The translations under genes were made by a program, and so were the position numbers. A DNA stretch of 64,000 bases from positions 1,076,911-1,140,910 of the forward strand of contig OY969431.1 of assembly GCA_963699305.1 (NCBI GenBank), written 5' to 3'. Below the pieces are notes generated by a model. The model was given only the letters and a program-made list of their open reading frames with translations. It had not been told where the DNA came from and made no database searches. This DNA is from an uncultured Chloroflexia bacterium (GTDB lineage: Bacteria; Chloroflexota; Anaerolineae; Anaerolineales; Anaerolineaceae). Numbering within the stretch: the first letter of the stretch is position 1; each line of letters opens with the position of its first letter. Positions 1 to 64,000 of this stretch are shown piece after piece.

Positions 1-2087
1 GATCAATTCATTCATCAACTCCATCAATCCGGAAATGATGGTATTGAATTCAAAAGATTCGAAGTCATGCGTTACTTTCCGCAGTGTCTGATGAACTTTT
101 CTTCGTATGTTCTTTGTATCTTCATCCGTAATAGGTTTTGACTCACCGTGCTCCATAATGGCAACCCAAACCCTTTTGATCCATCGGTTGACGCCTTCAA
201 TCCCGGTGCTGCTCCAGGGACCACCCTGGTCCCAACGCGCAAAAAACATCAGGTAGGCACGCAGCGTGTCAGCACCAAATGTCTGCACCAAATCATCCAG
301 TGGTACAACATTTCCCCTGGATTTCGACATCTTTTCACCATCTTCACCCAGCACCATCCCTTGGTTACTGAGTTTCAGCATCGGTTCATCACCTTTCAAT
401 ATCCCGCAATCCCGGCTGGCTTTATGGAAAAAGCGCGTATAGATCAAGTGCATGTTTGCATGCTCGATCCCACCGGTGTAGGCATCAACGGGCATCCAAT
501 ACGCATATTCCTTCGGATCAAAAGGTCCTTTGTCGTAATGGGGACTCAGATACCGCAAGTGATACCACGAAGAACACATGAAGGTATCGAGGGTATCCGT
601 TTCTCTTTCTGCATCACCACCACAGGTAGGACATTTGGTAAATCGCCATGTTGGATGGAGCTTTAATGGGCTCTCCCCGGTCGGTTTCCACTCAACGTCT
701 TCCGGCAAGGTTACAGGCAGCAGGTCACCGGGTACTGGGACTACACCGCATTTCTTGCAATAAATGATTGGTATGGGAGCACCCCAATAACGTTGACGAG
801 AAACCAACCAATCTCTTAGTTTGTAATTGATAGTCTTTTTCCCGACTCCCTTTTGTTTAATGTATTCACAAGCTTTTTCAAACGCATCTTCTCCATCGGT
901 TCCGCTCAATTCTCCGGAGTTCAGCATTGCTCCCGAAGCAGGGATGGCTGCCATCAACTCATCGGGATTAATGGGAGCGATATCTTTCGGTTGGATAACC
1001 ACCCGGATGGGCAATTTGTATTTCCGGGCAAATTCGAAATCGCGTTGATCGTGAGCAGGAACTGCCATGATTGCGCCGGTTCCATATGTCATCAATACAT
1101 AGTCAGCGATCCAGATGGGTATGCGTTCATCACTTACCGGATTTATTGCAAAGCTTCCTGTAAATACCCCGGTTTTTTCTTTATCGGTGGCTTCACGCTG
1201 GATATCCGATTCCCTCAAAGTTTGTGTCAGATATTCAGTGACTTGTTTTTTCTGTTCAAGCGTGGTAATTTTTTCTACCAATGGATGCTCGGGTGCCAGC
1301 ACCATGAAAGTGACGCCCCACAGAGTATCCGGTCGGGTCGTGAAGACTTCCAAGGCATCCCCTGTTTCAGTATTAAAACAACAGATGCTCCCTCGGAACG
1401 ACCGATCCACTTTTCTTCCAATGTCCGGACTCTTTCCGGCCAATCGATCTTGCTGAAATCCAGCAATTCTTCTGCATATGCGGTGGTTTTGAAAAACCAT
1501 TGATCCAGGTTCTTTTTGATGACCGGAGTGTGACAGCGTTCACAATGACGGTCATCACCCCATACTTGTTCTCGTGCGAGCGTAGTATTGCAGCTTGGGC
1601 ACCAATCCACAGGCGACATTTTTTTATAAGCCAGCCCGTGATTATAGAATTGGATGAAAAACCATTGTGTCCAACGATAATATTCTGGGTCTGCGCTGAT
1701 CGCCTCCCTCCGCCAGTCGAACATCGATCCCAGGCTTTTCAACTGTTGGCGCATGCGAGCGATATTTTTGTAAGTCCATTCTTTTGGATGAATATTGTTC
1801 TTGATTGCAGCATTTTCGGCTGGTAATCCAAACGCATCAAACCCGATCGGGAACATCACATTATGACCGTTCATGCGTTTATACCGGGCACGTGCATCCG
1901 GAGCAACATATGCATACGAATGACCGGCATGCAGATCTCCGGAAGGATAAGGCAGCATCATCAAGGCATAATGTTTCGGTTTCTTGGCATCGATATCGGC
2001 TTTGTAGAGACCATTTTTCTCCCATTTCTTCTGCCATTTGGGTTCGATTTCTGTTGGGTTGTAGATCGGTGTGTCCTTGATTTCCAT
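1..2087 (-). CDS. leuS: leucyl-tRNA synthetase; the gene runs off the left edge and its frame is broken by a 1-nt indel near 1375-1378
   Basis: The N-terminal ORF reads MEIKDTPIYNPTEIEPKWQKKW...HAGHSYAYV...WIGRSEGA. It continues in another frame as VFTTRPDTLWGVTFMVLAPEHPLVEK...KTGVFTGSFAINP...AVPAHDQRDFEFA, down to base 1. I chose the ATG at 2087, which is preceded by GAGAGGCAGGGA, rather than the ATG at 2111 that abuts the T-box terminator. Confidence 0.9.
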
Positions 2088-2111
2088 ATTTCCCTGCCTC
2101 TCGTTTCGCAT

Positions 2112-2335
2112 ATTAATAAATAAAATCCTTCAATCTCAGGGACGAAGGATTTCTCCGCGGTACCACCCTGTTTGTCAATTTCTGACCACTCAGGTGAGCT
2201 GTAACGGGCTTTCCCGGATCTGGTTTTATATGCATGTCAGATCGACCGTTTCTTTTGGCAAGCGAGTTCAGTCCATGTACTCCGTATATACATTGCCGGG
2301 CTTTCACCTCTCATTCCCGAACTCGCTGACGGATG
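2112..2335 (-). promoter_or_regulatory. T-box leader (tRNA-sensing riboswitch), probably Leu-specific, upstream of leuS
   Basis: Read on the minus strand: Stem I arms AGCGAGTT/AACUCGCU lie at 2261-2327, with GAGAGG/GAAAG motifs. A candidate specifier CUG followed by A sits just before the 3' arm (plus-strand cag at 2269-2271). The conserved T-box core AGGGUGGUACCGCGG is at 2155-2169. A terminator hairpin AAAUCCUUC...GAAGGAUUU plus a U-tract is at 2114-2152. Confidence 0.75.
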
Positions 2336-2361
2336 ACCTACTACTCTTGCCTTACTTTCAG

Positions 2362-2434
2362 TGGACCCAGAGGGATTCGAACCCTCGGCCTTCTCAATGC
2401 CATTGAGACGCGCTCCCAACTGCGCTATGGGCCC
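2362..2434 (-). tRNA. tRNA-Ala (anticodon GGC)
   Basis: The reverse complement GGGCCCATAGCGCAGTTGGGAGCGCGTCTCAATGGCATTGAGAAGGCCGAGGGTTCGAATCCCTCTGGGTCCA folds as a cloverleaf. The anticodon loop is AUGGCAU and a G3:U70 pair is present. No CCA is encoded. Confidence 0.9.
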
Positions 2435-2468
2435 AAATGCTGTCCTTCGTATACGAGCCTGATACCAG

Positions 2469-2541
2469 TGGACCTGGGGGGATTCGAACCCCCGGCCTCT
2501 TCAGTGCGATTGAAGCGCGCTCCCAACTGCGCTACAGGCCC
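2469..2541 (-). tRNA. tRNA-Ala (anticodon CGC)
   Basis: The reverse complement GGGCCTGTAGCGCAGTTGGGAGCGCGCTTCAATCGCACTGAAGAGGCCGGGGGTTCGAATCCCCCCAGGTCCA folds as a cloverleaf. The anticodon loop is AUCGCAC and G3:U70 is present. No CCA is encoded. Confidence 0.9.
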
Positions 2542-2557
2542 GTGATAGGATAGACCG

Positions 2558-2586
2558 ATTGTACCTGATGGCAATATGCCTGTCAA
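2558..2586 (-). promoter_or_regulatory. sigma70-type promoter for the tRNA-Ala genes (and possibly the T-box and leuS)
   Basis: The minus strand reads TTGACA-N17-TACAAT. The -10 element ends about 16 nt upstream of the first tRNA 5' end. Confidence 0.6.
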
Positions 2587-2634
2587 GAATGGTTGTTCAC
2601 ATGGTGATTTTACCTCTACGCACAAATCCATTCC

Positions 2635-2663
2635 TTGACAAGTTCATTTTATTAGGATAGAAT
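2635..2663 (+). promoter_or_regulatory. sigma70-type promoter for the ArsR-family gene
   Basis: TTGACA (2635-2640), a 17-nt spacer, then TAGAAT (2658-2663), about 34 nt upstream of the start at 2697. Confidence 0.6.
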
Positions 2664-2696
2664 CATTTCGATATCTATCTATTTAGTTTTATAGAG

Positions 2697-3299
2697 GTGA
2701 TTATGGAATCTGCTGAATACACAAATAAATTATTGGGTTTTTTTAAAGTTCTGGCTGATGCCAATCGGTTGAAGATCATAGGATTGCTCGCGGTTCGATC
2801 TTACACGGTTGAAGATTTAGCAAAAGCGTTGAACCTTACACCTTCCACAACATCGCACCATCTTTCACGTCTCGCTGATCTTGATCTGGTCACTGCACAA
2901 GCTAAAGGGTATTACAGCATATATTCACTCCAGACCGAAACGCTCGAAACCATGTCGCGGAATCTGCTCGCACGTGAGAATTTGCCTAACCTGATTGCCT
3001 CACAGGCAGGTAATGAGTTTGCTAAAAAGGTGATCAACGAATTCACTTCAGAAGATGAAAGCATTAAAGCATTCCCCGCCCAACGCAAGAAAATGGACGT
3101 CCTGCTTGCCTATATTGCCAGATCCTTTGAGCTTGATAATAAATACTCGGAGAAAATGGTTAATGAAATATTAAAGAAGTACAACGAGGATTTTGCCACC
3201 CTGAGACGAGAACTGATCGATATACAATATATGGGGCGTAAATCGGGCGAATATTGGCTAACTGAGCTGGGATATAATTCCAGCAGGAATTATCGATGA
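2697..3299 (+). CDS. ArsR-family winged-helix regulator with a C-terminal DUF2087-like domain
   Basis: The N-terminus FKVLADANRLKIIGLLAVRSYTVEDLAKALNLTPSTTSHHLSRLADLDLV is a typical ArsR/SmtB HTH. The C-terminal half is of the type usually annotated DUF2087. Confidence 0.75.
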   Translation: MIMESAEYTNKLLGFFKVLADANRLKIIGLLAVRSYTVEDLAKALNLTPSTTSHHLSRLADLDLVTAQAKGYYSIYSLQTETLETMSRNLLARENLPNLIASQAGNEFAKKVINEFTSEDESIKAFPAQRKKMDVLLAYIARSFELDNKYSEKMVNEILKKYNEDFATLRRELIDIQYMGRKSGEYWLTELGYNSSRNYR

Positions 3300-4403
3300 C
3301 AACACAGCACCTTGACCATCTCCATACCCTAATTTCCACTGACAGGCTGGATGCAATTGTACTAAACCCGGGACCCAGCCTGATCCATTTAACAGGGTTG
3401 GGTTTCCATCTCATGGAAAGACCGGTTGTGCTGTTTGTTAAACCCCATCGAACCTCAGCGTTAATTCTTCCCGGTCTTGAAATTCAAAAAGCAAAGGAAG
3501 CGAAAATCCCGCTTGAATTATTTCAATATGGAGATAATCCAGCTTCTTGGCAAAATATCTTCAAGCAGGTTGTTACTGACTTTAAAATTGGCTCGGCAAT
3601 AGTTGGAGTTGAACCTACTCGGATACGCTTCCTGGAATTGAATTTTCTTCAAGGCGTTGCACGGAAAATGAAGTTGGTTTCTGCAGAGACCTCTTTAGTA
3701 GAGATTAGAATTTGCAAGGAAGCTGATGAAATCGAGAACATGCGCAAGGCAGTTAATATTCCGGAAACCGCGTTGCTTGCTGTAATCCCAAAAATTCATG
3801 CAGGTGTTACAGAAAAACACATTGCAGCTGAATTTAACCATTGAGCTTCTCAGGGCAGGTTCGGCTCCCGAAATGCCCTTTAGCCCCATTGTGTCGGGAG
3901 GTCCCCACAGTGCTGATCCACATGCGGAACCATCCGATAGACCCTTGCAGTCCGGTGACATGCTGGTCATTGATTGGGGCGCAGCATACAACGGTTATAT
4001 TTCCGATCTTACCCGTTCGTTTGCAATAGATCAAATTTCCCCGGAATTTGAAAAAATTGGAAAAACAGTAATGGAAGCTAATTTAGCAGCAACCATGATA
4101 ATTAGACCGGGAATTTCAGCAGGGGAAGCCGATGAAGCAGCTCGAAAAGTTATCAGGCAGGCGGGTTATGGTGATTTTTTCACGCACCGGTTGGGTCATG
4201 GGATAGGAAGGGAGCCACATGAATCTCCTTATATCTTCAACGCAAATAAACAAAACCTGAAAACTGGCATGACTTTTACCATCGAACCGGGGGTTTATCT
4301 CGCACAGCAAGGTGGTGTTCGCATCGAAGATAATGTGGTTGTGACTGCTCAAGGTGTGGAAGTATTAAGTTCACTCCCTCGGGAAGTCAGAATCCTGCAT
4401 TAA
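3296..4403 (+). CDS. Xaa-Pro aminopeptidase/dipeptidase (M24B), split by a 1-nt insertion near 3830-3842
   Basis: The first ORF ends ...GVTEKHIAAEFNH*. The next frame continues IELLRAGSAPEMPFSPIVSGGPHSADPHAEPSDRPLQSGDMLVIDWGAAYNGYISDLTRSF...HRLGHGIGREPHE...EPGVY...IEDNVVV, which carries the M24 metal-ligand motifs. Removing one C from the CC at 3838-3839 restores the frame. Confidence 0.85.
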
Positions 4404-4435
4404 TTTACATTCCATAAATAACTACAGGAGTTCCC

Positions 4436-5198
4436 TTGAAATATCCGCTAACCCTTTCTTCTGCAGAACCTTTCTTTCTCCCCGGTGGGAAAACCGGTTG
4501 CCTGGTCATCCATGGATTTACAGGGACGCCTAAAGAAATGCGGTGGCTGGCTGAATACTTAAACAAGAAAGGTTTTACTGTTTTAGGGATTCGGTTGGCA
4601 GCCCACGCCACACAACCCGAGGATATGCTTAGGGTACGTTGGTGGGATTGGGTGGCGAGTGTTGAAGATGGGTTAAAATATCCTTTCAGGCTGCACAAAA
4701 GATCAATTCGTCATTGGGCTATCGATGGGTGGAATTTTATCGTTGATTGCCGCAGCGCATTACAAAGTCAAAGGTGCTGTTGCAATCTCCACACCATATT
4801 CCTTGCCGGCTGATCCCAGACTTAAATTCATCAAATTATTACACTGGTTCCTACCCAAAGCTCCTAAAGGGGAATCGGATTTTATAAATAGGGCTGCTGA
4901 AAAAATCCATGTGGATTACCCCTACTTCCCCACACGCAGTATTATCCAATTGATGGATTTGGTAAAGGAAATGCAAAATTCGATCCCCCTTATTCATGTA
5001 CCTGTTCTATTGGCGCAATCGCACGGGGATAAGGGTATTCCTGGAGAAAGTATGGACACCATTTTCGACAATTTGAAAACTAGGGACAAAACAAAGATTT
5101 GGGTGGAGAATTCTGGGCACGTTGTGATAAGAGAGCCTGATCGCGAGATAGTGTTCAAAGCAGCTGTCGATTTTATCAAACGTGTTTCTAAAAAATAA
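4436..5198 (+). CDS. carboxylesterase / alpha-beta hydrolase (Est30-like), split by a 1-nt insertion near 4682-4683
   Basis: Part one has LVIHGFTGTPKEMRWLAEYL...WWDWVASVEDGLKY. The other frame continues LSGCTKDQFVIGLSMGGILSL (the GxSxG nucleophile elbow) through HGDKG...SGHV. Confidence 0.8.
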
Positions 5199-6343
5199 TG
5201 CAACTAGATTTTATCCTAATTGGAGTTTCCCTTTTTACATGGGGGATTGGTGAAGGATTATTTTATTACTTCATCCCTTTGTCTTTGCAGCAATGGGGTG
5301 CTGATCCATTGTTGATCGGTGCCATTTTTGGTGGTGTTGGAATTGCTATCACGATCGCACAAATTCCCGCAGGTTACATCTCCGATAAAATTGGTCCTCG
5401 CTATATCATGTGGACTTCCTGGGTCATTGGAACGATTGCCGCTTGGATCATGGCTCTTGCCCAATCACTTACCATTTTTGTGGTCGGATTATGGCTGTAC
5501 TATCTTACGGCTTTTGTAATGGCACCCATGAATAATCTAATAACCCAGGTGAGAGGAAGGATGAGGACCGAACGCGCGTTGACTCTCGTTGGAGGATTGT
5601 TCAACCTGGGTGCAATAGCAGGACCAATTATTGGTGGAATGCTTGCGAAAAGATATGGCCTGAATCGCATTTATTTTTTCTCCGCATGCGTTTTTATCCT
5701 TTCAACGATCATCATCTTCTTCATCCGCTCAAAAAATGTGGAACACCTTGGGGAAGAAGCTGGTGAAGTGAATTTGTTTAAGAACCGAAGGTATTTGGCA
5801 TTCCTGGCGATCTCATTTTTCACAATTATGATGCTGTACTTCCCACAGCCCCTGACTCCAAATTATTTACAAAACTTAAAGTCACTTAATTTGGATACGA
5901 TCGGTCTCCTGGGAACAATCGGCAATCTTGGTAATGCTTTTGCAACACTGGTCCTTGGTAGTCTATCTGCCACAGCAGGACTATTGGTTGGTCAGGTCAT
6001 GGTGATCCTCTTTTCTCTAGCAATGTGGCATGGTGACCAGACTTGGGTATTCGGTCTTGGTTATTTCCTTTTGGGCGGTTATCGGCTGATGCGGGCGATG
6101 GTGGTATCCATTACTCGTTCTTTTGTCAGAGCCAGGCAGGTGGGTTTGGCATTCGGTATCCTGGAGACTGTGACGGGTTGTGCGATCATGCTTGCCCCCA
6201 TCATGGCAGGTTGGTTTTATGTAAAAGATCCTAACTCAATCTATCCAATCAGTATGGCGTTCCTTGCCTTAACAATAATTGTCAATTTGATATTCCTTAG
6301 AAATCTTCATATCAAAATGAAATTGGCGGGCATTGAACGATGA
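5198..6343 (+). CDS. MFS transporter
   Basis: A 381-aa protein with about 12 hydrophobic segments and an MFS-like loop (GYISDKIGPRY). Confidence 0.7.
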   Translation: MQLDFILIGVSLFTWGIGEGLFYYFIPLSLQQWGADPLLIGAIFGGVGIAITIAQIPAGYISDKIGPRYIMWTSWVIGTIAAWIMALAQSLTIFVVGLWLYYLTAFVMAPMNNLITQVRGRMRTERALTLVGGLFNLGAIAGPIIGGMLAKRYGLNRIYFFSACVFILSTIIIFFIRSKNVEHLGEEAGEVNLFKNRRYLAFLAISFFTIMMLYFPQPLTPNYLQNLKSLNLDTIGLLGTIGNLGNAFATLVLGSLSATAGLLVGQVMVILFSLAMWHGDQTWVFGLGYFLLGGYRLMRAMVVSITRSFVRARQVGLAFGILETVTGCAIMLAPIMAGWFYVKDPNSIYPISMAFLALTIIVNLIFLRNLHIKMKLAGIER

Positions 6344-6975
6344 GTCTGGCTTTTCATTCCTTCACGCTTGGACCTTTGGATAACAACACCTACCTCCTTG
6401 AAGATACCTCGACCAAAGAATGTGTTGTCATCGATCCAACATATGAGATAGAAAATGTTTTGGATGACATCCTCAAGAATAAACGGATCTTGAAATCGCT
6501 GTGGATTACACACGCTCATTTTGACCACATCATTGGTGTTTCTCAATTATGGGAAAAGGTTAATCCTCGTCCAAACATTTGCCTTCATCAATCCGACCTT
6601 GATTCCTGGCTTTCAGATGGCGGCGCGAGAGAGTTCAACCTGCATTTTTCTCTTCCAATGCGACCCGATTGTTTTATTGTCGACAAACAAAAACTGTCGG
6701 TTGGAAATCACCAATTTGAAGTGCGACATACACCCGGTCACTCGCCAGGACATGTCATATTCTATTCATCAAATATAAATGCGATCTTTTCCGGAGATCT
6801 CATCTTCTACCACTCCATCGGTCGAACGGATCTGCCAGGTGGAGATCAGAAATCAATATTGGAGAGTATTCATAACCAGATACTAACGCTTCCCGATGAT
6901 ACCCGTATTCTTTCAGGGCATGGATTGGAAACCACCGTTGGAGAGGAAAGGGAAAGCAATCCCTTCCTGAATTAA
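6340..6975 (+). CDS. MBL-fold metallo-hydrolase (glyoxalase II-like)
   Basis: HAHFDH motif (WITHAHFDHIIG), then HTPGHSPGH and GDLIF...GRTDLPGG. The start overlaps the upstream stop (ATGA). Confidence 0.85.
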   Translation: MSLAFHSFTLGPLDNNTYLLEDTSTKECVVIDPTYEIENVLDDILKNKRILKSLWITHAHFDHIIGVSQLWEKVNPRPNICLHQSDLDSWLSDGGAREFNLHFSLPMRPDCFIVDKQKLSVGNHQFEVRHTPGHSPGHVIFYSSNINAIFSGDLIFYHSIGRTDLPGGDQKSILESIHNQILTLPDDTRILSGHGLETTVGEERESNPFLN

Positions 6976-7005
6976 AAACGAGATGGCTTTCGCCATCTCG
7001 TTTTT
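6974..7005. terminator. bidirectional intrinsic terminator between the convergent MBL hydrolase and rny genes
   Basis: AAAAA-CGAGATGGC-tttc-GCCATCTCG-TTTTT: a perfect 9-bp stem flanked by A and T tracts. Confidence 0.8.
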
Positions 7006-7007
7006 AA

Positions 7008-8537
7008 TTACTTTGCGAATTCTATCGCCCGGGTTTCCCGGATGACGGTGACTTTAATCTGCCCTGGATACTGCATGGTCTCTTCAATCTGCTTGGCGAT
7101 ATCCCGAGATAGTTTCGTGGCTGCAAGATCATCCAACTCTTCAGGTCGTACGATGATGCGGACTTCGCGTCCAGCCTGGATGGCGTATGTCTGTGCAACA
7201 CCCTTGAAAGAATTGGCGATATCCTCTAGCGCTTTCAATCTCTTTATATATTGCTCCAGATCTTCACGGCGAGCGCCGGGTCGAGCACCAGAAATTGCAT
7301 CGGCTGATTCAACAATAATTGCTTCCACGGATTCCTGTTCCGTCTCGTGATGATGGGAGGCAATTGCATTGACAACCTTGGGATTCACTCCGTGGCGCTT
7401 GGCAAAATCCGATCCGATCGTGGCATGAGTGCCATCCGTGTTGTAATCCATGGCTTTCCCAAGATCATGCAGCAGCCCACCTGCTTTGGCTACTTCCACA
7501 TCAGCACCTAGTTCTGCTGCAAGTAAAGATGAAAGTTTGGAGACTTCCACAGCATGGCTGAGTTGGTTTTGTCCATAGGAAGTACGGAATCTCAGACGCC
7601 CAAGCATCTTAATGACTTCCGGATGCAGACCCGCGACACCCGCTTCATAGACAGCCTGTTCCCCAGCCTCCAAAATGTCACGATCTACACCACGTTGTTC
7701 TTCGCCGAGAATTTTTTCAATATGCGCTGGATGGATGCGTCCATCCTGTATCAATTTTTCCAATGTGCGTTTGGCAATTTCCCGCCGTACGGGGTCGAAA
7801 CATGAAACTGTCACAGCCTCGGGAGTATCATCGACTATTACGTCAACACCGGCAGCCTGCTCAAAAGCACGGATATTTCTTCCGTTTCGTCCAACGATTC
7901 GACCTTTCATTTCATCATTTGGAAGCAAGACGACGGAAGTTGAGACTTCAGCCACATGGTCAGAAGCGACTCGCTGGATAGCAGTTGCAATTAATTCACG
8001 GGCACGTTTCTCGCCCTCCTGCCGGGCCTCTGTTTCCACCTGTCGAATGATGCGTGCCATATCCGCGCGAGCGTCTTTTTCCGCAGCAGCGAGAACGAGC
8101 GTACGAGCTTCTTCCACACTTAATTCCCCAATACGTTGCAATTCGGTAATTTGCTGTTGATATAGCTTTTCAACCTCATTTGCCCGTTTATCAAGTGCAC
8201 TTTGGCGTTTACTGAGAACTTGTTCGCGTTGTTCCAGTTTCTCAAAACGTGTATCCAAATCGGTGCGACGACGCTGCAGGCGTTCTTCTTCCTTGGTCAT
8301 TTCAGTTCGGATTTTTCCGGTTTCTGCTTCAGTTTCCTGCATTACCTTCAAAGCCTTATCCCGCGCCTCCAATTCGATGACCCTGGCTTTTTCTGTGGCA
8401 TCGTTTGCCATTTGTTCAGCTTTGTGTTTCTGTGATTTGATAATCCGGCTGATCAATATCATAGCAACCACGGTTATCACAATTAGTGTGATGACGATGC
8501 TCAAAATAAAAATTAAACTATTCGGTATTTTGTCCAT
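7008..8537 (-). CDS. rny: ribonuclease Y
   Basis: An N-terminal TM helix, a long coiled-coil, a KH domain (GRIVGRNGRNIRAFE) and an HD domain (LLHDLGKA...ASHH). Confidence 0.95.
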   Translation of the reverse strand: MDKIPNSLIFILSIVITLIVITVVAMILISRIIKSQKHKAEQMANDATEKARVIELEARDKALKVMQETEAETGKIRTEMTKEEERLQRRRTDLDTRFEKLEQREQVLSKRQSALDKRANEVEKLYQQQITELQRIGELSVEEARTLVLAAAEKDARADMARIIRQVETEARQEGEKRARELIATAIQRVASDHVAEVSTSVVLLPNDEMKGRIVGRNGRNIRAFEQAAGVDVIVDDTPEAVTVSCFDPVRREIAKRTLEKLIQDGRIHPAHIEKILGEEQRGVDRDILEAGEQAVYEAGVAGLHPEVIKMLGRLRFRTSYGQNQLSHAVEVSKLSSLLAAELGADVEVAKAGGLLHDLGKAMDYNTDGTHATIGSDFAKRHGVNPKVVNAIASHHHETEQESVEAIIVESADAISGARPGARREDLEQYIKRLKALEDIANSFKGVAQTYAIQAGREVRIIVRPEELDDLAATKLSRDIAKQIEETMQYPGQIKVTVIRETRAIEFAK

Positions 8538-8547
8538 AATTCCACCT

Positions 8548-9186
8548 TTATTCGTTTATATCGTGAACACTGATTTTCTTCCACAATTGTTGACTGATCT
8601 CTCTAATTACATCGTAGTTAAATCCTCTACGCTGCAAATATCCGCCTAGCCTGATCTGGAATGATTTCCAATCCGCTTTTTCCAGATGTTTAAGGTATTT
8701 TTCTGCTGCGTGTAATGCCATTTTTTCTTCATCAATCCCCGATGTGGCATCTTGTATTAGTTCGTCCGCAATTCCTTTTTTTCTTAATTCATAACTCAGT
8801 AGTCTTTTCCCTCGTGGATGAAACGCAACCCTATTTTCCACCCATAGTTGGGAGAATTGCATATCGTTCAATAAACGTTCCTTCTGAGCTCGCTCTAGGA
8901 TTTTTTCCGAAATAGAGGGGGCTATTCCTAGAATTTCCAATTTTCGTGATGTTTCCGCAATAGAACGTGGACGGTATAGCAAGAAAGGTTGTATTCGTTG
9001 ATAACCGTACTCAAAACGATCTTTCTCCTGCCATTCAAGAATCTCTTTTTCGGAAAGCTCCTGGCCTAAATGTAGCTGGATACCAATCGTCTTGGTAACC
9101 CCAAATGCAAATTCCCCATTCAGGAAAACATTTACCCGAGTGTGGTTGTTTTTTTGTTCAGTCAAAGCTGTTATCGTTTTAATCAT
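8548..9186 (-). CDS. recX: recombination regulator RecX
   Basis: A 212-aa protein with RecX-type repeats (...RPRSIAETSRKLEILGI...YELRKKGIADELI...YLQRRGFNYDVI). It ends 10 nt upstream of rny. Confidence 0.8.
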   Translation of the reverse strand: MIKTITALTEQKNNHTRVNVFLNGEFAFGVTKTIGIQLHLGQELSEKEILEWQEKDRFEYGYQRIQPFLLYRPRSIAETSRKLEILGIAPSISEKILERAQKERLLNDMQFSQLWVENRVAFHPRGKRLLSYELRKKGIADELIQDATSGIDEEKMALHAAEKYLKHLEKADWKSFQIRLGGYLQRRGFNYDVIREISQQLWKKISVHDINE

Positions 9187-9526
9187 AAAAACCGTAACTG
9201 GTCAGGCAGATACGGCAAAACAAGTTAGCATAAATAATTATTAATGGTTTGCTTTGGAATGGCGAAAAATATTCTAAAACCAATCCTCATGTAAACAACA
9301 GCAAGTGATAAATGTGATGAGAGAATTGACCATATTAATCCAATACTCGATTTCTATTACTCTCTACTATCTACTCGCCAAAATGATCAAGAGCAATTAC
9401 ACGCTCTTAAAAAGCAATTCACATGTACTAACTTGCCAGCTGCATTCGCCGGGCATGAATCTTTATACTTTCAATAAACTAATTATACAATAAAATCGAA
9501 TGAGGGTGATACTTCTCGGGGTAGAT

Positions 9527-9535
9527 TGGTATAAT
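9527..9535 (+). promoter_or_regulatory. candidate extended -10 promoter element for the rfb-like cluster
   Basis: TGGTATAAT lies about 40 nt upstream of the rfbB start. No convincing -35 element was seen. Confidence 0.35.
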
Positions 9536-9573
9536 AGTTCCACAAATTAGTTTCACATTTTGGCGGAGGATTG

Positions 9574-10662
9574 ATGCAGAATGTCCTAATTACAGGAGGA
9601 GCAGGATTCATTGGATCGAATTTCATCCAGTTTCTCAATAATTGCACACCTAAAATAAATATCATCAACCTCGATGCATTAACGTATGCAGGCAATCGCG
9701 AGAATCTAAATGGTCTTGAAAATAATAAGAATTATCAATTCGTTCATGGAAATATCTGCGACCGTGAACTCTTAAGAAACCTCTTTGCAAATTACGATGT
9801 TGACACCGTCGTGCATTTTGCTGCTGAATCGCATGTTGACCGTTCAATCAAAGGACCCCTTCCCTTCATTGAAACAAATATCGTTGGCACTGCAATTTTA
9901 TTGGAGACTGCTCGTGAAGCTTGGGGAAACGACCACAGTTCAACTAAACCAGCCAACCGCTTTCATCATGTTTCCACAGATGAGGTATTTGGCTCATTAA
10001 AACCCGGTGATGCATCTTTTACAGAAACAACTCCATACTCTCCTAACTCTCCTTATGCCGCTTCCAAAGCAGCCAGTGATCACTTGGTACGATCTTATTT
10101 TCATACATATGGAATGCCGGTAACTATTTCCAATTGCTCTAATAATTATGGTCCATATCAATTTCCTGAAAAATTGATCCCCTTAATCATTCTGAATGCC
10201 ATTTCAGAGAAGCCATTACCTATATATGGCGACGGGTTGCAAATCCGTGATTGGCTTTATGTAAAAGATCATTGTGAAGCGATTTTCCAAATCCTCACCA
10301 AGGGGATGATTGGTGAAACATACAATATCGGTGGAAATAATCAACCGACTAATTTGGAAATTGTGAAAACAATTTGTCACATTTTGGATAGGTTATCTCC
10401 TCGCAAGGACAACATTTCGTACGAGAAGCAAATTGAATACGTCAAAGATCGACCAGGTCACGATCGTCGTTACGCGATGGATATCACAAAGATAAGTAAT
10501 TTGCTTGGTTGGCAGCCCAAGGAAAAGTTGGAAAGTGGGATGAAAAAAACCATACAATGGTATTTACAAAACTCAAATTGGCTTGAATCAATCCAAAAGA
10601 AAAAGGAATACAGCTCTTGGATTGAAACTCATTACACTCCGCAAAAAGGATCTACGAAATGA
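9574..10662 (+). CDS. rfbB: dTDP-glucose 4,6-dehydratase
   Basis: [14 protein letters not shown] Rossmann motif and [18 protein letters not shown] (YxxxK). Overall it looks like RmlB. Confidence 0.95.
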
Positions 10663-11552
10663 AAGGAATTATCCTGGCAGGTGGCAAAGGTTCCAGATTA
10701 TATCCATTGACAATAGGGTTGAGTAAGCAATTATTACCGGTATATGACAAACCAATGATTTACTATCCCCTTTCAACCTTAACGCTTGCCGGAATTAAAG
10801 AGATTTTGATCATCAGCAGTCCGGATGTTCTACCTTTGTATAAATCATTATTGCGAGATGGAAGCCAATGGGGGCTTGACTTCCACTATGCTGAACAATT
10901 GGAACCAAGGGGATTGCCGGAAGCTTTTATAATCGGCAAGAGATTTATCGGAGATGGGCCGGTTGCATTGATATTGGGAGATAATATTTTTTATGGTAGT
11001 GGATTGGTAGAAACTCTCCAAAGAATCTCCACACTTTCCTCCGGCGCAACCATTTTTGCGTATCCGGTTAAAGACCCACAACGATTTGGTGTAGTCGAAT
11101 TGGATGCTGAAGGTAAACCTGTTAGTATTGAGGAGAAACCCGAACATCCAAAATCTAATTTTGTCGTTCCAGGTATATATTTTTACGATAATACGGTTGT
11201 TGAAATTGCTTCAAATCTTAAGCCTTCTAAACGCGGTGAATTGGAAATAACCGACATTAACAAACATTACCTAGAATTGAAAAGATTAAACGTGGAAATC
11301 TTTGGCCGTGGTATCGCGTGGCTGGATGCAGGTACACCAGAAGCCTTATTACAGGCAGCAAATTTTGTTCAGGCGGTTGAGGATCGGCAGGGATTAACGA
11401 TCTCTTGCCCTGAAGAAATTGCATATCGCATGGGTTTTATGAAAAGCGATCAATTAGCAGAACAAGCGAAAAACCTGAAAAATACGGGGTATGGAGATTA
11501 TTTAAGAAGATTACTGGATGAACAGTCAATCATCCCACCAGGGACACTATAA
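10659..11552 (+). CDS. rfbA: glucose-1-phosphate thymidylyltransferase
   Basis: [18 protein letters not shown]...[18 protein letters not shown]...LGDNIFYG is the canonical RmlA pattern. The start overlaps the rfbB stop. Confidence 0.95.
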
Positions 11553-11558
11553 CTGAGG

Positions 11559-12503
11559 ATGAAAAGTATGAAACCCTCGATATCTGTGGTAATTCCGGTT
11601 TATAACGGCAGTTCAACTTTGACGGATTTGATCAAACGGTTGGACTTGGAACTGAAAAAGATCAGCCGCAAATTTGAAATCATCCTAATCAATGATGGAA
11701 GTCCGGATCAAAGCTGGAAGTTGATTGAGGAATTATCTGTAAAAAACCACCATGTGCATGGAATAAATTTGATGCGCAATTATGGTCAACATAATGCCAT
11801 ATTTTGTGGATTGATGACTGCTAAGTATGAATTAATCGTCACACTTGATGACGATCTACAACATCCACCCGAAGAAATCACTCATATGCTTGATTGCCTC
11901 AACCTGGGGTATGACGTTGTTTATGGCACACCCTTAAAAGAAACTCATGGACTTTTCCGCGATCTTGCTTCCGTGATGACAAAGTTGATCCTGGCGAATT
12001 TAATGGGTGCAAAAAACGCTCGGTCAGTGGGTCCGTTTCGCATATTTAAGGCAGAAGTGTGCAAAGCATTTTCAAATTACCAGGGGCCATATGTAAATAT
12101 TGATGTCCTTTTAACATGGGGAACAATAAACTTTGGATCCGTTCAAGTTAACCATCTTTCCAGAAATACAGGGAAATCAAATTACAATTTTCGTAAGCTC
12201 ACCAATCACGCAATGAACCTTATCACAGGTTTTTCCACTCTCCCGCTGCAAATGGCAAGCTTGACTGGTTTTGGTTTTACAATCATTGGTTTTATCATCT
12301 TGATATATGTATTGTTGCGGTATGTTCTTTCCGGTGTCATAGTTCCCGGGTTTACTTTCCTCGCTTCAATCGTTGTAATTTTTTCTGGAGCCACTCTTTT
12401 TGCTTTAGGAATTATTGGTGAATATCTTGCACGCATGTATTTCAGGTTGATGGATAAACCAAAATATGTTATTCGTAATTACACAAATTTTCCAAAAAAA
12501 TAA
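11559..12503 (+). CDS. GT2 polyprenyl-phosphate sugar transferase (ArnC/GtrB-like), paralog 1
   Basis: SVVIPVYNG...INDGSPDQSW...LMRNYGQHNA...LDDDLQHPPEEI, followed by two C-terminal TM helices. This is the ArnC/GtrB/DPM1-like architecture. Confidence 0.8.
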   Translation: MKSMKPSISVVIPVYNGSSTLTDLIKRLDLELKKISRKFEIILINDGSPDQSWKLIEELSVKNHHVHGINLMRNYGQHNAIFCGLMTAKYELIVTLDDDLQHPPEEITHMLDCLNLGYDVVYGTPLKETHGLFRDLASVMTKLILANLMGAKNARSVGPFRIFKAEVCKAFSNYQGPYVNIDVLLTWGTINFGSVQVNHLSRNTGKSNYNFRKLTNHAMNLITGFSTLPLQMASLTGFGFTIIGFIILIYVLLRYVLSGVIVPGFTFLASIVVIFSGATLFALGIIGEYLARMYFRLMDKPKYVIRNYTNFPKK

Positions 12504-12575
12504 ATTCGCCAAAATTTCAATCTTTGAATTGCTTTGATGAAAAACAAACTTGATAATTCAAACAGGAACTCAAAA

Positions 12576-12939
12576 ATGATTGCTTACTTGCTAATCGGTC
12601 TGACAATATTATTCACTGTTTGTGGTCAGCTGCTTGTAAAAGCAGGAATGATTAAAAGTGGGTCCATTTGCCGGAGAAATTAATATGCTTCCTTCGTATA
12701 TATTTAGGTCTTTGACGAACCTCAAAGTATTTGCAGGTCTTCTCCTCGCTGTCTTTGCTGCTCTCACTTGGATGGGGGCAATTTCCAAGTTGAAGATAAG
12801 TTTTGCTTATCCTTTTATGTCTTTGGCAATTGTTCTAGTCTTAGCACTTTCCGGGATATTATTTGGCGAGAAAGTACCTATAAGTCGATGGATCGGTGTG
12901 GCAATCGTTTGCGTAGGATTAATTGTGTCTACGTTGTAA
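12576..12939 (+). CDS. small 4-TM EamA/SMR-like membrane protein (ArnE/ArnF-like candidate flippase subunit), split by a 1-nt insertion in the A-run at 12654-12657
   Basis: MIAYLLIGLTILFTVCGQLLVKAGMIK is in one frame. The next frame continues VGPFAGE...VFAGLLLAVFAALTWMGAISKLKISFAYPFMSLAIVLVLALSGILFGEKVPISRWIGVAIVCVGLIV. Confidence 0.6.
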
Positions 12940-12955
12940 ATAATGAGGAGCCATC

Positions 12956-13753
12956 ATGAAAAGTAATTATTCTTTGGATGAAATTCGAAATTTTTGGACA
13001 CAACAAGCAAAGGAGCATGGTACTGCTCCCGCTGCTTCCTGGTCGGATGTCTATGCAATCCATCTTGAGATAGATACAATTTTGAAATATTTAAACGACG
13101 GAGAAAATGTTATTGATGTTGGATGCGCAAATGGTTATTCGACGGTTCAATTTGCTAGTCAAAAAAAGATTGAAATTAAAGGTGTTGATTACATCCCAGA
13201 AATGATCGACCAGGCAAAATTACGTCTATCCGAAATTAGTCCAAATTTGTTGGGCTCTGTGAAATTCGATGTAGATGATATTATGAAATTAAAGGAACCC
13301 GATGATACATACGATAAGGTGATTGTGATTCGAGTTGTAATCAATTTAGAGTCCTGGGAAAACCAACTTTCTGGTTTGAAAGAATGTGTTCGGATACTTA
13401 GACCGGGCGGTCAATTGTTATTGTCGGAAGCAACTCTTCAAGGATGGAAAAAATTGAATCAATTCCGCTTAGAATGGGGTTTATCGGAGATCCCCATGCC
13501 ATCATTTAATAATTACTTGGATCAGGAAAAAGTAATCGATTCGCTCTCAAGATCGTGCAAATGTTTAGGCGTAAATAATTTTTCAAGCGCATATTTTGTC
13601 GGCACCAGGATCTTAAAGCCATTGATTAGTGAATCGATGCAAAACAAAATCAATGTTGCGCAACCCGATATGGAATGGAATCGGTTTTGGTCGATGGCTC
13701 CAGCTTGGGGAGATTATGGAACACAAAAACTCTTTGTCTTTGAAAAAAAATAA
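12956..13753 (+). CDS. class I SAM-dependent methyltransferase
   Basis: Motif I VIDVGCANGYST and post-I/II motifs (VDYIPEMI, DKVIVIRVVINL, LRPGGQLLL). Confidence 0.8.
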   Translation: MKSNYSLDEIRNFWTQQAKEHGTAPAASWSDVYAIHLEIDTILKYLNDGENVIDVGCANGYSTVQFASQKKIEIKGVDYIPEMIDQAKLRLSEISPNLLGSVKFDVDDIMKLKEPDDTYDKVIVIRVVINLESWENQLSGLKECVRILRPGGQLLLSEATLQGWKKLNQFRLEWGLSEIPMPSFNNYLDQEKVIDSLSRSCKCLGVNNFSSAYFVGTRILKPLISESMQNKINVAQPDMEWNRFWSMAPAWGDYGTQKLFVFEKK

Positions 13754-13778
13754 GTCCGTGAAACTAAATGGGAAAAAC

Positions 13779-14711
13779 ATGGCAAATGGATATGCATGTT
13801 CTATAGTCATCCCCGTATATAAGGGAGTCGAGACATTACCCGTATTGTTAGAAAGACTTGCTATCGAATTACCAAAAACTTGCGATAAATTTGAAGTGAT
13901 CCTGGTTGATGACGGGAGTCCTGATAATAGCTGGGAGATCATATCCACATTCTCAAAAAAGTATTCCTGGATTCGTGGCATTAAACTGATGCGTAATTAC
14001 GGACAGCAAAACGCAACTTTATGTGGTGTTCGCAATGCACTGTATCCTATTACAGTCACTATGGATGATGACTTGCAGCATCCTCCGGAAGAGATTCATA
14101 AACTATTGGGGAAATTCGCTGAAGGTTTTGATGTAGTGTATGGCGCTCCCCAACAGCTTCCAAATGACATCATTCGCAATATGATCACACGCTTGACAAA
14201 GAAACTATTATCGTATGTCATGGGTGTCCCTTCGATGAAACACATTTCTGCTTTCTGTGCGTTTCGGACTGAGCTTCGTAATGCATTTGCCAATTTTCAA
14301 AGTCCCGATTTTACTCTGGATGTCCTTCTTTCATGGGGCACTTCAAAGTTCACTTATGTATTTGTTAATCTTAATAAGGCAAAAAAATCAAATTATGGAT
14401 TTTTCAAACTTGCTGCCCAGGCATTGCTCATTCTCACGGGGTTCAGCACAGCTCCATTACGTTTTGCAACCATCACAGGATTCCTGATGACAATTGTCGG
14501 ATTAGCGGTGTTGGTTTATGTGACGATTATTTTCTTTTCAGAAGGAAGTGTCCCCGGTTTTCCATTTTTAGCCTCCATCATCGCATTGTTTAGTGGGACA
14601 CAACTTTTTTCGCTGGGGATTTTTGGAGAATACTTGGGAACAATTTTTAAACGCAGCATGGATAAACCTCCCTACATTGTTGAACAAACCATTGAACGGA
14701 AATCACAATAA
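13779..14711 (+). CDS. GT2 polyprenyl-phosphate sugar transferase (ArnC/GtrB-like), paralog 2
   Basis: SIVIPVYKG...VDDGSPDNSW...LMRNYGQQNA...MDDDLQHPPEEI, followed by two C-terminal TM helices. I chose the ATG at 13779 because the longer ORF from 13629 overlaps the methyltransferase. Confidence 0.8.
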   Translation: MANGYACSIVIPVYKGVETLPVLLERLAIELPKTCDKFEVILVDDGSPDNSWEIISTFSKKYSWIRGIKLMRNYGQQNATLCGVRNALYPITVTMDDDLQHPPEEIHKLLGKFAEGFDVVYGAPQQLPNDIIRNMITRLTKKLLSYVMGVPSMKHISAFCAFRTELRNAFANFQSPDFTLDVLLSWGTSKFTYVFVNLNKAKKSNYGFFKLAAQALLILTGFSTAPLRFATITGFLMTIVGLAVLVYVTIIFFSEGSVPGFPFLASIIALFSGTQLFSLGIFGEYLGTIFKRSMDKPPYIVEQTIERKSQ

Positions 14712-14714
14712 CTA

Positions 14715-15413
14715 ATGAACGTCACTGTTTTGCAACCTTCCTATATTCCCTGGCGGGGTTATTTTCATCAAATCTTGAAATCAGATCTCTTTATTTTTTA
14801 TGACGATGTTCAATACGATAAGCATGGTTGGCGTAATCGAAACCGGATTAAAACCGTCAACGGCACTCAATGGATGACAATTCCGGTACTCACTGCAGGG
14901 GTTATTGAAAACTCCACTCCTATCAACCAGATCAAGATCGACTGGCATCGCAATTGGAATGAAAAGCATTGGCAGATGTTGAAGCAAACTTATGGAAAGA
15001 CTCCATACTTTTCTTTGTATGAGAGCTGGCTTTCTGCTTTCTATTCAAGTCATCCGACTCTTCTTGCAGATTTCACCATCGATTTGACCATTGCAATTTG
15101 TAAAGCGTTAAATTTCAACAACACCAAATTCATCCGATCTTCTGAGTTGCAAAATATTTCTGGTGTGAAGAATGAACGTCTGATCAACATCCTAAAAAGT
15201 ATCGGGGCAACCCATTATATTTCCGGTCCATCTGCACAGGACTACATCGAGGATGCAATGTTCAAAGATGCTGGAATCGAATTGGAATATATGAATTATG
15301 ATTATCCGACTTATCCGCAAAGATTCCCGCCTTTCGATCCTAATGTTTCCATTCTCGATCTGATGTTTATGATCGGGCCTGATACACTAAAATATATCGA
15401 AAACAATCAATAA
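14715..15413 (+). CDS. WbqC-like family protein (function unknown, associated with polysaccharide clusters)
   Basis: The N-terminus LQPSYIPWRGYFHQILKSDLFIFYDDVQYDKHGWRNRNRIKT matches my memory of the WbqC-like family signature. Confidence 0.6.
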   Translation: MNVTVLQPSYIPWRGYFHQILKSDLFIFYDDVQYDKHGWRNRNRIKTVNGTQWMTIPVLTAGVIENSTPINQIKIDWHRNWNEKHWQMLKQTYGKTPYFSLYESWLSAFYSSHPTLLADFTIDLTIAICKALNFNNTKFIRSSELQNISGVKNERLINILKSIGATHYISGPSAQDYIEDAMFKDAGIELEYMNYDYPTYPQRFPPFDPNVSILDLMFMIGPDTLKYIENNQ

Positions 15414-15416
15414 TCA

Positions 15417-16373
15417 ATGTTCATCCTCGAACAAAGAGCATCGACCATAATTTATAACTTTTTACTTAGCAATCCCAGCCAGAAAGTTTATTTGCTGCCT
15501 GCTAATATTTGTCCAATCGTCCCAGCAATTTTTCTAAAAGCGCAGCAGAATTTCGAATTCGTCGACATCTCGCCAACTACTTTTGGAATGGATGAAGAAG
15601 CAACCTTGAAACGATTAAAGCTCGATCCTTCAAAGTATGCTGGAGTCTTGTACGTTCATTCATATGGTGATGAATCTATTCCGCAATCCTTTTTTCAAAC
15701 GTTGAAGCATTTCCATCCGGAACTTAACATAATCGATGATCGTTGTCTTTGTTTTCCAACCTTGATTGATCCGGATCTAACTTACATAGATCTGGCAATT
15801 TATTCGACTGGATATGCAAAACCTGTGGACGTCGGTTTCGGTGGATATGGATGGCTCAAGGAAATTCATCAGTACCGATCGTCATTGTTGCCTTATTCAA
15901 ATGCTTCTCGAAATAAGATCGAACAGGAATTAAAAACTGCGCTCTCTCAAGAAGTCCGATTTCATTACCGGATAGATGATTGGTTAAATGGATCACCTAT
16001 CGAATATTCTGTTCATCAATATACTTCAATGATTCAAGCAGAATTAATAAGAATTCAAAATCAAAAGAATCAGATCAACAAGATCTATTCATCTGGTTTA
16101 CCCATTGAGATTCAATATCCAAAAGAATTCCAGAATTGGCGATTTAATATTAAGGTTGCTCATAAAGAGAAAATAATAAAGCGACTATTCGATGCAGGGT
16201 TGTTTGCAAGTTCACTTTATCATTCCCTCGGTGGTATCATGGGAAGAGGAGATTTCCCAAAAGCCAAGCAGCTGCATCAGAATATAATTAACCTTTTTAA
16301 CGATCGGTACTATACAGAAGAACAAGCATACCAAACCGTCAATATCATTAACTCACTCGTAAAGCGTGCATGA
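15417..16373 (+). CDS. hypothetical protein; the N-terminal half faintly resembles the DegT/aminotransferase fold
   Basis: A 318-aa ORF tightly packed between the WbqC-like gene and wecE. YLLPANICPIVPAIFLKAQQNFEFVDISPTTFGMDEE resembles the substrate-domain pattern of sugar aminotransferases. I could not recognise a PLP-lysine motif. Confidence 0.35.
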   Translation: MFILEQRASTIIYNFLLSNPSQKVYLLPANICPIVPAIFLKAQQNFEFVDISPTTFGMDEEATLKRLKLDPSKYAGVLYVHSYGDESIPQSFFQTLKHFHPELNIIDDRCLCFPTLIDPDLTYIDLAIYSTGYAKPVDVGFGGYGWLKEIHQYRSSLLPYSNASRNKIEQELKTALSQEVRFHYRIDDWLNGSPIEYSVHQYTSMIQAELIRIQNQKNQINKIYSSGLPIEIQYPKEFQNWRFNIKVAHKEKIIKRLFDAGLFASSLYHSLGGIMGRGDFPKAKQLHQNIINLFNDRYYTEEQAYQTVNIINSLVKRA

Positions 16374-16385
16374 AATGGATTCCAT

Positions 16386-17516
16386 ATGACAATTGATTTC
16401 AACCGTCCTTGCCAAATTGGTAATGAAATGCAATATATCGAGCAGGCAATTTCCAGCGGGCATATTTCAGGCGATGGTGTTTTTACAAAAAATTGTCATG
16501 CGCTATTGGAAAAAGAGCTGGGAATTCCCAAAGTATTACTGACAACCAGCTGTACTCATGCATTGGAAATGACTGCCATCCTTTTGGATATCACACCAGG
16601 GGATGAAGTAATTGTGCCTTCATTTACTTTTGTTTCCACAGTCAATGCTTTCGTTTTGAGAGGTGCCAAGCCGATCTTCATCGATTGCAGGGAAGATACA
16701 TTAAACCTTGATGAGAGTAAGTTGGACTCTTTGGTCACACCTTTGACGAAGGCAATCGTGCCAGTCCATTACGCAGGAGTTGGATGCGAAATGGATCGGA
16801 TAGTAGATATTGCCCAATCTCACAACATTCCCGTCGTGGAAGATAATGCGCATGGTTTATTTGGGAAATATAAAGGAAAATTTCTTGGGACCTTTGGCAC
16901 CTTCGCTGCTCAGAGTTTCCACGAGACAAAAAACTTTACCTCTGGTGAAGGTGGAGCGCTTCTGATCAACGATGGAAAATACATTGATGATGCTGAAATC
17001 ATTCGCGAAAAAGGGACCGACCGCAGTCGTTTTTTCCGCGGTCAGGTGGATAAGTATGGGTGGGTCAAATGTGGTTCAAGTTATTTGCCTTCGGATATTC
17101 TCGCAGCATTTTTATATGCTCAATTGGAACAATGGCAATTGGTTCAGAAGAAAAGACAACAGATTTGGGAATTCTATTTTCAGAATCTATCGAAGTGGGC
17201 AGCAGAAAACAATGTCCGATTACCAGTGATACCTGATCACTGTGAGCAATCGTTTCATATGTTTTATCTATTGCTTCCGAACTTGGAAACGAGGACTCGT
17301 TTTATTGCATATTTAAAATTGAAAGAGGTGCAATCCGTCTTCCATTACTTACCTCTCCATCTGTCTCTCATGGGTAGAAGTTATGGAGGAAAACAAGGTG
17401 ATTGCCCGGTTACAGAAAGAATCAGTGATCAACTGACTCGACTCCCTATGCATTTTGACCTGACAAACAGTCAATTAGAACAAATCGTAGATACGGTTAC
17501 ATCTTTTAAAGTATAA
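16386..17516 (+). CDS. wecE: dTDP-4-keto-6-deoxy-D-glucose 4-aminotransferase (WecE/RffA-like, DegT family)
   Basis: It is collinear with E. coli WecE as I remember it: LLTTSCTHALEMTAILLDITPGDEVIVPSFTFVSTVNAFVLRGAKPIFID, VPVHYAGVGCEMD, SFHETKNFTSGEGGALLIND, IREKGTDRSRFFRGQVDKYGW. Confidence 0.85.
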   Translation: MTIDFNRPCQIGNEMQYIEQAISSGHISGDGVFTKNCHALLEKELGIPKVLLTTSCTHALEMTAILLDITPGDEVIVPSFTFVSTVNAFVLRGAKPIFIDCREDTLNLDESKLDSLVTPLTKAIVPVHYAGVGCEMDRIVDIAQSHNIPVVEDNAHGLFGKYKGKFLGTFGTFAAQSFHETKNFTSGEGGALLINDGKYIDDAEIIREKGTDRSRFFRGQVDKYGWVKCGSSYLPSDILAAFLYAQLEQWQLVQKKRQQIWEFYFQNLSKWAAENNVRLPVIPDHCEQSFHMFYLLLPNLETRTRFIAYLKLKEVQSVFHYLPLHLSLMGRSYGGKQGDCPVTERISDQLTRLPMHFDLTNSQLEQIVDTVTSFKV

Positions 17517-17566
17517 AAACTTTTTACATAGTGATTTTTTCTGATAATGGGTGTTAAAATACAATC

Positions 17567-17980
17567 ATGCAAAAAGAGATGTTTAAAAAAGTCAGCCCGT
17601 TTTGGACTATCTGGATGCCCCTTTTGAGTGGGATTCTCATTCTGGGAATATTGTTCGTTTTCTTATTCTTTTCTTCTGCAAAAGGTTTTTCAGCGGTTTC
17701 AAATTTATCATCTATTTCAATAATCATCATTGCTTTCCCTGTCATTCTTCTTGGCGTCGTTGGCTTCATATTTATTATCTTCATTATTAAGTGCCTTTCC
17801 CATTTATCAATAAGAATGCCGGTTTGGTTGTTGAATATTTCATCCACTTCGAATAAATGGTTGAAACGGGTGGACACTCTCAGCAATTTTTCATCCCGTC
17901 CATTTATTTTCATGAATTTGATGATTTCTCAATTTCGATCTCTGATTGATAAAATTAAAATAATTTCCCAAGCGAAATAA
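17567..17980 (+). CDS. hypothetical membrane protein
   Basis: A 137-aa protein with two or three clear hydrophobic helices. I preferred it over the overlapping antisense ORF at 17554-17913. Confidence 0.4.
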   Translation: MQKEMFKKVSPFWTIWMPLLSGILILGILFVFLFFSSAKGFSAVSNLSSISIIIIAFPVILLGVVGFIFIIFIIKCLSHLSIRMPVWLLNISSTSNKWLKRVDTLSNFSSRPFIFMNLMISQFRSLIDKIKIISQAK

Positions 17981-17999
17981 TCAAGAGGATGGTGATGCC

Positions 18000-18200
18000 A
18001 TGGAAAAATGGAAGGTCCAATCAATCATATTAGGAGGAGTTGTAGGTGCTTTATTAGGTACAGCAGCAGCGTTCATATTTGTTAAAAGTGCTGAGAAGCT
18101 TGACCAAAAACCCAAACTATCACCAGGTCAGGGTGTAAAAGTTGGGATGAGTTTATTGGGAATACTACGGATGTTTTCTGACCTTGGAAAAGGTGGTTGA
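18000..18200 (+). CDS. small membrane protein (YtxH/Gly-zipper-like)
   Basis: A 66-aa protein with one TM helix (IILGGVVGALLGTAAAFIF), followed by a strong terminator. Confidence 0.4.
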   Translation: MEKWKVQSIILGGVVGALLGTAAAFIFVKSAEKLDQKPKLSPGQGVKVGMSLLGILRMFSDLGKGG

Positions 18201-18218
18201 TTGTGTATAAATTCTTAA

Positions 18219-18247
18219 ATGCCGCATACCTATGCGGCATTTTTATT
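18219..18247 (+). terminator. intrinsic terminator
   Basis: ATGCCGCATA-cc-TATGCGGCAT followed by TTTTATT. Confidence 0.75.
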
Positions 18248-18257
18248 ACCTGAAATA

Positions 18258-19274
18258 ATGAATATTTCCGCTGGCAATCCACTTCTCGATTACATTATTT
18301 CCGGTTCCCTCAACACTGAATATATAATTCCCATCTCGGGAAATCCTGCAATTGATTTCATTGGTGGAAATTTGTCTTATTGCTTCGCAGGACTGTCTTT
18401 GTGGAATACCAGTATTGGTTTGATCAGTAAAGTGAGTCAAGATTTTCCTTTGGACCGTTTAAAGGTTTTTAAAGATCATCATTGTGACCTTAAAGGTATT
18501 GTTGTATCTCGCGAAAAGTTTGATCATCGCAATTTCATTTCCTATCAAAGTGCTACGTCAGTGGATGTTGATCATCCCATGGCTCATTTTGCTCGTGTGA
18601 ACTATGAATTTCCAAAAAGCCTACTTGGGTATCAATCTTTCAACAATTATTTTATAAAAGGTAATCCATATTTCATACGCGCCACTGAAATTCCAGTCGC
18701 TTATCTGGATGTCAGCGCGGCGCATTTATGTCCTGCTGATATTCGGACTCACTCCTCGATTTGTTCGGCATTACGAAAAGGGCTTATTCGCACCCTGACG
18801 TTGGATCCTTCCGAGCAATATATGCACCCAAACTTCTGGCCGGAGTTCCGTCCTCTATTACAAGATGTGACTGCTTTACTAGTCTCAGAAAAAAAACTTC
18901 GCAATCTTTTTAATAACAACCGTATGGAATTATGGGAAATGGCTGAAGCCCTCTGTAATATGGGTGTTCAGATTGTTGTGATCAAATGTGCTTCAAAAGG
19001 ACAATTTCTTTATGATAATTATAATAAAAAACGATTTCATATTCCAGCTTATCCGGTAAAAATTGAAAGTCTTGCAGGCGTAGGAGATGCTTTTTGCGGT
19101 GGATTCCTTTATGGATATAAGGAATCATTCGATCCATTATTAGCTACATTGTATGGGAATATTTCTGCTTCAATAGCGATCGAGGTAAGTAATCCTTGGT
19201 TAATGCTTGAGCCGCTTCCAGGGTTGTTGAATGCAAGATTTTCTCAATTGCGAAAGAATGTCCGTAAACTTTAA
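18258..19274 (+). CDS. PfkB-family carbohydrate/sugar-phosphate kinase
   Basis: The C-terminal signature is AGVGDAFCGGFLYG. I moved the start to the ATG at 18258 because the longer ORF would include the terminator hairpin. Confidence 0.75.
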   Translation: MNISAGNPLLDYIISGSLNTEYIIPISGNPAIDFIGGNLSYCFAGLSLWNTSIGLISKVSQDFPLDRLKVFKDHHCDLKGIVVSREKFDHRNFISYQSATSVDVDHPMAHFARVNYEFPKSLLGYQSFNNYFIKGNPYFIRATEIPVAYLDVSAAHLCPADIRTHSSICSALRKGLIRTLTLDPSEQYMHPNFWPEFRPLLQDVTALLVSEKKLRNLFNNNRMELWEMAEALCNMGVQIVVIKCASKGQFLYDNYNKKRFHIPAYPVKIESLAGVGDAFCGGFLYGYKESFDPLLATLYGNISASIAIEVSNPWLMLEPLPGLLNARFSQLRKNVRKL

Positions 19275-19277
19275 TTC

Positions 19278-20990
19278 TTAAGATAGCCTGATACCGGTGA
19301 CCTGAAACACCTCAATTGGTTCGACCTTTCCTTTCACAGCGATTGACCCCACATTATTCATTTCCATCCTCTGCCTGACTGATTCTTCAACAGCTTTGCT
19401 TACCATAATTTGCCCAGCACTAGCCAATTCTTGAATTCGTTTTGCAGTGTTAACGGTATCACCTATTGCCGTAAATTCCATCTTTTTTTCAGTCCCGATC
19501 AATCCAAGAATCACTTCCCCGGTATGAATGCCAATTCCAAATTCAAGAGCATGATTGCTATCATTTAACTGGGTTACAGCAGACTGGATGTCTAGTGATG
19601 TATACACCGCTCGAAGAATATGATCCGTCTGCGCCAAAGGTGCATTAAACCAGGCAAGGATTCCATCTCCCAGGAATTTATCGATTGTTCCACCATTCTC
19701 AAGAATAATATTCGACGCACAAGAGAGATACTTGTTTAATAAGGTGATAAGGTTTTCAGGGGCAATTTTTTCACTTAAACTGGTGAAATCACGAATATCT
19801 GCAAAAAGAACTGTAATCACTTTCTTCGTCCCACCCAGTTCAAGTTGATTGGGGTCCAGTTGCTTGATGATTTCCGGTGACACCATCCTTTCAAATAACC
19901 TTTGACTTGCTTCCAACTTCTTCCGTTCTGTTAAGTCATCGATAACAATGACAGTTCCTATGACTTTACCATCCGTTGTTCGAAGAGGGGAAATTACTAA
20001 TCTCAACGATGTCTTTGGACAAGGTTCTTCTTCTATTAAATAATCCTGCTCCAAAATTATCACTCCTTTTTCAATCGCTTCCATTTGTGCTTTTTGGAAT
20101 TCATCATTGAAACAAGGGATTTCTTTATATATAGGTTTGCCAATAATTTCCCGTCCTTTGATTGAAAAGATTCGGGAAGCGGCAGAGTTACATAAATTAA
20201 TATTATTTTCCAGGTCTGTCGTAATAACACCGCTGGTTACAGAAGAAAAAGCATTATCCAGCAGTTGCTTTAATTGGGTGACCTCCTCCAATGTATGCTG
20301 CACAGATTCATACAACCTGGCATTCTCCAAGGCAACAGCCGCCTGGTCTGCAAAACCTTTCATAATATCCAATTCTTTATTAGTAAATAAGCCCGCTTTG
20401 ATTCGATTATCGGTATAGATGATCCCGGTTAATAAACCTTTAGCTTTTAAGGGGACGCATAAGATTGACCGCAAATTATACGAAATGACGCTTTCCTGGT
20501 TGTCAAATCTTGGATCTTTTTGCGCATTTGTTGTTAATATCGGTTCACCACTGGAAACAACTTGATTTATCAGTGTCGAACTGAAAGTAATTTCATCTTT
20601 GGCTATGGTTTCTTGTTCCCAATCGCGGGCGACTTTTATTTGTAATTCCCCATGTTCATCATACAACATTAAAAATCCTCGTTCAGCATTGGTGAGGCGG
20701 ATGATCGTATCCATAACGATCTGGAGTACGGTGGATAAGTTTAACGATGAATTTACCACTCTACCGATTCCGGATAATGCCCCCAATTTTTCATGATCCT
20801 TTAGTAGAGAATCCACCTTTTGTTGTATTTTTATGATTTCATTGCTGATTAAATTGAGAAAACTATCAAGAGACTGCACAGTTTGAGGATCTCCACAAGC
20901 ATCCCGGATTGATTGCACTTGTTTGAGTTGTTCAAGTACGATCCGAAACTGTGTTCTAAGCAAATTTTCAGTCAATGATTCAGAACTCAT
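19278..20990 (-). CDS. class III adenylate/guanylate cyclase with GAF and PAS sensor domains
   Basis: A central GAF-like region, a PAS-like region (VTSGVITTDLENNINLCNSAASRIFS) and a C-terminal cyclase domain (ITVLFADIRDFTSLSE...GGTIDKFLGDGILAWFNAP...GIHTGEVILGLIG...IGDTVNTAKRIQ). Confidence 0.85.
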   Translation of the reverse strand: MSSESLTENLLRTQFRIVLEQLKQVQSIRDACGDPQTVQSLDSFLNLISNEIIKIQQKVDSLLKDHEKLGALSGIGRVVNSSLNLSTVLQIVMDTIIRLTNAERGFLMLYDEHGELQIKVARDWEQETIAKDEITFSSTLINQVVSSGEPILTTNAQKDPRFDNQESVISYNLRSILCVPLKAKGLLTGIIYTDNRIKAGLFTNKELDIMKGFADQAAVALENARLYESVQHTLEEVTQLKQLLDNAFSSVTSGVITTDLENNINLCNSAASRIFSIKGREIIGKPIYKEIPCFNDEFQKAQMEAIEKGVIILEQDYLIEEEPCPKTSLRLVISPLRTTDGKVIGTVIVIDDLTERKKLEASQRLFERMVSPEIIKQLDPNQLELGGTKKVITVLFADIRDFTSLSEKIAPENLITLLNKYLSCASNIILENGGTIDKFLGDGILAWFNAPLAQTDHILRAVYTSLDIQSAVTQLNDSNHALEFGIGIHTGEVILGLIGTEKKMEFTAIGDTVNTAKRIQELASAGQIMVSKAVEESVRQRMEMNNVGSIAVKGKVEPIEVFQVTGIRLS

Positions 20991-23320
20991 CGACTTCCCC
21001 TTTTCGAAAGTTTGAAAAGGTTTCGAAAACGCTTTTTGAATATCGTGCGCTGTATAGATTTTGCTGAACCCTCTGCCTTTGCCTGATCAGCATGCGATGC
21101 ACTATATAGATCGCGTTCGTATTCGAGCAGCAGTATCTTTGCAGGATGCTCAACCATGGGTAATTCTTGAACCAAGGATTTTATTTTTTCTTGTGGAGTT
21201 TGTGAAGGCGAAACCCTGAGATTAATTTTCTTTGCAGAGATCATCACATTTTCGAATAAACGCTGGATTGGAGTGAGTTCTTCTCGGTGTGCCCAATCTG
21301 AGATCCAATCGGGGATTCCGATATCCAGCTTTCTCAAAAGATGGATAATAAAGGTAGGAATTGATTTCTTTTTACGCTTCTTCAGGGTTTGTCGCCGCCA
21401 GATGAATACTCCTACCAGGATGATGACCATAGCCAAAAATGCTAAATATCCGAAGAGTTTATCCAGTTGTGTCGATTCCTCAATCCCAGCACTGTTCGCA
21501 TTTGTATCACCAGTTGCAATATTCCCAACCTCTGGTTCTTGAAAATTTCTAGTTGCATCAGCAATTGGTGTTGCTATTATTAAGTTGCGGTCTACCAATT
21601 GGTACCGCAACGGCAGAATCGTAACGGTTGGTTCAAATTCAACCCATCCTATCCCTTCGAACCATACCTCTGGCCAGGCATGGCTGTCCTTCAACCGTGC
21701 TCGGAACTGAGTACCCGTTGCCAATCTTTCGCCTTGTGCATATCCGACTGCCAACCGGGCTGGAATTCCCAAAGTACGTAGCAAAACAACCTCCGCAGAT
21801 GCGTAGTATGTACAAAATCCCTTTTTCTGATCAAAAAGCAACCAATCAACAAGGTCGCGCCTTTCAGGCAGGGATGGGACAGTACCTTCATACTGGATAT
21901 TCCCTCGTAAATATTCCGTGATAGCAAGAGTTTTATCAAAAGGATTATGGACTCCTACCGTGATTTCCAATGCAAGATCTCTTACACGCTCGGGCAAGTC
22001 TTCGGGTAGTTGTAAATAGCGTTCCTTGATCCACTCTGGATAATTGTTTCCTGAAACGATCAGCTGTTCGGATGAAGGATAATTTAAGATAGTCTCAAAT
22101 GTGTATTTTTGATTTTGTTCAAGTGGTTTATTGGGAATGATTGATATGATATCCTTTTTCGAATCCGGCTGATTAAAGAATAAGAGCTCACCGGGAAGAT
22201 CGATTGAGGTGATATTTCCACTTGTGAAGAATATACCAATCTTCCTCGAAGATCGGATCGAAAGAGTTACGACAGGAGATGTTCCGGTCTGTGCATTTTC
22301 ATTAATACTAGTCGACGACGAGTAAGGTAACAGCGAATAATCTGAGTTGCTCCATTCTTCACCATCATAATAGTCGTACACCCGTGACCGCCAATAGAAG
22401 TTGTAACCGCTTGGCGGAGTTTCTGAAGACTCTATATAAAGCAATACTTGATCGTCGGTTGGAATACTTTGACCAATTGAAAAAATCGCTTCATTTTTGA
22501 AAAATGACGTATCTTCTGGTTGATTCAATGGAGCAAACACATTGTTCCAACGTGTTGTGAGATTTTCAAAGTACTTCCTTACCTGTTGTTGTTCAACGGT
22601 CCCAGGCGTGAATGCGTTGACAATACTTGGGATAGTCCACGCAAGGAAGACGATCAAAATTGAGTTGAGAATCACATTCCTGTTAAAGTCCAGCTTCGAA
22701 TTGGGTTCATAAACAATATGATTCTTCTTCCAAAAACTTTCACGATTATTGAAAAATATCCTCGCCATCAGGAATAATAGGAAAAGAAAAAATATTGCCG
22801 TCAGAAACCAACTTTTATTTTGTTTAGGCAGGAAAACATCGATCGTGATGAGACCGACCGAACCAAAAATAATGGCACCCCAGGGATTGTTGGATCGAAC
22901 AAGTGAAAAACCAGAGAAAAATCCAATAAACCAGCAGCATATAGTCACTGCAAAAAGAAAGAATAACGTACTTTCTATGGGTTGGTGATGGAATAATTGA
23001 TAGATCGATTGTCCCAATTGGAATAGTACATTGAAAATTCGATCAAACAATCCTTGTTGTCCCCGTAATGTCAATCCCAAAAACGGGAAAATTACCACAA
23101 TGGATATGAGAAGAGAGGATAGAAGAACTTCGAACGTTGAGAGTTTGCTGTAACCAATCGCAATGCCGATGACACAGCTTAGGATGATCAGTAATGTAAT
23201 TGTTTCAAGATCATCCGCCCAATGTGAAATACCCAAGTACAACCCAATCGATACCATCATGATCAACAATCGAGCGATCGATGGGTAATCCCATACTTTG
23301 GTTAATTTTTTCTGTATCAT
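20987..23320 (-). CDS. transglutaminase-domain membrane protein (TgpA-like)
   Basis: An N-terminal multi-TM region and a transglutaminase core with Cys/His/Asp context (KKGFCTYYASAEVVLLRTLGIPARLAVGY...DSHAWPEVWFEGIGWVEFEPT). A late TM helix and a C-terminal cytoplasmic tail follow. Confidence 0.8.
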   Translation of the reverse strand: MIQKKLTKVWDYPSIARLLIMMVSIGLYLGISHWADDLETITLLIILSCVIGIAIGYSKLSTFEVLLSSLLISIVVIFPFLGLTLRGQQGLFDRIFNVLFQLGQSIYQLFHHQPIESTLFFLFAVTICCWFIGFFSGFSLVRSNNPWGAIIFGSVGLITIDVFLPKQNKSWFLTAIFFLFLLFLMARIFFNNRESFWKKNHIVYEPNSKLDFNRNVILNSILIVFLAWTIPSIVNAFTPGTVEQQQVRKYFENLTTRWNNVFAPLNQPEDTSFFKNEAIFSIGQSIPTDDQVLLYIESSETPPSGYNFYWRSRVYDYYDGEEWSNSDYSLLPYSSSTSINENAQTGTSPVVTLSIRSSRKIGIFFTSGNITSIDLPGELLFFNQPDSKKDIISIIPNKPLEQNQKYTFETILNYPSSEQLIVSGNNYPEWIKERYLQLPEDLPERVRDLALEITVGVHNPFDKTLAITEYLRGNIQYEGTVPSLPERRDLVDWLLFDQKKGFCTYYASAEVVLLRTLGIPARLAVGYAQGERLATGTQFRARLKDSHAWPEVWFEGIGWVEFEPTVTILPLRYQLVDRNLIIATPIADATRNFQEPEVGNIATGDTNANSAGIEESTQLDKLFGYLAFLAMVIILVGVFIWRRQTLKKRKKKSIPTFIIHLLRKLDIGIPDWISDWAHREELTPIQRLFENVMISAKKINLRVSPSQTPQEKIKSLVQELPMVEHPAKILLLEYERDLYSASHADQAKAEGSAKSIQRTIFKKRFRNLFKLSKRGSR

Positions 23321-23370
23321 CTAGTGTACAATATTATCATAAGGCAAAATTTGGTTTCTAGGAAACATTT

Positions 23371-24360
23371 ATGAAATTGTTTTGGCCTTCTGAAATCCCA
23401 ATCATCCTTTTTTTGCAAAATCTCGGAAGTTGGATTGGTCCTATGATGCGGACCATTTCGTTGCTGGGTACTGAAGATTTCTTTCTTCTGATCATGCCAG
23501 TAATTTTCTGGTCTATCGATTCAGCGTTGGGAATTCGCTTGGGTTACCTGATTCTCTCCTCCTCTAGTTTAAACGGATGGGTTAAGTTGACTTTTCAAGG
23601 CTCCCGCCCGTATTGGTTTGATGCCAGGGTAGAAGGTTTTGCAAACGAATCCTCTTTTGGTTTTCCATCAGGTCACACACAAAGTGCCACTGTCATTTGG
23701 GGACGGTTGGCAGTTTGGATTAAACGCAGTTGGTTTTGGGTGGTGGCTTGCATCATCATTCTCCTGGTTGGGCTCTCTAGAATTTTTCTCGGAGTACATT
23801 TCATCAGTGATGTTATCGGTGGTTTAATTGTTGGGATTTTGTTCTTGCTTTTATTTTTATTCTTAGAAAAACCGATTGCAAAATGGTGGTGTGGCCGCAA
23901 ATTGGGTTGGCAAATTATTTTCGGTTTTCTTTCATCATTGGTTTTTATCCTTATTGAATGGTTGATCACGTGGAGTTTACGTAGTTGGCAATTGCCCACT
24001 GAATGGTTGGCGAATGCTGTGCGAGATTTTCCCTTAGTTCCACCCAATCCGATCGACATCAGCGGAGCATTTACCGTCGCAGGCACTTGGTTTGGACTGA
24101 CCGCTGGGATATCATGGATCTTCCATCGAGGTGGATTCTTCGTTGCAAAGAAACCTGTACATAAAATATATTCTTTTCTGATTGGCTTGGTCGGTGTACT
24201 GGCAATTCGGATGGGTCTTGACATTATTTTCCCCGATTCAGCAAACTGGATTGGTTTCGGTTTTCGATACTTACGTTATGCACTGGTTGGATTTTGGGTG
24301 GCAGGTCTGGCACCCTTTATTTTCATTTCGCTGAAATGGGCGAATAAATCAAATCATTAG
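23371..24360 (+). CDS. PAP2-family phosphatase (membrane)
   Basis: PAP2 motifs GSRPYW, FPSGHTQSA and SRIFLGVHFISDVIGG. Confidence 0.8.
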   Translation: MKLFWPSEIPIILFLQNLGSWIGPMMRTISLLGTEDFFLLIMPVIFWSIDSALGIRLGYLILSSSSLNGWVKLTFQGSRPYWFDARVEGFANESSFGFPSGHTQSATVIWGRLAVWIKRSWFWVVACIIILLVGLSRIFLGVHFISDVIGGLIVGILFLLLFLFLEKPIAKWWCGRKLGWQIIFGFLSSLVFILIEWLITWSLRSWQLPTEWLANAVRDFPLVPPNPIDISGAFTVAGTWFGLTAGISWIFHRGGFFVAKKPVHKIYSFLIGLVGVLAIRMGLDIIFPDSANWIGFGFRYLRYALVGFWVAGLAPFIFISLKWANKSNH

Positions 24361-24370
24361 GAGATAAACC

Positions 24371-24592
24371 ATGAAAAAGTTCTTTTCTTTCTTTTTCGGT
24401 GCAATTCTAGGTGGAGCCTTAGGAGCCAGTGCTGCACTTCTTTTCGCTCCCATGAAAGGGACTGACTTGCGGCAGAAGTTGAACGAATATTTGATTGAAG
24501 TTAAATCGGAAGTCGGTTCAGCTGTTGATGAAAGAAGATCCGAGCTGCAAGACCAAATTGCACGCTTACGTAAGCCATCGACTTCAAAATGA
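24371..24592 (+). CDS. YtxH-domain protein
   Basis: A 73-aa protein with the N-terminal helix FFFGAILGGALGASAALLFAPMKGTDLR, typical of YtxH. Confidence 0.6.
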   Translation: MKKFFSFFFGAILGGALGASAALLFAPMKGTDLRQKLNEYLIEVKSEVGSAVDERRSELQDQIARLRKPSTSK

Positions 24593-24596
24593 ATTC

Positions 24597-24626
24597 AAAA
24601 AAGATCGGGTAAACCCGATCTTTTTT
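24597..24626. terminator. bidirectional intrinsic terminator
   Basis: AAAAAA-GATCGGG-taaa-CCCGATC-TTTTTT between convergent genes. Confidence 0.8.
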
Positions 24627-26706
24627 ATTTTTCATTAATTGAGATTTCATACGTTCCATTCTTTTGTGTATGTCTGGCGGTACCACTCACTATAATCAAG
24701 ACAGAATCGTAATCGTTTCCGATTTCGATCGGAATTTGTGTGTCACTTCCAATTTGAACAATCACATGTTCAACAGAGGGAACCGATCCTTCCCGGATAA
24801 TGGTCAAATTGAATGTCTGCGGGAGGGTATTTTCTATTCGGACAAAACCTTCCGATTGCCATTTCCCCATTCCCGACTCAAAATCTTCGTAGTATCCAAT
24901 CGCTGGGATCGAAATATCATCAATCATAAATCCCTCGTAGACCACCCCCGCGTCCGTTATATATTCAAATTGGATTTCGATTTTTTGTCCTGCATAAATG
25001 CTGAGATCTACAGATTGTTCCGCCCAACCCGAACTACTTCCTGAATATCCACACCCTAACCCGTTTTCCTCCTCACGACAGGATTGTGTCGGAACAACCT
25101 GCCATTGACCGTTTTCAGGTTTAGCCTCCAAGAAGACGTAATCAAAATTATCCTCAATGTCATATGAAACCCAATATTTCATTATTATGGGACCTGAAAT
25201 ATTTGTAAAATCAAAACTTCCATGCATCGTTGAATCCGAATCATCAGATTGGTTCGACCAAAAGAAATAATTTCCAGAGTAAGCATCGGTTGAGACTATT
25301 GGAACGGTGATATTCCCGGAAAACAGGAAGTCATATGAACCGCGGCACCTTATTTGAATGTAGTCCGTACCATATTGATTCACCTGCCGTGCTGTTTTTT
25401 CCATTGGACAATCATAGATGACCTCTGTAGGCTGAGCTGTGGATGTTAATTGATAAGCATGGTATCCATATCTTCCATCATACAAGTCAGTGTCGTTCAG
25501 GTAGTTTGCTATAGTCCAATCTGCAAATACATCATCTGCGGTCTCTATAATTCCAGAGAACACATTACGTGCGTCGATAGCCTGAAGAGTTACATCGATG
25601 CTATCGAATCCATTTTCCTGCTCGCTCACTAGATCTTTCGTTGCATCTTCACCAAATTGTTCATAAAAATATTGGATAAATAAATATGCTGCGCCATAAT
25701 AGGGATCAGACAAGGAGAGATCTTCCGGCCAGTCTCGCATTGGGATATCAGGATTTCGCAGATAATAATAATCAAATCCACCAGCGTTATACCCATTGAT
25801 GAATGACGCCAGGTCAGATAACCCTTCATTCATCCAGCTATCTTCATTCTTGTCTCGATACCAGTGGATCATGTGTTGAAATTCGTGAGCAAGGACTCCA
25901 TAAGTGTATGCGCTTCCAAGGGGTTCAGAAGTGCTCAAATAAAACATTTCATGCATATTGGATGTGGGATCGATGGTTGTAGCCATCTCATCTACACTGG
26001 AAAAATACCCTGCGATATTCGATCCAAGACCCCGCGCATACAGTATGTAGAGATGAACATCTCCGTCGATCCCCGGAGACCATTCGCTGCCAAAGAAATC
26101 CCGATTGGTGGGATAAATTTTATTTTCAAACGTATCGCATAAATCCTTCAAATCCCTGCTATCGTACTTGATTCCATTTTCAATCCAAAAGTAAAGATGG
26201 GGGGTTGTGTACCGAAGAGTTGCTTGAATGGTCAGTTCTTCTTCGGTATCATCATTTGTGGCGTAAAATGATTGTGTATCCCCAATAGTTCGATCCACAG
26301 CAATTAACGGTGTAAACGATGAATCGATATGGATACCCCTAAGTTTGCTTGAAATGGAATCCAAATCCCTCACAGGAATAATCTCATTTTTTATGGTAGC
26401 TAATGTATCGAAAGCTCGATCCAATTCCGGTGAAGACAAGTGAGTCTCGGTGGGGGTAGACTGTGTTTTCAACACTGCTGTGCTTGTCGCTTCCAAGGAT
26501 ACGCGAAATGGTGTCTGAGTTGTTATTTGAACAGGAGTGATTCTTGTAAATAAATCCTTCATCACAATATTCACGCCATTGACATTAATATTAATAGTAT
26601 CAATCGTTACATATAGAATCACAGTTGATACAGCGCAAAGACTAATGATAATAATAGAGACTGCCAGACAGCAGGAACTACGCTGTTTATTCATTTCGAA
26701 TTCCAT
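24625..26706 (-). CDS. membrane-anchored extracytoplasmic zinc metallopeptidase (gluzincin, MA clan)
   Basis: An N-terminal signal-anchor, then HEFQHMIH (HExxH) followed 16 residues later by WMNEGLSD, an M1-like third zinc-ligand context. The C-terminal region is large and beta-rich. Confidence 0.6.
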   Translation of the reverse strand: MEFEMNKQRSSCCLAVSIIIISLCAVSTVILYVTIDTININVNGVNIVMKDLFTRITPVQITTQTPFRVSLEATSTAVLKTQSTPTETHLSSPELDRAFDTLATIKNEIIPVRDLDSISSKLRGIHIDSSFTPLIAVDRTIGDTQSFYATNDDTEEELTIQATLRYTTPHLYFWIENGIKYDSRDLKDLCDTFENKIYPTNRDFFGSEWSPGIDGDVHLYILYARGLGSNIAGYFSSVDEMATTIDPTSNMHEMFYLSTSEPLGSAYTYGVLAHEFQHMIHWYRDKNEDSWMNEGLSDLASFINGYNAGGFDYYYLRNPDIPMRDWPEDLSLSDPYYGAAYLFIQYFYEQFGEDATKDLVSEQENGFDSIDVTLQAIDARNVFSGIIETADDVFADWTIANYLNDTDLYDGRYGYHAYQLTSTAQPTEVIYDCPMEKTARQVNQYGTDYIQIRCRGSYDFLFSGNITVPIVSTDAYSGNYFFWSNQSDDSDSTMHGSFDFTNISGPIIMKYWVSYDIEDNFDYVFLEAKPENGQWQVVPTQSCREEENGLGCGYSGSSSGWAEQSVDLSIYAGQKIEIQFEYITDAGVVYEGFMIDDISIPAIGYYEDFESGMGKWQSEGFVRIENTLPQTFNLTIIREGSVPSVEHVIVQIGSDTQIPIEIGNDYDSVLIIVSGTARHTQKNGTYEISINEK

Positions 26707-28207
26707 TCATGGAAGAATTGAAAGTTCGAAATTCCATAATGCTTGTCGCTGTGATAAGTCCAGCAGTAATCCATAAATAAGGCAACGCAAAAGAATCAAC
26801 GCTAAATCCCTCCAATAAAAATGCCAGGAGCATGAAAAACCCTGCTTTACCAATAAGTTTAAATATCCGGTTTCGACTTTTTTGAATGAATTTCGCAGAG
26901 GAAAACAAGATATACAACCAGGCTAGAAAACAACAGAAGCCAGCGATCCCTGTTTCTGCCAAAATCCTTATCCACAAGCTTTTAATATTCATAAGGTAGT
27001 CCGAACGGTATAGGATACGGCGGACTTCGACCATAATGCGACTGAAAGGATTTAGATTTTCTGTCATGTAATAACCAGCCAACCCTACGCCCACGCCCAT
27101 AATAGGATGGTCATTAAAAACATTCCAACCTGCGATCCAATATGCTACTCGTTCACCCATTTTAAGATTGTCAGCATAATCCAAAACAGGACTTTCGCTG
27201 GTTGTATCAAATGTGAACAAATCAGCCATCCGATTGTCAACCTTGGTAAGTACGATCATGGTTCCATATACTAAACCCACGTATGCGAAAACGAAAATTA
27301 TTATTAAAACAGCATTAATGTATCCAAGATTTTTCTTATCGAGTAGCTTTTTCACTTTTCCGACAGCTGCCAGTTTGCTATTAATTGACTTGATTATTTT
27401 GCTATTAAACTCAATGAATATGGCTACCAACATCAGAAAAAATGCTGCTATCCCAACTCGGGAGAGAGTCAAACTTAAGGTAATTACTCCCATTACCAGT
27501 AATAAATTCTCGAGAGTGAAAAATCCGATTTTAAACTTGTGAGACGAAACTTTGCTGACTGTGGCTGAAAGCCATAATGGCAAATAAAGCATATTGAGTT
27601 GATGGGCAAACCATGAGGGTTCCATGGTTAATCCAAATGCCCTTCCTGTTCCTAATTCACCCAAGCTGATGATATTTTGAATTTGATCGATTATGGTAGG
27701 GTAAGTATGCGTGGTATACCAGAAACCGGCTCTCAAGAAAGTCCATGACAAGACGATTAATCCAGACCAATTGATGATCTGCAAAGTGATTATTAATAAT
27801 CGCTCTGTTCGTAAATATACTGCGATGATCAAGTAAAAACTTATACCGATGACTAGAGTGATAAGACCTTTAACCGCACTATTGAAGGTGGAGATATCTT
27901 TGAATGGTGGTATACGTGTGATAAGTGCAAAAATGGTGGAAAAGAAGGCTATAAGCAGGAACCACATCACTGGTTGAAAGTGAAAAGGCAACGCACCTTT
28001 TTTTATCAGGTTGGGGATTAGCCAAAATCCACACAAAATAAATACAAAAATCGTTGCCGGAGGAGCAACCATTGATCCACTGATCGAAGCTAGTAAAGGT
28101 AAACTAGTTATCGGCAGCGTGACAAATAATAGAAACCAGTTCCATTCAAAAAAATGAAATCGAATTGTCCGAAAAAGTTGAAATGGATTACTTTTTTTTG
28201 ACTGCAT
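26687..28207 (-). CDS. O-antigen ligase/polymerase-like (Wzy_C-type) polytopic membrane protein
   Basis: At least 10 TM helices and a central LTLSRVGIAAFFLMLVAIF segment of the O-antigen-ligase type. I chose the start at MQSKKS (28207) because the longer ORF overlaps the upstream gene. Confidence 0.55.
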   Translation of the reverse strand: MQSKKSNPFQLFRTIRFHFFEWNWFLLFVTLPITSLPLLASISGSMVAPPATIFVFILCGFWLIPNLIKKGALPFHFQPVMWFLLIAFFSTIFALITRIPPFKDISTFNSAVKGLITLVIGISFYLIIAVYLRTERLLIITLQIINWSGLIVLSWTFLRAGFWYTTHTYPTIIDQIQNIISLGELGTGRAFGLTMEPSWFAHQLNMLYLPLWLSATVSKVSSHKFKIGFFTLENLLLVMGVITLSLTLSRVGIAAFFLMLVAIFIEFNSKIIKSINSKLAAVGKVKKLLDKKNLGYINAVLIIIFVFAYVGLVYGTMIVLTKVDNRMADLFTFDTTSESPVLDYADNLKMGERVAYWIAGWNVFNDHPIMGVGVGLAGYYMTENLNPFSRIMVEVRRILYRSDYLMNIKSLWIRILAETGIAGFCCFLAWLYILFSSAKFIQKSRNRIFKLIGKAGFFMLLAFLLEGFSVDSFALPYLWITAGLITATSIMEFRTFNSSMNGIRNE

Positions 28208-28997
28208 GGAATTTAATGGTATGAAGGAACACAATGCCCATAATGAATCCCAGGATGCTAAAGCCAAAAACCAGGAAGTTACGGTTGTAGCTGACCGGAG
28301 ATGTTGGGTTCTGCCCCTCTTCACTGATATAAAAAGTCATTTCTGGAATTATCCCCATACTTTTCAGCTTTTCATTTTGTAACTTGCTCGAAATTGTGCT
28401 TATTTCATCTTTTATGAAGTCGGTATTTTTTCTCTCACACGGTTCATAGACCGGCATCACAATACTTGTAGATTCCATGCATTTTTCCAAATTGGATAAT
28501 TTCTCAGTCAGATGGTTGGCAAGTAATGCATGCATGGATGCAGCTTGTAATCGGATGAGCGCTTCCCTTGCCCAAATGTTGACGACGGTGGTCGCGGTTT
28601 CCGGGTTACTCGTCCGCACCCTCATCCGCCAGAGATATTCTTGTCTCTCTAGAAACGAGATTTTTTGAAGCGATTCCAAGGTAGAGATTAAAATTTTTTC
28701 AGCAGTAATTTTTTCCAGAACTATGCGAGTTAACTCAGTAGATCTTAATAAATCTCCCACTGCATCCACCGCCTGGTCCTGCTGCTCATCCGTCAAAACT
28801 CCTGTTTGGACGAAATTGATGGAAGTCGTGATCGCCGCTTGACTCTCGTAAATTGGTGGAACTACGGCGTGCGCGATAAGTCCAATGATCGCTCCTCCCA
28901 GCATAAAAAGAACGATTATCCACCAGTATTTGAGTGTTTTGAGAAAGGAATCCATCGGGATGAATTCAGTCGTCATTCGTTTTTTCATCTTCATCAA
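28188..28997 (-). CDS. Wzz-like polysaccharide chain-length determinant protein
   Basis: A TM helix at each end (YWWIIVLFMLGGAIIGLIAHAVV and FLVFGFSILGFIMGIVFL) with a helical extracytoplasmic middle. This is PCP/Wzz topology. Confidence 0.5.
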   Translation of the reverse strand: MMKMKKRMTTEFIPMDSFLKTLKYWWIIVLFMLGGAIIGLIAHAVVPPIYESQAAITTSINFVQTGVLTDEQQDQAVDAVGDLLRSTELTRIVLEKITAEKILISTLESLQKISFLERQEYLWRMRVRTSNPETATTVVNIWAREALIRLQAASMHALLANHLTEKLSNLEKCMESTSIVMPVYEPCERKNTDFIKDEISTISSKLQNEKLKSMGIIPEMTFYISEEGQNPTSPVSYNRNFLVFGFSILGFIMGIVFLHTIKFHAVKKK

Positions 28998-29087
28998 TAC
29001 TGAAACGAATTATACATAGAAAAAAGCCGCACTGCCCCTAAATATTTTGGATTATTTCAAGTCAAAATGGAAGAATCTAATTAATAG

Positions 29088-29716
29088 CTAAGTTTCGTTT
29101 GCCGGCTCATCCTTATAGAGTTGAAGTTTCTCGATAAGCTTAAAAACAGGTTCCGGGAGATAATATTTAACTGCCCTGCCTTGTGCTATGCGTTGGCGGA
29201 TCTGTCTGGATGAAATCTCCAATAAAGGCGCTTCGACGAATCGCAATTTTCCTGTTAATCCTGGTAATTGCTGTTCCAGTAAGCTAAGATCAATCTGATC
29301 TCCGGGTCTCCGCATCACACCCAAACCTTCGGTCATATCGATGATTTGCCGCGGGTGATACCATTCAGGAAAATCATGCAGTGAATCCCCGCCGATTAAG
29401 TAATAAAGCTCCACTCCCGGAAATCGTTCTTTCACCTCGCGTATCGTATCCACTGCGTATTGCGGTGCTGGTCGCTTCATTTCCAAGGTTGAAATCTCAA
29501 ACTTTGGTTCGAGATTTATGGCTGCCTTTAGTAGCTCGAGACGGGTTTCAACCGGTGTAATCGTCAGGTGTAATTTATGCGGCGGGTCCGGGGTGAGCAT
29601 CCATAATAAGCGATCTAACTGCAATTGATCGCACGCTTCCATTGCAAGGATTAGATGTCCCAAGTGAGGTGGATTGAACGTACCCCCAAATATGCCTATG
29701 CGCAGTTTTTTCTCCA

Positions 29717-29729
<13 letters not shown>
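29088..29729 (-). CDS. nadD: nicotinate-nucleotide adenylyltransferase
   Basis: GIFGGTFNPPHLGHL (HxGH) and the ISSRQIRQR motif. The start could equally be the MEKK codon at 29717. Confidence 0.9.
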
Positions 29730-31032
<1,303 letters not shown>

Positions 31033-31045
31033 TTACTTCTATTTT

Positions 31046-32368
31046 CTACTTCCTGCCAAACTTTGCCTTGAGAAGATCTTCCAAGGTGGGTTGACCAATT
31101 TCCTGCAGCTCATAGCGGACACGCTGCATCGGTTTGTTAACCTTGATGATCCGGGTAAGGTCAATTGGTGTTCCAGAGATGACAAGATCCACTTTGGCGT
31201 TGTTGATGGTTTTTTCAAGATCTTTCGTCATTTCATCACCGTACCCCATGGCGGGCAGGATTGCACCGGTTTTTGGATACTTGCGATACGTTTCGATGAT
31301 ACTACCCACAGCGAACGGTCGAGGGTCAACGATCTCTGATGCACCGAACCGTCGTGCAGCGACCCAACCAGCTCCATACGCCATTTCACCGTGAGTAAGC
31401 GTCGGACCATCCTCAATGACGAGGACACGTTTACCGCGGATTGCATCAGGATTATCGACGAACAGAGGTGATGCAGCTTCAATAATGGTCGCTTTCGGAT
31501 TTAATGTTCGAAGGCTCTCGCGGACTGCAATGATGTTCTCCGGTAACGCGGTGTCCACTTTGTTGATTACGAATACATCCGCAAGGCGGACATTAGTTTC
31601 ACCGGGATGATATGCTTTTTCATGACCAGGTCGATGCGGATCAGCGACGACAATTGCCAGATCGGAAACATAGAACGAAAAGTCATTGTTTCCACCATCC
31701 CACAGCACGATGTCCACTTCTTTTTCTGCCTGGCGTAAAATGGCTTCGTAATCCACGCCGGCATAAACGATGATTCCATTATCGATGTGAGGCTCGTATT
31801 CCTCGCGCTCTTCGATGGTGCATTCATTTTTATCTAGATCAGCATAGGTGGCATACCGTTGAACTTTTTGTTTTACCAGGTCACCATACGGCATGGGGTG
31901 CCGGATAGCTGCTACTTTGTAACCCATTTCGCGTAAGATCAGTGATACTCTCCGAGTTGTCTGACTTTTCCCAGAGCCAGTACGCACAGCACAAACGGAA
32001 ACAACAGGTTTCGTTGATTTAACCTGGGTTGAGTGAATACCCATCATGCGGAAATCAGCTCCGCATGCCAGTACTAAGGAAGCCTTGTGCATGACCACTT
32101 CATGTGGAACATCACTGTAGGCGAAGATCACCTGCTCGGCTTTCTTATCCTTGATCAATTTTTCGAGATCAGTTTCCGGATAAATCGGGATTCCATTGGG
32201 ATACAGCTTGCCCGCCAGTTCCTTGGGATATTTTCGACCTTCTATATTGGGGATCTGGGTAGCGGTAAAAGCTACGACCTCATAATCTGCGTTATCGCGA
32301 TAAAAAACGTTGAAATTGTGGAAATCGCGTCCTGCAGCACCCATGATGATGGTTCGGATCGGTGTCAT
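31046..32368 (-). CDS. COG2403-type predicted P-loop GTPase (cyclic 2,3-diphosphoglycerate synthetase-like)
   Basis: The N-terminus IMGAAGRDFHNFNVFYRDNADYEVVAFTATQIP and the P-loop-like VRTGSGKSQTT match my memory of this family. Confidence 0.5.
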   Translation of the reverse strand: MTPIRTIIMGAAGRDFHNFNVFYRDNADYEVVAFTATQIPNIEGRKYPKELAGKLYPNGIPIYPETDLEKLIKDKKAEQVIFAYSDVPHEVVMHKASLVLACGADFRMMGIHSTQVKSTKPVVSVCAVRTGSGKSQTTRRVSLILREMGYKVAAIRHPMPYGDLVKQKVQRYATYADLDKNECTIEEREEYEPHIDNGIIVYAGVDYEAILRQAEKEVDIVLWDGGNNDFSFYVSDLAIVVADPHRPGHEKAYHPGETNVRLADVFVINKVDTALPENIIAVRESLRTLNPKATIIEAASPLFVDNPDAIRGKRVLVIEDGPTLTHGEMAYGAGWVAARRFGASEIVDPRPFAVGSIIETYRKYPKTGAILPAMGYGDEMTKDLEKTINNAKVDLVISGTPIDLTRIIKVNKPMQRVRYELQEIGQPTLEDLLKAKFGRK

Positions 32369-32399
32369 AAATACTTTGCTCCTTGTAGAAAGATTTATT

Positions 32400-34163
32400 T
32401 CACATCGCTTTTGGGGCTGTGATGCCCATCAAACCCAGCGTATTTTGAAATACTTGTTTTGCTGCTGCAACAAACCGAATCCTGTTGTTCCGGATATGCT
32501 CGTTCTCCTGCAAAACCGGGCATTGCGTATAAAAATCATTGAATGCCTTAGCCAAATTGTAAGCGAGATTTGCAATTTCGAGTGGTCTAATATCCTTAGC
32601 TGCTCGTTGCACTGTGGCTGGTAACTGAGTCAACAACTCAATCAGCGCGACTTCGGACTGCGTGAGTTCATAATCAGGAGTCATCGATGGCGGCAAGTCA
32701 TTACCAAATTTACGTAATATACTACTCGCACGCACAAATGCATATTGGATATATGGTGCAGACTGACCGTCAAAACTGAGAGCGGCTTCCCAATCGAAAG
32801 TAACCACCTTTGTGTTTTCACGTGCCAACATAGGATATCGTATGGAACCAATTGCCACTGCGTGTGCAACAGCATTTTTTTGTTCTGAATCTAATTCAGG
32901 ATTCTTTTCAGTGACAACCGCCAAAGCCCTGCTCGTTGCTTCTCGGATCAATTCCTCCATCAACACGACATTCCCATCCCTGGAGGCCATGATGACATTT
33001 CCAGGCAGGTTCACCACTTCATATGGGATATGTTGGCATTCTGTCGCATGCTCGAATCCATAAATCTCCAGTGTCTTGAAAACTTGCAGGAAATGTAACG
33101 ATTGGCGTACATCCACTACATAATAGGATTTGGTCAGTTTTGGATAATCGAGGAATTTCTGCTGTGCCAGTGCAAGATCCTCTGTGGCATATAAGGCAGT
33201 ATTATCAGACCGCAAAACCACCAGCACCCGATATTTTTCTGTTTCGTTTCCCAGCAACTCATCCAACTTGACAATCACTGCTCCTGTTGGTCGCTCATCG
33301 ATGGCAATCTTTTTAGTGATCAGCTGCTCAACGATTTTTCTACCGGCGTGCTCAAACTCGCTATTAAAATAATACCGGTCAAATGTGATTCCCAGGATGC
33401 TGTACATTTCATCGAAACCATCTAATGACCATTGTCGCGTTTGTTCCCACAATTTGACGATTTCTTCTTCCCGATTATCCCAACGTTTATACAATTCACG
33501 GACTTCCACTTCCAATTCGGGATTTTCCTCGAGCCTGCGATTTGCTTCCGCATACAGATCACCCATCCAGCGGGTTGTATCCTTGATGGGTTTTTCACCC
33601 TTGTGCAACTGAATATAGTTCCACAGCCATTTGATGACATGTAAACCGATATCTCCTGGGTAATTCGCGCGGATTACCTCGAAACCTGCAAATTCCAGAA
33701 TGCGAGCCAGGGAATCGCCCAGGATGGCACTTCGTAGATGCCCTACATGGAATGCCTTGTGGGTATTGGGTTGGGAAAATTCCACCATCACTTGTTGGTC
33801 TAGTTTCTTCCCCATGCCAAAATCAGATTTCTCCGCCAAAATGATATCGATCGCTTTTTGTGCGTAGGATGCGGTAGAAAAGTACAGATTCAAATACCCA
33901 TTAAGTGATTCAACTTTTTCGAAGACTTCAGGCATTTTGAGGGATTGTGCAATTTCATCCGCGAGTTTTCGTGCATTATCCGCCACATTTATTTTTGGAT
34001 CCTGCTTTGCAGTTTGAGCAACGATCTGAAAGAAAGAGGTCGAGATGCCCCACTTTCCGGAAAACGGGATATTTGTCCACTTAAGGACAGGTGCAGAAAA
34101 ACCACGCTCCTTCAATTTCTCGAAAATGATCTTTTCTATCGTTTCTTTCTCGATTTCAAACAT
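32400..34163 (-). CDS. argS: arginyl-tRNA synthetase
   Basis: The class I signature FSQPNTHKAFHVGHLRSAILGD, an anticodon-binding C-terminus, and the protein ends in ...APKAM. Confidence 0.95.
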   Translation of the reverse strand: MFEIEKETIEKIIFEKLKERGFSAPVLKWTNIPFSGKWGISTSFFQIVAQTAKQDPKINVADNARKLADEIAQSLKMPEVFEKVESLNGYLNLYFSTASYAQKAIDIILAEKSDFGMGKKLDQQVMVEFSQPNTHKAFHVGHLRSAILGDSLARILEFAGFEVIRANYPGDIGLHVIKWLWNYIQLHKGEKPIKDTTRWMGDLYAEANRRLEENPELEVEVRELYKRWDNREEEIVKLWEQTRQWSLDGFDEMYSILGITFDRYYFNSEFEHAGRKIVEQLITKKIAIDERPTGAVIVKLDELLGNETEKYRVLVVLRSDNTALYATEDLALAQQKFLDYPKLTKSYYVVDVRQSLHFLQVFKTLEIYGFEHATECQHIPYEVVNLPGNVIMASRDGNVVLMEELIREATSRALAVVTEKNPELDSEQKNAVAHAVAIGSIRYPMLARENTKVVTFDWEAALSFDGQSAPYIQYAFVRASSILRKFGNDLPPSMTPDYELTQSEVALIELLTQLPATVQRAAKDIRPLEIANLAYNLAKAFNDFYTQCPVLQENEHIRNNRIRFVAAAKQVFQNTLGLMGITAPKAM

Positions 34164-34179
34164 AGCGGCTGGTATCCTG

Positions 34180-34210
34180 AAAATAAAAGCGGGAGTTAAC
34201 GCCTCCCGCT
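34180..34210 (-). terminator. intrinsic terminator downstream of rpsT
   Basis: The minus strand reads AGCGGGAG-gcguuaa-CUCCCGCU followed by UUUAUUUU. Confidence 0.7.
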
Positions 34211-34250
34211 GCTGGTTATTGAGAATTCGAAGATTTCGTAGATTAAAATG

Positions 34251-34517
34251 CTATTTTGCCAGGGAAGCCAATTTTTTCATCAATCTACTTTTGCGTCTCG
34301 CAGCATTGTTTTTATGTACAATACCTTTCTGAGCGGCAATATCAAGCTCGTGAATAGCTTCTAGTGTCGCTTTCTGTGCAGCGTCTTTATCGCCTTCTTC
34401 GATGGCGGTTTTTGCTTTTTGTACAAAGGTGCGGGCGCGACCGCGATAGACACGATTTTGCACGCGCTTTTTTTCATTTTGACGATTTCGTTTGATTTGA
34501 GACTTGATGTTTGCCAA
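34251..34517 (-). CDS. rpsT: 30S ribosomal protein S20
   Basis: MANIKSQIKRNRQNEKKRVQNRVYR..., 88 aa. Confidence 0.95.
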   Translation of the reverse strand: MANIKSQIKRNRQNEKKRVQNRVYRGRARTFVQKAKTAIEEGDKDAAQKATLEAIHELDIAAQKGIVHKNNAARRKSRLMKKLASLAK

Positions 34518-34666
34518 AGTATTTCCTCCGAAAATTCTTGCTTTATTGAACGGTGTAGAATTTTACCAAAGCAACGTCAATTCGTCTAGTAATTCGATGC
34601 ACCATGTTATGGACATGAAATTTAATTGAATATACTTAACGGGAGGACCTTAGCCTGGAGGAGTGT

Positions 34667-35821
34667 ATGGATCTACTTCGTTCATTATTGAAACTGACCT
34701 TTCCACACCTTTACAAACCCAATTTTGAACGCTTTCGGCACGCCATTTTAACCAATGAAACAGGTCCGGTGCCGGTTGGTGAGATTTTCGCTGACATCGA
34801 TTTTGTTGGCGGATTCTTAAATCAAAGGGTTGTGGACTATTCCAAAATTGCATCCGATCCCGATAAGAAAATATCGCTTCGTGAATATCAGGATGGATAT
34901 CGATATATTCACCAGTCCATCGAGTTCTGTCTGAACGCTGGTTGGGATTATTCGTACTCGTTCTCTTTAATCCCTTTCCCTGGCATGGGTAGCAGTCTGG
35001 CAGATAATACTGCAAACTTGGGGAAAGGACGCAAACGCTTCTGGGTGAATGATCGGGAAGGTCCAATAAAGAATTGGCAGGATTTTGAACAATATGCTTG
35101 GCCAACCGATTTCTCCGGTGTCAATCTCATGTCTCGTATTATGGCAAAAAGGGTACCGGATGGGATGAAAGTGATGGTGATCCCAGGTGGTGTGTTTGAG
35201 TGGACCTCACAGTTGATGGGGTTGGTCAATTTCAGTTACGCACTCATAGATATTCCGGATTTAGTGGATGCGGTCGTCAAGAAGGTGACCGAAACCATCT
35301 ATCGTGTTACCGAAGATATCCTTCAGGAACCGAATGTTGGGGGCATCTTTATGGGAGATGATCTTGGATATTTCAGCGGGACGATCATCTCACCAAAAAT
35401 CCTGCGCGATAAAATTTTACCGAACACCAAGAAAATTATCGATCTTGTCCACCAAGCAGGAAAGTTGTTTGTCTTTCATTCATGCGGAAACATGTATGCA
35501 GTCATGGATGACCTGATCCAGATTGGCATTGACGCCAAACACAGCTTCGAAGACAAAATCATGCCTATCGAAGAAGTCTATCAAAAATGGGGAAAACGTA
35601 TCGCTATTATTGGCGGATTGGACATGGGTATCCTTGCCAGTGGCACGGAGAAACAAGTTCGTAACCGCTCACGCGAAATCCTTGATATGTGCGGATTAAA
35701 AGGGCATTATATTTTCGGTACTGGAAATTCCGTTGCCAACTATATCCCTATTCAAAACTACCTTGCCATGCTTGATGAACTCCATAAATGGAACGAAGAG
35801 CATTTCGGTTCAGAACTATAG
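34667..35821 (+). CDS. uroporphyrinogen-decarboxylase (URO-D) family protein, MtaA/CmuA-like
   Basis: The C-terminal half FMGDDLGYFSGTIISPKILRDKILPNTKKIIDLVH...FHSCGN...DAKHSFED...GGLDMG fits the URO-D fold family. Confidence 0.6.
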   Translation: MDLLRSLLKLTFPHLYKPNFERFRHAILTNETGPVPVGEIFADIDFVGGFLNQRVVDYSKIASDPDKKISLREYQDGYRYIHQSIEFCLNAGWDYSYSFSLIPFPGMGSSLADNTANLGKGRKRFWVNDREGPIKNWQDFEQYAWPTDFSGVNLMSRIMAKRVPDGMKVMVIPGGVFEWTSQLMGLVNFSYALIDIPDLVDAVVKKVTETIYRVTEDILQEPNVGGIFMGDDLGYFSGTIISPKILRDKILPNTKKIIDLVHQAGKLFVFHSCGNMYAVMDDLIQIGIDAKHSFEDKIMPIEEVYQKWGKRIAIIGGLDMGILASGTEKQVRNRSREILDMCGLKGHYIFGTGNSVANYIPIQNYLAMLDELHKWNEEHFGSEL

Positions 35822-35832
35822 CGATGGGCTAA

Positions 35833-35862
35833 AAGAAGAGGTTGCATCAGCAACCTCTTCTT
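35833..35862. terminator. bidirectional intrinsic terminator between the URO-D-like gene and pgk
   Basis: AAGAAGAGGTTGC-atca-GCAACCTCTTCTT: a perfect 13-bp stem. Confidence 0.75.
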
Positions 35863-35874
35863 AATTCACTTCTG

Positions 35875-37050
35875 TTATTTATCCTGCAGGGCAGCAAGTC
35901 CGGGTAATACCAACCCTTCCAGCATTTCAAGCGAAGCTCCACCACCTGTCGAAATATGAGTGATTTTGTCCGCCACGCCCGATTGCTGTACGGCTGAAAC
36001 TGAGTCACCGCCGCCGATGACCGTGATAGCGCCGCAATCAGCAACTGCTTTGGCAATTGCGAAAGTACCTTCTGCAAATTTGGGCATTTCAAACACACCC
36101 ATGGGTCCATTCCAGATGACCGTGCCGGCATTCTTCACGACCTTGGAGAATTTGGAAATGGTTTCCGGACCAATATCCAGGATCCTCCACCCTTCTGGAA
36201 TTGCACCAACCGGGATGATCTTACTATTGGCAGCCGGATCGAATTTATCGGCAATCACCACATCCACAGGCAAATAGAGTTTTGATCCGCCCATTGCTAA
36301 AACTTCCTTGGCAGTGGGTAGAGCTTCATCTTCCACAAGTGAATCCGCTACAGGATATCCTTGTGCCTTGAAAAAGGTGTTTGCCATGCCGCCACCGATG
36401 AGTACACTATCAGCCTTGGATAACAGATTCTTGATGACACCAATCTTGTCACTAATCTTAGCACCACCCAGGATAGCCACAAACGGACGCTTCGGGTTGT
36501 CAATAGTCTCACCGAGATATTTAATTTCTTTTTCCATCAAAAAGCCCGCTACTCCGGGTAAAATCTTTGCAACACCTTCTGTGGATGCGTGTGCCCGATG
36601 GGCAGTTCCGAATGCATCGTTCACATACACATCTGCCAGGCTTGCCAGTTGCTTTGCCATGCCCGCATCATTCTTTTCTTCCTCAGGATGAAAACGAGTA
36701 TTCTCGAGGACTAGGATTTCACCTGGTTTAAGCATCTTGGAAGCTTCTTCAGCCTTCGGACCAATGCAGTCTTCCGCAAATTTAACGGGTTTGCCTAGAA
36801 GCTTTGCAAGATGTTCTGCTACGGGTTTCAAAGAGAATTCAAGATCTGCAGCTGTTTTAGGGCGTCCGAGATGGGAACACAAGATGACTGCTGCACCTTC
36901 TTTGAGCAAATACTCGATCGTGGGTATTGCACCCTTGATGCGGGTATCGTCTTTTATTTTTCCTTCCTTGATGGGTACATTGAAGTCTACACGGACAAGG
37001 ACTTTCTTTCCTTTCACATCAATATCCCTGATTGTCTTTTTATTGAACAT
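35875..37050 (-). CDS. pgk: phosphoglycerate kinase
   Basis: [21 protein letters not shown] and STGGGASLE motifs. I preferred the ATG at 37050, which has GGGAG upstream, over the TTG at 37062. Confidence 0.95.
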
Positions 37051-37080
37051 ATTATCTCCCAAAAGTATATTAGTTATAAA

Positions 37081-37124
37081 AGATGCGCACTTTTATCGTT
37101 TGAAGGATAAAAACGTGCGCATCT
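37081..37124 (-). terminator. stem-loop between gap and pgk (possible attenuator or processing site)
   Basis: 10-bp inverted repeat AGATGCGCAC...GTGCGCATCT with a 24-nt loop, followed by UUUAUAA on the minus strand. The loop is large for a canonical terminator. Confidence 0.3.
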
Positions 37125-37141
37125 CTTATTACTCTGAAAAT

Positions 37142-38197
37142 TTAAAGTTTTGAAGCGATGAGGTCCGCCAGGTCAGCTGTGCGGCAGGAGTAACCCCATT
37201 CATTGTCGTACCAGGCTACCACCTTCACTAGATTGCCGCCCATCACTACATTGGTCGGTAGATCCACGATCGATGAGCGTTCGTCACCTTTGAAATCGGT
37301 GGAAACCATCGGGTCGTTGTACTCACCCTTGGTGACGCCGAGGATACCTTTCATGGGTCCTTCGGAAGCCTTGATGAAAGCTGCGTTCAATTCTTCCTTG
37401 GTTGTGGCTTTCTCAACCGTGGCGGTCAAGTCCACGACAGACACGGTGGGGGTTGGGACGCGCATGGCGAAACCGTCGAACTTGCCCTTGAGTTCCGGGA
37501 TGACTAACGAAATGGCCTTGGCAGCTCCGGTTGTGGTGGGAATCAAGTTCAAGCCGGCAGCTCGAGAGCGGCGCATTTCCTTCTTGTGACCCTGGTCGAG
37601 GATGACCTGGTCATTCGTATAGGAGTGGATTGTGGTCATCACGGCGTGCACGATTTTGAAATTATCATTCAAAACTTTTGCAGCAGGAGCCAGGCAGTTC
37701 GTGGTGCAGGATGCATTGGAGATTACATGATGCTTGTCGGGGTCGTACTTAGTCTCATTGACTCCGAGTACAACGGTGAAGTCCTCATTCTTGGCGGGAG
37801 CGGTGATGATAACTTTCTTGGCACCACCTTTTTGAATATGGACATTGGCACCAGCTTTGCCTTTCGCAGGATCGCCGATGGCATCCGTGAAAATCCCGGT
37901 GGATTCGATGACGATCTCCACGCCAAGTTCCTTCCATTTCAAATTGGCGGGGTCTTTCTCCGCGAAAACTTTAATGTGCTTGCCATCAACTACGATGTCA
38001 TTATCAATGACTTCCACATTTTTCTTCCATATACCATATGTGGAATCATACTTTAATAGTTGAGCATTCTGCTTGGCGTCGAACAGATCATTGACAGCTA
38101 CCACTTCCAATGAATCAGGGTGGCGCTCGGCGATCGTTTTAAAAACCAGCCGTCCGATCCGGCCGAAACCATTGATACCAACTTTCACTTTCTTCAT
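37142..38197 (-). CDS. gap: glyceraldehyde-3-phosphate dehydrogenase (type I)
   Basis: [10 protein letters not shown], the [12 protein letters not shown] active site and WYDNEWGYS. Confidence 0.95.
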
Positions 38198-38260
38198 ACG
38201 TTCACCTCCAAAAATTTTGTAAATTTTACCATGAGAGTTCCATGGTTGATGATAATTGAT

Positions 38261-39613
38261 TTAGATTCCGTTGCGCTGTGCCAAAGGGCCGGTTTTTTCC
38301 AGATAAAGTTCCATAATTGTATCAGCAAGTTTTTCTTTTTCATGCCGCCAGGGATTATGCGTATCCACAAGCTTTGTTTGATAGATCGCCCAATGCTGAT
38401 CTAAATCCTCTTCTGGTTTCACCCAGTCCACACCTTCGGAGAGCGGTCCTTCATAATGATTGTTGCAAACGATGACATCGAAGAGTCGGTGTCCAAGATG
38501 TTTTTCGATCATCCGTACATGATCACCCACATTGAACTTGTCCGTTTCACCTTTTTGGGTTGCTACGTTGCAAATATAGAATTTGAGAGCCCGACTGGCT
38601 TTGATCGCCTCAGAAATTTGTGGAACCAGTAAGTTTGGCAGGAGGCTGGTAAATAGACTTCCCGGGCCAACCACGATCAGGTCAGCACCGAGGATTGCCT
38701 GTATTGCCGGGGGAAACGCAGTTGGATTATTCGGTTCGAGCCAAACACGCTTGATCGTACCCTCCACTTTGGGGATTTCACTCTCACCTTCCACCCGTTT
38801 GAAATGATAAGCTCGTTTGGATTGAACACTCGCTACCAATTGCACATCGTGTAATGTGGAGGGCAGCACCCTCCCCTGGATGGCCAGCACTCGACCGGAT
38901 TCAGCCACCGCCTCCTCGAAACTCCCCGTGATATCGGCTAACGCCGTGATGAATAGATTGCCAAATGAATGTCCATTCAGTCCGGCACTTTCACCAAAAC
39001 GGTATTGAAAGACCTGGGTCAGCAACTCTTCATCGTCAGAGAGTGCCGCCAGGCAATTCCTCAGATCCCCTGGGGGCAGGATACCCATATTGCGGCGGAT
39101 TTCACCCGAAGATCCGCCATTGTCTGCCACTGTAACGATTGCGGTAAGGTTGTTCGTATGGAATTTTAGACCCCTCAATAACGTAGATAAGCCGTTTCCC
39201 CCGCCTATTGTGACGATCTTGGGACCGCGTTCTCGTTTCCGGAAAGTGGAAACCGCATCGATTACCGGCTGACCAGGTCGTAAAAACGGTCGTAATAAAT
39301 TCCGGTTTAACTGCCAGGTTCCCAGCAAAACAAACGCCAACCCGAGGCCACCGAATATTATTGCCCGAAGGGTTCTATCCAAAAATCGTAATGATAAAAA
39401 TGAAAGGACAGGCAGCCACCAGGTTTCTGGTGCAGTCCGGTAAACATCTAATGCCAGCACCGCAAAACCGAGTCCCAGGAGTGTCGTCCCAATTAAGATA
39501 AGCAATATCCAACGTTTTATCCCGATTCCCGGGATAAACCAGCGTAATTTTTCTTTTATAGCCTGCCAAAAATGGGAGGTTTTATCCGTTTTTTTGCCTT
39601 GCATTTTGCACAA
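38261..39613 (-). CDS. yvcK: YvcK/CofD-family gluconeogenesis factor with an N-terminal membrane anchor
   Basis: KIVTIGGGNGLSTLLRGLK...AIVTVADNGGSSGEIR...PPGDLRNCLAAL. Two TM helices sit at the N-terminus. Confidence 0.8.
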   Translation of the reverse strand: MCKMQGKKTDKTSHFWQAIKEKLRWFIPGIGIKRWILLILIGTTLLGLGFAVLALDVYRTAPETWWLPVLSFLSLRFLDRTLRAIIFGGLGLAFVLLGTWQLNRNLLRPFLRPGQPVIDAVSTFRKRERGPKIVTIGGGNGLSTLLRGLKFHTNNLTAIVTVADNGGSSGEIRRNMGILPPGDLRNCLAALSDDEELLTQVFQYRFGESAGLNGHSFGNLFITALADITGSFEEAVAESGRVLAIQGRVLPSTLHDVQLVASVQSKRAYHFKRVEGESEIPKVEGTIKRVWLEPNNPTAFPPAIQAILGADLIVVGPGSLFTSLLPNLLVPQISEAIKASRALKFYICNVATQKGETDKFNVGDHVRMIEKHLGHRLFDVIVCNNHYEGPLSEGVDWVKPEEDLDQHWAIYQTKLVDTHNPWRHEKEKLADTIMELYLEKTGPLAQRNGI

Positions 39614-39654
39614 TGATAGCAGTGTTTGATAACAGCGTCAACAAAAATGGTTCG

Positions 39655-40395
39655 TTACGCTCTGGTCAACCTCATCGTATAACGATAGCGGTCTCCGCGG
39701 TACAAGATTTTTACAAACTCCACAGCTTTCCGCTCCTGTGACCAAAGCACCCGTTCATTTAGCAATAAGGGAGCTCCAATCTTCACCTGCAAAAGGTCGG
39801 CTTCTTCCTTTGTTGCCAACGTTACTTCGAGTGTTTCGTCTGCCGCCCAAGGGATGATGTGAAGTTTCTCCTGAAGGATTTTGTATAAAGACCCGGCATT
39901 TTCCAATTCCGTTTGAGTGATTATTTGGTCCGGTCGCAAAATAACATATGAAGTTTGCAGTCCAATTGGCAGATCATCACCCAGGCGCACTCTCAGGATC
40001 TTTAATGCTTTTGTGCCTGCGGATAATTCCAACTTTTTCAAGACATCTGCAGGCGCATCTTCATACGCCATTTCAAGAATTTGTTGACCTGGTTTGATTC
40101 CGCGTTTGATAAGATCTTCCGAAAAGCTAGTCAGTTCCAGCAACCCTTTTTGCAACTTCTGTGGCATGACAAAGGTCCCTCGCCCATGCTCGCGGTATAA
40201 GTACCCCTCATGAATCAATAACTCGATGGCTTGCCGAATGGTTGGGCGGCTGACTTGATAAAGCGTTTCCAATTGCCGTTCGGATGGGATGGGTGATTGA
40301 GGTGGCCATTCCCTTTTGGTTATTTTTTGGCGCAAAATATTCGCCAATTGGTGATATTTCGGCATTGCATAATATGGATCAATCATGCTTGACAT
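39655..40395 (-). CDS. GntR-family transcriptional regulator (HutC subfamily, UTRA effector domain)
   Basis: An N-terminal wHTH (PSERQLETLYQVSRPTIRQAIELLIHEGYLYREHGRGTFV) and a UTRA-like C-terminus. It is transcribed divergently from the BMC operon. Confidence 0.85.
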   Translation of the reverse strand: MSSMIDPYYAMPKYHQLANILRQKITKREWPPQSPIPSERQLETLYQVSRPTIRQAIELLIHEGYLYREHGRGTFVMPQKLQKGLLELTSFSEDLIKRGIKPGQQILEMAYEDAPADVLKKLELSAGTKALKILRVRLGDDLPIGLQTSYVILRPDQIITQTELENAGSLYKILQEKLHIIPWAADETLEVTLATKEEADLLQVKIGAPLLLNERVLWSQERKAVEFVKILYRGDRYRYTMRLTRA

Positions 40396-40432
40396 TTCGC
40401 CCTCGGCGTGCTATTATTATGACGTAAAGTCG

Positions 40433-40479
40433 TTATGTGGTCATTACCAGTTATCGTTTAACTTGTTAATACCACATAA
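40433..40479. promoter_or_regulatory. candidate operator: a 9-bp inverted repeat in the gntR / rpiB divergent intergenic region
   Basis: TTATGTGGT (40433-40441) and ACCACATAA (40471-40479), with a 29-nt spacer. Each arm contains a GT...AC-type core of the kind HutC/GntR proteins bind. Confidence 0.3.
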
Positions 40480-40512
40480 ATAGTGTAGCACTTTTCAACA
40501 GGAAAAAGCAAG

Positions 40513-41097
40513 ATGTCATCTGTCTCTGATCCAGAAATCCGAGCAATCGTTCAAAATGTCCTCCAAAAGATGGGGGGTTCGCCTTCCATGGCTTCCACTA
40601 ACCCAACGAAGGAACCGCAGGCATTTTCCTTACCTGTTCTGCAAAAGATGATCGCCATCGGTTCGGATCACGGTGGATTTGCTTTGAAAGAATTGTTAAA
40701 ACCATATATCGTCGAATTGGGATTTCAATACACCGACTGTGGACCGATGGATAAGACTGCGGTGGATTATCCCGACTATGCATTGGCTGTGGCACAGCAA
40801 ATTACGTCCAAAAAAGCGATCCGCGGGATCATGATCGATGGTGCGGGAATCGGTTCTTGTATGGTTGCCAATAAAGTACCTGGAATCCGGGCGGCTCTGT
40901 GCTATGACATCTCTACTGCAATAAACAGCCGAGAGCATAACGATGCCAACCTTCTCACCCTCGGTGCCGGATTGATCGGCGAGAACCTTGCCAAGCAGAT
41001 TGTCAAAACATGGTTGTCGACGGATTTCGGTGGTGGTCGGCATGCTAAACGTGTCGATAAAATCATAACGATAGAAAAACAATTCCTTAAGGGATAG
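40513..41097 (+). CDS. rpiB: ribose-5-phosphate isomerase B (RpiB/LacAB family) with an N-terminal encapsulation-peptide-like extension of about 45 aa
   Basis: The core is [20 protein letters not shown]...DCGP...VDYPDYA...[26 protein letters not shown]...[13 protein letters not shown]. The extension is [17 protein letters not shown] followed by a Pro/Ser/Thr-rich linker. Confidence 0.85.
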
Positions 41098-41105
41098 GAG
41101 CAAAA

Positions 41106-42038
41106 ATGACTCCTGATACAAAAACGGTTGAGACATTAGTTGAGGTTATTACCCGGGAGATTCTAGGTGCTTACAAGGAGCACGACATCCAAGCAGCAAT
41201 CTCCCAGGGATACATGTGCAAACGCGACTGTGCCAGTGGCTTGTGTGCGACAACTTGCTTCAACAAGATTGGACAAGTGGTCAGCGCTGGTGCTGAAAGG
41301 CTTACCTCCACGGTAGGCATGGTCCCTCCCGATCCGAGTCTTGCACACATGATTGATCACACATTGCTTAAGCAGGACACAACCCCAGAGAAGATCACAC
41401 AGCTTTGCATGGAAGCACGTAAATACAACTTCGCCAGTGTATGTATCAATCCGACCTACGTAAAACTATGCGCTGATCTTCTTCGCGGTTCCAATGTGAA
41501 GGTATGTGCTGTCGTCGGATTTCCACTTGGTGCTACCCTCCCCGAAATTAAAGTACTCGAAACAAAAATGGTCATCGAGAACGGTGCACAGGAAGTGGAT
41601 ATGGTTGTAAACATCGGCGCCTTGAAAGCTCGGGATTCCGCTCTCGTAGCGCGTGATATTCGCGGGGTGGTCTCTACTGCTCACTCGATGGGTGCTATCG
41701 TCAAAGTCATCATCGAAGCGTGCTTGTTGAATGATGAAGAAAAAGTATTAGCCTGCTTACTTTCCAAGGAAGCAGGGGCTGATTACGTGAAAACATCAAC
41801 CGGCTTCTCCACAGGCGGTGCTACGCTGCATGATGTTGAATTAATGCGTAAAACGGTAGGCCCTGATATGGGTGTCAAAGCCGCTGGTGGGATCCAGACC
41901 AAGGAAGATGCTGAGAAAATGGTGAAGGCCGGTGCAACACGCATTGGCGCAAGTGCAGGGATAAAGATCATCCAGGCTGCACCAGATGCCCCGGTGTCTC
42001 AACCACAACCAGCCATGGCTGGCGTGAAAAGTTATTAA
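41106..42038 (+). CDS. deoC: deoxyribose-phosphate aldolase with an N-terminal extension of about 80 aa (amphipathic helix plus a 4-Cys motif)
   Basis: The core is [12 protein letters not shown]...[11 protein letters not shown]...[11 protein letters not shown]...[12 protein letters not shown]...[10 protein letters not shown]...[16 protein letters not shown]...GVKAAGGI...[10 protein letters not shown], with the Schiff-base lysine in its usual context. Confidence 0.9.
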
Positions 42039-42050
42039 TCGGAGTATTCC

Positions 42051-42341
42051 ATGTTAATCGCACGCGTGATCGGCACAGTAATTTCAACCATCAAAGACGA
42101 AAAACTAATAGGTCGGAAACTATTGATCGTCCGGCAGACGGACGAAACCGGCAGTCCCGTCGGAAAACCGTATGTGGCAATCGATACAGTGGATGCTGGT
42201 GTAGGTGACTTGGTACTTACTGCTTCTGGATCAAGCGCCCGCCAGACCAACATTACCAAGGATACTCCTGTGGATGCGGTCATTATGGCTATGTTGGATT
42301 CCATGGAAGTGGATGGCAAGGTTGTATTCCGCAAAGAGTAA
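42051..42341 (+). CDS. BMC vertex protein (BMC-P, EutN/CcmL family), copy 1
   Basis: MLIARVIGTVISTIKDEKLIGRKLLIV...VAIDTVDAGVGDLVLTASGSSAR, 96 aa. Confidence 0.85.
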   Translation: MLIARVIGTVISTIKDEKLIGRKLLIVRQTDETGSPVGKPYVAIDTVDAGVGDLVLTASGSSARQTNITKDTPVDAVIMAMLDSMEVDGKVVFRKE

Positions 42342-42363
42342 GAAAAGAATGTAAAGGCACATC

Positions 42364-43809
42364 ATGGATAAGGATTTGCTCTCAATTCAGGAAGCCCGCG
42401 ATCTGGCAACTGCTGCCCGCAATGCCCAACAAGTTTGGGCAAAAGCAAGCCAGTCGCAGGTCGATGCTGTTTGTACTGCCATGGCGGATGCCGCTTATCA
42501 GGCGGCAGAACGGTTGGGGCGAATGGCAACCGATGAAACCGGTTACGGAGTGCCGCTTCACAAAAAACTGAAAAATGAATTCGGGTCCAAAAACGTCTGG
42601 GAAAGCATCCGGAAATTAAAACCGTCGGCGTAATCCACCATGACCCGGAAAAAAGGATCTATGATATTGCATGGCCGGTGGGAGTTGTCTGTGCATTGAC
42701 ACCGAGCACCAACCCAACCTCTACAACGATGTTCAAAATTTTGATTGCTGTAAAAGCAAGGGATGCCATTATTGTTGCCCCCCACCCTTCGGCAGTCAAA
42801 TGCTGCACTGAAACAGCGCTGTTGATGGCGCGTGCCGCTGAAGATGCTGGAGCGCCAAAAGGGTTGATCAGTTGCATGCAAAACGTTTCGTTGCAGGGCA
42901 CGCAGGAATTGATGAACCACAAGTACATCGCCCTTATCCTGGCCACAGGTGGTTCAGCCATGGTGAAGGCTGCTCATTCCGTTGGCAAACCGGCATACGG
43001 CGTGGGACCGGGAAATGTTCCAGTGTATGTGGACCGCAGCGCTGATGTCGAGAAAGCAGCTCGTTATATCGTTGCCTCCAAAGCTTTTGACTACTCCACA
43101 ATCTGCGCCACAGAACAGGCGGTTATCGCAGATACTCCCATGCGCTCAACTTGAAGACTTGATGAAAATCCAGGGTGCATATTTTGTTGATGAAAACCAG
43201 GCAAACCTTTTGCGTAAATCTCTTTTCTTTAACGATGGCGACATCAACCCTGCCACGGTTGGTAAATCACCGCAAGTGCTGGCGGGCATGGCGGGATTTT
43301 CCATCCCTTCAACCGCGCGCATACTCGTTGCCAGATTGAGTAAAGTCGGCAAAGATGAGCCTCTTTCACGGGAAAAGCTGACCACGGTTCTGGGTTGGTA
43401 TGAGACAGATGGTTGGGAAGCAGGTTGTGAACGCTCCATCGAATTAATCCTATTTGGTGGACGCGGACATACCCAAATCATCCATGCAACGGATGAAAAA
43501 GTAATTATGGAATTTGGCTTGGAAAAACCGGTTTTCCGCATCCTAGTCAACACTATGGGCACGTTGGGCGCTATTGGGTTGACTACCGGTATCATGCCTT
43601 CATTGACATTAGGTGCAGGTGGTGTAGGTGGCTCTATCACCGGAGACAACATCACTGCATATCACATGTTCAATGTAAAAAGATTGGCTTACGAACGCAT
43701 CCCTCCACCCTTGGCAGCGTTGAATCCCGGTGAACAAATTTCAAGTGTTTCACCCGTGGAGCTCGAAAAAATTGTTGAAACCGTCGTCAGAGAAATTCTA
43801 AAATCGTGA
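42364..43809 (+). CDS. CoA-acylating aldehyde dehydrogenase (PduP/EutE-like), interrupted by two compensating 1-nt indels near 42608-42622 and 43125-43150
   Basis: Three consecutive ORFs join into one ALDH: LSIQEARDLATAARNAQQVW...; KTVGVIHHDPEKRIYDIAWPVGVVCALTPSTNPTSTTMFK...ATGGSAMVKAAHSVGKPAYGVGPGNVP...STICATEQAVIAD (the catalytic Cys context); then GAYFVDENQ...REKLTTVLGWY...IHATDEK...VNTMGTLGAIG. The C-terminal tail VELEKIVETVVREILKS is an amphipathic helix. Confidence 0.85.
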
Positions 43810-43853
43810 ATAACCACAGATTAGTCGTGGATTAAAAAGAAAGGACAAATAAT

Positions 43854-44180
43854 ATGTCTCCTGAAACTGCTCTAATCGCTCTCGGAATGGTTGAGACCAA
43901 AGGTCTGGTCGGTGCTATCGAAGCTGCCGATGCCATGGTCAAAGCCGCAAACGTCTCCCTGCTTGGCTCGGAATATGTTGGTGGAGGGTACGTTACAGTC
44001 ATGGTGCGCGGCGACGTAGGCGCTGTGAAAGCCGCCACTGATGCAGGCGCTGCTGCCGCAAAACGTGTCGGCGAACTTGTGTCGGTCCACGTCATCCCAC
44101 GACCGCACAGCGAAGTCGAAATGATCCTTCCTGCAGGTTCGAAAGGTCAAATCGGCGGTCGTACCTCAGACAAGAAATAA
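43854..44180 (+). CDS. BMC shell hexamer protein (BMC-H, PduA/EutM/CcmK-type)
   Basis: [77 protein letters not shown] is a canonical BMC domain. Confidence 0.95.
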
Positions 44181-44329
44181 TCGGGTGACATAACATGCCA
44201 GAGAAGGTACTGAACGATTCTTCTCTGGCAATATCCCGACTAGTGGATGCGACCATAAAGGTCGGGAGCCCGATGAATATCTCACTTCTTCCAATCGTCT
44301 TCTGGAAGATGGAAATATAGGAGTGAATC

Positions 44330-44959
44330 ATGGCTGATGAATTTTCATTACGTTGCTATTGTTATTTGGATCGCATGCAGCCCCAGTATGCCGCCTTCGT
44401 CGGGACGGTTACGCAAGGCGATCTCCCCACTGAAGGAATGGCTGCACTGTATGTGGAAATGTCTCCTGGAAATGAAGTTTTCCGTGTGGTCGATATCGCT
44501 GTAAAGGCAACCGAGTCCAAACCTGGTGCCCAAATTGTGGAGCGCGAATTTGGCATGTTCGAAGTGCACTCGCTCAACCAGGCAGCTGTGATTGAAGCAG
44601 GAAACGTTGTGCTGAACCGTTTGGGTCTTAAAGTTCAGGATCGTATCAAACCGCAGGTGGTATCCACCCAAGTCATCACACGGATAGACCCGTATCAATC
44701 GCAGTTGTTGAACCGCTTCCGGCGGGGCAGCATGCTAGTGCCCGGCGAAACCATGCTTGTCTTGGAATGTGCTCCTGCAGCATATATTAATTACGCTTGC
44801 AATGAAGCGGAAAAGAAAGCATCCATCAAAGTCATCCATGTTTCATCTGTAGGTCGCTTTGGTCGTATGTGGCTTTCCGGTTCTGAAGCGGAAATTGTCA
44901 CGGCGAAAAACGCAGCCATCCAGGCCTTAGAAGCATTGGAAGGCAAGCCGGGCGCATGA
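44330..44959 (+). CDS. tandem-domain BMC shell protein (BMC-T)
   Basis: A 209-aa protein with two BMC-like halves: ...YVEMSPGNEVFRVVDIAVKATESKPGAQIVEREFGMFEVH... and ...LVLECAPAAYINYACNEAEKKASIKVIHVSSVGRFGRMWLSGSEAEI... Confidence 0.75.
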   Translation: MADEFSLRCYCYLDRMQPQYAAFVGTVTQGDLPTEGMAALYVEMSPGNEVFRVVDIAVKATESKPGAQIVEREFGMFEVHSLNQAAVIEAGNVVLNRLGLKVQDRIKPQVVSTQVITRIDPYQSQLLNRFRRGSMLVPGETMLVLECAPAAYINYACNEAEKKASIKVIHVSSVGRFGRMWLSGSEAEIVTAKNAAIQALEALEGKPGA

Positions 44960-44986
44960 TGTGGTCTTTTCCCTATTGGAGTAACT

Positions 44987-45337
44987 ATGCCTAAAGAATT
45001 TTTTACCGAACGTGATATCGAAGACATGGTGAAACGTGGAACGACGTCGCTGCAGCTTTCGGATGACATCGTGCTGACAGAGCTCGCATACGAAAAAGCA
45101 CAACGGCTGGGTTTGCAGTTGATCAATCCGAACATCAAACCTCCAGCAGCTCCTGAGCGTCCATATATCTCAACCTTACCTTTTCCTGCATCGAATGCAG
45201 CAATGGCTGCGCCAGTCCCAACGGATCTTCGTCAGCGGATTAAGGATGCAGTTGCAATTAAATTGGGAGTTCAAGTGGATCCTGTCCTGCTGGATTCCAT
45301 CATCACCCGAGTTCTCGAGACCTTGAACAGGAAGTAA
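44987..45337 (+). CDS. hypothetical BMC-associated protein with a C-terminal amphipathic helix
   Basis: A 116-aa protein embedded among the shell genes. It has an N-terminal module of about 45 aa (FTERDIEDMVKRGTTSLQLSDDIVLTELAYEKAQRLGLQL), a Pro/Ala-rich linker and the C-terminal helix DPVLLDSIITRVLETLNRK. Confidence 0.5.
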   Translation: MPKEFFTERDIEDMVKRGTTSLQLSDDIVLTELAYEKAQRLGLQLINPNIKPPAAPERPYISTLPFPASNAAMAAPVPTDLRQRIKDAVAIKLGVQVDPVLLDSIITRVLETLNRK

Positions 45338-45340
45338 CCA

Positions 45341-45661
45341 ATGTTATTAGGCCGCGTCAAGGGCACCGCTATTAGCACCATGAAATATCCGGGTATGGAA
45401 GGTCTGAAGTTGCTCATCGTCCAGCCGTTGAACAAGAAACTGGAACCGATTGGCGAGTATCAGGTCGCTGCTGATATCGTTGATGCTGGGATGGACGATT
45501 TGTGTGTGATGGTACGCTCGCGTGAAGCAGCACTGGCGTTGCCGGATCTCAAATTCGTTCCCGTGGACTTAACCCTCGTGGGAATCGTTGACCAGCTGGA
45601 AGTTCGCCCGGATGGTGAATTTGATTTCACCCTAAAACCAGGATGGGTTAAATACACATAG
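45341..45661 (+). CDS. BMC vertex protein (BMC-P, EutN/CcmL family), copy 2
   Basis: MLLGRVKGTAISTMKYPGMEGLKLLIVQPL...VAADIVDAGMDDLCVMVRSREAA. Confidence 0.85.
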   Translation: MLLGRVKGTAISTMKYPGMEGLKLLIVQPLNKKLEPIGEYQVAADIVDAGMDDLCVMVRSREAALALPDLKFVPVDLTLVGIVDQLEVRPDGEFDFTLKPGWVKYT

Positions 45662-45704
45662 GTTGTTTGTCAAAGGATTCGATGATCGAAAGGATACACT
45701 CGAA

Positions 45705-45983
45705 ATGATCCTCGGAAAGATCGTCGGTACGGTTGTTACCACCATCAGTCATCCTCATTATAAGAACAGGCGATTGCTGGTTGTTCAGCCATTGATCATG
45801 CCCGGTGAAAAATCCGACGATGATTTTATTGCCATCGATAATACGCATGCTGGCATTGGCGATACCGTGCTGGTCAATCGGGAGGGTAATGGTGCCCGTC
45901 AAGTATTAATAAATCCGGATGCTTGTATTATTTCAGTCATCGTAGGTATTGTCGATTCGGTGAATATTCCTTCATCTTCGTAA
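45705..45983 (+). CDS. BMC vertex protein (BMC-P, EutN/CcmL family), copy 3
   Basis: MILGKIVGTVVTTISHPHYKNRRLLVVQPL...IAIDNTHAGIGDTVLVNREGNGAR. I preferred the ATG at 45705 over the TTG at 45663. Confidence 0.85.
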   Translation: MILGKIVGTVVTTISHPHYKNRRLLVVQPLIMPGEKSDDDFIAIDNTHAGIGDTVLVNREGNGARQVLINPDACIISVIVGIVDSVNIPSSS

Positions 45984-46071
45984 ATCACCCAAATATTAAA
46001 GCAGATTTATAGATCGTCATTCTACCCACAACTCATCGTTCTCTGATTGTGCTATACAATACTAGGGTATA

Positions 46072-47001
46072 GTGGAGACTGATATGCGCACTTTGAGATC
46101 TTTTTCCCAACCTACCTCGTCGGATACCTTCAAGGAAGCGGTCGAAAAGATCAAAGCAATGCAATCCCGCGAGATCAATACACATGGCTTTAACCCACAG
46201 CTTAAGACTATTTTTCTTTCTCATGGGAAGAAGACCAAACGTGCTGTTTTGTGGTTGCATGGTTACACATCCGCTACTTTGCAATTTATACGTTTGGCAG
46301 AATTATGTTTTAAGAAAGGATATAACGTTCTTGTCCCATGCATGCCGCACCATGGTTTAAAGGACCGCCTGACACCAGAGATTGGGAAGATGACTGCCAG
46401 GGAACAAAAGCAATTCGTCGAAAATATGGTGGACACCATGCATGGCCTTGGACATGCAGTTGTGGTTGGAGGTCTTTCGATGGGAGGAACCATGACTGCC
46501 TGGATTGCACAGCAGCGCCCGGATGTAGATACAGCCATTATCATTGCTGCAGCATTTGGTTTCAAAGTCATTCCCACATCGTTGACCCGGGTCGCCACCT
46601 TGGCTCTTTTAGCCTTACCAAACATAAGGCAATGGTGGGACGATGAGAAAAAAGAGACTGTGCAGGATCCATGGTATGGTTACCCACATCGTTATACTCG
46701 AAGCTTGGTGCAACTGCTTGATCTTGGCCATCAGGTGCTGAAGTTGGCAAAACATAATCCTCCAGCTGCAAAAAAAGTCTGGGTCGTCATTAATGACCAT
46801 GATGAGGCAGTGGATAATAAAATGCTTCAAAGACTTGCGGATACCTGGCATAATTCGCGTGCAATAAATGCGTCGATTTACCATTTTCCAAATAAGTTGG
46901 GTCTCGATCATGATTGCATCAGCGTCGAGCATTCCAAGGATAATCCCAGGTTCGTCTATCCAGTCCTGATGAAAATGGTTGAAGGTGAGCAAATAAAATA
47001 A
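46072..47001 (+). CDS. alpha/beta hydrolase
   Basis: LWLHGYTS..., the nucleophile elbow GGLSMGG, and a late HD...D...H pattern. A TGCTATACAAT -10-like element about 30 nt upstream suggests it has its own promoter. Confidence 0.7.
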   Translation: METDMRTLRSFSQPTSSDTFKEAVEKIKAMQSREINTHGFNPQLKTIFLSHGKKTKRAVLWLHGYTSATLQFIRLAELCFKKGYNVLVPCMPHHGLKDRLTPEIGKMTAREQKQFVENMVDTMHGLGHAVVVGGLSMGGTMTAWIAQQRPDVDTAIIIAAAFGFKVIPTSLTRVATLALLALPNIRQWWDDEKKETVQDPWYGYPHRYTRSLVQLLDLGHQVLKLAKHNPPAAKKVWVVINDHDEAVDNKMLQRLADTWHNSRAINASIYHFPNKLGLDHDCISVEHSKDNPRFVYPVLMKMVEGEQIK

Positions 47002-47073
47002 GCCACCGAAGGGAGTCGAACCCTTGACCCGCCGCTTACGAAGCGGCTGCTCTGCCAACTGAGCTACGGTGGC
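47001..47073 (-). tRNA. tRNA-Thr (anticodon CGU)
   Basis: The reverse complement GCCACCGTAGCTCAGTTGGCAGAGCAGCCGCTTCGTAAGCGGCGGGTCAAGGGTTCGACTCCCTTCGGTGGCT folds as a cloverleaf with anticodon loop UUCGUAA. No CCA is encoded. Confidence 0.9.
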
Positions 47074-47110
47074 ATACAAATCGTGCGCGGCAGATTATAA
47101 TCTTAAACAA

Positions 47111-48364
47111 ATGAAACTGGCAAGCGGTATTAATGTCGCAATGCTTTCTTATCATACCTGCCCACTCGCCACGTTGGGTGGCAAGGATACGGGAGGGATG
47201 AATGTCTATGTGCGCGAGTTGACAGCACATTTAGGAAAATTGGGTGTACACGTGGATGTGTTTACCCGCTCCCAGGATGAGCATGTCCCGCATGTTCTGC
47301 ATGACCTGGGATATGGAAATCGGGTTGTTCACATCCCAGCCGGACCGGAAGTCCCTACTCCAAAATCGGAACTTCCAAATTATTTGCCTGATTTTATTGA
47401 AGGGATTCAGCGGTTTTCCCGGGAGAAGGGGTTGAGGTATGACCTAATCCACTCCCATTATTGGATGTCCGGGATCTCTGCATTGGAATTGAAACGGCTG
47501 TGGCAGGTTCCTCTGATTTCCATGTTCCACACTTTGGGACACATGAAAAACATCATTGCCCAGTCGGAAGCAGAAAAGGAACCACCAGCCAGGATAGCCG
47601 GCGAGGAAAAAGTGCTCGCGGATTCTGATTGCATCGTCATTTCCACTCCTGCCGAGCGATCCCAGATCAAAAAACTGTATCAAGCAGTTCCAAAAAAAGT
47701 GGTTGTGATCCCTCCCGGTGTGGATACTTCCCGCTTTTATCCGATCAATCTGGATGAAGCACGCCAGGCAATCGGTCTACCTTCCTCCAACTGCTTGCTG
47801 CTATTTGTCGGCAGGATTGAACCTTTGAAAGGGATTGATACTCTTCTAAAAGCGATTGCGCTAATGCTTAAGGAGGGAGTGCTGCAGGACTGCCCGCATT
47901 ACTTGGCTGTCATCGGTGGTGAAACTGACAAGCCGCAGGATACGATGAACTCCGAGATGGCCCGTTTGCAAAAACTGGCAGACGAACTCGGCGTGAACGA
48001 TCTGGTCATATTCCTCGGCAAGCAAGCTCAGGAAACATTACCTTATTATTATTCAGCCGCCCAGGTGGTGATAATGCCTTCCCATTACGAATCGTTCGGT
48101 ATGGTTGCGCTGGAAGCAATGGCTTGTGGCACCCCGGTGGTTGCATCTGAAGTAGGTGGTCTTGCTCATTTGGTAAAAGATGGTATCACCGGGTTTTGTG
48201 TCCCTAATGGTAATCCTCAAGCTCTTGCTGCCAAGCTTACGACGCTAATTCAAAATCCGTCTCTCCGACATGAGATGGGTCGCAATGCTTCCCGTGAAGC
48301 GCTCGCGTATGATTGGGACAAGATCGCCTGCCGGATTTTCAAGCTTTATCAATCGGTTTTGTAA
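47111..48364 (+). CDS. GT4-family glycosyltransferase (MshA-like retaining GT-B)
   Basis: The N-terminus HTCPLATLGGKDTGGMNVYVRELTAHLGKLGVHVDVFTR and the C-terminal E-x7-E context (SHYESFGMVALEAMACGTPVVASEVGG). I took the ATG at 47111 because the longer ORF would overlap the tRNA. Confidence 0.8.
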   Translation: MKLASGINVAMLSYHTCPLATLGGKDTGGMNVYVRELTAHLGKLGVHVDVFTRSQDEHVPHVLHDLGYGNRVVHIPAGPEVPTPKSELPNYLPDFIEGIQRFSREKGLRYDLIHSHYWMSGISALELKRLWQVPLISMFHTLGHMKNIIAQSEAEKEPPARIAGEEKVLADSDCIVISTPAERSQIKKLYQAVPKKVVVIPPGVDTSRFYPINLDEARQAIGLPSSNCLLLFVGRIEPLKGIDTLLKAIALMLKEGVLQDCPHYLAVIGGETDKPQDTMNSEMARLQKLADELGVNDLVIFLGKQAQETLPYYYSAAQVVIMPSHYESFGMVALEAMACGTPVVASEVGGLAHLVKDGITGFCVPNGNPQALAAKLTTLIQNPSLRHEMGRNASREALAYDWDKIACRIFKLYQSVL

Positions 48365-49574
48365 AATTGGTCCGGCTGATATTATTGGACTGTTGATCCT
48401 TCTTCAGTTGCTCCATACCCCGTTTCAAAGCTTCTTTCCCAAAGCGTTTTCGGATTTCATCCATCGCGGTCAACAAACGATGCTCTTTTTCGTTGGGTGT
48501 GTCCCATAAAGATAATTGGTGTGCAACAGCTGTAAAACCCGCAGCACCGACACCAAGCAATCGGACTGGTGTCCGATCTTTCCAGGCTTCCATGAATAAT
48601 CCTTTGGCGATGGAGAAGATTACCCCGTCTTGATCAGTTGCCTGTTGCAAGGAATATTGCCGCGTGATAGTTGTAAAATCCGGCCAGCGAATTTTAACTT
48701 TTACAGTACTCGCGATTAATAGATGCTTTCTTAACCGGTAACCCACCTGGCTTGACAATTTCCGGATGGTATCGACAATTTCCTTTTCAGAGCGCACATC
48801 GATTTCAAAAGTCGTTTCCTGGCTAATGGATTTGATCCCATGCTCTAGGGATATTGGGCTGTGGTCCATTCCCTTCGCGCGCTGAACCAATTCCCAGCCA
48901 TATTTGCCAAATTTGCCTGTCAGAAATGATTCACTTTTTTTCGCAATTTCGCCAATCGTATGAATCCCCAGCTCTTCAAGCGCTTCAGAAGTTTTAGGTC
49001 CAATTCCCCACATGGCTCGCGTCGGTAATGGTGCCAGGAACTTCGCTTCCTCTCCAGCCTTGACCACCGTGATGGCACAGGGTGATGACGTTCCTTGATA
49101 CTTGCCCTTGCCAAAATCACATGCGATTTTCGCTACCAATTTGCTCGTTGCTACTCCCAGTGAACAAGGCAGTCCCGTTTCGCTGATGATGGCAGCCTGG
49201 ATTTTCCTGGCAATTACTTCGCCGTCTTCCGGCAAATCGCTGACATCGATGAATGCTTCGTCTATTGAAACCTGTTCCACCAATCCGCTGAATCGGTTCA
49301 GGATCGCTATTACATCATCGGAATGCTTTCCATATTCCGATTGCCTGCCATGAACAATGATCAAATCCGGGCACAGCCTCACCGCCCTGTCGATGGGCAT
49401 GGCGGAATGGATGCCTTTTTGCCGCGCTGCATAGGAACAGGATGCCACAACGCTGCGCGTCCCCACCGGTCCACCCACCGCAAAAGGCTTGCCTTTCAGG
49501 GTTGGGTCGTTCATTTCCTCAACGGAACAAAAGAACGCGTCGAGATCCAGATGGATGATCTTACGGTTGCCCAC
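48339..49574 (-). CDS. dinB: DNA polymerase IV (Y-family)
   Basis: IIHLDLDAFFCSVEE, SIDEAFIDV and GIGPKT motifs. The start is uncertain: GTG at 49574, or upstream ATGs up to 49664 that would overlap the divergent gene. Confidence 0.85.
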   Translation of the reverse strand: MGNRKIIHLDLDAFFCSVEEMNDPTLKGKPFAVGGPVGTRSVVASCSYAARQKGIHSAMPIDRAVRLCPDLIIVHGRQSEYGKHSDDVIAILNRFSGLVEQVSIDEAFIDVSDLPEDGEVIARKIQAAIISETGLPCSLGVATSKLVAKIACDFGKGKYQGTSSPCAITVVKAGEEAKFLAPLPTRAMWGIGPKTSEALEELGIHTIGEIAKKSESFLTGKFGKYGWELVQRAKGMDHSPISLEHGIKSISQETTFEIDVRSEKEIVDTIRKLSSQVGYRLRKHLLIASTVKVKIRWPDFTTITRQYSLQQATDQDGVIFSIAKGLFMEAWKDRTPVRLLGVGAAGFTAVAHQLSLWDTPNEKEHRLLTAMDEIRKRFGKEALKRGMEQLKKDQQSNNISRTNFTKPIDKA

Positions 49575-49645
49575 AGTTGTATTATATCCGCGGGGATTTG
49601 GATTATTGATTATGGTACACTCATAAAAAAAATGAGGGTAAGCCA

Positions 49646-50833
49646 TTGAAAACACGATTTTCATTTATGGACTATCTGGAATGTTCCAAATGTGGGACTC
49701 GCTATTCCATCGCAGAACCGCAAACATTTTGCTCAGATTGTCTAACCCCCCTGCTCGCTCATTACCAATTGGAAGAACTCAAGAAAGTGGTGTCCGCAGA
49801 TGACTTTAAACAACGCCCGAGGGGAATGTGGAGATGGCACGAAATACTTCCCATTCTATCGGAAAATCACATCATCACTCTCGGCGAGGGTGATACACCG
49901 CTCCTTAGCCTTCCCCGGATGGCGGATATTCTCGGTCTCCAATCTTTGACTCTTAAAGATGAAGGAACCAATCCAACACATTGCTTTAAAGCACGAGGTT
50001 TGGCAGCAGCGGTATCCTCGGCAGTATCGTTCGGTATCACCGATTTCATCATCCCTACCGCAGGTAATGCAGGAGCTTCCCTGGCTACATATGCGGCTCA
50101 TGCTCATTTGCATGCACACATCATCATGCCCAAAGATTCTCCTTCAGTGAATATTTACCAGTCCCGTATTGCAGGCGCAGACGTGCAATTGGTGGAAGGT
50201 AGAATAGATGATGCAGGTATACTCGCCCGCGAACTTGCAGCTGCAAATAAATGGTTCGATGTTTCCACATTTCGTGAACCATTCCGATTGGAAGGCAAGA
50301 AGATCATGGGCTACGAAATTGCAGAAGCAATGCGATGGGAATTACCGGATGTAATCTTCTATCCGACCGGTGGTGGAACCGGATTAGTAGGGATCTGGAA
50401 AGCTTTCCAGGAAATGAAAGAACTGGGTTGGCTTGAAATTAACAAACTTCCACGCATGATCGCCGTTCAATCTGCAGGGTGTGCACCGGTTGTCAAAGCA
50501 TTTGAAGCTCATTCCGATCATTGTGTAAAGTGGGAAAACTCTAAGACCATCGCTTTCGGGTTGCGTGTCCCCAAGAGCTTCGCAGACCGGTTAATCATGC
50601 AAACCATCTACAATAGCAACGGTTCAGCGGTTGCTGTCCCCGACGAAGAAATTCTACAGGCGCAATCCCTCCTGGCACGGGAGGAAGGCATTTTCGTCTG
50701 TCCGGAAGGTGCAGCTAATCTCGCTGCTTTGAAAACCCTTGTGCAAAACGGGTATATTCACAAAGATGAATCGGTTCTTCTACTAAATACCGGATCCGGA
50801 TTATTGAATCTGGACGTTTCTTCTGGCAATTGA
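49646..50833 (+). CDS. threonine-synthase-family PLP enzyme (fold type II) with an N-terminal zinc-ribbon
   Basis: CSKCGTRY...FCSDC, then GEGDTPLL and the lysine motif NPTHCFKARG (atypical compared with the usual GSFKDRG), then GNAGASLA and GGGTGLVG. Confidence 0.6.
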   Translation: MKTRFSFMDYLECSKCGTRYSIAEPQTFCSDCLTPLLAHYQLEELKKVVSADDFKQRPRGMWRWHEILPILSENHIITLGEGDTPLLSLPRMADILGLQSLTLKDEGTNPTHCFKARGLAAAVSSAVSFGITDFIIPTAGNAGASLATYAAHAHLHAHIIMPKDSPSVNIYQSRIAGADVQLVEGRIDDAGILARELAAANKWFDVSTFREPFRLEGKKIMGYEIAEAMRWELPDVIFYPTGGGTGLVGIWKAFQEMKELGWLEINKLPRMIAVQSAGCAPVVKAFEAHSDHCVKWENSKTIAFGLRVPKSFADRLIMQTIYNSNGSAVAVPDEEILQAQSLLAREEGIFVCPEGAANLAALKTLVQNGYIHKDESVLLLNTGSGLLNLDVSSGN

Positions 50834-50863
50834 AATTTCGCTCGTGCTATACTAATCTCAACG

Positions 50864-51727
50864 ATGACAAATTTTTCGGTCGTCAAAGCTAATACCGATG
50901 ACTACTTGCGCGTATTGCCCTTATTAAAGGGTTTTCAGACAAGCCGATTCATTTCTGATGCGACATGGAAGAACCTATTCACCCGCGATTGGAGTGCAAA
51001 AGAGAAATATTGCGGACAAATACTCCTTGCAGATGAGAAACCCGTGGGTTTCATCCATTCACTCTTTAGTGACCGAAAGATTAAGGACAGGGATGTTACC
51101 TTATGTAATTTGGGTACTTGGATCGTTGAGGAGCAATATCGCAGTAAAAGCTTATTATTGTTCTTTCCTTATATGGAAATGAAAGGCATTACTTTTACCA
51201 GTTTCACCGCCAATCCAAAATATGTCCCCATCCTGCAGCGTTTCAATTTTCAATCCCTGGAAAAGATGATCTATTTTATTCCTCCCCTCCCATCGTTTTC
51301 AAAATCCATCCGTTTAATTAATGATCCTCAGGTCATTCAAGATAATTTACGCGGAAATGTATTGAAAACTTTTCTAGACCACAGGGACTTGCCCTGCAAG
51401 AATTTGCTTCTTCAATCCTCCAATGCACAGTGTTATTTGAATATCAGTATGACCCGGAAAAAAAGACTGCCGGTTGCGTTTATTCATTCGGTCAGCGATG
51501 TGGATTTTTTCCTTTCGACAATTCTACCTACCTCGTATGCGGTGTGTCGTTTACTGCATGCTTCTGCTCTCATGGTCGGGGAGCACACGTTGCAAGGTGT
51601 CAGACCAAGACCTTCTCTCGCCGTCCCGCGACGTTTCCAATTATGGTATCGATCTCCGGATTTAAACGCATTCGACTTGGATACGTTATATTCAGAATAT
51701 CAGGTGTTGGGATTGGCTCCTGTCTAA
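50864..51727 (+). CDS. hypothetical protein (possibly GNAT/FemAB-like acyltransferase fold)
   Basis: A 287-aa protein with no firm motif. A weak GNAT-like beta-strand pattern lies around ILLADEKPVGFIHSLF...LGTWIVEEQYRSK. Confidence 0.3.
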   Translation: MTNFSVVKANTDDYLRVLPLLKGFQTSRFISDATWKNLFTRDWSAKEKYCGQILLADEKPVGFIHSLFSDRKIKDRDVTLCNLGTWIVEEQYRSKSLLLFFPYMEMKGITFTSFTANPKYVPILQRFNFQSLEKMIYFIPPLPSFSKSIRLINDPQVIQDNLRGNVLKTFLDHRDLPCKNLLLQSSNAQCYLNISMTRKKRLPVAFIHSVSDVDFFLSTILPTSYAVCRLLHASALMVGEHTLQGVRPRPSLAVPRRFQLWYRSPDLNAFDLDTLYSEYQVLGLAPV

Positions 51728-51730
51728 TAA

Positions 51731-52745
51731 ATGAAAAATTCATCTTTGGTCCGAATTCTCGGTAAAATCACTCAGCCTTTTTATGGTGGAAGTGGACATA
51801 TCCTGATGTTCCACCGCGTCTGTAATTCCAATACGATTTATCAGATTCCTGGACAGCAAAGTATCGAAGTTTCGATTGAGCATTTTACAGGTATTTTGGA
51901 TTATTTTGAAAAACACGGTTATACCTTCCTCTCGTTGGATGACCTCGCAAAAGATTTACTGCAAGGAAATATCAAGAAACCTTTTGTTGTTTTCACTTTT
52001 GATGATGGTTATATCGATAATTTGGAAATCGCATTTCCGATTCTGAAGAATAGAAACATTCCATTTGCCATTTACGTAGCACCTTCCTTCCCGGATCAAA
52101 AAGCGGTGCTTTGGCGTTATATCCTTCAGGATGCCGTGCGCAACAAGAACTCGCTTAACTTTTCCATTTCTGGCATCCACTATGAAATGGATTTGTCTGA
52201 TTCCCTTGAGCTCCCCCGGAATATTAAACTGCTCCGATCATTCATTAACAACTACCGCACCCACCGATTTCAACAAGCGACTGGAGCAAATATTTGGAAA
52301 GAGTTTACAGCAGATGCTTGAAATGACAGTAAATCTGCGGTTATCTTGGGATCAAATTCGACAGCTTTCTTCAGATCCGCTCGTCACCATAGCCGCGCAT
52401 ACGTTGAACCACTATCCCCTCGCCCAATTGACCGAAGCACAAGCAACTGTAGAGATACTGGAAAGCAAGATGGTTTTGGAATCCAGGATCAATCGAGCTG
52501 TCAACCATTTTGCATACCCCTATGGATCATTTGGAAAACGCGAAATGAGGATTGTGCAGTCTTCTGGTTTTACAACCGCTGTTACCACTCATCATGCCAA
52601 TATCTTCCCTGAACATGCCCGGCAAATGTTCGCCCTTCCTCGATGGGATATCGCAAACATAAACACAATCGACGATATCGAGCTTTCCATGAATGGATTG
52701 CTCCCAGCCCGGTTGAATGGATTCCGGAGAATTGTGACTTTGTGA
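51731..52745 (+). CDS. polysaccharide deacetylase (NodB homology domain), split by a 1-nt insertion near 52258-52266
   Basis: FVVFTFDDGYIDN (the NodB TFDDG motif) is in part one. The other frame carries DFNKRLEQIF...LSWDQIRQLSSDPLVTIAAHTLNHYPL...FAYPYG. Confidence 0.8.
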
Positions 52746-52746
52746 A

Positions 52747-53595
52747 ATGATGAAATTTGCTGTTCTTCAATTATCGGGGTGTGCAGGTTGTGAGGTATCC
52801 CTTTTGAATGCCAGCGAATGGCTGGATCGATACAAATTGGTGTACATGCCTCTTGTGATCTCCGCATATGATGTCCCCAAGGTGGATATTTTACTTGTTA
52901 GCGGAGGAGTGCGTAACGATGAGGATTTATACAACTTGCGCCGTGCCGTGAAAAACGCCGGAAGCGTTGTTGCTGTAGGAACGTGTGCGATCTCGGGTGG
53001 TGTGGCAAACCTTGGCAACCGGGACGATGTACGTAAGTTGTTCATATATCAGGAAAGCCGGATGCATGTGCCGCGCTTGCTGCCTCGCTCGTCACCTATC
53101 GATGCAGTAGTGCAGGTCGACCGCTATCTTCCTGGATGTCCCCCAACGCCTGAATTGTTCATGGCGCTCTTGTTCAATACTCCAGGGTTCAACCCTTCCA
53201 AGATCATCTGTCAGGAATGTGGAAGGGTAAAAGACCGGACTATTCGGCCGAAGGATCTTTTGGGATTTCAGCAAGGTCACGTCAAACCGGAACTCTGCCT
53301 CATCAACCAGGGTTATTTGTGTGTCGGTTCCTCCACTCGGGGTGGTTGCCGTGCGCCATGTCCGCGTGGAGGTCATCCGTGTGTAGGTTGCCGCGGACCT
53401 TCGGATAATTTTATTGAAAAAGAATCTTCCGAATGGATATCGAGTATCCAAAAGGTTATTGCTACCCTGACCGATGTCCCACCGGAACAAATCGCTGCCG
53501 GCTTGCGTTCACCGCAATTGGCTCTTTTCCTTTTTCAATTTTCCGATTACTCCAATCCCGATCGACCCCCGCGTCCCAAGGAGAAGGTGCTGTAA
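52747..53595 (+). CDS. [NiFe]-hydrogenase small subunit, group-3 type (MvhG/FrhG-like)
   Basis: SGCAGCEVS, GTCAISGG and LPGCPP are the proximal cluster ligands. The C-terminal Cys-rich region is CQECGR...CLINQGYLCVGSSTRGGCRAPCPRGGHPCVGCRGP. Confidence 0.8.
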   Translation: MMKFAVLQLSGCAGCEVSLLNASEWLDRYKLVYMPLVISAYDVPKVDILLVSGGVRNDEDLYNLRRAVKNAGSVVAVGTCAISGGVANLGNRDDVRKLFIYQESRMHVPRLLPRSSPIDAVVQVDRYLPGCPPTPELFMALLFNTPGFNPSKIICQECGRVKDRTIRPKDLLGFQQGHVKPELCLINQGYLCVGSSTRGGCRAPCPRGGHPCVGCRGPSDNFIEKESSEWISSIQKVIATLTDVPPEQIAAGLRSPQLALFLFQFSDYSNPDRPPRPKEKVL

Positions 53596-54908
53596 TGCCA
53601 ACCCTCACCTTTCCGCTATCCCGTATTGAAGGTCATGCCCAGGTGATCATCGAAGTGCATGGCGCAGAAGTCGTTTCTGCCAGGTTCCAGGCAACGGAAT
53701 TCCGCGGATTTTCGTACTTTGTTCAGGGTACTCCGGCGGATCAAATGCCCGTCATTGTCCCTCGTATTTGCGGTGTATGCTCCACAGCTCATCATGTATG
53801 CTCGGTTAAAACATTGGAAGATATCTATGGCGTTACACCTCCACCGCTGGCATTGAAAATTCGAGAGTTGTTATTGCTGGGACAGATCATTCAAAACCAG
53901 GCGACCTCCCTTTTTATCTTTACCATGCCTGATCGCCTGGGTGTGGAAAGCATTTTTCAGGCGGAGGAGCAGGATCTCAGCCATGAAGTAAGCCAGGGAG
54001 TTGCGTTTAAAGCCCTCCAGGTACGGAAAGCGGGTTCGGATCTGATCACGCTCGCCGGTGGACAATTCATCCATCCAATTAAGGCAGTTGTCGGTGGGGT
54101 CACAGGCGGTATTTCCGAGAGTTCTGCAGCTCCGGTCAGACAAAGATTCCTCGACATACTTCCGGTTGCTTGCGACCTCTTTGATCACTATTGGCAAATA
54201 TCCCTTGAAATGGGGGAGCGCATCGGTTCCTGGGGAGATTCAACTCCAGCATATTACATTGCTTCCACTCATGGGATTCAACCAAGGTATGACGGTCACG
54301 AGATTTGCGTCATGGGTCCAGCCGGTGATCATTGTGATCAGTTCACGGCACGTGATTTTAAGGAAAAACTTTCCTTTGAGGAAACGTTGCAGAGCTACGC
54401 AGGTGAAACAAGTTATCATGGTGAGGTCATGCGCGCCAACAGCCTGGCCCGAATTAACATGACTGAAAAAATGGGTACTCCACGTGCGGATTATTATCTT
54501 TCTCGTTTTCAAAAGCAATTTGGTAAACCTGCTCACGCCATCATGTTGTTTGACTTGGCACGTGGGATTGAACTTGTCTATGCCATTGAACGTGCGGCTG
54601 AATTGCTTTCGGATTCCCTCGATAACGAAGATACGGATGTGGCATATACCCCGCGGGATGGCGATGGGTTTGGTCTCGTGGAAGCACCCCGTGGACCTCT
54701 CATCCATCACTACAGTATTGAAAAAGGGCTTATCCGCCAGGCTGAATTTATTATTCCGACTGTGCACAATATGCGTGCCATCAGCCAGGCGTTAGTCGTG
54801 GCTGCCAAACGGTATATATCCGCAGAAAGAGTGGATATGGAGTTGGAAAAAGCTGTCGGTCGGGTTGTGCGTGCCTTCGATCCGTGTATCGCCTGCGCTA
54901 CTCATTGA
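53595..54908 (+). CDS. [NiFe]-hydrogenase large subunit, group-3 type (MvhA/FrhA-like)
   Basis: SRIEGHA, the L1 motif PRICGVCSTAHH and the C-terminal L2 motif DPCIACATH directly followed by the stop codon. The ATG at 53595 overlaps the small-subunit stop (TAATG). Confidence 0.85.
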   Translation: MPTLTFPLSRIEGHAQVIIEVHGAEVVSARFQATEFRGFSYFVQGTPADQMPVIVPRICGVCSTAHHVCSVKTLEDIYGVTPPPLALKIRELLLLGQIIQNQATSLFIFTMPDRLGVESIFQAEEQDLSHEVSQGVAFKALQVRKAGSDLITLAGGQFIHPIKAVVGGVTGGISESSAAPVRQRFLDILPVACDLFDHYWQISLEMGERIGSWGDSTPAYYIASTHGIQPRYDGHEICVMGPAGDHCDQFTARDFKEKLSFEETLQSYAGETSYHGEVMRANSLARINMTEKMGTPRADYYLSRFQKQFGKPAHAIMLFDLARGIELVYAIERAAELLSDSLDNEDTDVAYTPRDGDGFGLVEAPRGPLIHHYSIEKGLIRQAEFIIPTVHNMRAISQALVVAAKRYISAERVDMELEKAVGRVVRAFDPCIACATH

Positions 54909-54968
54909 TCCGATGACCGGGTGGATTTGAAATTATAATATCTCTATCTCATACTAAAAAGGTGTGCA

Positions 54969-56192
54969 ATGTACTCTGTCGTTGAACGCTTCCTTCGCTA
55001 TGTCAAGATAGATACGCAATCGGATGACTCTTCTGAAACTGTCCCCAGTACTTTAAAACAGTTGAATCTTGGTAATTTATTGGTGAAAGAACTGCAGGAG
55101 CTGGGTTTAAAAGACGCTGCCATAGACCAGTTTGGGTATGTCATGGCAACCTTACCTTCCAATCTGGATAAAAAAGTTCCTGCAATTGGTTTCCTCGCTC
55201 ACATGGACACAAGCCCGTCGTCACCGGGTACAGGTGTGAATCCACAAATAGTGGAAAAATATGATGGTGGAACCATCGTCTTGAATAAAACGTTGAAACT
55301 TTCGATGTCACCAGTGGAATTCCCTGTTCTTAGTCGGTATTTAGGTCAATCGCTCATCACCACCGATGGGACAACCTTATTGGGGGGAGATGACAAGGCG
55401 GGGATTGCCGAGATCATGGCAGCTGCTCAATGGATGATAGAACATCCTGAGTTCAAACACGGAGCTGTGAAATTCGGATTCACCATCGATGAAGAGATCG
55501 GTCGGGGCGTAGACCATTTTGATGTCGCAAAATTTGGAGCTGATTTCGGTTACACCCTCGATGGAGAAGAAGTTGGGATCTTTGAATATGAGAATTTCAA
55601 TGCCGCTGCAGCACATGTGACCATTCACGGACGCCAGGTGCATCCCGGTTCAGCAAAAAATATCATGAAAAATTCCATCCTGATGGCGATGGAATTCCAC
55701 CATATGTTGCCTGTCTGCGAACGGCCAGAATTTACCGAAAAACGCGAGGGTTTCATCCATGTGGATCATTTTGAAGGGACAGTGGAAACTTCCAAGATGG
55801 TCCTCATCGTTCGCGACCATGATAAAGCGAAATTTGAGTTCAAGAAAGAATTGATCCGTACTGCTGGTGAGTACCTCAATAGTAAATATGGTCAAGGAAG
55901 CATTGAAATCAAGCTGACAGACTCTTATTACAATATGAAGGAAAAGATCGAACCCGAGATGCATCTTGTGGAGACCGCCTTGAAAGCGATGCGTGAATTG
56001 GGCATAGAACCAAAACTAAATGCTGTGCGTGGTGGGACAGATGGAGCCAGACTCTCTTATATGGGGTTGCCTTGTCCTAATATTTTCGCTGGAGCTGAAA
56101 ACTTTCATAGTCGCTTTGAATTTGTTCCCATCCCCTCCATGGAAAAAGCAGTTGCTGTGGTGTTAAAGATCGTTGAATTGTACGCAAAATGA
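54969..56192 (+). CDS. pepT: peptidase T (tripeptide aminopeptidase, M20B)
   Basis: ERFLRYVKIDTQSD, HMDT and GGDDKAGIAEIM. Collinear with PepT along its full length. Confidence 0.9.
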   Translation: MYSVVERFLRYVKIDTQSDDSSETVPSTLKQLNLGNLLVKELQELGLKDAAIDQFGYVMATLPSNLDKKVPAIGFLAHMDTSPSSPGTGVNPQIVEKYDGGTIVLNKTLKLSMSPVEFPVLSRYLGQSLITTDGTTLLGGDDKAGIAEIMAAAQWMIEHPEFKHGAVKFGFTIDEEIGRGVDHFDVAKFGADFGYTLDGEEVGIFEYENFNAAAAHVTIHGRQVHPGSAKNIMKNSILMAMEFHHMLPVCERPEFTEKREGFIHVDHFEGTVETSKMVLIVRDHDKAKFEFKKELIRTAGEYLNSKYGQGSIEIKLTDSYYNMKEKIEPEMHLVETALKAMRELGIEPKLNAVRGGTDGARLSYMGLPCPNIFAGAENFHSRFEFVPIPSMEKAVAVVLKIVELYAK

Positions 56193-56252
56193 TTGGTTGA
56201 AATTCCCGGCTTTCATAGTCGGGATTTTGTTTATGAAGACACCGAGAATTGT

Positions 56253-56672
56253 ATGAAGAGCTTCCGAAAAGAATTATGGTTCAATCTCCCAACCCGCCGC
56301 GGATTTGTGAGTATCACCGGGCAGGTTCTTGAATGCCTGCATGAATCCGGCATCCAGGAAGGGTTGATCCTGGTAAACGCCATGCACATCACCGCTTCGG
56401 TTTTCATCAACGACGATGAAAATGGTTTACACGAAGATTTCGAAAAATGGCTCGAGAAACTTACACCTCATGAACCCACCGGGCAGTATGCACACAATCG
56501 TACGGGAGAGGATAATGCCGATGCGCATATGAAACGTCAAGTTATGGGGAGGGAAGTTGTTATTGCGGTAACCGATGGCAAAATGGATTTTGGACCGTGG
56601 GAGCAGGTATTTTACGGTGAATTTGACGGAAGGCGATCCAAACGTGTTCTTGTAAAGATCATAGGGGAGTAA
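56253..56672 (+). CDS. yjbQ: YjbQ/UPF0047 family protein (secondary thiamine-phosphate synthase)
   Basis: ITGQV...[34 protein letters not shown]...[14 protein letters not shown]...[19 protein letters not shown]. Confidence 0.85.
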
Positions 56673-56677
56673 ATACA

Positions 56678-57805
56678 ATGATAATCAGGAAATTGGATCC
56701 ATCGTTGCGAAAAGATGTCAACGCATTTCTGGATTTTCCGTTCAAATTGTACAAAGATAATCCCTACTGGGTCCCTCCAATGAGATCCGGAATGGTTTCG
56801 CTTCTGCGAAGGAAAAATCATCCTTACTATTTGCATTCCACGGGTGATTTCTTCGTGGCTGAAAGCGAAGGGGAAACGCTTGGATGCATTGCTGCATTGT
56901 ATAACAAAAACTATAACCAATACCACAACACCCGGTCTGCCTTTTTCTATTTTTTCGATTGCATCGATGACAAGCAAGTAGCCGCGGGGCTTCTGGACTC
57001 AGCCATGGATTGGGGTAAGTCTCACGGTGCTGATCTGCTTTTCGGACCGAAAGGTTTTTCACGCATGAATGGCTCAGGGCTGCTTATTGAAGGATTTGAC
57101 CAACGCGCAACAGTTGGTGTTCCCTATAATCTCCCTTATTATCAAAAATTCTTCGAGGATTTTGGTTTCGAAAAGGAAGTCGATTATGTATCCGGGTATG
57201 TTTCTCGTTCTGACCATTTTGATCCACGAATTTATGCGATTGCAGATAAAGTAAAGGAAAGGGGAAATTTTTGGATCAAGACCTTTCGATCCAAACGTGA
57301 AATACGTAAATACATTTATGAAGTGAACCGGATTCATGATGAAGCTTTCCAGGGAATTATCGATTTCCAGTTCTATCCTTCTACAAAGGAAGAGTTCGAG
57401 ATGATGGCGGATAGCATTATCTTCGTGGCTGATCTAAAAATCATGAAACTGATCATGAAGGGTGACGAAGTTGCCGGTTTTGTGATCGAGTATCCCGATA
57501 TTGCGGAAGCAATTCAAAAAACACGTGGACGTTTGTTTCCTTTTGGCTGGATATCAATTCTCCACGCCATTCATCATTCGACCGATTTCAGCTTGAATGG
57601 GATTGGGATATTGCCAAAATATCAAGGGCTTGGATCCAATGCCCTTTTATACACCGAGATCGAAAAAACGGTTCGCGCGCATCGTTACCAGCGTGCTGAG
57701 AGCATCCAGGTGCAGGAAAAGAATTTCCGCAGTAAGGACGATATGGAATCACTCGGAGTCCGCTGGGTAAAAAAGCATCGTATCTATAAAAAATCCATCC
57801 AGTGA
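56678..57805 (+). CDS. GNAT-family N-acetyltransferase (long form)
   Basis: A 375-aa protein. The C-terminal acetyl-CoA motif A context is GIGILPKYQGLGSNALLYTEI. Confidence 0.6.
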   Translation: MIIRKLDPSLRKDVNAFLDFPFKLYKDNPYWVPPMRSGMVSLLRRKNHPYYLHSTGDFFVAESEGETLGCIAALYNKNYNQYHNTRSAFFYFFDCIDDKQVAAGLLDSAMDWGKSHGADLLFGPKGFSRMNGSGLLIEGFDQRATVGVPYNLPYYQKFFEDFGFEKEVDYVSGYVSRSDHFDPRIYAIADKVKERGNFWIKTFRSKREIRKYIYEVNRIHDEAFQGIIDFQFYPSTKEEFEMMADSIIFVADLKIMKLIMKGDEVAGFVIEYPDIAEAIQKTRGRLFPFGWISILHAIHHSTDFSLNGIGILPKYQGLGSNALLYTEIEKTVRAHRYQRAESIQVQEKNFRSKDDMESLGVRWVKKHRIYKKSIQ

Positions 57806-57812
57806 GGTGAAT

Positions 57813-59272
57813 ATGACTTCTACCACAACCAATATTCCCTTGGAAGAACCACGCCTTCCCTTCTGGAAAAAATTGATTTACGGTACCGGTGATTGGAGCC
57901 GCGAAGCTTTAACACCTTGCGCCAGATATTTTATGCAATCTTTTTGACCGATGTCGTTCGATTGGATCCTCGGTTGGCTTCAGTGGCGGCATTTGTCGGC
58001 ATTATCTGGGATGGCATCAACGATCCGGTGATTGGCGCACTGAGCGACAATGTTCGAACCAAATGGGGTCGCCGACGACCTTTTATGTTGCTTTTTGCCA
58101 TCCCTTTCGCCCTGTGCTTTCTTTTGCTATGGTGGGCACCCACCTGGAAATCACAATGGATGCTCATGATCCATGTAACGCTCGCATTCATGATCAGTGA
58201 TACTTTCCAAACGCTTGTTACGGTTCCATATTTATCTCTTACGCCGGAAATATCTCCAGATTATGACGACCGCACACGGCTTACTTCCATCCGCTATTTT
58301 TTCAACCTTCTCGCATCCATTGCCACTGCTGTATCAGCACCCATGATCATCGATGGGGTTTTAAAAGCAGGGATGACCCAGCAACAAGGTTACTTGATCG
58401 TCGCTGCCATTTTTGGTGGTCTTTCCATCATCCCCTTCTTCCTGATTTTTATTGTGATCAAGGAAAAGTCCTTTCCAGAAGAAGTTGCTATCACCTCCCC
58501 TTCCCTGCGGCAGACCGCAGCAGAGCTATGGAAGAATAAACCTTTCCGCAATATCGTGGGCATTTATGTGCTCAATTGGGTTTCGGTGGATGTGGTGACT
58601 TCGGTGATTCCCTACTTCATGTTGTATTGGATCGCCAGGGGAGACATGCTTGCAAAGGTAAATCTTATTGGGATGAATTTATCCCTCGAATCTGCCGGGC
58701 TTGGTTGCATCCTCATTTCCGCCACCATCGCTCTCCCATTTTGGAATTGGCTTGCCACCCGTTCCAGCAAACGCTGGGCTTATATTACCGGCATGACCTT
58801 CTGGGTTATTGTTGAGGTGATCCTCTTCCTATTGCAGCCGGGGCAAATAACCCTCATGCTGGTATTTGCAGTTCTTGCTGGACTGAGCATATCCACCGCT
58901 CACATCATGCCGGATGCAATTTTCCCGGATGTCATCGATTGGGATGAATTGCAATCAAATCACCGGCGTGAAGGCATGTATTATGGCGCTATCAACCTCA
59001 TCCGAAAATTCAGCAGCGCATTCGCCATTTTCCTTTTGTTGCAAGTGCTCGGTTGGTTCGGATATCAAAGCCCGCCTGCCGGTGTTACGCAATTTACGCA
59101 ACCTCCAAGTGCACTGCTGGCGATCCGCATCGTTAGTGGTCCGCTCGTAGCCATATTGTTGATCATCTCGGTGATTTTCGCAGCGTTTTATCCTCTCAGT
59201 CGTGAACGCCAGCACCGGATAAGACGCTCGTTATTCAGAAGAAGAAATAAAGATCGTGGGAACACCGGATAG
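57813..59272 (+). CDS. GPH-family (MelB-like) glycoside/cation symporter, split by a 1-nt deletion near 57897-57910
   Basis: The ATG at 57813 gives ...FWKKLIYGTGDWS. The other frame continues FNTLRQIFYAIFLTDVVRLDP...IIWDGINDPVIGALSDN..., followed by 12 TM segments. Confidence 0.8.
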
Positions 59273-59331
59273 GATATCGTTTTCAATTTAAAATTTCCTC
59301 GAAAATAACATTCTAGATTTTTCGATTTACA

Positions 59332-60802
59332 GTGAAAAACAAAAACCTAACGAATCAATTCCCTCAGAAAGAAAACTGGTCTACTGCAGGTTTTCTAATT
59401 TTCTGTTTTGTATTAATGCTATTGCTTTCAATTGTCGTCTTATTACCGCTCTATCCGAATGATTTCTGGCCTTTTCTGCGGATTGGTCAAGAGATCATCA
59501 AGATCGGCGGCATCCCATCTACCGAATTCATGACTTTCACTCAATTGAATCAGCCAGCCATTTATCTATATTGGCTGCCTTCGCTTATTTTTTATTGGGT
59601 GTATAGCCTGGGCAGTGTGACTCTTACAAGTCTCGTTTCGCTAATATGCATAAGTTGTTTTTATATTGAGTTATGGCTTTGCTTGCGTGAATTCAACACC
59701 GGACCTTTGACTTCAGGTTTTGTTCTCCTGATAACAGGATTGATAGGCGTCAATAACCTGATGATCCGACCGCAACTACTGTCATATCCTTTATTTGGAT
59801 TAACATTGTTGACGATAATACGATGGCAAAAGGGAAATAACAAATTATTGTGGTTTGTGCCATTGATGGCATTACTTTGGGTAAATTTCCATGGTTCCTT
59901 CATCCTTCTATTCTTTATACTGATCCCCGCAATCTTATTCGGAGCCGGCAATCGTAAATATCTATTAATTGCTTCAGGGATTGCATTTCTTTTCACTTTT
60001 ATCAATCCATATGGACCTGGATTATGGGTGAAGATGTTCTTGATGGTCAATAAAGAATCCATCACTCTATACAGCGCGGAATGGCAGCCTTTGTTAAATA
60101 AAGGTTGGCAGGCAAATATTTTTTTCACCACCCTTTTGGCAATTCCCGTTCTTGTAGCCTTTTTCAAACCCAAAATTCATATGCTTTATTGGATCTGGTT
60201 TGTAGGTTTTGGGTGGATGGCGCTTTCTGCGGTTCGTTATATTTTTTGGTTTCTCGCAATTGAGGTAATTTTTCTAGCGATGCTCTTAAGTCCATTCTTT
60301 AATCGCTATTTGGAACGGTTAATTCAGGTTAAAGAATCGATCTGCAAATCTTGTGATCGGAATAATCTTGTTATGTTTTCCATTAGCGTTAATGCCGGGA
60401 ATCCGTAATTTTTGGTGGCAGCAAGCGCCGCCGATCTACAACTATTTAACACCGATCGATGCAACTAGGTGGATCCAGCAGCATCCTCAATTACCCGGAG
60501 AAATGTGGAGTGATTTTTCATATTCCACCTATCTGACCTATGCTCTTCCAGAACGGAAAGTATTCATGACGAATCGGTTTGAAGATTTCCCAGCAGAACA
60601 GATAATCGATGAAAGACACATCTCTCAAGCATATGATGATTGGGAATTCTTGATGAAGAAGTATTCCATTAATTTGATAGTAGCAAGCACAACTACCCAG
60701 CCTGATTTGATCGCTGCAGCATCTTCATCTTCCGATTGGGATGAGGTCTATCGCGACAAGCAAACGGTGTTGTTTGTACGAAGAAGCTCAGGAATAGAAT
60801 AA
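59332..60802 (+). CDS. polytopic membrane protein with a C-terminal soluble domain (GT-C-like architecture), split by a 1-nt insertion near 60346-60348
   Basis: About 11 TM helices, then a soluble tail of about 130 aa (...IDATRWIQQHPQLPGEMWSDFSYSTYLTYALPERKVFMTNRFEDF...). The frame junction is ...VKESIC/NLVIGIILLCFPLAL. Confidence 0.4.
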
Positions 60803-60803
60803 C

Positions 60804-60838
60804 AAAAACAGGTCAGGAAAAACTCCCGACCTGTTTTT
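60804..60838. terminator. bidirectional intrinsic terminator
   Basis: AAAAACAGGTC...GACCTGTTTTT: an 11-nt inverted repeat with A and T tracts, between convergent genes. Confidence 0.75.
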
Positions 60839-60846
60839 GTTGAATG

Positions 60847-61218
60847 CTAACTTGGCAAAAGCCAGCGTCCTATTGCAACACCTACGCTTAAAGTAAACAG
60901 GATGATGCTCGCAAATATTTTTGGTTTTTCACGGCATCGGATATGGAAAAAAATAGCCACGAGCATGAAAACCGCCAGGATCAAAGCAATGATCGGTGTC
61001 AACCACAACAGCTTGCTAATCACCCCGGGCAAGACCAGCCCTATGCATCCGAGAAAAACGAGTATCGCTGTTCCGATGAGCACGGGTTTTGCTGCTCTCC
61101 CCATATTTTGTATTGCCTGCTCCATTTCCTTCTTAGGATGCTGAACTCCGTGCGTAAATGCTACAGATAGTAGTTTGATGCTGATAATTGCTTGCACAAT
61201 CCATAATACAATGTCCAT
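60847..61218 (-). CDS. DoxX-like membrane protein
   Basis: About 123 aa with 4 TM helices. The start is at MDIVLWIVQAIISIKLL. Confidence 0.5.
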   Translation of the reverse strand: MDIVLWIVQAIISIKLLSVAFTHGVQHPKKEMEQAIQNMGRAAKPVLIGTAILVFLGCIGLVLPGVISKLLWLTPIIALILAVFMLVAIFFHIRCREKPKIFASIILFTLSVGVAIGRWLLPS

Positions 61219-61294
61219 GAAAACTCCTAAGTTCGGTTGAATTGATTTAAATTCAGTAATAATCCCTTGCAAACGAAATTTACAAAATTAAGGT

Positions 61295-62200
61295 TCATTT
61301 TCGAAGATATTGCAATGCCATGAAAGTAAATACAGGAAGATCACTGATAAAATGCATTACGATTGCCCAAAAAGAACCTTTTGTCTCCAACATGCTTTTT
61401 CCGTACAAATAAGCAGCCAGGCTGATGAGAAGGAATCCAATAATCCCTTGCGGACTCCCATTGATCACGTGGGCAAGACCAAAGAATACAGAAGATAACC
61501 ACAAAGAGTGTTGCTTTCCAATGACATCATGCGAACTGGCCAATAATGGGGCACGAAATGTCAATTCTTCAGTGATTGCATTTAGCGCAGACAAAAGGAT
61601 GATTGCGGGCATCAAAGGCAATACAATACCAATCTGCCGCATCACGGGAAAATAAGCAAGAAAGAGGAACAGAAGCATCCCAACTGCAAAAACACCGGCG
61701 AAGATCCATGCGAAAGCTGTCCATTTCTTTCCTTTCTTAATCCCTAGCCAGGGTACTTTTTCAAGCTCCGCATCTACTTGCCCTTTTACAAAAAAAAGTG
61801 CACTCCAATTGCGTTTCACTAGGAAAAAGACTCCGAGAACAAATATCAATGCCACCAATCCTCCGATTTGGGAACCAAGATGTCCCAACACCCAGGTTGG
61901 CGGTGTCCCAAACAAGTTCACCCACCAATCGAACGGGCTGATCCGATTGGCGATAAAAAATACTAAAAAATAAAAACCGATCAACCATAGAGGTTTCATC
62001 TTCTTTATAAACAGACAAACCAAAATAAAAAGGATATCTGCTGCCACTTTCACGTAAATCAGCCAGTGTGGAATTGCAATTCCAATATACTGCAAAACAA
62101 TATCAGGCAGGTCAGAAACTGAGAGCATTAATCCCCAGGCAAAAAGGATCAACAACGTATTTGAGTGGTTCGAGAGTGATTTTGTTTCGTTGCTTTGCAT
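61295..62200 (-). CDS. CPBP-family intramembrane glutamic endopeptidase (CAAX protease/Abi)
   Basis: EELTFRAPLL (the EExxxR motif) and FFGLAHV (the FxxxH motif) in a multi-TM protein. Confidence 0.8.
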   Translation of the reverse strand: MQSNETKSLSNHSNTLLILFAWGLMLSVSDLPDIVLQYIGIAIPHWLIYVKVAADILFILVCLFIKKMKPLWLIGFYFLVFFIANRISPFDWWVNLFGTPPTWVLGHLGSQIGGLVALIFVLGVFFLVKRNWSALFFVKGQVDAELEKVPWLGIKKGKKWTAFAWIFAGVFAVGMLLFLFLAYFPVMRQIGIVLPLMPAIILLSALNAITEELTFRAPLLASSHDVIGKQHSLWLSSVFFGLAHVINGSPQGIIGFLLISLAAYLYGKSMLETKGSFWAIVMHFISDLPVFTFMALQYLRK

Positions 62201-62347
62201 AATATTTTTTCCTCCCCGATACTAACGATTCACGCATGAGAATAGCATTTTCGTCTACGAAGCTTTACATGTTGATGATTATTGCATAATTTATTTATTA
62301 TTTCAACACAAAACCCGGCACAACAATTATGGTAAACTTTCTTCACC

Positions 62348-63340
62348 ATGAAGGATTTTTTTAAATCAACTGCAATAGCACACCCAAATATCGCGTTTAT
62401 CAAATACTGGGGAGTCAGGGACGCGTATATCCATCTCCCAGCGAATGGCTCCATTTCCATGAATCTTGCGGAGTTGTATACACAGGTTAAAATCACATTC
62501 GACGTAAAATTTAGAAATGACGAACTATTGATCGATGGTAAACAGGCAACCTTCCCCCAATCGGAAAGAATGTTTACTTTTCTATCCCATGGTAGAAAGT
62601 TCGCTGGGTTAAACTTGTTTGCCCGGGTGGAGACATCCAGTAATTTCCCGATGAGTGCTGGGATTGCCTCTTCAGCTTCTGTGTTTGCTGCTTCAGCGGT
62701 TGCATTGAATTCTGCTCTCGATCTCAACCTGGGTCAAACCGCCCTTTCCCGTCTCGCCAGGCTTGGATCAGGTTCTGCCTGTCGTTCCATCCCGCCGGGA
62801 TTCGTCGAGTGGGAATCTGGCAAGGATGATCAGAGTTCATACGCAGAATCCATTTTTTCTCCCGAATATTGGGACTTGGTTGATTGTATTGCGATTATTC
62901 AGAAGGGTGGTAAAAAAGTCAGTTCAATTGAAGGTCATTCGCTGGCATCAACGAGCCCTCTGCAAATCAGCCGGGTTTCAGATGCACCCCGTCGATTGGA
63001 TATCTGTCGCCAAGCGATCCGTGACCGTGACTTTTCGGCTTTGGCTGAAATCGTCGAGTTGGACAGCAATTGGATGCACGCTGTGATGATGACTTCCAAT
63101 CCTCCACTTTTCTATTGGGATCCAACGACCCTCGTTGTAATGAAGGCAATATGCGAATCACGTAAAGCGGATTTACCTGTCTGTTATACGGTCGATGCTG
63201 GTCCCAATGTTCATGTCATCACCGTTTCAGATGCAGCTGCAAAAGTCCAGAAGCTTTTGCATTCCATCCCTGGAATTCAAGATGTCCTCGTTTGTCATCC
63301 GGGTGGAGCTGCAAAGCGTGAGGAATCAGAAGCTTCATGA
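62348..63340 (+). CDS. mvaD: GHMP-family mevalonate-pathway decarboxylase (diphospho- or phosphomevalonate decarboxylase)
   Basis: AHPNIAFIKYWG, SNFPMSAGIASSASVFAA and ARLGSGSACRS motifs. Confidence 0.85.
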   Translation: MKDFFKSTAIAHPNIAFIKYWGVRDAYIHLPANGSISMNLAELYTQVKITFDVKFRNDELLIDGKQATFPQSERMFTFLSHGRKFAGLNLFARVETSSNFPMSAGIASSASVFAASAVALNSALDLNLGQTALSRLARLGSGSACRSIPPGFVEWESGKDDQSSYAESIFSPEYWDLVDCIAIIQKGGKKVSSIEGHSLASTSPLQISRVSDAPRRLDICRQAIRDRDFSALAEIVELDSNWMHAVMMTSNPPLFYWDPTTLVVMKAICESRKADLPVCYTVDAGPNVHVITVSDAAAKVQKLLHSIPGIQDVLVCHPGGAAKREESEAS

Positions 63341-63347
63341 TTTTCGT

Positions 63348-63381
63348 ATCCGATTCATAGACTGGGTTCGCTGAATCGGAT
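63348..63381 (+). terminator. possible terminator stem-loop after mvaD
   Basis: ATCCGATTCA-14 nt-TGAATCGGAT followed by TTTATAAT. That TATAAT could also serve as a -10 element for rseP. Confidence 0.4.
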
Positions 63382-63424
63382 TTATAATGCAACTTCATTT
63401 TCATTGGTATATCAGGATAAATAT

Positions 63425-64000
63425 ATGAGTACTATTGTCGTCACAATTTTGCAGTTCGCCATTTCTCTCAGTCTCTTGATGTTCTTTCATGAGTTGGGAC
63501 ATTTCTTGGTTTCCAGGCTTTTCAAGATCGAGGTAGAGGAATTTGGTTTTGGATTTCCTCCGCGCATGTTGAAACTCTTCACTGTTAAAGGCACCCTGTT
63601 TTCGCTCAATTGGATCCCTTTTGGGGCTTTTGTTCGTCCCAAGGGTGAAAATGATCCATCTGTTCCTGGTGGCATGGCCTCAGCCAAAGCCTGGAAGCGA
63701 TTGCTGGTCCTTTTGGCAGGTCCAGTGATGAACCTGCTTGTGGGTATTGTCATCATGAGTACCGTCATCAGCCGCACGGGTGCACCCGATACCAGCAAGG
63801 TTCAAATCGTGCAGATCCTCCCGGCTTCTCCTGCGGAAACTTCCGGCATGCAGGTTGGGGATATGATTCAGAAAGTCGCGGGACAAACAATTTCTGGAAT
63901 GGACCAGGTCGGATTGATCACCAAACAAAATTTGGGCAAGTCCTTAGCCATAACCGTTCTTCGCAATGATCAAGAAATAAATTTATCTCTCATTCCACGG
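63425..64000 (+). CDS. rseP: RIP site-2 metalloprotease RseP (M50); 5' part, the gene runs off the right edge
   Basis: My own translation from the ATG at 63425 gives MSTIVVTILQFAISLSLLMFFHELGHFLVSRLFKIEVEEFGFGFPP...LAGPVMN... and a PDZ-like segment (ILPASPAETSGMQVGDMIQKVAG). The HExxH motif lies in TM1. Confidence 0.85.
   Translation, partial: MSTIVVTILQFAISLSLLMFFHELGHFLVSRLFKIEVEEFGFGFPPRMLKLFTVKGTLFSLNWIPFGAFVRPKGENDPSVPGGMASAKAWKRLLVLLAGPVMNLLVGIVIMSTVISRTGAPDTSKVQIVQILPASPAETSGMQVGDMIQKVAGQTISGMDQVGLITKQNLGKSLAITVLRNDQEINLSLIPR

Follow-up and report, generated by a model that had tools for sequence, protein, structure and literature searches.

The SPU (sugar-phosphate utilising) class of bacterial microcompartments was defined in 2014 and was split in 2021 into seven subtypes, one of which, SPU6, was assigned to the Anaerolineae (PMC8217296). 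Dwyer, Sutter and Kerfeld then published, in 2024, a biochemical study of the SPU6 operon of Chloroflexi bacterium GWB2_54_36, in which the deoxyribose-5-phosphate aldolase (DERA) was active on deoxyribose-5-phosphate and formed a complex with the RPI, itself of negligible activity on ribose-5-phosphate owing to an Asp in place of the catalytic Cys (PMC11585597). Further afield, a 2025 preprint described the reconstitution of the shells of an archaeal SPU-type compartment and reported that the SPU-type loci of the Hodarchaeales derive from Myxococcota (PMC12747264).

The locus considered here lies in a 64-kb stretch of DNA, referred to below as the window, and is very probably a genuine bacterial microcompartment operon for the breakdown of deoxyribose-5-phosphate, of the SPU6 subtype, from the Anaerolineae (Chloroflexota). 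It agrees with the published subtype in gene content, gene order, the positions of its encapsulation peptides and taxon, and is a good example of this catalogued type rather than a new system. Compared by published description, the GWB2_54_36 operon likewise has one BMC-H, one BMC-Tdp and three BMC-P, a DERA with an N-terminal extension (about 70 residues, as against about 79 here), an RPI with an N-terminal encapsulation peptide and the Cys-to-Asp replacement, an AldDH with a C-terminal encapsulation peptide, neither PTAC nor PduS, and hypothetical protein(s) without a Pfam assignment, all in a Chloroflexota host (PMC11585597). It differs in coming from another species and in having two hypothetical genes instead of one, whereas the aldehyde dehydrogenase (ALDH) gene of the present locus is frameshifted in the assembly. 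The order rpiB-DERA-P-ALDH-H-Tdp-hyp-P-P is constant across all of the approximately 80 related loci compared, which come from MAGs of Anaerolineae or otherwise of Chloroflexota, the sole exception being a contig that was binned as Promethearchaeota.

An earlier note, made from the sequence of the window, had placed the locus in the SPU class, and this placement holds and can be sharpened to SPU6 on the same four grounds; the position in the published catalogue, for which that note had called, is thereby given (PMC8217296). Its proposal of a DeoC-type aldolase working with an acylating ALDH is likewise upheld. On the other hand, its statements that no member of the class had been characterised and that this was the most likely undescribed system of the window have to be withdrawn, since SPU6 was catalogued in 2021 (PMC8217296) and its DERA and RPI–DERA complex were assayed in 2024, so that it is partly studied biochemically (PMC11585597). 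Its nine co-directional, tightly spaced genes are all present where it had put them, and most of the gaps between them measure only 3–44 nt, but one, between BMC-H and BMC-T, measures 149 nt. A scan of the plus strand inside the operon found no terminator-like sites, and the nine genes would be read as one mRNA. Finally, of its shell set accompanied by three enzymes, the Pfam and PDB matches, which are far beyond chance, leave the identities standing, but the ALDH is read as three ORFs and the ninth gene codes for no shell protein or known enzyme.

All five shell genes are on the plus strand. Their complement, a BMC-P triplet with a single BMC-H and a single BMC-Tdp, is a trait specific to SPU6, as are the C-terminal position of the encapsulation peptide on the ALDH, the long N-terminal extension of the DERA, the Asp for Cys in the RPI and the lack of PTAC and PduS (PMC11585597, PMC8217296). 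In a Pfam search, in which DeoC and LacAB_rpiB were also matched, the hexamer protein BMC-H (43854–44180, 108 aa) matches BMC at 9e-30, and the pentamer proteins BMC-P1 (42051–42341, 96 aa, over its full length), BMC-P2 (45341–45661, 106 aa) and BMC-P3 (45705–45983, 92 aa) match EutN_CcmL at 2e-28, 1e-21 and 5e-20, respectively. BMC-P3 can also be read from a TTG at 45663, but the EutN_CcmL match begins at residue 15 of that longer ORF and the homologs are called at 92 aa; its start is thus likely to be the ATG at 45705. The BMC-T (44330–44959, 209 aa) is of the double-stacking type (BMC-Tdp), with full-length PDB matches to CcmP (3e-63), Haliangium HO-5816 (3e-57) and CsoS1D (7e-50), and its homologs bear the precomputed Pfam domain CsoS1D_N. 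From these domains, it may be supposed that BMC-H tiles the shell, that the CcmP-like BMC-Tdp provides a large gated pore and that the three BMC-P paralogs close the shell at its vertices. Among the scanned proteins of the locus and its flanks, a set that excluded the ALDH pieces, there was no Pfam match to PTAC or PduS. Because the locus is without PTAC, alcohol dehydrogenase and PduS, acetyl-CoA, CoA and NAD(H) would have to cross the shell, presumably through the BMC-Tdp.

The DERA (41106–42038, plus strand, 310 aa; Pfam DeoC 4e-18) matches the PDB DERA 5dbu at 9e-81 over residues 80–292 and has the motifs EVDMV, VKVII and YVKTSTG, which hold the catalytic Asp, Lys and Lys. Its N-terminal extension, an amphipathic helix followed by a Cys-containing segment, is kept in 68 loci. 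The RpiB-like protein (40513–41097, plus strand, 194 aa) matches LacAB_rpiB at 5e-53 from residue 47 and a solved RpiB in the PDB at 2e-41; it begins with an extension of about 46 aa containing an encapsulation-peptide-like helix, the motif of which is conserved across the related loci. In the alignment to PDB 3ph3, IMIDGAGIG stands against IVICGTGLG, which puts an Asp at the position of the catalytic Cys, as in 64 of 66 related loci. The DERA would split 2-deoxyribose-5-phosphate into glyceraldehyde-3-phosphate and acetaldehyde, as was shown for the SPU6 homolog, and the Asp variant most likely does not isomerise but serves as a partner organising the DERA in the core, as with its homolog (PMC11585597). 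However, since even that study left the role of this protein unsettled, a sugar phosphate other than deoxyribose-5-phosphate could be the one that enters: the compartment would be real, but either the aldolase would be supplied with another (deoxy)sugar phosphate, isomerised by the Asp variant, or the DERA itself would act on a 2-deoxy sugar phosphate of another kind. The RpiB-like protein is kept throughout, and its conserved Asp in an otherwise intact active-site region could mean an activity that is changed rather than lost; the published study, too, could assign no role to RPI activity and allowed for further substrates (PMC11585597). Moreover, there are no deoxynucleoside catabolic genes near the locus in the annotated parts of the window, and because these parts (with about 1–29 kb only partly annotated) contain no nucleoside phosphorylase or phosphopentomutase gene, the route by which deoxyribose-5-phosphate is supplied is not visible in the window. 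Nevertheless, the activities measured on the homologs, that of the DERA on deoxyribose-5-phosphate and that, negligible, of the RPI on ribose-5-phosphate, together with a DERA core very near the canonical enzymes, make a different substrate very improbable.

A second doubt concerns the CoA-acylating ALDH (42364–43809, plus strand), which would convert the trapped acetaldehyde into acetyl-CoA with reduction of NAD+ to NADH, to judge from its family. It is read as three ORFs (42364–42633, one ending at 43154 and one ending at 43809), which lie in frames 1, 3 and 1, the frame being closed by stops at 42633 and 43154, and is broken by three 1-nt deletions near 42615, 43142 and 43146, as mapped against two related loci (L002 and L003). 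Taken at face value, this would make the gene a true pseudogene and the operon a decaying, non-functional locus in which acetaldehyde is no longer detoxified and the compartment is being lost. Such a reading could point to three separate deletions within one 1.4-kb gene, among the indels detected in the window, and to the concentration in the ALDH region (about 25 of 29, within about 840 nt) of the mismatches to a 99.3%-identical contig from another sample. Yet this same contig, which begins just 3' of the first deletion site, keeps its frame through both of the downstream ones, and a 92%-identical contig carries the full 482-aa ORF. The repaired protein, of 482 aa, has thousands of relatives and is 96% identical to an intact PF00171 protein of the same length, with no further lesions in any of its three pieces; the catalytic Cys motif, STICATEQ, is intact. 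At the C-terminus there is an encapsulation-peptide-like helix, PVELEKIVETVVREILKS, that is conserved across loci. The other eight genes of the operon are intact, whereas the window's essential GTPase Obg, an M24 peptidase and a polysaccharide deacetylase are likewise frameshifted. Related assemblies with contig_N naming have frameshifts at other positions, in the ALDH and in further genes, a sister assembly having its own in GAPDH, BMC-T, BMC-P and ALDH, and the clustering of mismatches and indels is consistent with a mixed-strain consensus. Since the near-identical contig is unbroken at the two sites it covers and further genes of the window, Obg among them, are broken as well, the three deletions are almost certainly errors of assembly rather than biology, and a decaying operon is highly unlikely.

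The 149-nt gap between BMC-H and BMC-T (44181–44329, plus strand) is non-coding and strongly structured, with a minimum free energy of -58.2 kcal/mol (z = -5.6 against shuffles); the final hairpin base-pairs with the ribosome-binding site of BMC-T, GGAG. A search of this spacer against Rfam gave no match. Across loci, the H–T gap is bimodal: either about 75–245 nt or about 895 nt, the latter encoding an actin/Hsp70-fold, EutJ-like ORF that is present in many SPU6 loci and absent here. When 40 short gaps (60–260 nt) were folded, half (20) had z < -2.

The ninth gene (44987–45337, plus strand), which the earlier note left undescribed, encodes a conserved hypothetical protein of 116 aa with 816 homologs and with relatives encoded in 387 species genomes; its best match among the genome representatives scanned, a set from which the window's own species is absent, is 68% identical. 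Pfam, PDB-sequence and Foldseek searches gave no match. An N-terminal beta-alpha-beta-beta-alpha-beta domain (residues 4–46), a nearly invariant PPAAPxRPY motif (6 of 8 fixed residues invariant), a disordered Pro/Ala linker and a C-terminal, encapsulation-peptide-like helical hairpin (80–115) make up the protein, the AF2 model of which has a mean pLDDT of 77. Wherever a locus extends over both neighbours, the gene is flanked by BMC-T and BMC-P2, and here BMC-P2 starts 3 nt after it, which is also the median spacing in 82 loci. Proteins of an EutABC-type and of another microcompartment locus have two to three copies of the domain in tandem and end in the same C-terminal motif, and this recurrence suggests a scaffold role; rather than an enzyme, the protein is most likely a scaffold or adaptor. 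Cargo would be targeted by amphipathic helices, N-terminal in the RpiB-like protein and DERA and C-terminal in the ALDH and the 116-aa protein.

Control by a HutC-type GntR regulator, which had also been proposed, gains support from the intergenic region. The regulator gene (39655–40395, minus strand, 246 aa; GntR HTH 9e-18 at residues 14–76, UTRA 3e-30 at 98–238) is divergent from the operon, and a GntR homolog adjoins rpiB in most related loci, whether divergent or co-directional. The candidate operon promoter (40389–40417, plus strand), TTGACA and TATTAT separated by 17 nt, with an upstream TG (extended -10), matches the consensus at 11 of 12 positions and is the top-scoring promoter match of the region; in 37 related loci, the intergenic region has the TGnTAtnAT element at the corresponding place. 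Just 3' of the promoter lies the conserved dre-like candidate operator TGTGGTCAYTACCAG (40436–40450), a palindrome, TGTGGTCATTACCAG, with a TGGT-N4-ACCA core. The exact 15-mer occurs once in the window and once per locus in 39 related loci, and lies between the -10 element and rpiB wherever the intergenic region was extracted. Its position, about 10–25 nt downstream of the -10 element, fits a repressor roadblock. The GntR/UTRA protein would thus probably repress this single promoter by binding the palindrome and might be released by a sugar-phosphate effector, most likely deoxyribose-5-phosphate or a close relative. A paper on the dre site of NagR is cited in the SPU6 study (PMC11585597).

Beyond SPU6, the EUT3-type ethanolamine microcompartment has the same ALDH–BMC-H–BMC-Tdp module, after which comes a member of the 116-aa protein's family: in the example examined (L087), a 255-aa protein comes after the CsoS1D_N gene. 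This protein has three repeats as against one here, and the signature enzymes are EutA/B/C instead of DERA and RPI. The published catalogue also links the AldDh and BMC-Tdp clades of EUT3 and SPU6 (PMC8217296). SPU1–5, SPU7 and the Hodarchaeales SPU-type loci (PMC12747264) share the core of DERA and acylating ALDH, the BMC-P triplet and deoxyribose-5-phosphate as the predicted entry metabolite. These other subtypes differ in that they usually carry PTAC and/or a PduS-type NADH dehydrogenase, have N-terminal rather than C-terminal encapsulation peptides on the ALDH and have different shell complements (BMC-Ts). The cytosolic deo pathway of E. coli, in which deoC converts deoxyribose-5-phosphate into glyceraldehyde-3-phosphate and acetaldehyde, has the same aldolase chemistry but is without a shell, encapsulation peptides or a dedicated acylating ALDH, and its regulators, DeoR and CytR, belong to another family than the GntR protein found here. 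That protein shares its GntR HTH and UTRA architecture with the HutC regulators of the NagR/DasR type, the regulon of which differs. Their dre operators, with the consensus AGTGGTCTAGACCACT, are likewise palindromes with a TGGT...ACCA core, but the spacer is CTAG in dre and CAYT in the present locus.

The DNA from 39655 to 45983 carries a regulator gene on the minus strand and nine genes on the plus strand, as established by an ORF list and a Pfam scan. The regulator (39655-40395) has an N-terminal GntR winged helix-turn-helix (PF00392, 9e-18) and a C-terminal UTRA effector domain (PF07702, 3e-30), the architecture of the HutC subfamily. The plus-strand series opens with the genes of an RpiB-like protein (40513-41097; PF02502, 5e-53, the domain beginning at residue 47) and of a deoxyribose-phosphate aldolase, DeoC or DERA (41106-42038; PF01791, 4e-18, from residue 82). 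These are followed by a first BMC-P gene (42051-42341; EutN_CcmL, PF03319, 2e-28), an aldehyde dehydrogenase (ALDH) gene spread over three ORFs and assigned to PF00171 by its homologs (42364-43809), a BMC-H gene (43854-44180; PF00936, 9e-30), a tandem BMC-T gene (44330-44959), a 116-aa ORF with no Pfam match (44987-45337), and two more BMC-P genes (45341-45661, PF03319, 1e-21; and 45663 or 45705 to 45983, PF03319, 5e-20). The shell genes defined by PF00936 and PF03319 cluster with the enzymes on one strand within 5.5 kb. Since the BMC-T protein matches CcmP (3e-63), Haliangium HO-5816 (3e-57) and CsoS1D (7e-50) in the PDB over its full length, it is of the double-stacking type (BMC-Tdp), and the shell set consists of a single BMC-H, one BMC-Tdp and a BMC-P triplet. 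The matches bear out the shell and enzyme calls of the earlier note, and the regulator, shell genes and enzymes that it listed are all present; its inventory took no account of the broken ALDH frame or of the undescribed 116-aa protein that makes up the nine genes.

The genes are separated by 3-44 nt except for BMC-H and BMC-T, which lie 149 nt apart, and no terminator-like site was found on the plus strand inside the operon. An Rfam search over the whole window returned three tRNAs only, and nothing in the operon. Pfam matches to PTAC or PduS (PF06130, PF01512) were absent from the eight operon genes other than the ALDH pieces and from several flanking genes (a hydrolase, a GT4 glycosyltransferase and a CofD-family gene); the intact homologs of the ALDH carry PF00171 only.

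Compartments of the sugar-phosphate utilising (SPU) class rank with the most widespread metabolosomes, and they are believed to enable anaerobes, Anaerolineae among them, to feed on the products of DNA breakdown. Sutter et al. catalogued more than 280 SPU loci in 2021 and divided them into seven subtypes, of which SPU6 occurs in Anaerolineae and has an AldDH and a BMC-Tdp that are sisters of their EUT3 counterparts (PMC8217296). [quoted passage not shown] They described an N-terminal extension of about 70 aa on DERA, an N-terminal encapsulation peptide on RPI, a C-terminal one on AldDH that is specific to SPU6, and the replacement of Cys66 by Asp in all SPU RPIs (PMC11585597). With SPU6 homologs, they showed that DERA is active on deoxyribose-5-P, that the activity of RPI on ribose-5-P is negligible, and that the two proteins form a stable complex (PMC11585597).

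The traits of the GWB2_54_36 proteins (the DERA extension, the RPI encapsulation peptide, the encapsulation-peptide-like C-terminal helix of the AldDH, whose frame is broken here, and the Cys-to-Asp change) are all present in the window and conserved in the related loci, so that the locus is, judged by its sequence, a member of SPU6. It comes from an Anaerolineae (Chloroflexota) genome, and syntenic, near-identical contigs were also found. The assignment to the SPU class made in the earlier note, to which the DERA, the Asp-variant RpiB, the shell set and the occurrence in Anaerolineae all conform, was therefore right. Its statement that no member of the class had been characterised is out of date given the assays of SPU6 DERA and RPI (PMC11585597), and its proposal of an undescribed system is mistaken, SPU6 having been catalogued in 2021 (PMC8217296) and partly characterised in 2024 (PMC11585597). 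The locus is one more clean example of SPU6 and does not alter what SPU compartments are understood to be; what it adds are details, namely a candidate operator and promoter pair, the alternation of a EutJ-like gene with a structured spacer, and a conserved small protein.

Residues 80-292 of the DERA match solved DERAs at 9e-81 and contain the Asp/Lys/Lys motifs. The PDB DERAs aligned to this core start near their own residue 4-7; the 79-aa N-terminal extension of the window's protein (41106-41340, residues 1-79), which free DERAs lack, is kept in 68 loci. Within the extension, C38 and C51 are invariant. Four cysteines, arranged as CX3CX4CX3C, occur in the lineage of the window and in several more; in other lineages the middle two are replaced. 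A four-Cys metal site was considered; because only the first and last cysteines are conserved across loci, a universal metal cluster is unsupported, and the cysteines could instead form a disulfide bridge or a metal site restricted to certain lineages. The exact DERA protein of the window has no record in the contig index. The RpiB-like protein aligns with solved RpiB (2e-41), with Asp at the position of the catalytic Cys (IMIDGAGIG versus IVICGTGLG), and it combines this substitution with a putative N-terminal encapsulation peptide, as described for SPU6.

The ALDH lies in frames 1, 3 and 1, and its joined pieces give a protein of 482 aa with 96% identity to an intact PF00171 protein. Its full-length relatives number in the thousands and carry the annotation acetylating acetaldehyde dehydrogenase, and the C-terminal helix, which is encapsulation-peptide-like and an SPU6-specific trait, is conserved. 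Alignment to two related loci, L002 (intact, 92% identical) and L003 (99.3% identical, from another sample), maps the interruption to three 1-nt deletions, one in an A-run near 42615 and two at 43142 and 43146, 4 nt apart. Most of the mismatches between the window (42627-43464) and L003 (1-840), about 25 of 29, fall within about 840 nt of the ALDH, the remaining 3.6 kb or so being nearly identical; such a cluster could stem from recombination at the strain level or from a mixed-strain consensus.

Three explanations of the broken frame can be weighed: programmed frameshifting, gene decay and assembly errors. The first break, at an A-run, would allow a -1 slip and with it programmed frameshifting, which is rejected because the downstream break consists of two separate 1-nt deletions without a slippery site, because L003 is in frame at both of these sites, and because the positions of the frameshifts vary among related assemblies. 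Beyond the ALDH, further genes of the window are broken. Obg, an essential GTPase, is split on the minus strand, with its N-terminal 51 aa in an ORF of their own (30820-30975) and the rest at 29717-30748; an M24 (Xaa-Pro) peptidase is split between 3296-3844 and 3798-4403; and a polysaccharide deacetylase is split by a 1-nt insertion (51731-52321 and 52131-52745). Each of these three genes falls into two ORFs through a frameshift, which points to an assembly prone to indels throughout the window and not in the ALDH alone. Moreover, L001, a sister assembly with the same synteny (1.15 Mb, 'contig_9018'), has frameshifts of its own, unlike those of the window, in GAPDH, ALDH, BMC-T and BMC-P3, and in five further related assemblies, with names of the form 'contig_N', the ALDH is split at five different positions. 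On the strength of the in-frame L003, the other broken genes and the differing frameshifts, the interruption very probably reflects errors of an indel-prone, probably long-read, assembly rather than gene decay, and we consider a true pseudogene most improbable.

A scan with the alignment of the 116-aa family, taking one genome per species, found a relative in 387 genomes, and 79 of the best 80 among these are MAGs of Anaerolineae or otherwise of Chloroflexota. The exception, L051 (JABCSI010000194.1, 7.9 kb, 0.57x coverage), is binned as a Promethearchaeota archaeon MAG and carries an Anaerolineae SPU6-type BMC-Tdp, a protein of the 116-aa family and a BMC-P. Most probably a Chloroflexota contig was placed in the wrong bin, a point that bears on the SPU-type compartments recently claimed for archaea.

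In tblastn searches with the window's proteins, every sufficiently long locus has the order rpiB-DERA-P-ALDH-H-T-hyp-P-P, and in most loci a GntR homolog, divergent or co-directional, adjoins rpiB. A functional link with the neighbouring GAPDH and PGK genes, whose products would take up the glyceraldehyde-3-P formed, was also considered. However, the synteny with PGK, GAPDH and the CofD-family gene is confined to the closest relatives (L001, L002 and L006) and absent from the other 75 or so loci, and these genes are therefore excluded from the system. An alpha/beta hydrolase gene (46072-47001) follows the operon in the closest relatives only, with a tRNA gene (47001-47073, minus strand) directly after it; both appear to lie outside the system. 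Elsewhere in the window, about 7 kb downstream, both subunits of a [NiFe]-hydrogenase, small and large, are encoded (PF01058, PF00374; 52747-54908), and a polysaccharide/O-antigen cluster, in which Wzy, Wzz, a GT2 glycosyltransferase and a methyltransferase were recognised, is located within roughly 12.9-29 kb.

The most promoter-like site of the region lies at 40389-40417 (TTGACA-17-TATTAT with an extended -10 TG). Some 18 nt downstream of it lies a candidate operator, the palindrome TGTGGTCATTACCAG (40436-40450), with a TGGT-N4-ACCA core, which is similar to the dre sites of HutC regulators. Intergenic regions from 37 loci share the -10 element and the palindrome, at a constant distance from each other. 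Each of 39 loci has a single exact copy of the 15-mer, as does the 64-kb window; wherever the intergenic region was extracted, this copy is located between the -10 element and rpiB. A paper on NagR is among the references of the GWB2_54_36 study (PMC11585597). This candidate pair for the GntR regulator would make it possible to determine directly which sugar phosphate is the inducer of the organelle.

Many SPU6 loci have a gap of about 895 nt between BMC-H and BMC-T, which encodes a EutJ-like protein of the actin/Hsp70 fold (L009, L010, L013, L017, L018, L020-L023 and others). This gene is missing from the window and from its close relatives, where its place is taken by the 149-nt spacer (44181-44329), which has a predicted folding energy of -58.2 kcal/mol (z = -5.6) and a last hairpin that pairs with the GGAG ribosome-binding site of BMC-T. 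Half of 40 short gaps at this position in other loci are likewise unusually structured. The predicted fold suggests that the spacer may attenuate BMC-T relative to BMC-H, and the choice between an optional EutJ-like gene and a spacer predicted to sequester the ribosome-binding site is a hint as to how the stoichiometry of the shell is determined.

The 116-aa protein has 816 homologs, all of about 115-125 aa and without Pfam assignment. In their alignment the N-terminal 46 residues are conserved, the motif PPAAPxRPY is nearly invariant, the Pro/Ala linker varies, and the C-terminal segment is conserved as RIxDAVxARLGxQVDPxLLDSIIxRVL. An AlphaFold2 model (mean pLDDT 77) predicts a beta-alpha-beta-beta-alpha-beta domain followed by a disordered linker and then by a helical hairpin. 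Pfam searches with 32 members gave nothing consistent, a profile search of the PDB with the family gave noise only (E of 0.03 or above), and the best Foldseek match of the protein to the PDB had an E of 0.36. The N-terminal 48 residues, used in an exhaustive HMMER search, returned 237 representatives, and 11 among the 150 of these that were listed have two matched copies of the domain. The multi-copy sequences retrieved have two or three copies, and most end in the same C-terminal motif.

One of these, a three-repeat protein with that motif (L087, 10001-10768), is encoded in a EutA/B/C locus directly after ALDH, BMC-H and BMC-Tdp, an order that, together with EutA/B/C, matches the description of EUT3 (PMC8217296). 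Another, with tandem copies (L088, 10001-10570), is found in a locus with genes for EutC-like, ALDH, PduS-like, Tdp and glutamate dehydrogenase proteins. Both tandem-domain proteins lie within the shell-gene module near BMC-Tdp. A search with the three-repeat relative P0280 was uninformative, yielding three short-contig matches only.

Given a repeat domain with an encapsulation-peptide-like tail, and a gene whose company is the shell module rather than the signature enzyme, the 116-aa protein is best explained as a putative scaffold or adaptor, and hence as a candidate assembly scaffold common to other compartment types. A fuller reading, which we put forward tentatively and with more doubt than conviction, is that it belongs, as the member with a single repeat, to an undescribed family of scaffolds or adaptors of microcompartments that would link the cargo core to the shell or to BMC-Tdp/BMC-P. 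The members of such a family would have one to three copies of a beta-alpha-beta-beta-alpha-beta domain of about 45 residues and a conserved C-terminal, encapsulation-peptide-like hairpin, and their genes would lie beside, or a few genes from, that of BMC-Tdp in compartments that differ in function, namely SPU6, the EutABC type and at least one other. The role proposed here for the family, that of joining cargo to shell, is by analogy with the repeat scaffolds of carboxysomes, CcmM and CsoS2.

Follow-up and report, generated by a model that had tools for sequence, protein, structure and literature searches.

The question raised by this locus is whether four proteins of one microcompartment operon, each bearing a terminal amphipathic helix, are all carried into the shell by that helix as an encapsulation peptide (EP), or whether one of them has a different task. 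The operon lies at 39655-45983 of the window, the whole stretch of 64,000 nucleotides that was analysed, with the following features:

39655-40395, minus strand: GntR/UTRA-type transcriptional regulator, divergent from the operon (NCBIfam GntR-family matches; same place in many related loci)
40513-41097, plus strand: RPI, RpiB-family (PF02502), with N-terminal EP (Pfam and NCBIfam domain at residues 46-189)
40528-40578, plus strand: RPI EP helix, residues 6-22 (hydrophobic pattern conserved in 61 loci)
40579-40647, plus strand: flexible Pro/Ser/Thr/Ala-rich RPI linker of variable length
41106-42038, plus strand: DERA (DeoC, TIGR00126), the SPU signature enzyme (NCBIfam deoC, 290.9 bits, residues 79-290)
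41106-41339, plus strand: 78-residue N-terminal extension of DERA (alignment of 64 loci)
42051-42341, plus strand: BMC-P (EutN/CcmL) pentamer protein 1 (PF03319, E 1.8e-28)
42364-43809, plus strand: acylating aldehyde dehydrogenase, AldDh (type I, EutH_ACDH-like), interrupted (three ORF pieces in frames 1, 3 and 1)
43690-43755, plus strand: Pro-rich AldDh linker ahead of the C-terminal helix
43756-43806, plus strand: AldDh C-terminal EP helix VELEKIVETVVREILKS, last 17 residues (conserved in 64 loci)
43854-44180, plus strand: BMC-H hexamer shell protein, closest to EutM (PF00936, E 8.7e-30; NCBIfam EutM, 133 bits)
44330-44959, plus strand: BMC-Tdp tandem-domain shell protein, CcmP/CsoS1D-like (NCBIfam CcmP model, E 2.5e-76)
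44987-45337, plus strand: 116-aa cupin-less EutQ-N-terminal-like protein, proposed shell-cargo adaptor (EutQ homology, operon place)
44987-45124, plus strand: its N-domain, residues 1-46
45140-45166, plus strand: its invariant PPAAPxRPY motif, followed by a disordered linker
45224-45274, plus strand: its helix H3, residues 80-96
45281-45331, plus strand: its helix H4, residues 99-115
45341-45661, plus strand: BMC-P pentamer protein 2 (PF03319, E 1e-21)
45705-45983, plus strand: BMC-P pentamer protein 3 (likely true start ATG 45705)

Domain content and gene order match those of SPU6, which makes this region a typical operon for a sugar-phosphate-utilisation microcompartment of the SPU6 type, from an Anaerolineae bacterium. 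The genes run GntR, RPI (RpiB), DERA (DeoC), BMC-P, AldDh, BMC-H, BMC-Tdp, the 116-aa protein, BMC-P and BMC-P, and the order from RpiB onward was repeated in all related loci with enough flanking DNA. Judged by these relatives, the occurrence is in Chloroflexi (Anaerolineae); 79 of 80 related genome loci came from Anaerolineae/Chloroflexota MAGs, and the lone exception was a chimeric contig. The signature enzymes DERA (PF01791) and RPI (PF02502, E 5e-53) are adjacent, with their genes 8 nt apart. The AldDh belongs to the type I branch related to EUT2/EUT3 and has a C-terminal EP, its gene being frameshifted in the window, and the short protein (of the ~130 aa kind) has no Pfam domain and shows EutQ-like homology. 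A GntR/UTRA-type regulator also belongs to the published operon (Dwyer 2024, PMC11585597). Among the shell genes, PF27545 (CsoS1D_N) was matched on the BMC-Tdp gene of the two relatives L001 and L002. The mechanical ORF of the third BMC-P starts at TTG 45663; in this long ORF the NCBIfam CcmL/EutN match does not start until residue 15-16, the homologues measure 89-92 aa, and translation from 45705 starts MILGKIVG. From published work on these families, DERA would convert deoxyribose 5-phosphate into glyceraldehyde 3-phosphate and acetaldehyde within the shell, and the acylating AldDh would turn the acetaldehyde into acetyl-CoA. Overall, the locus is ordinary and largely known, and the adaptor reading given below is a modest new step.

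A preliminary description had proposed terminal helices with the hydrophobic periodicity of EPs on RpiB, DeoC, the ALDH and the 116-aa protein, and all four were found at these termini. The best 14-residue hydrophobic moments were 0.75 for AldDh, 0.73 for the 116-aa protein, 0.66 for DeoC and 0.44 for RpiB, against a background, taken from the window's own long ORFs, with a mean of 0.26 and a 99th percentile of 0.62; the comparison peptides of that description, PduD and PduP, gave 0.73 and 0.39, respectively. Moreover, the hydrophobic positions (i, i+3, i+4, i+7, i+8) of the three enzymes were 80-100% conserved, all but one at 90% or more, among the related loci (61 for RPI, 64 for DERA and 64 for AldDh), and those of the 116-aa family were invariant or nearly so, which bears out the claimed amphipathic periodicity. 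The further claim that housekeeping RpiB and DeoC lack such extensions was upheld by alignment to solved structures. All solved RpiB structures aligned only from RPI residue 37-47 on (most from 44-47), and all solved DERAs only from residue 72-89 on (most from 75-82). Furthermore, every one of the 61-64 extension-bearing homologues sits in the same microcompartment operon. Thus, RpiB and AldDh carry conserved, locus-specific extensions with EP architecture, as DeoC probably does too, and these three proteins would enter the lumen with short encapsulation helices of the pattern h-x-x-h-h-x-x-h-h, where h is hydrophobic. These tags have already been published, and the present data on them add nothing beyond Dwyer 2024 and Sutter 2021 (PMC8217296).

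The RPI N-terminus is the plainest case, with a terminal amphipathic helix, a poorly conserved linker and no counterpart in non-compartment homologues. The helix, which was deduced from periodicity together with a published AF2 model, shows 90-100% conservation of I9, I12, V13, V16 and L17 in 61 loci, has a family mean hydrophobic moment of 0.63 and follows the same pattern as the N-terminal EPs of E. coli EutC (QIEEIVRSVMASMG) and EutE (DIEQVVKAVLLKM). The Pro/Ser/Thr-rich linker noticed earlier lies directly behind it, and mean pairwise identity over the 61 loci was 12% in the linker, 44% in the helix and 73% in the domain. An N-terminal EP had already been described for SPU6 RPI (Sutter 2021; Dwyer 2024). 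The proposal that all three enzymes are packaged agrees with the EP-type extensions on each of them, but naming one of them a pentose-phosphate isomerase was an overstatement, for Asp replaces the catalytic Cys of RPI in 61/61 loci (the His is present in 61/61). In published work, a tested SPU6 RPI showed negligible activity as a ribose-5-phosphate isomerase, and it bound DERA in a complex. Because of the Asp, this inactivity and this complex, RPI is probably a pseudo-enzyme or packaging partner bound to DERA and not a ribose-5-phosphate isomerase.

In DERA, the helix noticed earlier (residues 8-21, nt 41127-41168) is present and amphipathic, with V8, L11, V12, V14, I15, I19 and L20 conserved in 64 loci, but it is only part of a 78-residue extension. 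The extension consists of the amphipathic helix at about residues 6-24 (41121-41177), a Cys-containing segment at residues 38-53 (41217-41264) and a conserved pre-domain segment, with pairwise identities of 70%, 59% and 72%, respectively; C38 and C51 are invariant, and C42 and C47 occur in 29/64 loci. The conserved helix is thus followed by segments of 59-72% identity with invariant Cys and by no variable linker; a canonical EP with its flexible linker is shorter and less conserved. A single-sequence AF2 model was uninformative (mean pLDDT 44.9). The corresponding ~70-aa extension of SPU6 DERA rendered the protein insoluble, and its removal rendered it soluble (Dwyer 2024).

The AldDh C-terminus likewise shows a terminal amphipathic helix after a linker. 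In 64 loci, L205, I208, V209, V212, V213 and I216 (numbering of the last ORF piece) are conserved, the family mean moment is 0.68, and identity amounts to 46% in the linker, 57% in the helix and 84% in the preceding part of the domain. A C-terminal EP has been published for all SPU6 AldDh (Sutter 2021; Dwyer 2024). For an intact close relative, TIGR02518 was the best NCBIfam model (581.7 bits), matching to the C-terminus, and the catalytic Cys is found in 64/64 relatives. The tail does lie on the last ORF piece, but the preliminary description had missed that the frame is interrupted. Alignment to L001 and L002, with the intact 482-aa gene of L002 and the 99.3%-identical L001 as references, placed one deletion of 1 bp near 42612 and another of 2 bp near 43142; the first two pieces match PF00171, and the last has no Pfam match. 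If the two deletions were real, AldDh would be a true pseudogene in a decaying locus, the compartment of this strain would be without a core enzyme, and the helices would be relics of a non-working compartment. This appears extremely improbable, since a separate assembly (Logan, run ERR10755939) contains a 99.3%-identical contig whose reading frame continues through the second site, the remaining operon genes are all intact, and at least two unrelated genes of the window are split in the same manner (3296-4403 and 51731-52745). Genes are likewise fragmented in several of the related loci that come from MFD MAG assemblies with large contigs. The in-frame relative, the intact neighbours and the other split genes therefore indicate assembly indels, and the AldDh deletions are probably assembly errors; as a practical matter, the frameshifts warn that this assembly carries indel errors.

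The 116-aa protein is the point at which the proposal of four EPs could be kept only in part: RpiB, AldDh and probably DeoC carry them, but the fourth protein is homologous to the N-terminal linker of EutQ and has no cupin domain. The C-terminal helix that had been noticed (DPVLLDSIITRVLETLNRK, nt 45278-45334) is present; however, there are two C-terminal helices (residues 80-96 and 99-115), and the latter aligns with EutQ H4. The AF2 model (mean pLDDT 76.6) has four helices with a disordered linker between H2 and H3. Searches of Pfam and NCBIfam gave no match and no enzyme domain, none of the 816 homologues has a Pfam domain, and Foldseek returned no structural neighbour. The gene is present in every related locus examined and, wherever flanks are present, always lies between BMC-Tdp and BMC-P. 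Some relatives have two or three N-domain repeats and look like multivalent scaffolds. With hhalign, the match to EutQ 2-99 reached a probability of 72.5% as a single sequence and 95.2% (E 2.6e-8) against a EutQ N-terminal profile of only five close enterobacterial sequences, collinear over residues 3-111. The layout of H1/H2, flexible linker and H3/H4 agrees with EutQ(1-99), and in our reading of the alignment the EP-contacting EutQ residues L89 and V93 correspond to I105 and V109, neither of which varies within the 116-aa family. The similarity is remote, at 23% identity, and its amphipathic-helix part can align for compositional reasons. The PF06249 cupin barrel is missing, as the chain stops at residue 116 without a Pfam match. 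On this evidence, the homology is to the N-terminal module of EutQ, and the 116-aa protein is no member of the EutQ family in the Pfam sense. The hypothetical proteins of SPU6 operons had been stated to have no homology to BMC-related proteins (Dwyer 2024).

Yang 2025 (PMC12487888) reported that H1/H2 of EutQ bind the shell, at a hexamer or trimer, and H3/H4 bind the EPs of EutC and EutE, that EutC(1-20) binds with a Kd of 6.35 uM and EutE more weakly, and that the cupin domain is dispensable for assembly. EutQ(1-99) sufficed to target GFP into Eut compartments, and EutQ without residues 62-99 stayed on the shell. Binding of the EutC EP to EutQ(1-99) was a defined 1:1 interaction, with separate shell- and cargo-binding regions mapped (Yang 2025); among linker modules of this type, the double binding to shell and EPs has been demonstrated only for that of Salmonella EutQ. 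These results bear on the idea that all four helices are cargo EPs and that the 116-aa protein is a fourth small cargo pulled in by its C-terminal tag. Its last helix is indeed terminal, follows a disordered linker, has a high moment and shares the hydrophobic pattern of the PduD and EutC EPs; moreover, the protein would almost certainly be encapsulated, because EutQ(1-99) alone targets GFP into Eut compartments. Nevertheless, this idea appears unlikely: an EP is a tag which a cargo enzyme has and its non-compartment homologues lack, whereas this protein has no enzyme domain and matches the EutQ linker module collinearly over its entire length. The corresponding helices of EutQ bind cargo EPs, its N-terminal helices bind the shell, and the retention of truncated EutQ on the shell is the opposite of EP behaviour. 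As a candidate, tagged cargo was rejected for the lack of an enzyme domain and the alignment of the whole protein with the linker module.

The 116-aa protein instead probably binds tags, by analogy with EutQ. We infer each binding and targeting step of the following scheme. The N-terminal 46-residue domain, perhaps with PPAAPxRPY, would attach to the lumenal face of the EutM-like BMC-H or of the BMC-T; the helix pair H3/H4 (residues 80-115) would bind the encapsulation helices of RPI, DERA and AldDh; and the cargo core would thereby be tethered to the shell. The EPs of other systems bind shell proteins directly, so an adaptor may be unnecessary. The balance of the evidence leans slightly toward a minimal stand-alone EP receptor and shell tether, that is, a EutQ linker module standing on its own, without the cupin enzyme domain. 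Alternatively, the helices may mainly drive self-association of RPI, DERA and AldDh, with the 116-aa protein as a co-aggregating scaffold like CcmN/CsoS2 that has no specific EP-receptor role. The insolubility of full-length SPU6 DERA, the published liquid-like aggregation of Eut cargo without need of a shell, the hydrophobic pattern common to all four helices, which would permit mutual bundling, and the scaffold-like relatives with N-domain repeats would all fit such behaviour. It overlaps with the preferred explanation and does not exclude it, but the 1:1 stoichiometry, micromolar Kd and separately mapped regions of EutQ speak for specific binding, and we regard self-association as the main role as very unlikely. 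Taken as a whole, an SPU6-type operon with three tags on enzymes, a DERA-bound RPI and a EutQ-like 116-aa adaptor is the best explanation, and we hold it with reasonable confidence.

For a conserved SPU6 'hypothetical' protein with 816 homologues, the function of a cupin-less adaptor of the EutQ type between shell and cargo can now be proposed in testable form. If this is true, SPU6 would be the simplest natural example of a single small adaptor that links three proteins with different tags (two N-terminal, one C-terminal) to the shell. Relatives in which the shell-binding domain occurs two or three times in tandem would then represent multivalent forms of this adaptor, and linkers working like EutQ would be found far outside the ethanolamine compartments. 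Confirmation would also supply a 116-residue module with which the loading of cargo into SPU and HO-like shells could be engineered, and would support EutQ-like linkers as a general principle of metabolosome assembly.

In comparison with the SPU6 of Chloroflexi/Anaerolineae (Sutter 2021; Dwyer, Sutter and Kerfeld 2024), gene set and order are identical and nothing essential differs. In common are the GntR/UTRA regulator, RPI, DERA, type I AldDh, one BMC-H, one BMC-Tdp, three BMC-P and the short protein without Pfam domain, as well as the N-terminal EP and the Cys-to-Asp change of RPI, the ~70-80-aa N-terminal extension of DERA and the C-terminal EP of AldDh. The frameshifted AldDh differs, probably as an artefact, and the DERA extension of the window has four Cys (CX3CX4CX3C), whereas about half of the relatives have two. 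The canonical EPs PduD(1-18), PduP(1-18) and EutC(1-19) share the terminal amphipathic helix of ~15-20 residues with h-x-x-h-h-x-x-h-h spacing, the poorly conserved linker and the absence from non-compartment homologues; unlike in them, a conserved structured segment takes the place of the flexible linker behind the DERA helix, and the helix of the 116-aa protein has no attached cargo enzyme. The contrast drawn earlier between a C-terminal ALDH tag and the N-terminal tag of PduP exists but is no surprise, as it is the known type I/type II split: a C-terminal EP is a defining trait of type I AldDh (IPR013357/TIGR02518; EUT2, EUT3, SPU6), which includes that of the window, whereas PduP/EutE-type (type II) AldDh has its EP at the N-terminus.

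The nearest relative of the 116-aa protein is EutQ(1-99) of Salmonella/E. coli (Yang 2025), with collinear homology over ~100 residues, the same two-helix N-domain, disordered linker and C-terminal helix pair, and conserved EP-contacting hydrophobic residues. The Eut partners also resemble those of SPU6, as the EutC/EutE EP motif equals the RPI tag motif and the partner hexamer is EutM-like. Unlike EutQ, the 116-aa protein lacks the cupin/acetate-kinase domain (PF06249) and hence a C-terminal dimerisation domain, has an extra invariant PPAAPxRPY motif, and would have DERA, RPI and AldDh as its cargo rather than EutBC and EutE. CcmN, CsoS2 and the PduM/PduB N-terminus are likewise small or disordered non-enzymatic bridges between shell and cargo that act through short helical or linear motifs, as proposed for the 116-aa protein; no sequence relationship to it was detected, and the likeness is one of analogy only.

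The DNA of interest forms a compact plus-strand operon at 40513-45983 of the window, with a GntR/UTRA regulator encoded divergently at 39655-40395. The operon is of the SPU6 type (sugar-phosphate-utilisation microcompartment) and comprises the following genes.

40513-41097, plus strand: RpiB-family isomerase (RPI); PF02502 over residues 47-184
41106-42038, plus strand: deoxyribose-phosphate aldolase (DERA, or DeoC); TIGR00126 over residues 79-290
42051-42341, plus strand: BMC-P 1; PF03319
42364-43809, plus strand: acylating aldehyde dehydrogenase (AldDh); PF00171
43854-44180, plus strand: BMC-H; PF00936, closest to EutM
44330-44959, plus strand: CcmP-like tandem BMC-T; NCBIfam CcmP model
44987-45337, plus strand: ORF of 116 aa; no Pfam or NCBIfam match
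45341-45661, plus strand: BMC-P 2; PF03319
45705-45983, plus strand: BMC-P 3; NCBIfam CcmL/EutN

For BMC-P 3, the mechanical ORF (45663-45983) opens at a TTG, 14 codons before the ATG at 45705 (MILGKIVG...) where translation probably starts, and the homologues of this protein are 89-92 aa long. A genome scan with the family of the 116-aa protein, a relative of which is encoded in 273 species genomes, yielded 80 loci, and the gene order was identical in every related locus with sufficient flanking DNA. The loci came throughout from MAGs of Anaerolineae/Chloroflexota, except for one chimeric contig. The contig L050, from an Asgard MAG bin ('Promethearchaeota'), was discounted as evidence that the 116-aa family occurs in archaea or outside microcompartments, because it is chimeric: positions 1-640 (51% GC) carry the C-terminus of an SPU6 BMC-T, a homologue of the 116-aa protein and the start of a BMC-P, and positions 641-7893 (33-41% GC) carry archaeal genes, including SRP19. 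The glycolytic genes pgk and gap lie directly upstream of the operon (35875-38197), and an alpha/beta-hydrolase gene lies directly downstream (46072-47001). The gap/pgk pair, possible users of the DERA product glyceraldehyde 3-phosphate, was not retained as part of the system since the adjacency occurred in just 1 of 45 full-flank loci; likewise, the hydrolase was present in 7 loci only.

The preliminary description had assigned terminal amphipathic helices resembling encapsulation peptides (EPs) to RPI, DERA, AldDh and the 116-aa protein, and all four peptides were found verbatim at the termini concerned. The hydrophobic moment of the best 14-residue window was 0.75 for AldDh, 0.73 for the 116-aa protein, 0.66 for DERA and 0.44 for RPI, compared with 0.73 and 0.39 for the reference peptides of PduD and PduP and with a background from the window's own long ORFs of mean 0.26 and 99th percentile 0.62. 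Conservation offers stronger evidence than the hydrophobic moment that these helices stand above chance. In RPI (n=61 sequences), I9, I12, V13, V16 and L17 were hydrophobic in 90-100%, and the linker behind the helix varied in length and was 12% identical, against 73% for the catalytic domain. In DERA (n=64 sequences), V8, L11, V12, V14, I15, I19 and L20 were hydrophobic in 95-100%. The AldDh helix, which is preceded by a Pro-rich linker, carries L, I, V, V, V and I at positions i, i+3, i+4, i+7, i+8 and i+11, and these were hydrophobic in 80-100% (n=64 sequences). Moreover, L101, L102, I105, R108 and V109 were invariant in the 116-aa family.

The statement that housekeeping RpiB and DeoC lack such extensions was borne out by solved structures. 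All 22 RpiB/LacAB structures aligned to the window RPI only from residue 37-47, mostly 44-47, and in the untagged chains 3he8 and 2vvr the alignment began at their own residue 2-3; all 37 DERA-family chains aligned to the window DERA only from residue 72-89, mostly 75-82. Therefore, the extensions of 45 residues in RPI and 78 residues in DERA are absent from the characterised housekeeping enzymes. Among the related loci examined, all tagged RPI and DERA copies seen sit inside the operon. Searching for homologues with only the extension of DERA (residues 1-81) gave a single candidate, which was uninformative on the distribution of the extension: P0390, a stand-alone ORF of 81 aa with 51% identity to the extension over 98% of its own length, is possibly a DERA gene split through mis-annotation or frameshift.

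The reading of RPI, DERA and AldDh as enzymes bearing putative packaging tags was correct, though it had already been published. SPU RPI has been described as carrying the typical N-terminal EP and an unstructured linker (Dwyer, Sutter and Kerfeld 2024, PMC11585597), and all SPU6 AldDh have been reported to bear EPs at the C-terminus, type I microcompartment AldDh (IPR013357) having C-terminal and type II N-terminal EPs (Sutter 2021, PMC8217296). In a close relative, the intact AldDh gave TIGR02518 as its best model (581.7 bits), with a match extending to the C-terminus, and the PduP/EutE-type model aligned to the same protein only from model position 41, skipping the N-terminal tag region of the model. 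The further claim that the shell also contains a pentose-phosphate isomerase was overstated. In the window and in 61 of 61 relatives, the catalytic Cys of RPI (40828-40830; residue 106-109 region, IMIDGAGIG) is replaced by Asp, with the His kept. This change matches the published SPU RPI, in which Asp likewise replaces the catalytic Cys and which showed negligible ribose-5-phosphate isomerase activity and formed a stable complex with DERA (Dwyer 2024, PMC11585597); a functional isomerase in the shell is thus doubtful. In the same work, DERA was active on deoxyribose 5-phosphate, and its extension was found experimentally to cause insolubility. A CX3CX4CX3C motif lies within the DERA extension at residues 38-53 (41217-41264); C38 and C51 were invariant in 64 loci, and C42 and C47 occurred in 29 of the 64, with mostly V/I and K elsewhere. 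The motif may form a disulfide or serve as a metal or Fe-S site within the published 'two beta-strand' segment. The single-sequence AF2 model of DERA had a mean pLDDT of 44.9, too low for use.

In the window, AldDh is spread over three segments: frame 1 from 42364 to 42633, frame 3 up to 43154 and frame 1 once more up to 43809. Relative to the intact AldDh of 482 aa on an 84%-identical contig, the window is short by 1 bp at 42612 and by 2 bp at 43142. In a 99.3%-identical contig assembled independently (Logan assembly of run ERR10755939), the 2 bp missing at the second site (43142) were present and the frame was open across it. Two unrelated genes of the window, Creatinase_N/Peptidase_M24 (3296-4403) and a polysaccharide deacetylase (51731-52745), showed the same kind of frame split, and fragmented genes also occurred in several related loci of large-contig MFD MAG assemblies. 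The AldDh deletions are therefore probably assembly errors, and a true pseudogene is very improbable. The pattern suggests that the source assembly contains indel errors.

For the 116-aa protein there were 816 homologues, 115-125 aa long and all lacking a Pfam domain; a library of 1.84 billion proteins clustered at 50% gave 483 representatives at E <= 0.001. The family alignment falls into four parts: the N-terminal 46 residues are conserved, PPAAPxRPY is invariant, some 25 residues then vary, and the C-terminal 35 residues are again conserved. Given this alignment, AF2 predicted (mean pLDDT 76.6) a small beta-alpha-beta-beta-alpha-beta domain at residues 1-46 (pLDDT about 88), followed by a disordered segment and helices 80-96 and 99-115. 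The Pfam and NCBIfam searches gave zero matches, a PDB sequence search with the family profile gave nothing meaningful (best E 0.043, on a Pro-rich stretch), and with Foldseek the AF2 model had no PDB hit at E <= 0.001. Six relatives (P0151, P0167, P0210, P0246, P0229 and P0253) carry the N-terminal domain in 2-3 tandem copies, with a single H3/H4-like helix pair (EutQ nomenclature) after them in P0151, P0167, P0210, P0246 and P0253; these look like multivalent scaffold versions of the 116-aa protein.

A remark in Sutter 2021 (PMC8217296) prompted a comparison with EutQ of E. coli K-12. Homologues of the EutQ N-terminus were mostly near-identical or frameshifted enterobacterial fragments, and five clean sequences were retained for a profile. 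With hhalign, the 116-aa family matched EutQ at a probability of 72.5% and the five-sequence N-terminal profile at 95.2% (E 2.6e-8), residues 3-111 being collinear with EutQ 2-99. The 116-aa protein stops where the cupin domain of EutQ would start. In Salmonella, EutQ(1-99) consists of helices H1/H2, which bind the shell, a flexible region and helices H3/H4, which bind cargo; assembly does not require the cupin domain (Yang 2025, PMC12487888). The EutC EP bound EutQ(1-99) with a Kd of 7.60 uM and full-length EutQ with 6.35 uM, the EutE EP bound more weakly, and L89, V93, E64, R67 and Q75 of EutQ were involved in the EP contacts (Yang 2025, PMC12487888). In the hhalign alignment, by manual residue count, L89 and V93 correspond in the 116-aa protein to I105 and V109, both invariant. 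Furthermore, the EutC tag QIEEIVRSVMASMG and the EutE tag DIEQVVKAVLLKM have the spacing I-x-x-[IV]-V-x-x-V-[LM]-x-x-M in common with the RPI tag.

The C-terminal helix of the 116-aa protein was probably mis-assigned as a cargo EP; its most economical reading is helix H4 of a cupin-less adaptor of the EutQ type. By homology, the N-domain would hold the shell, and the H3/H4 pair would receive the tags of RPI, DERA and AldDh. Directly after the N-domain lies PPAAPxRPY (residues 52-60; 45140-45166), with P53, A55, P56, R58, P59 and Y60 invariant in the family; the motif, which is missing from EutQ, could be a linear shell-binding motif. The hypothetical proteins of the SPU6 operon have been treated as having no relevant homology (Dwyer 2024, PMC11585597), and SPU goes unmentioned in the EutQ study (Yang 2025, PMC12487888). 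The sole new element that we infer here is a modest one, namely that the conserved small protein of SPU6 operons may work by the mechanism that has lately been demonstrated for EutQ.
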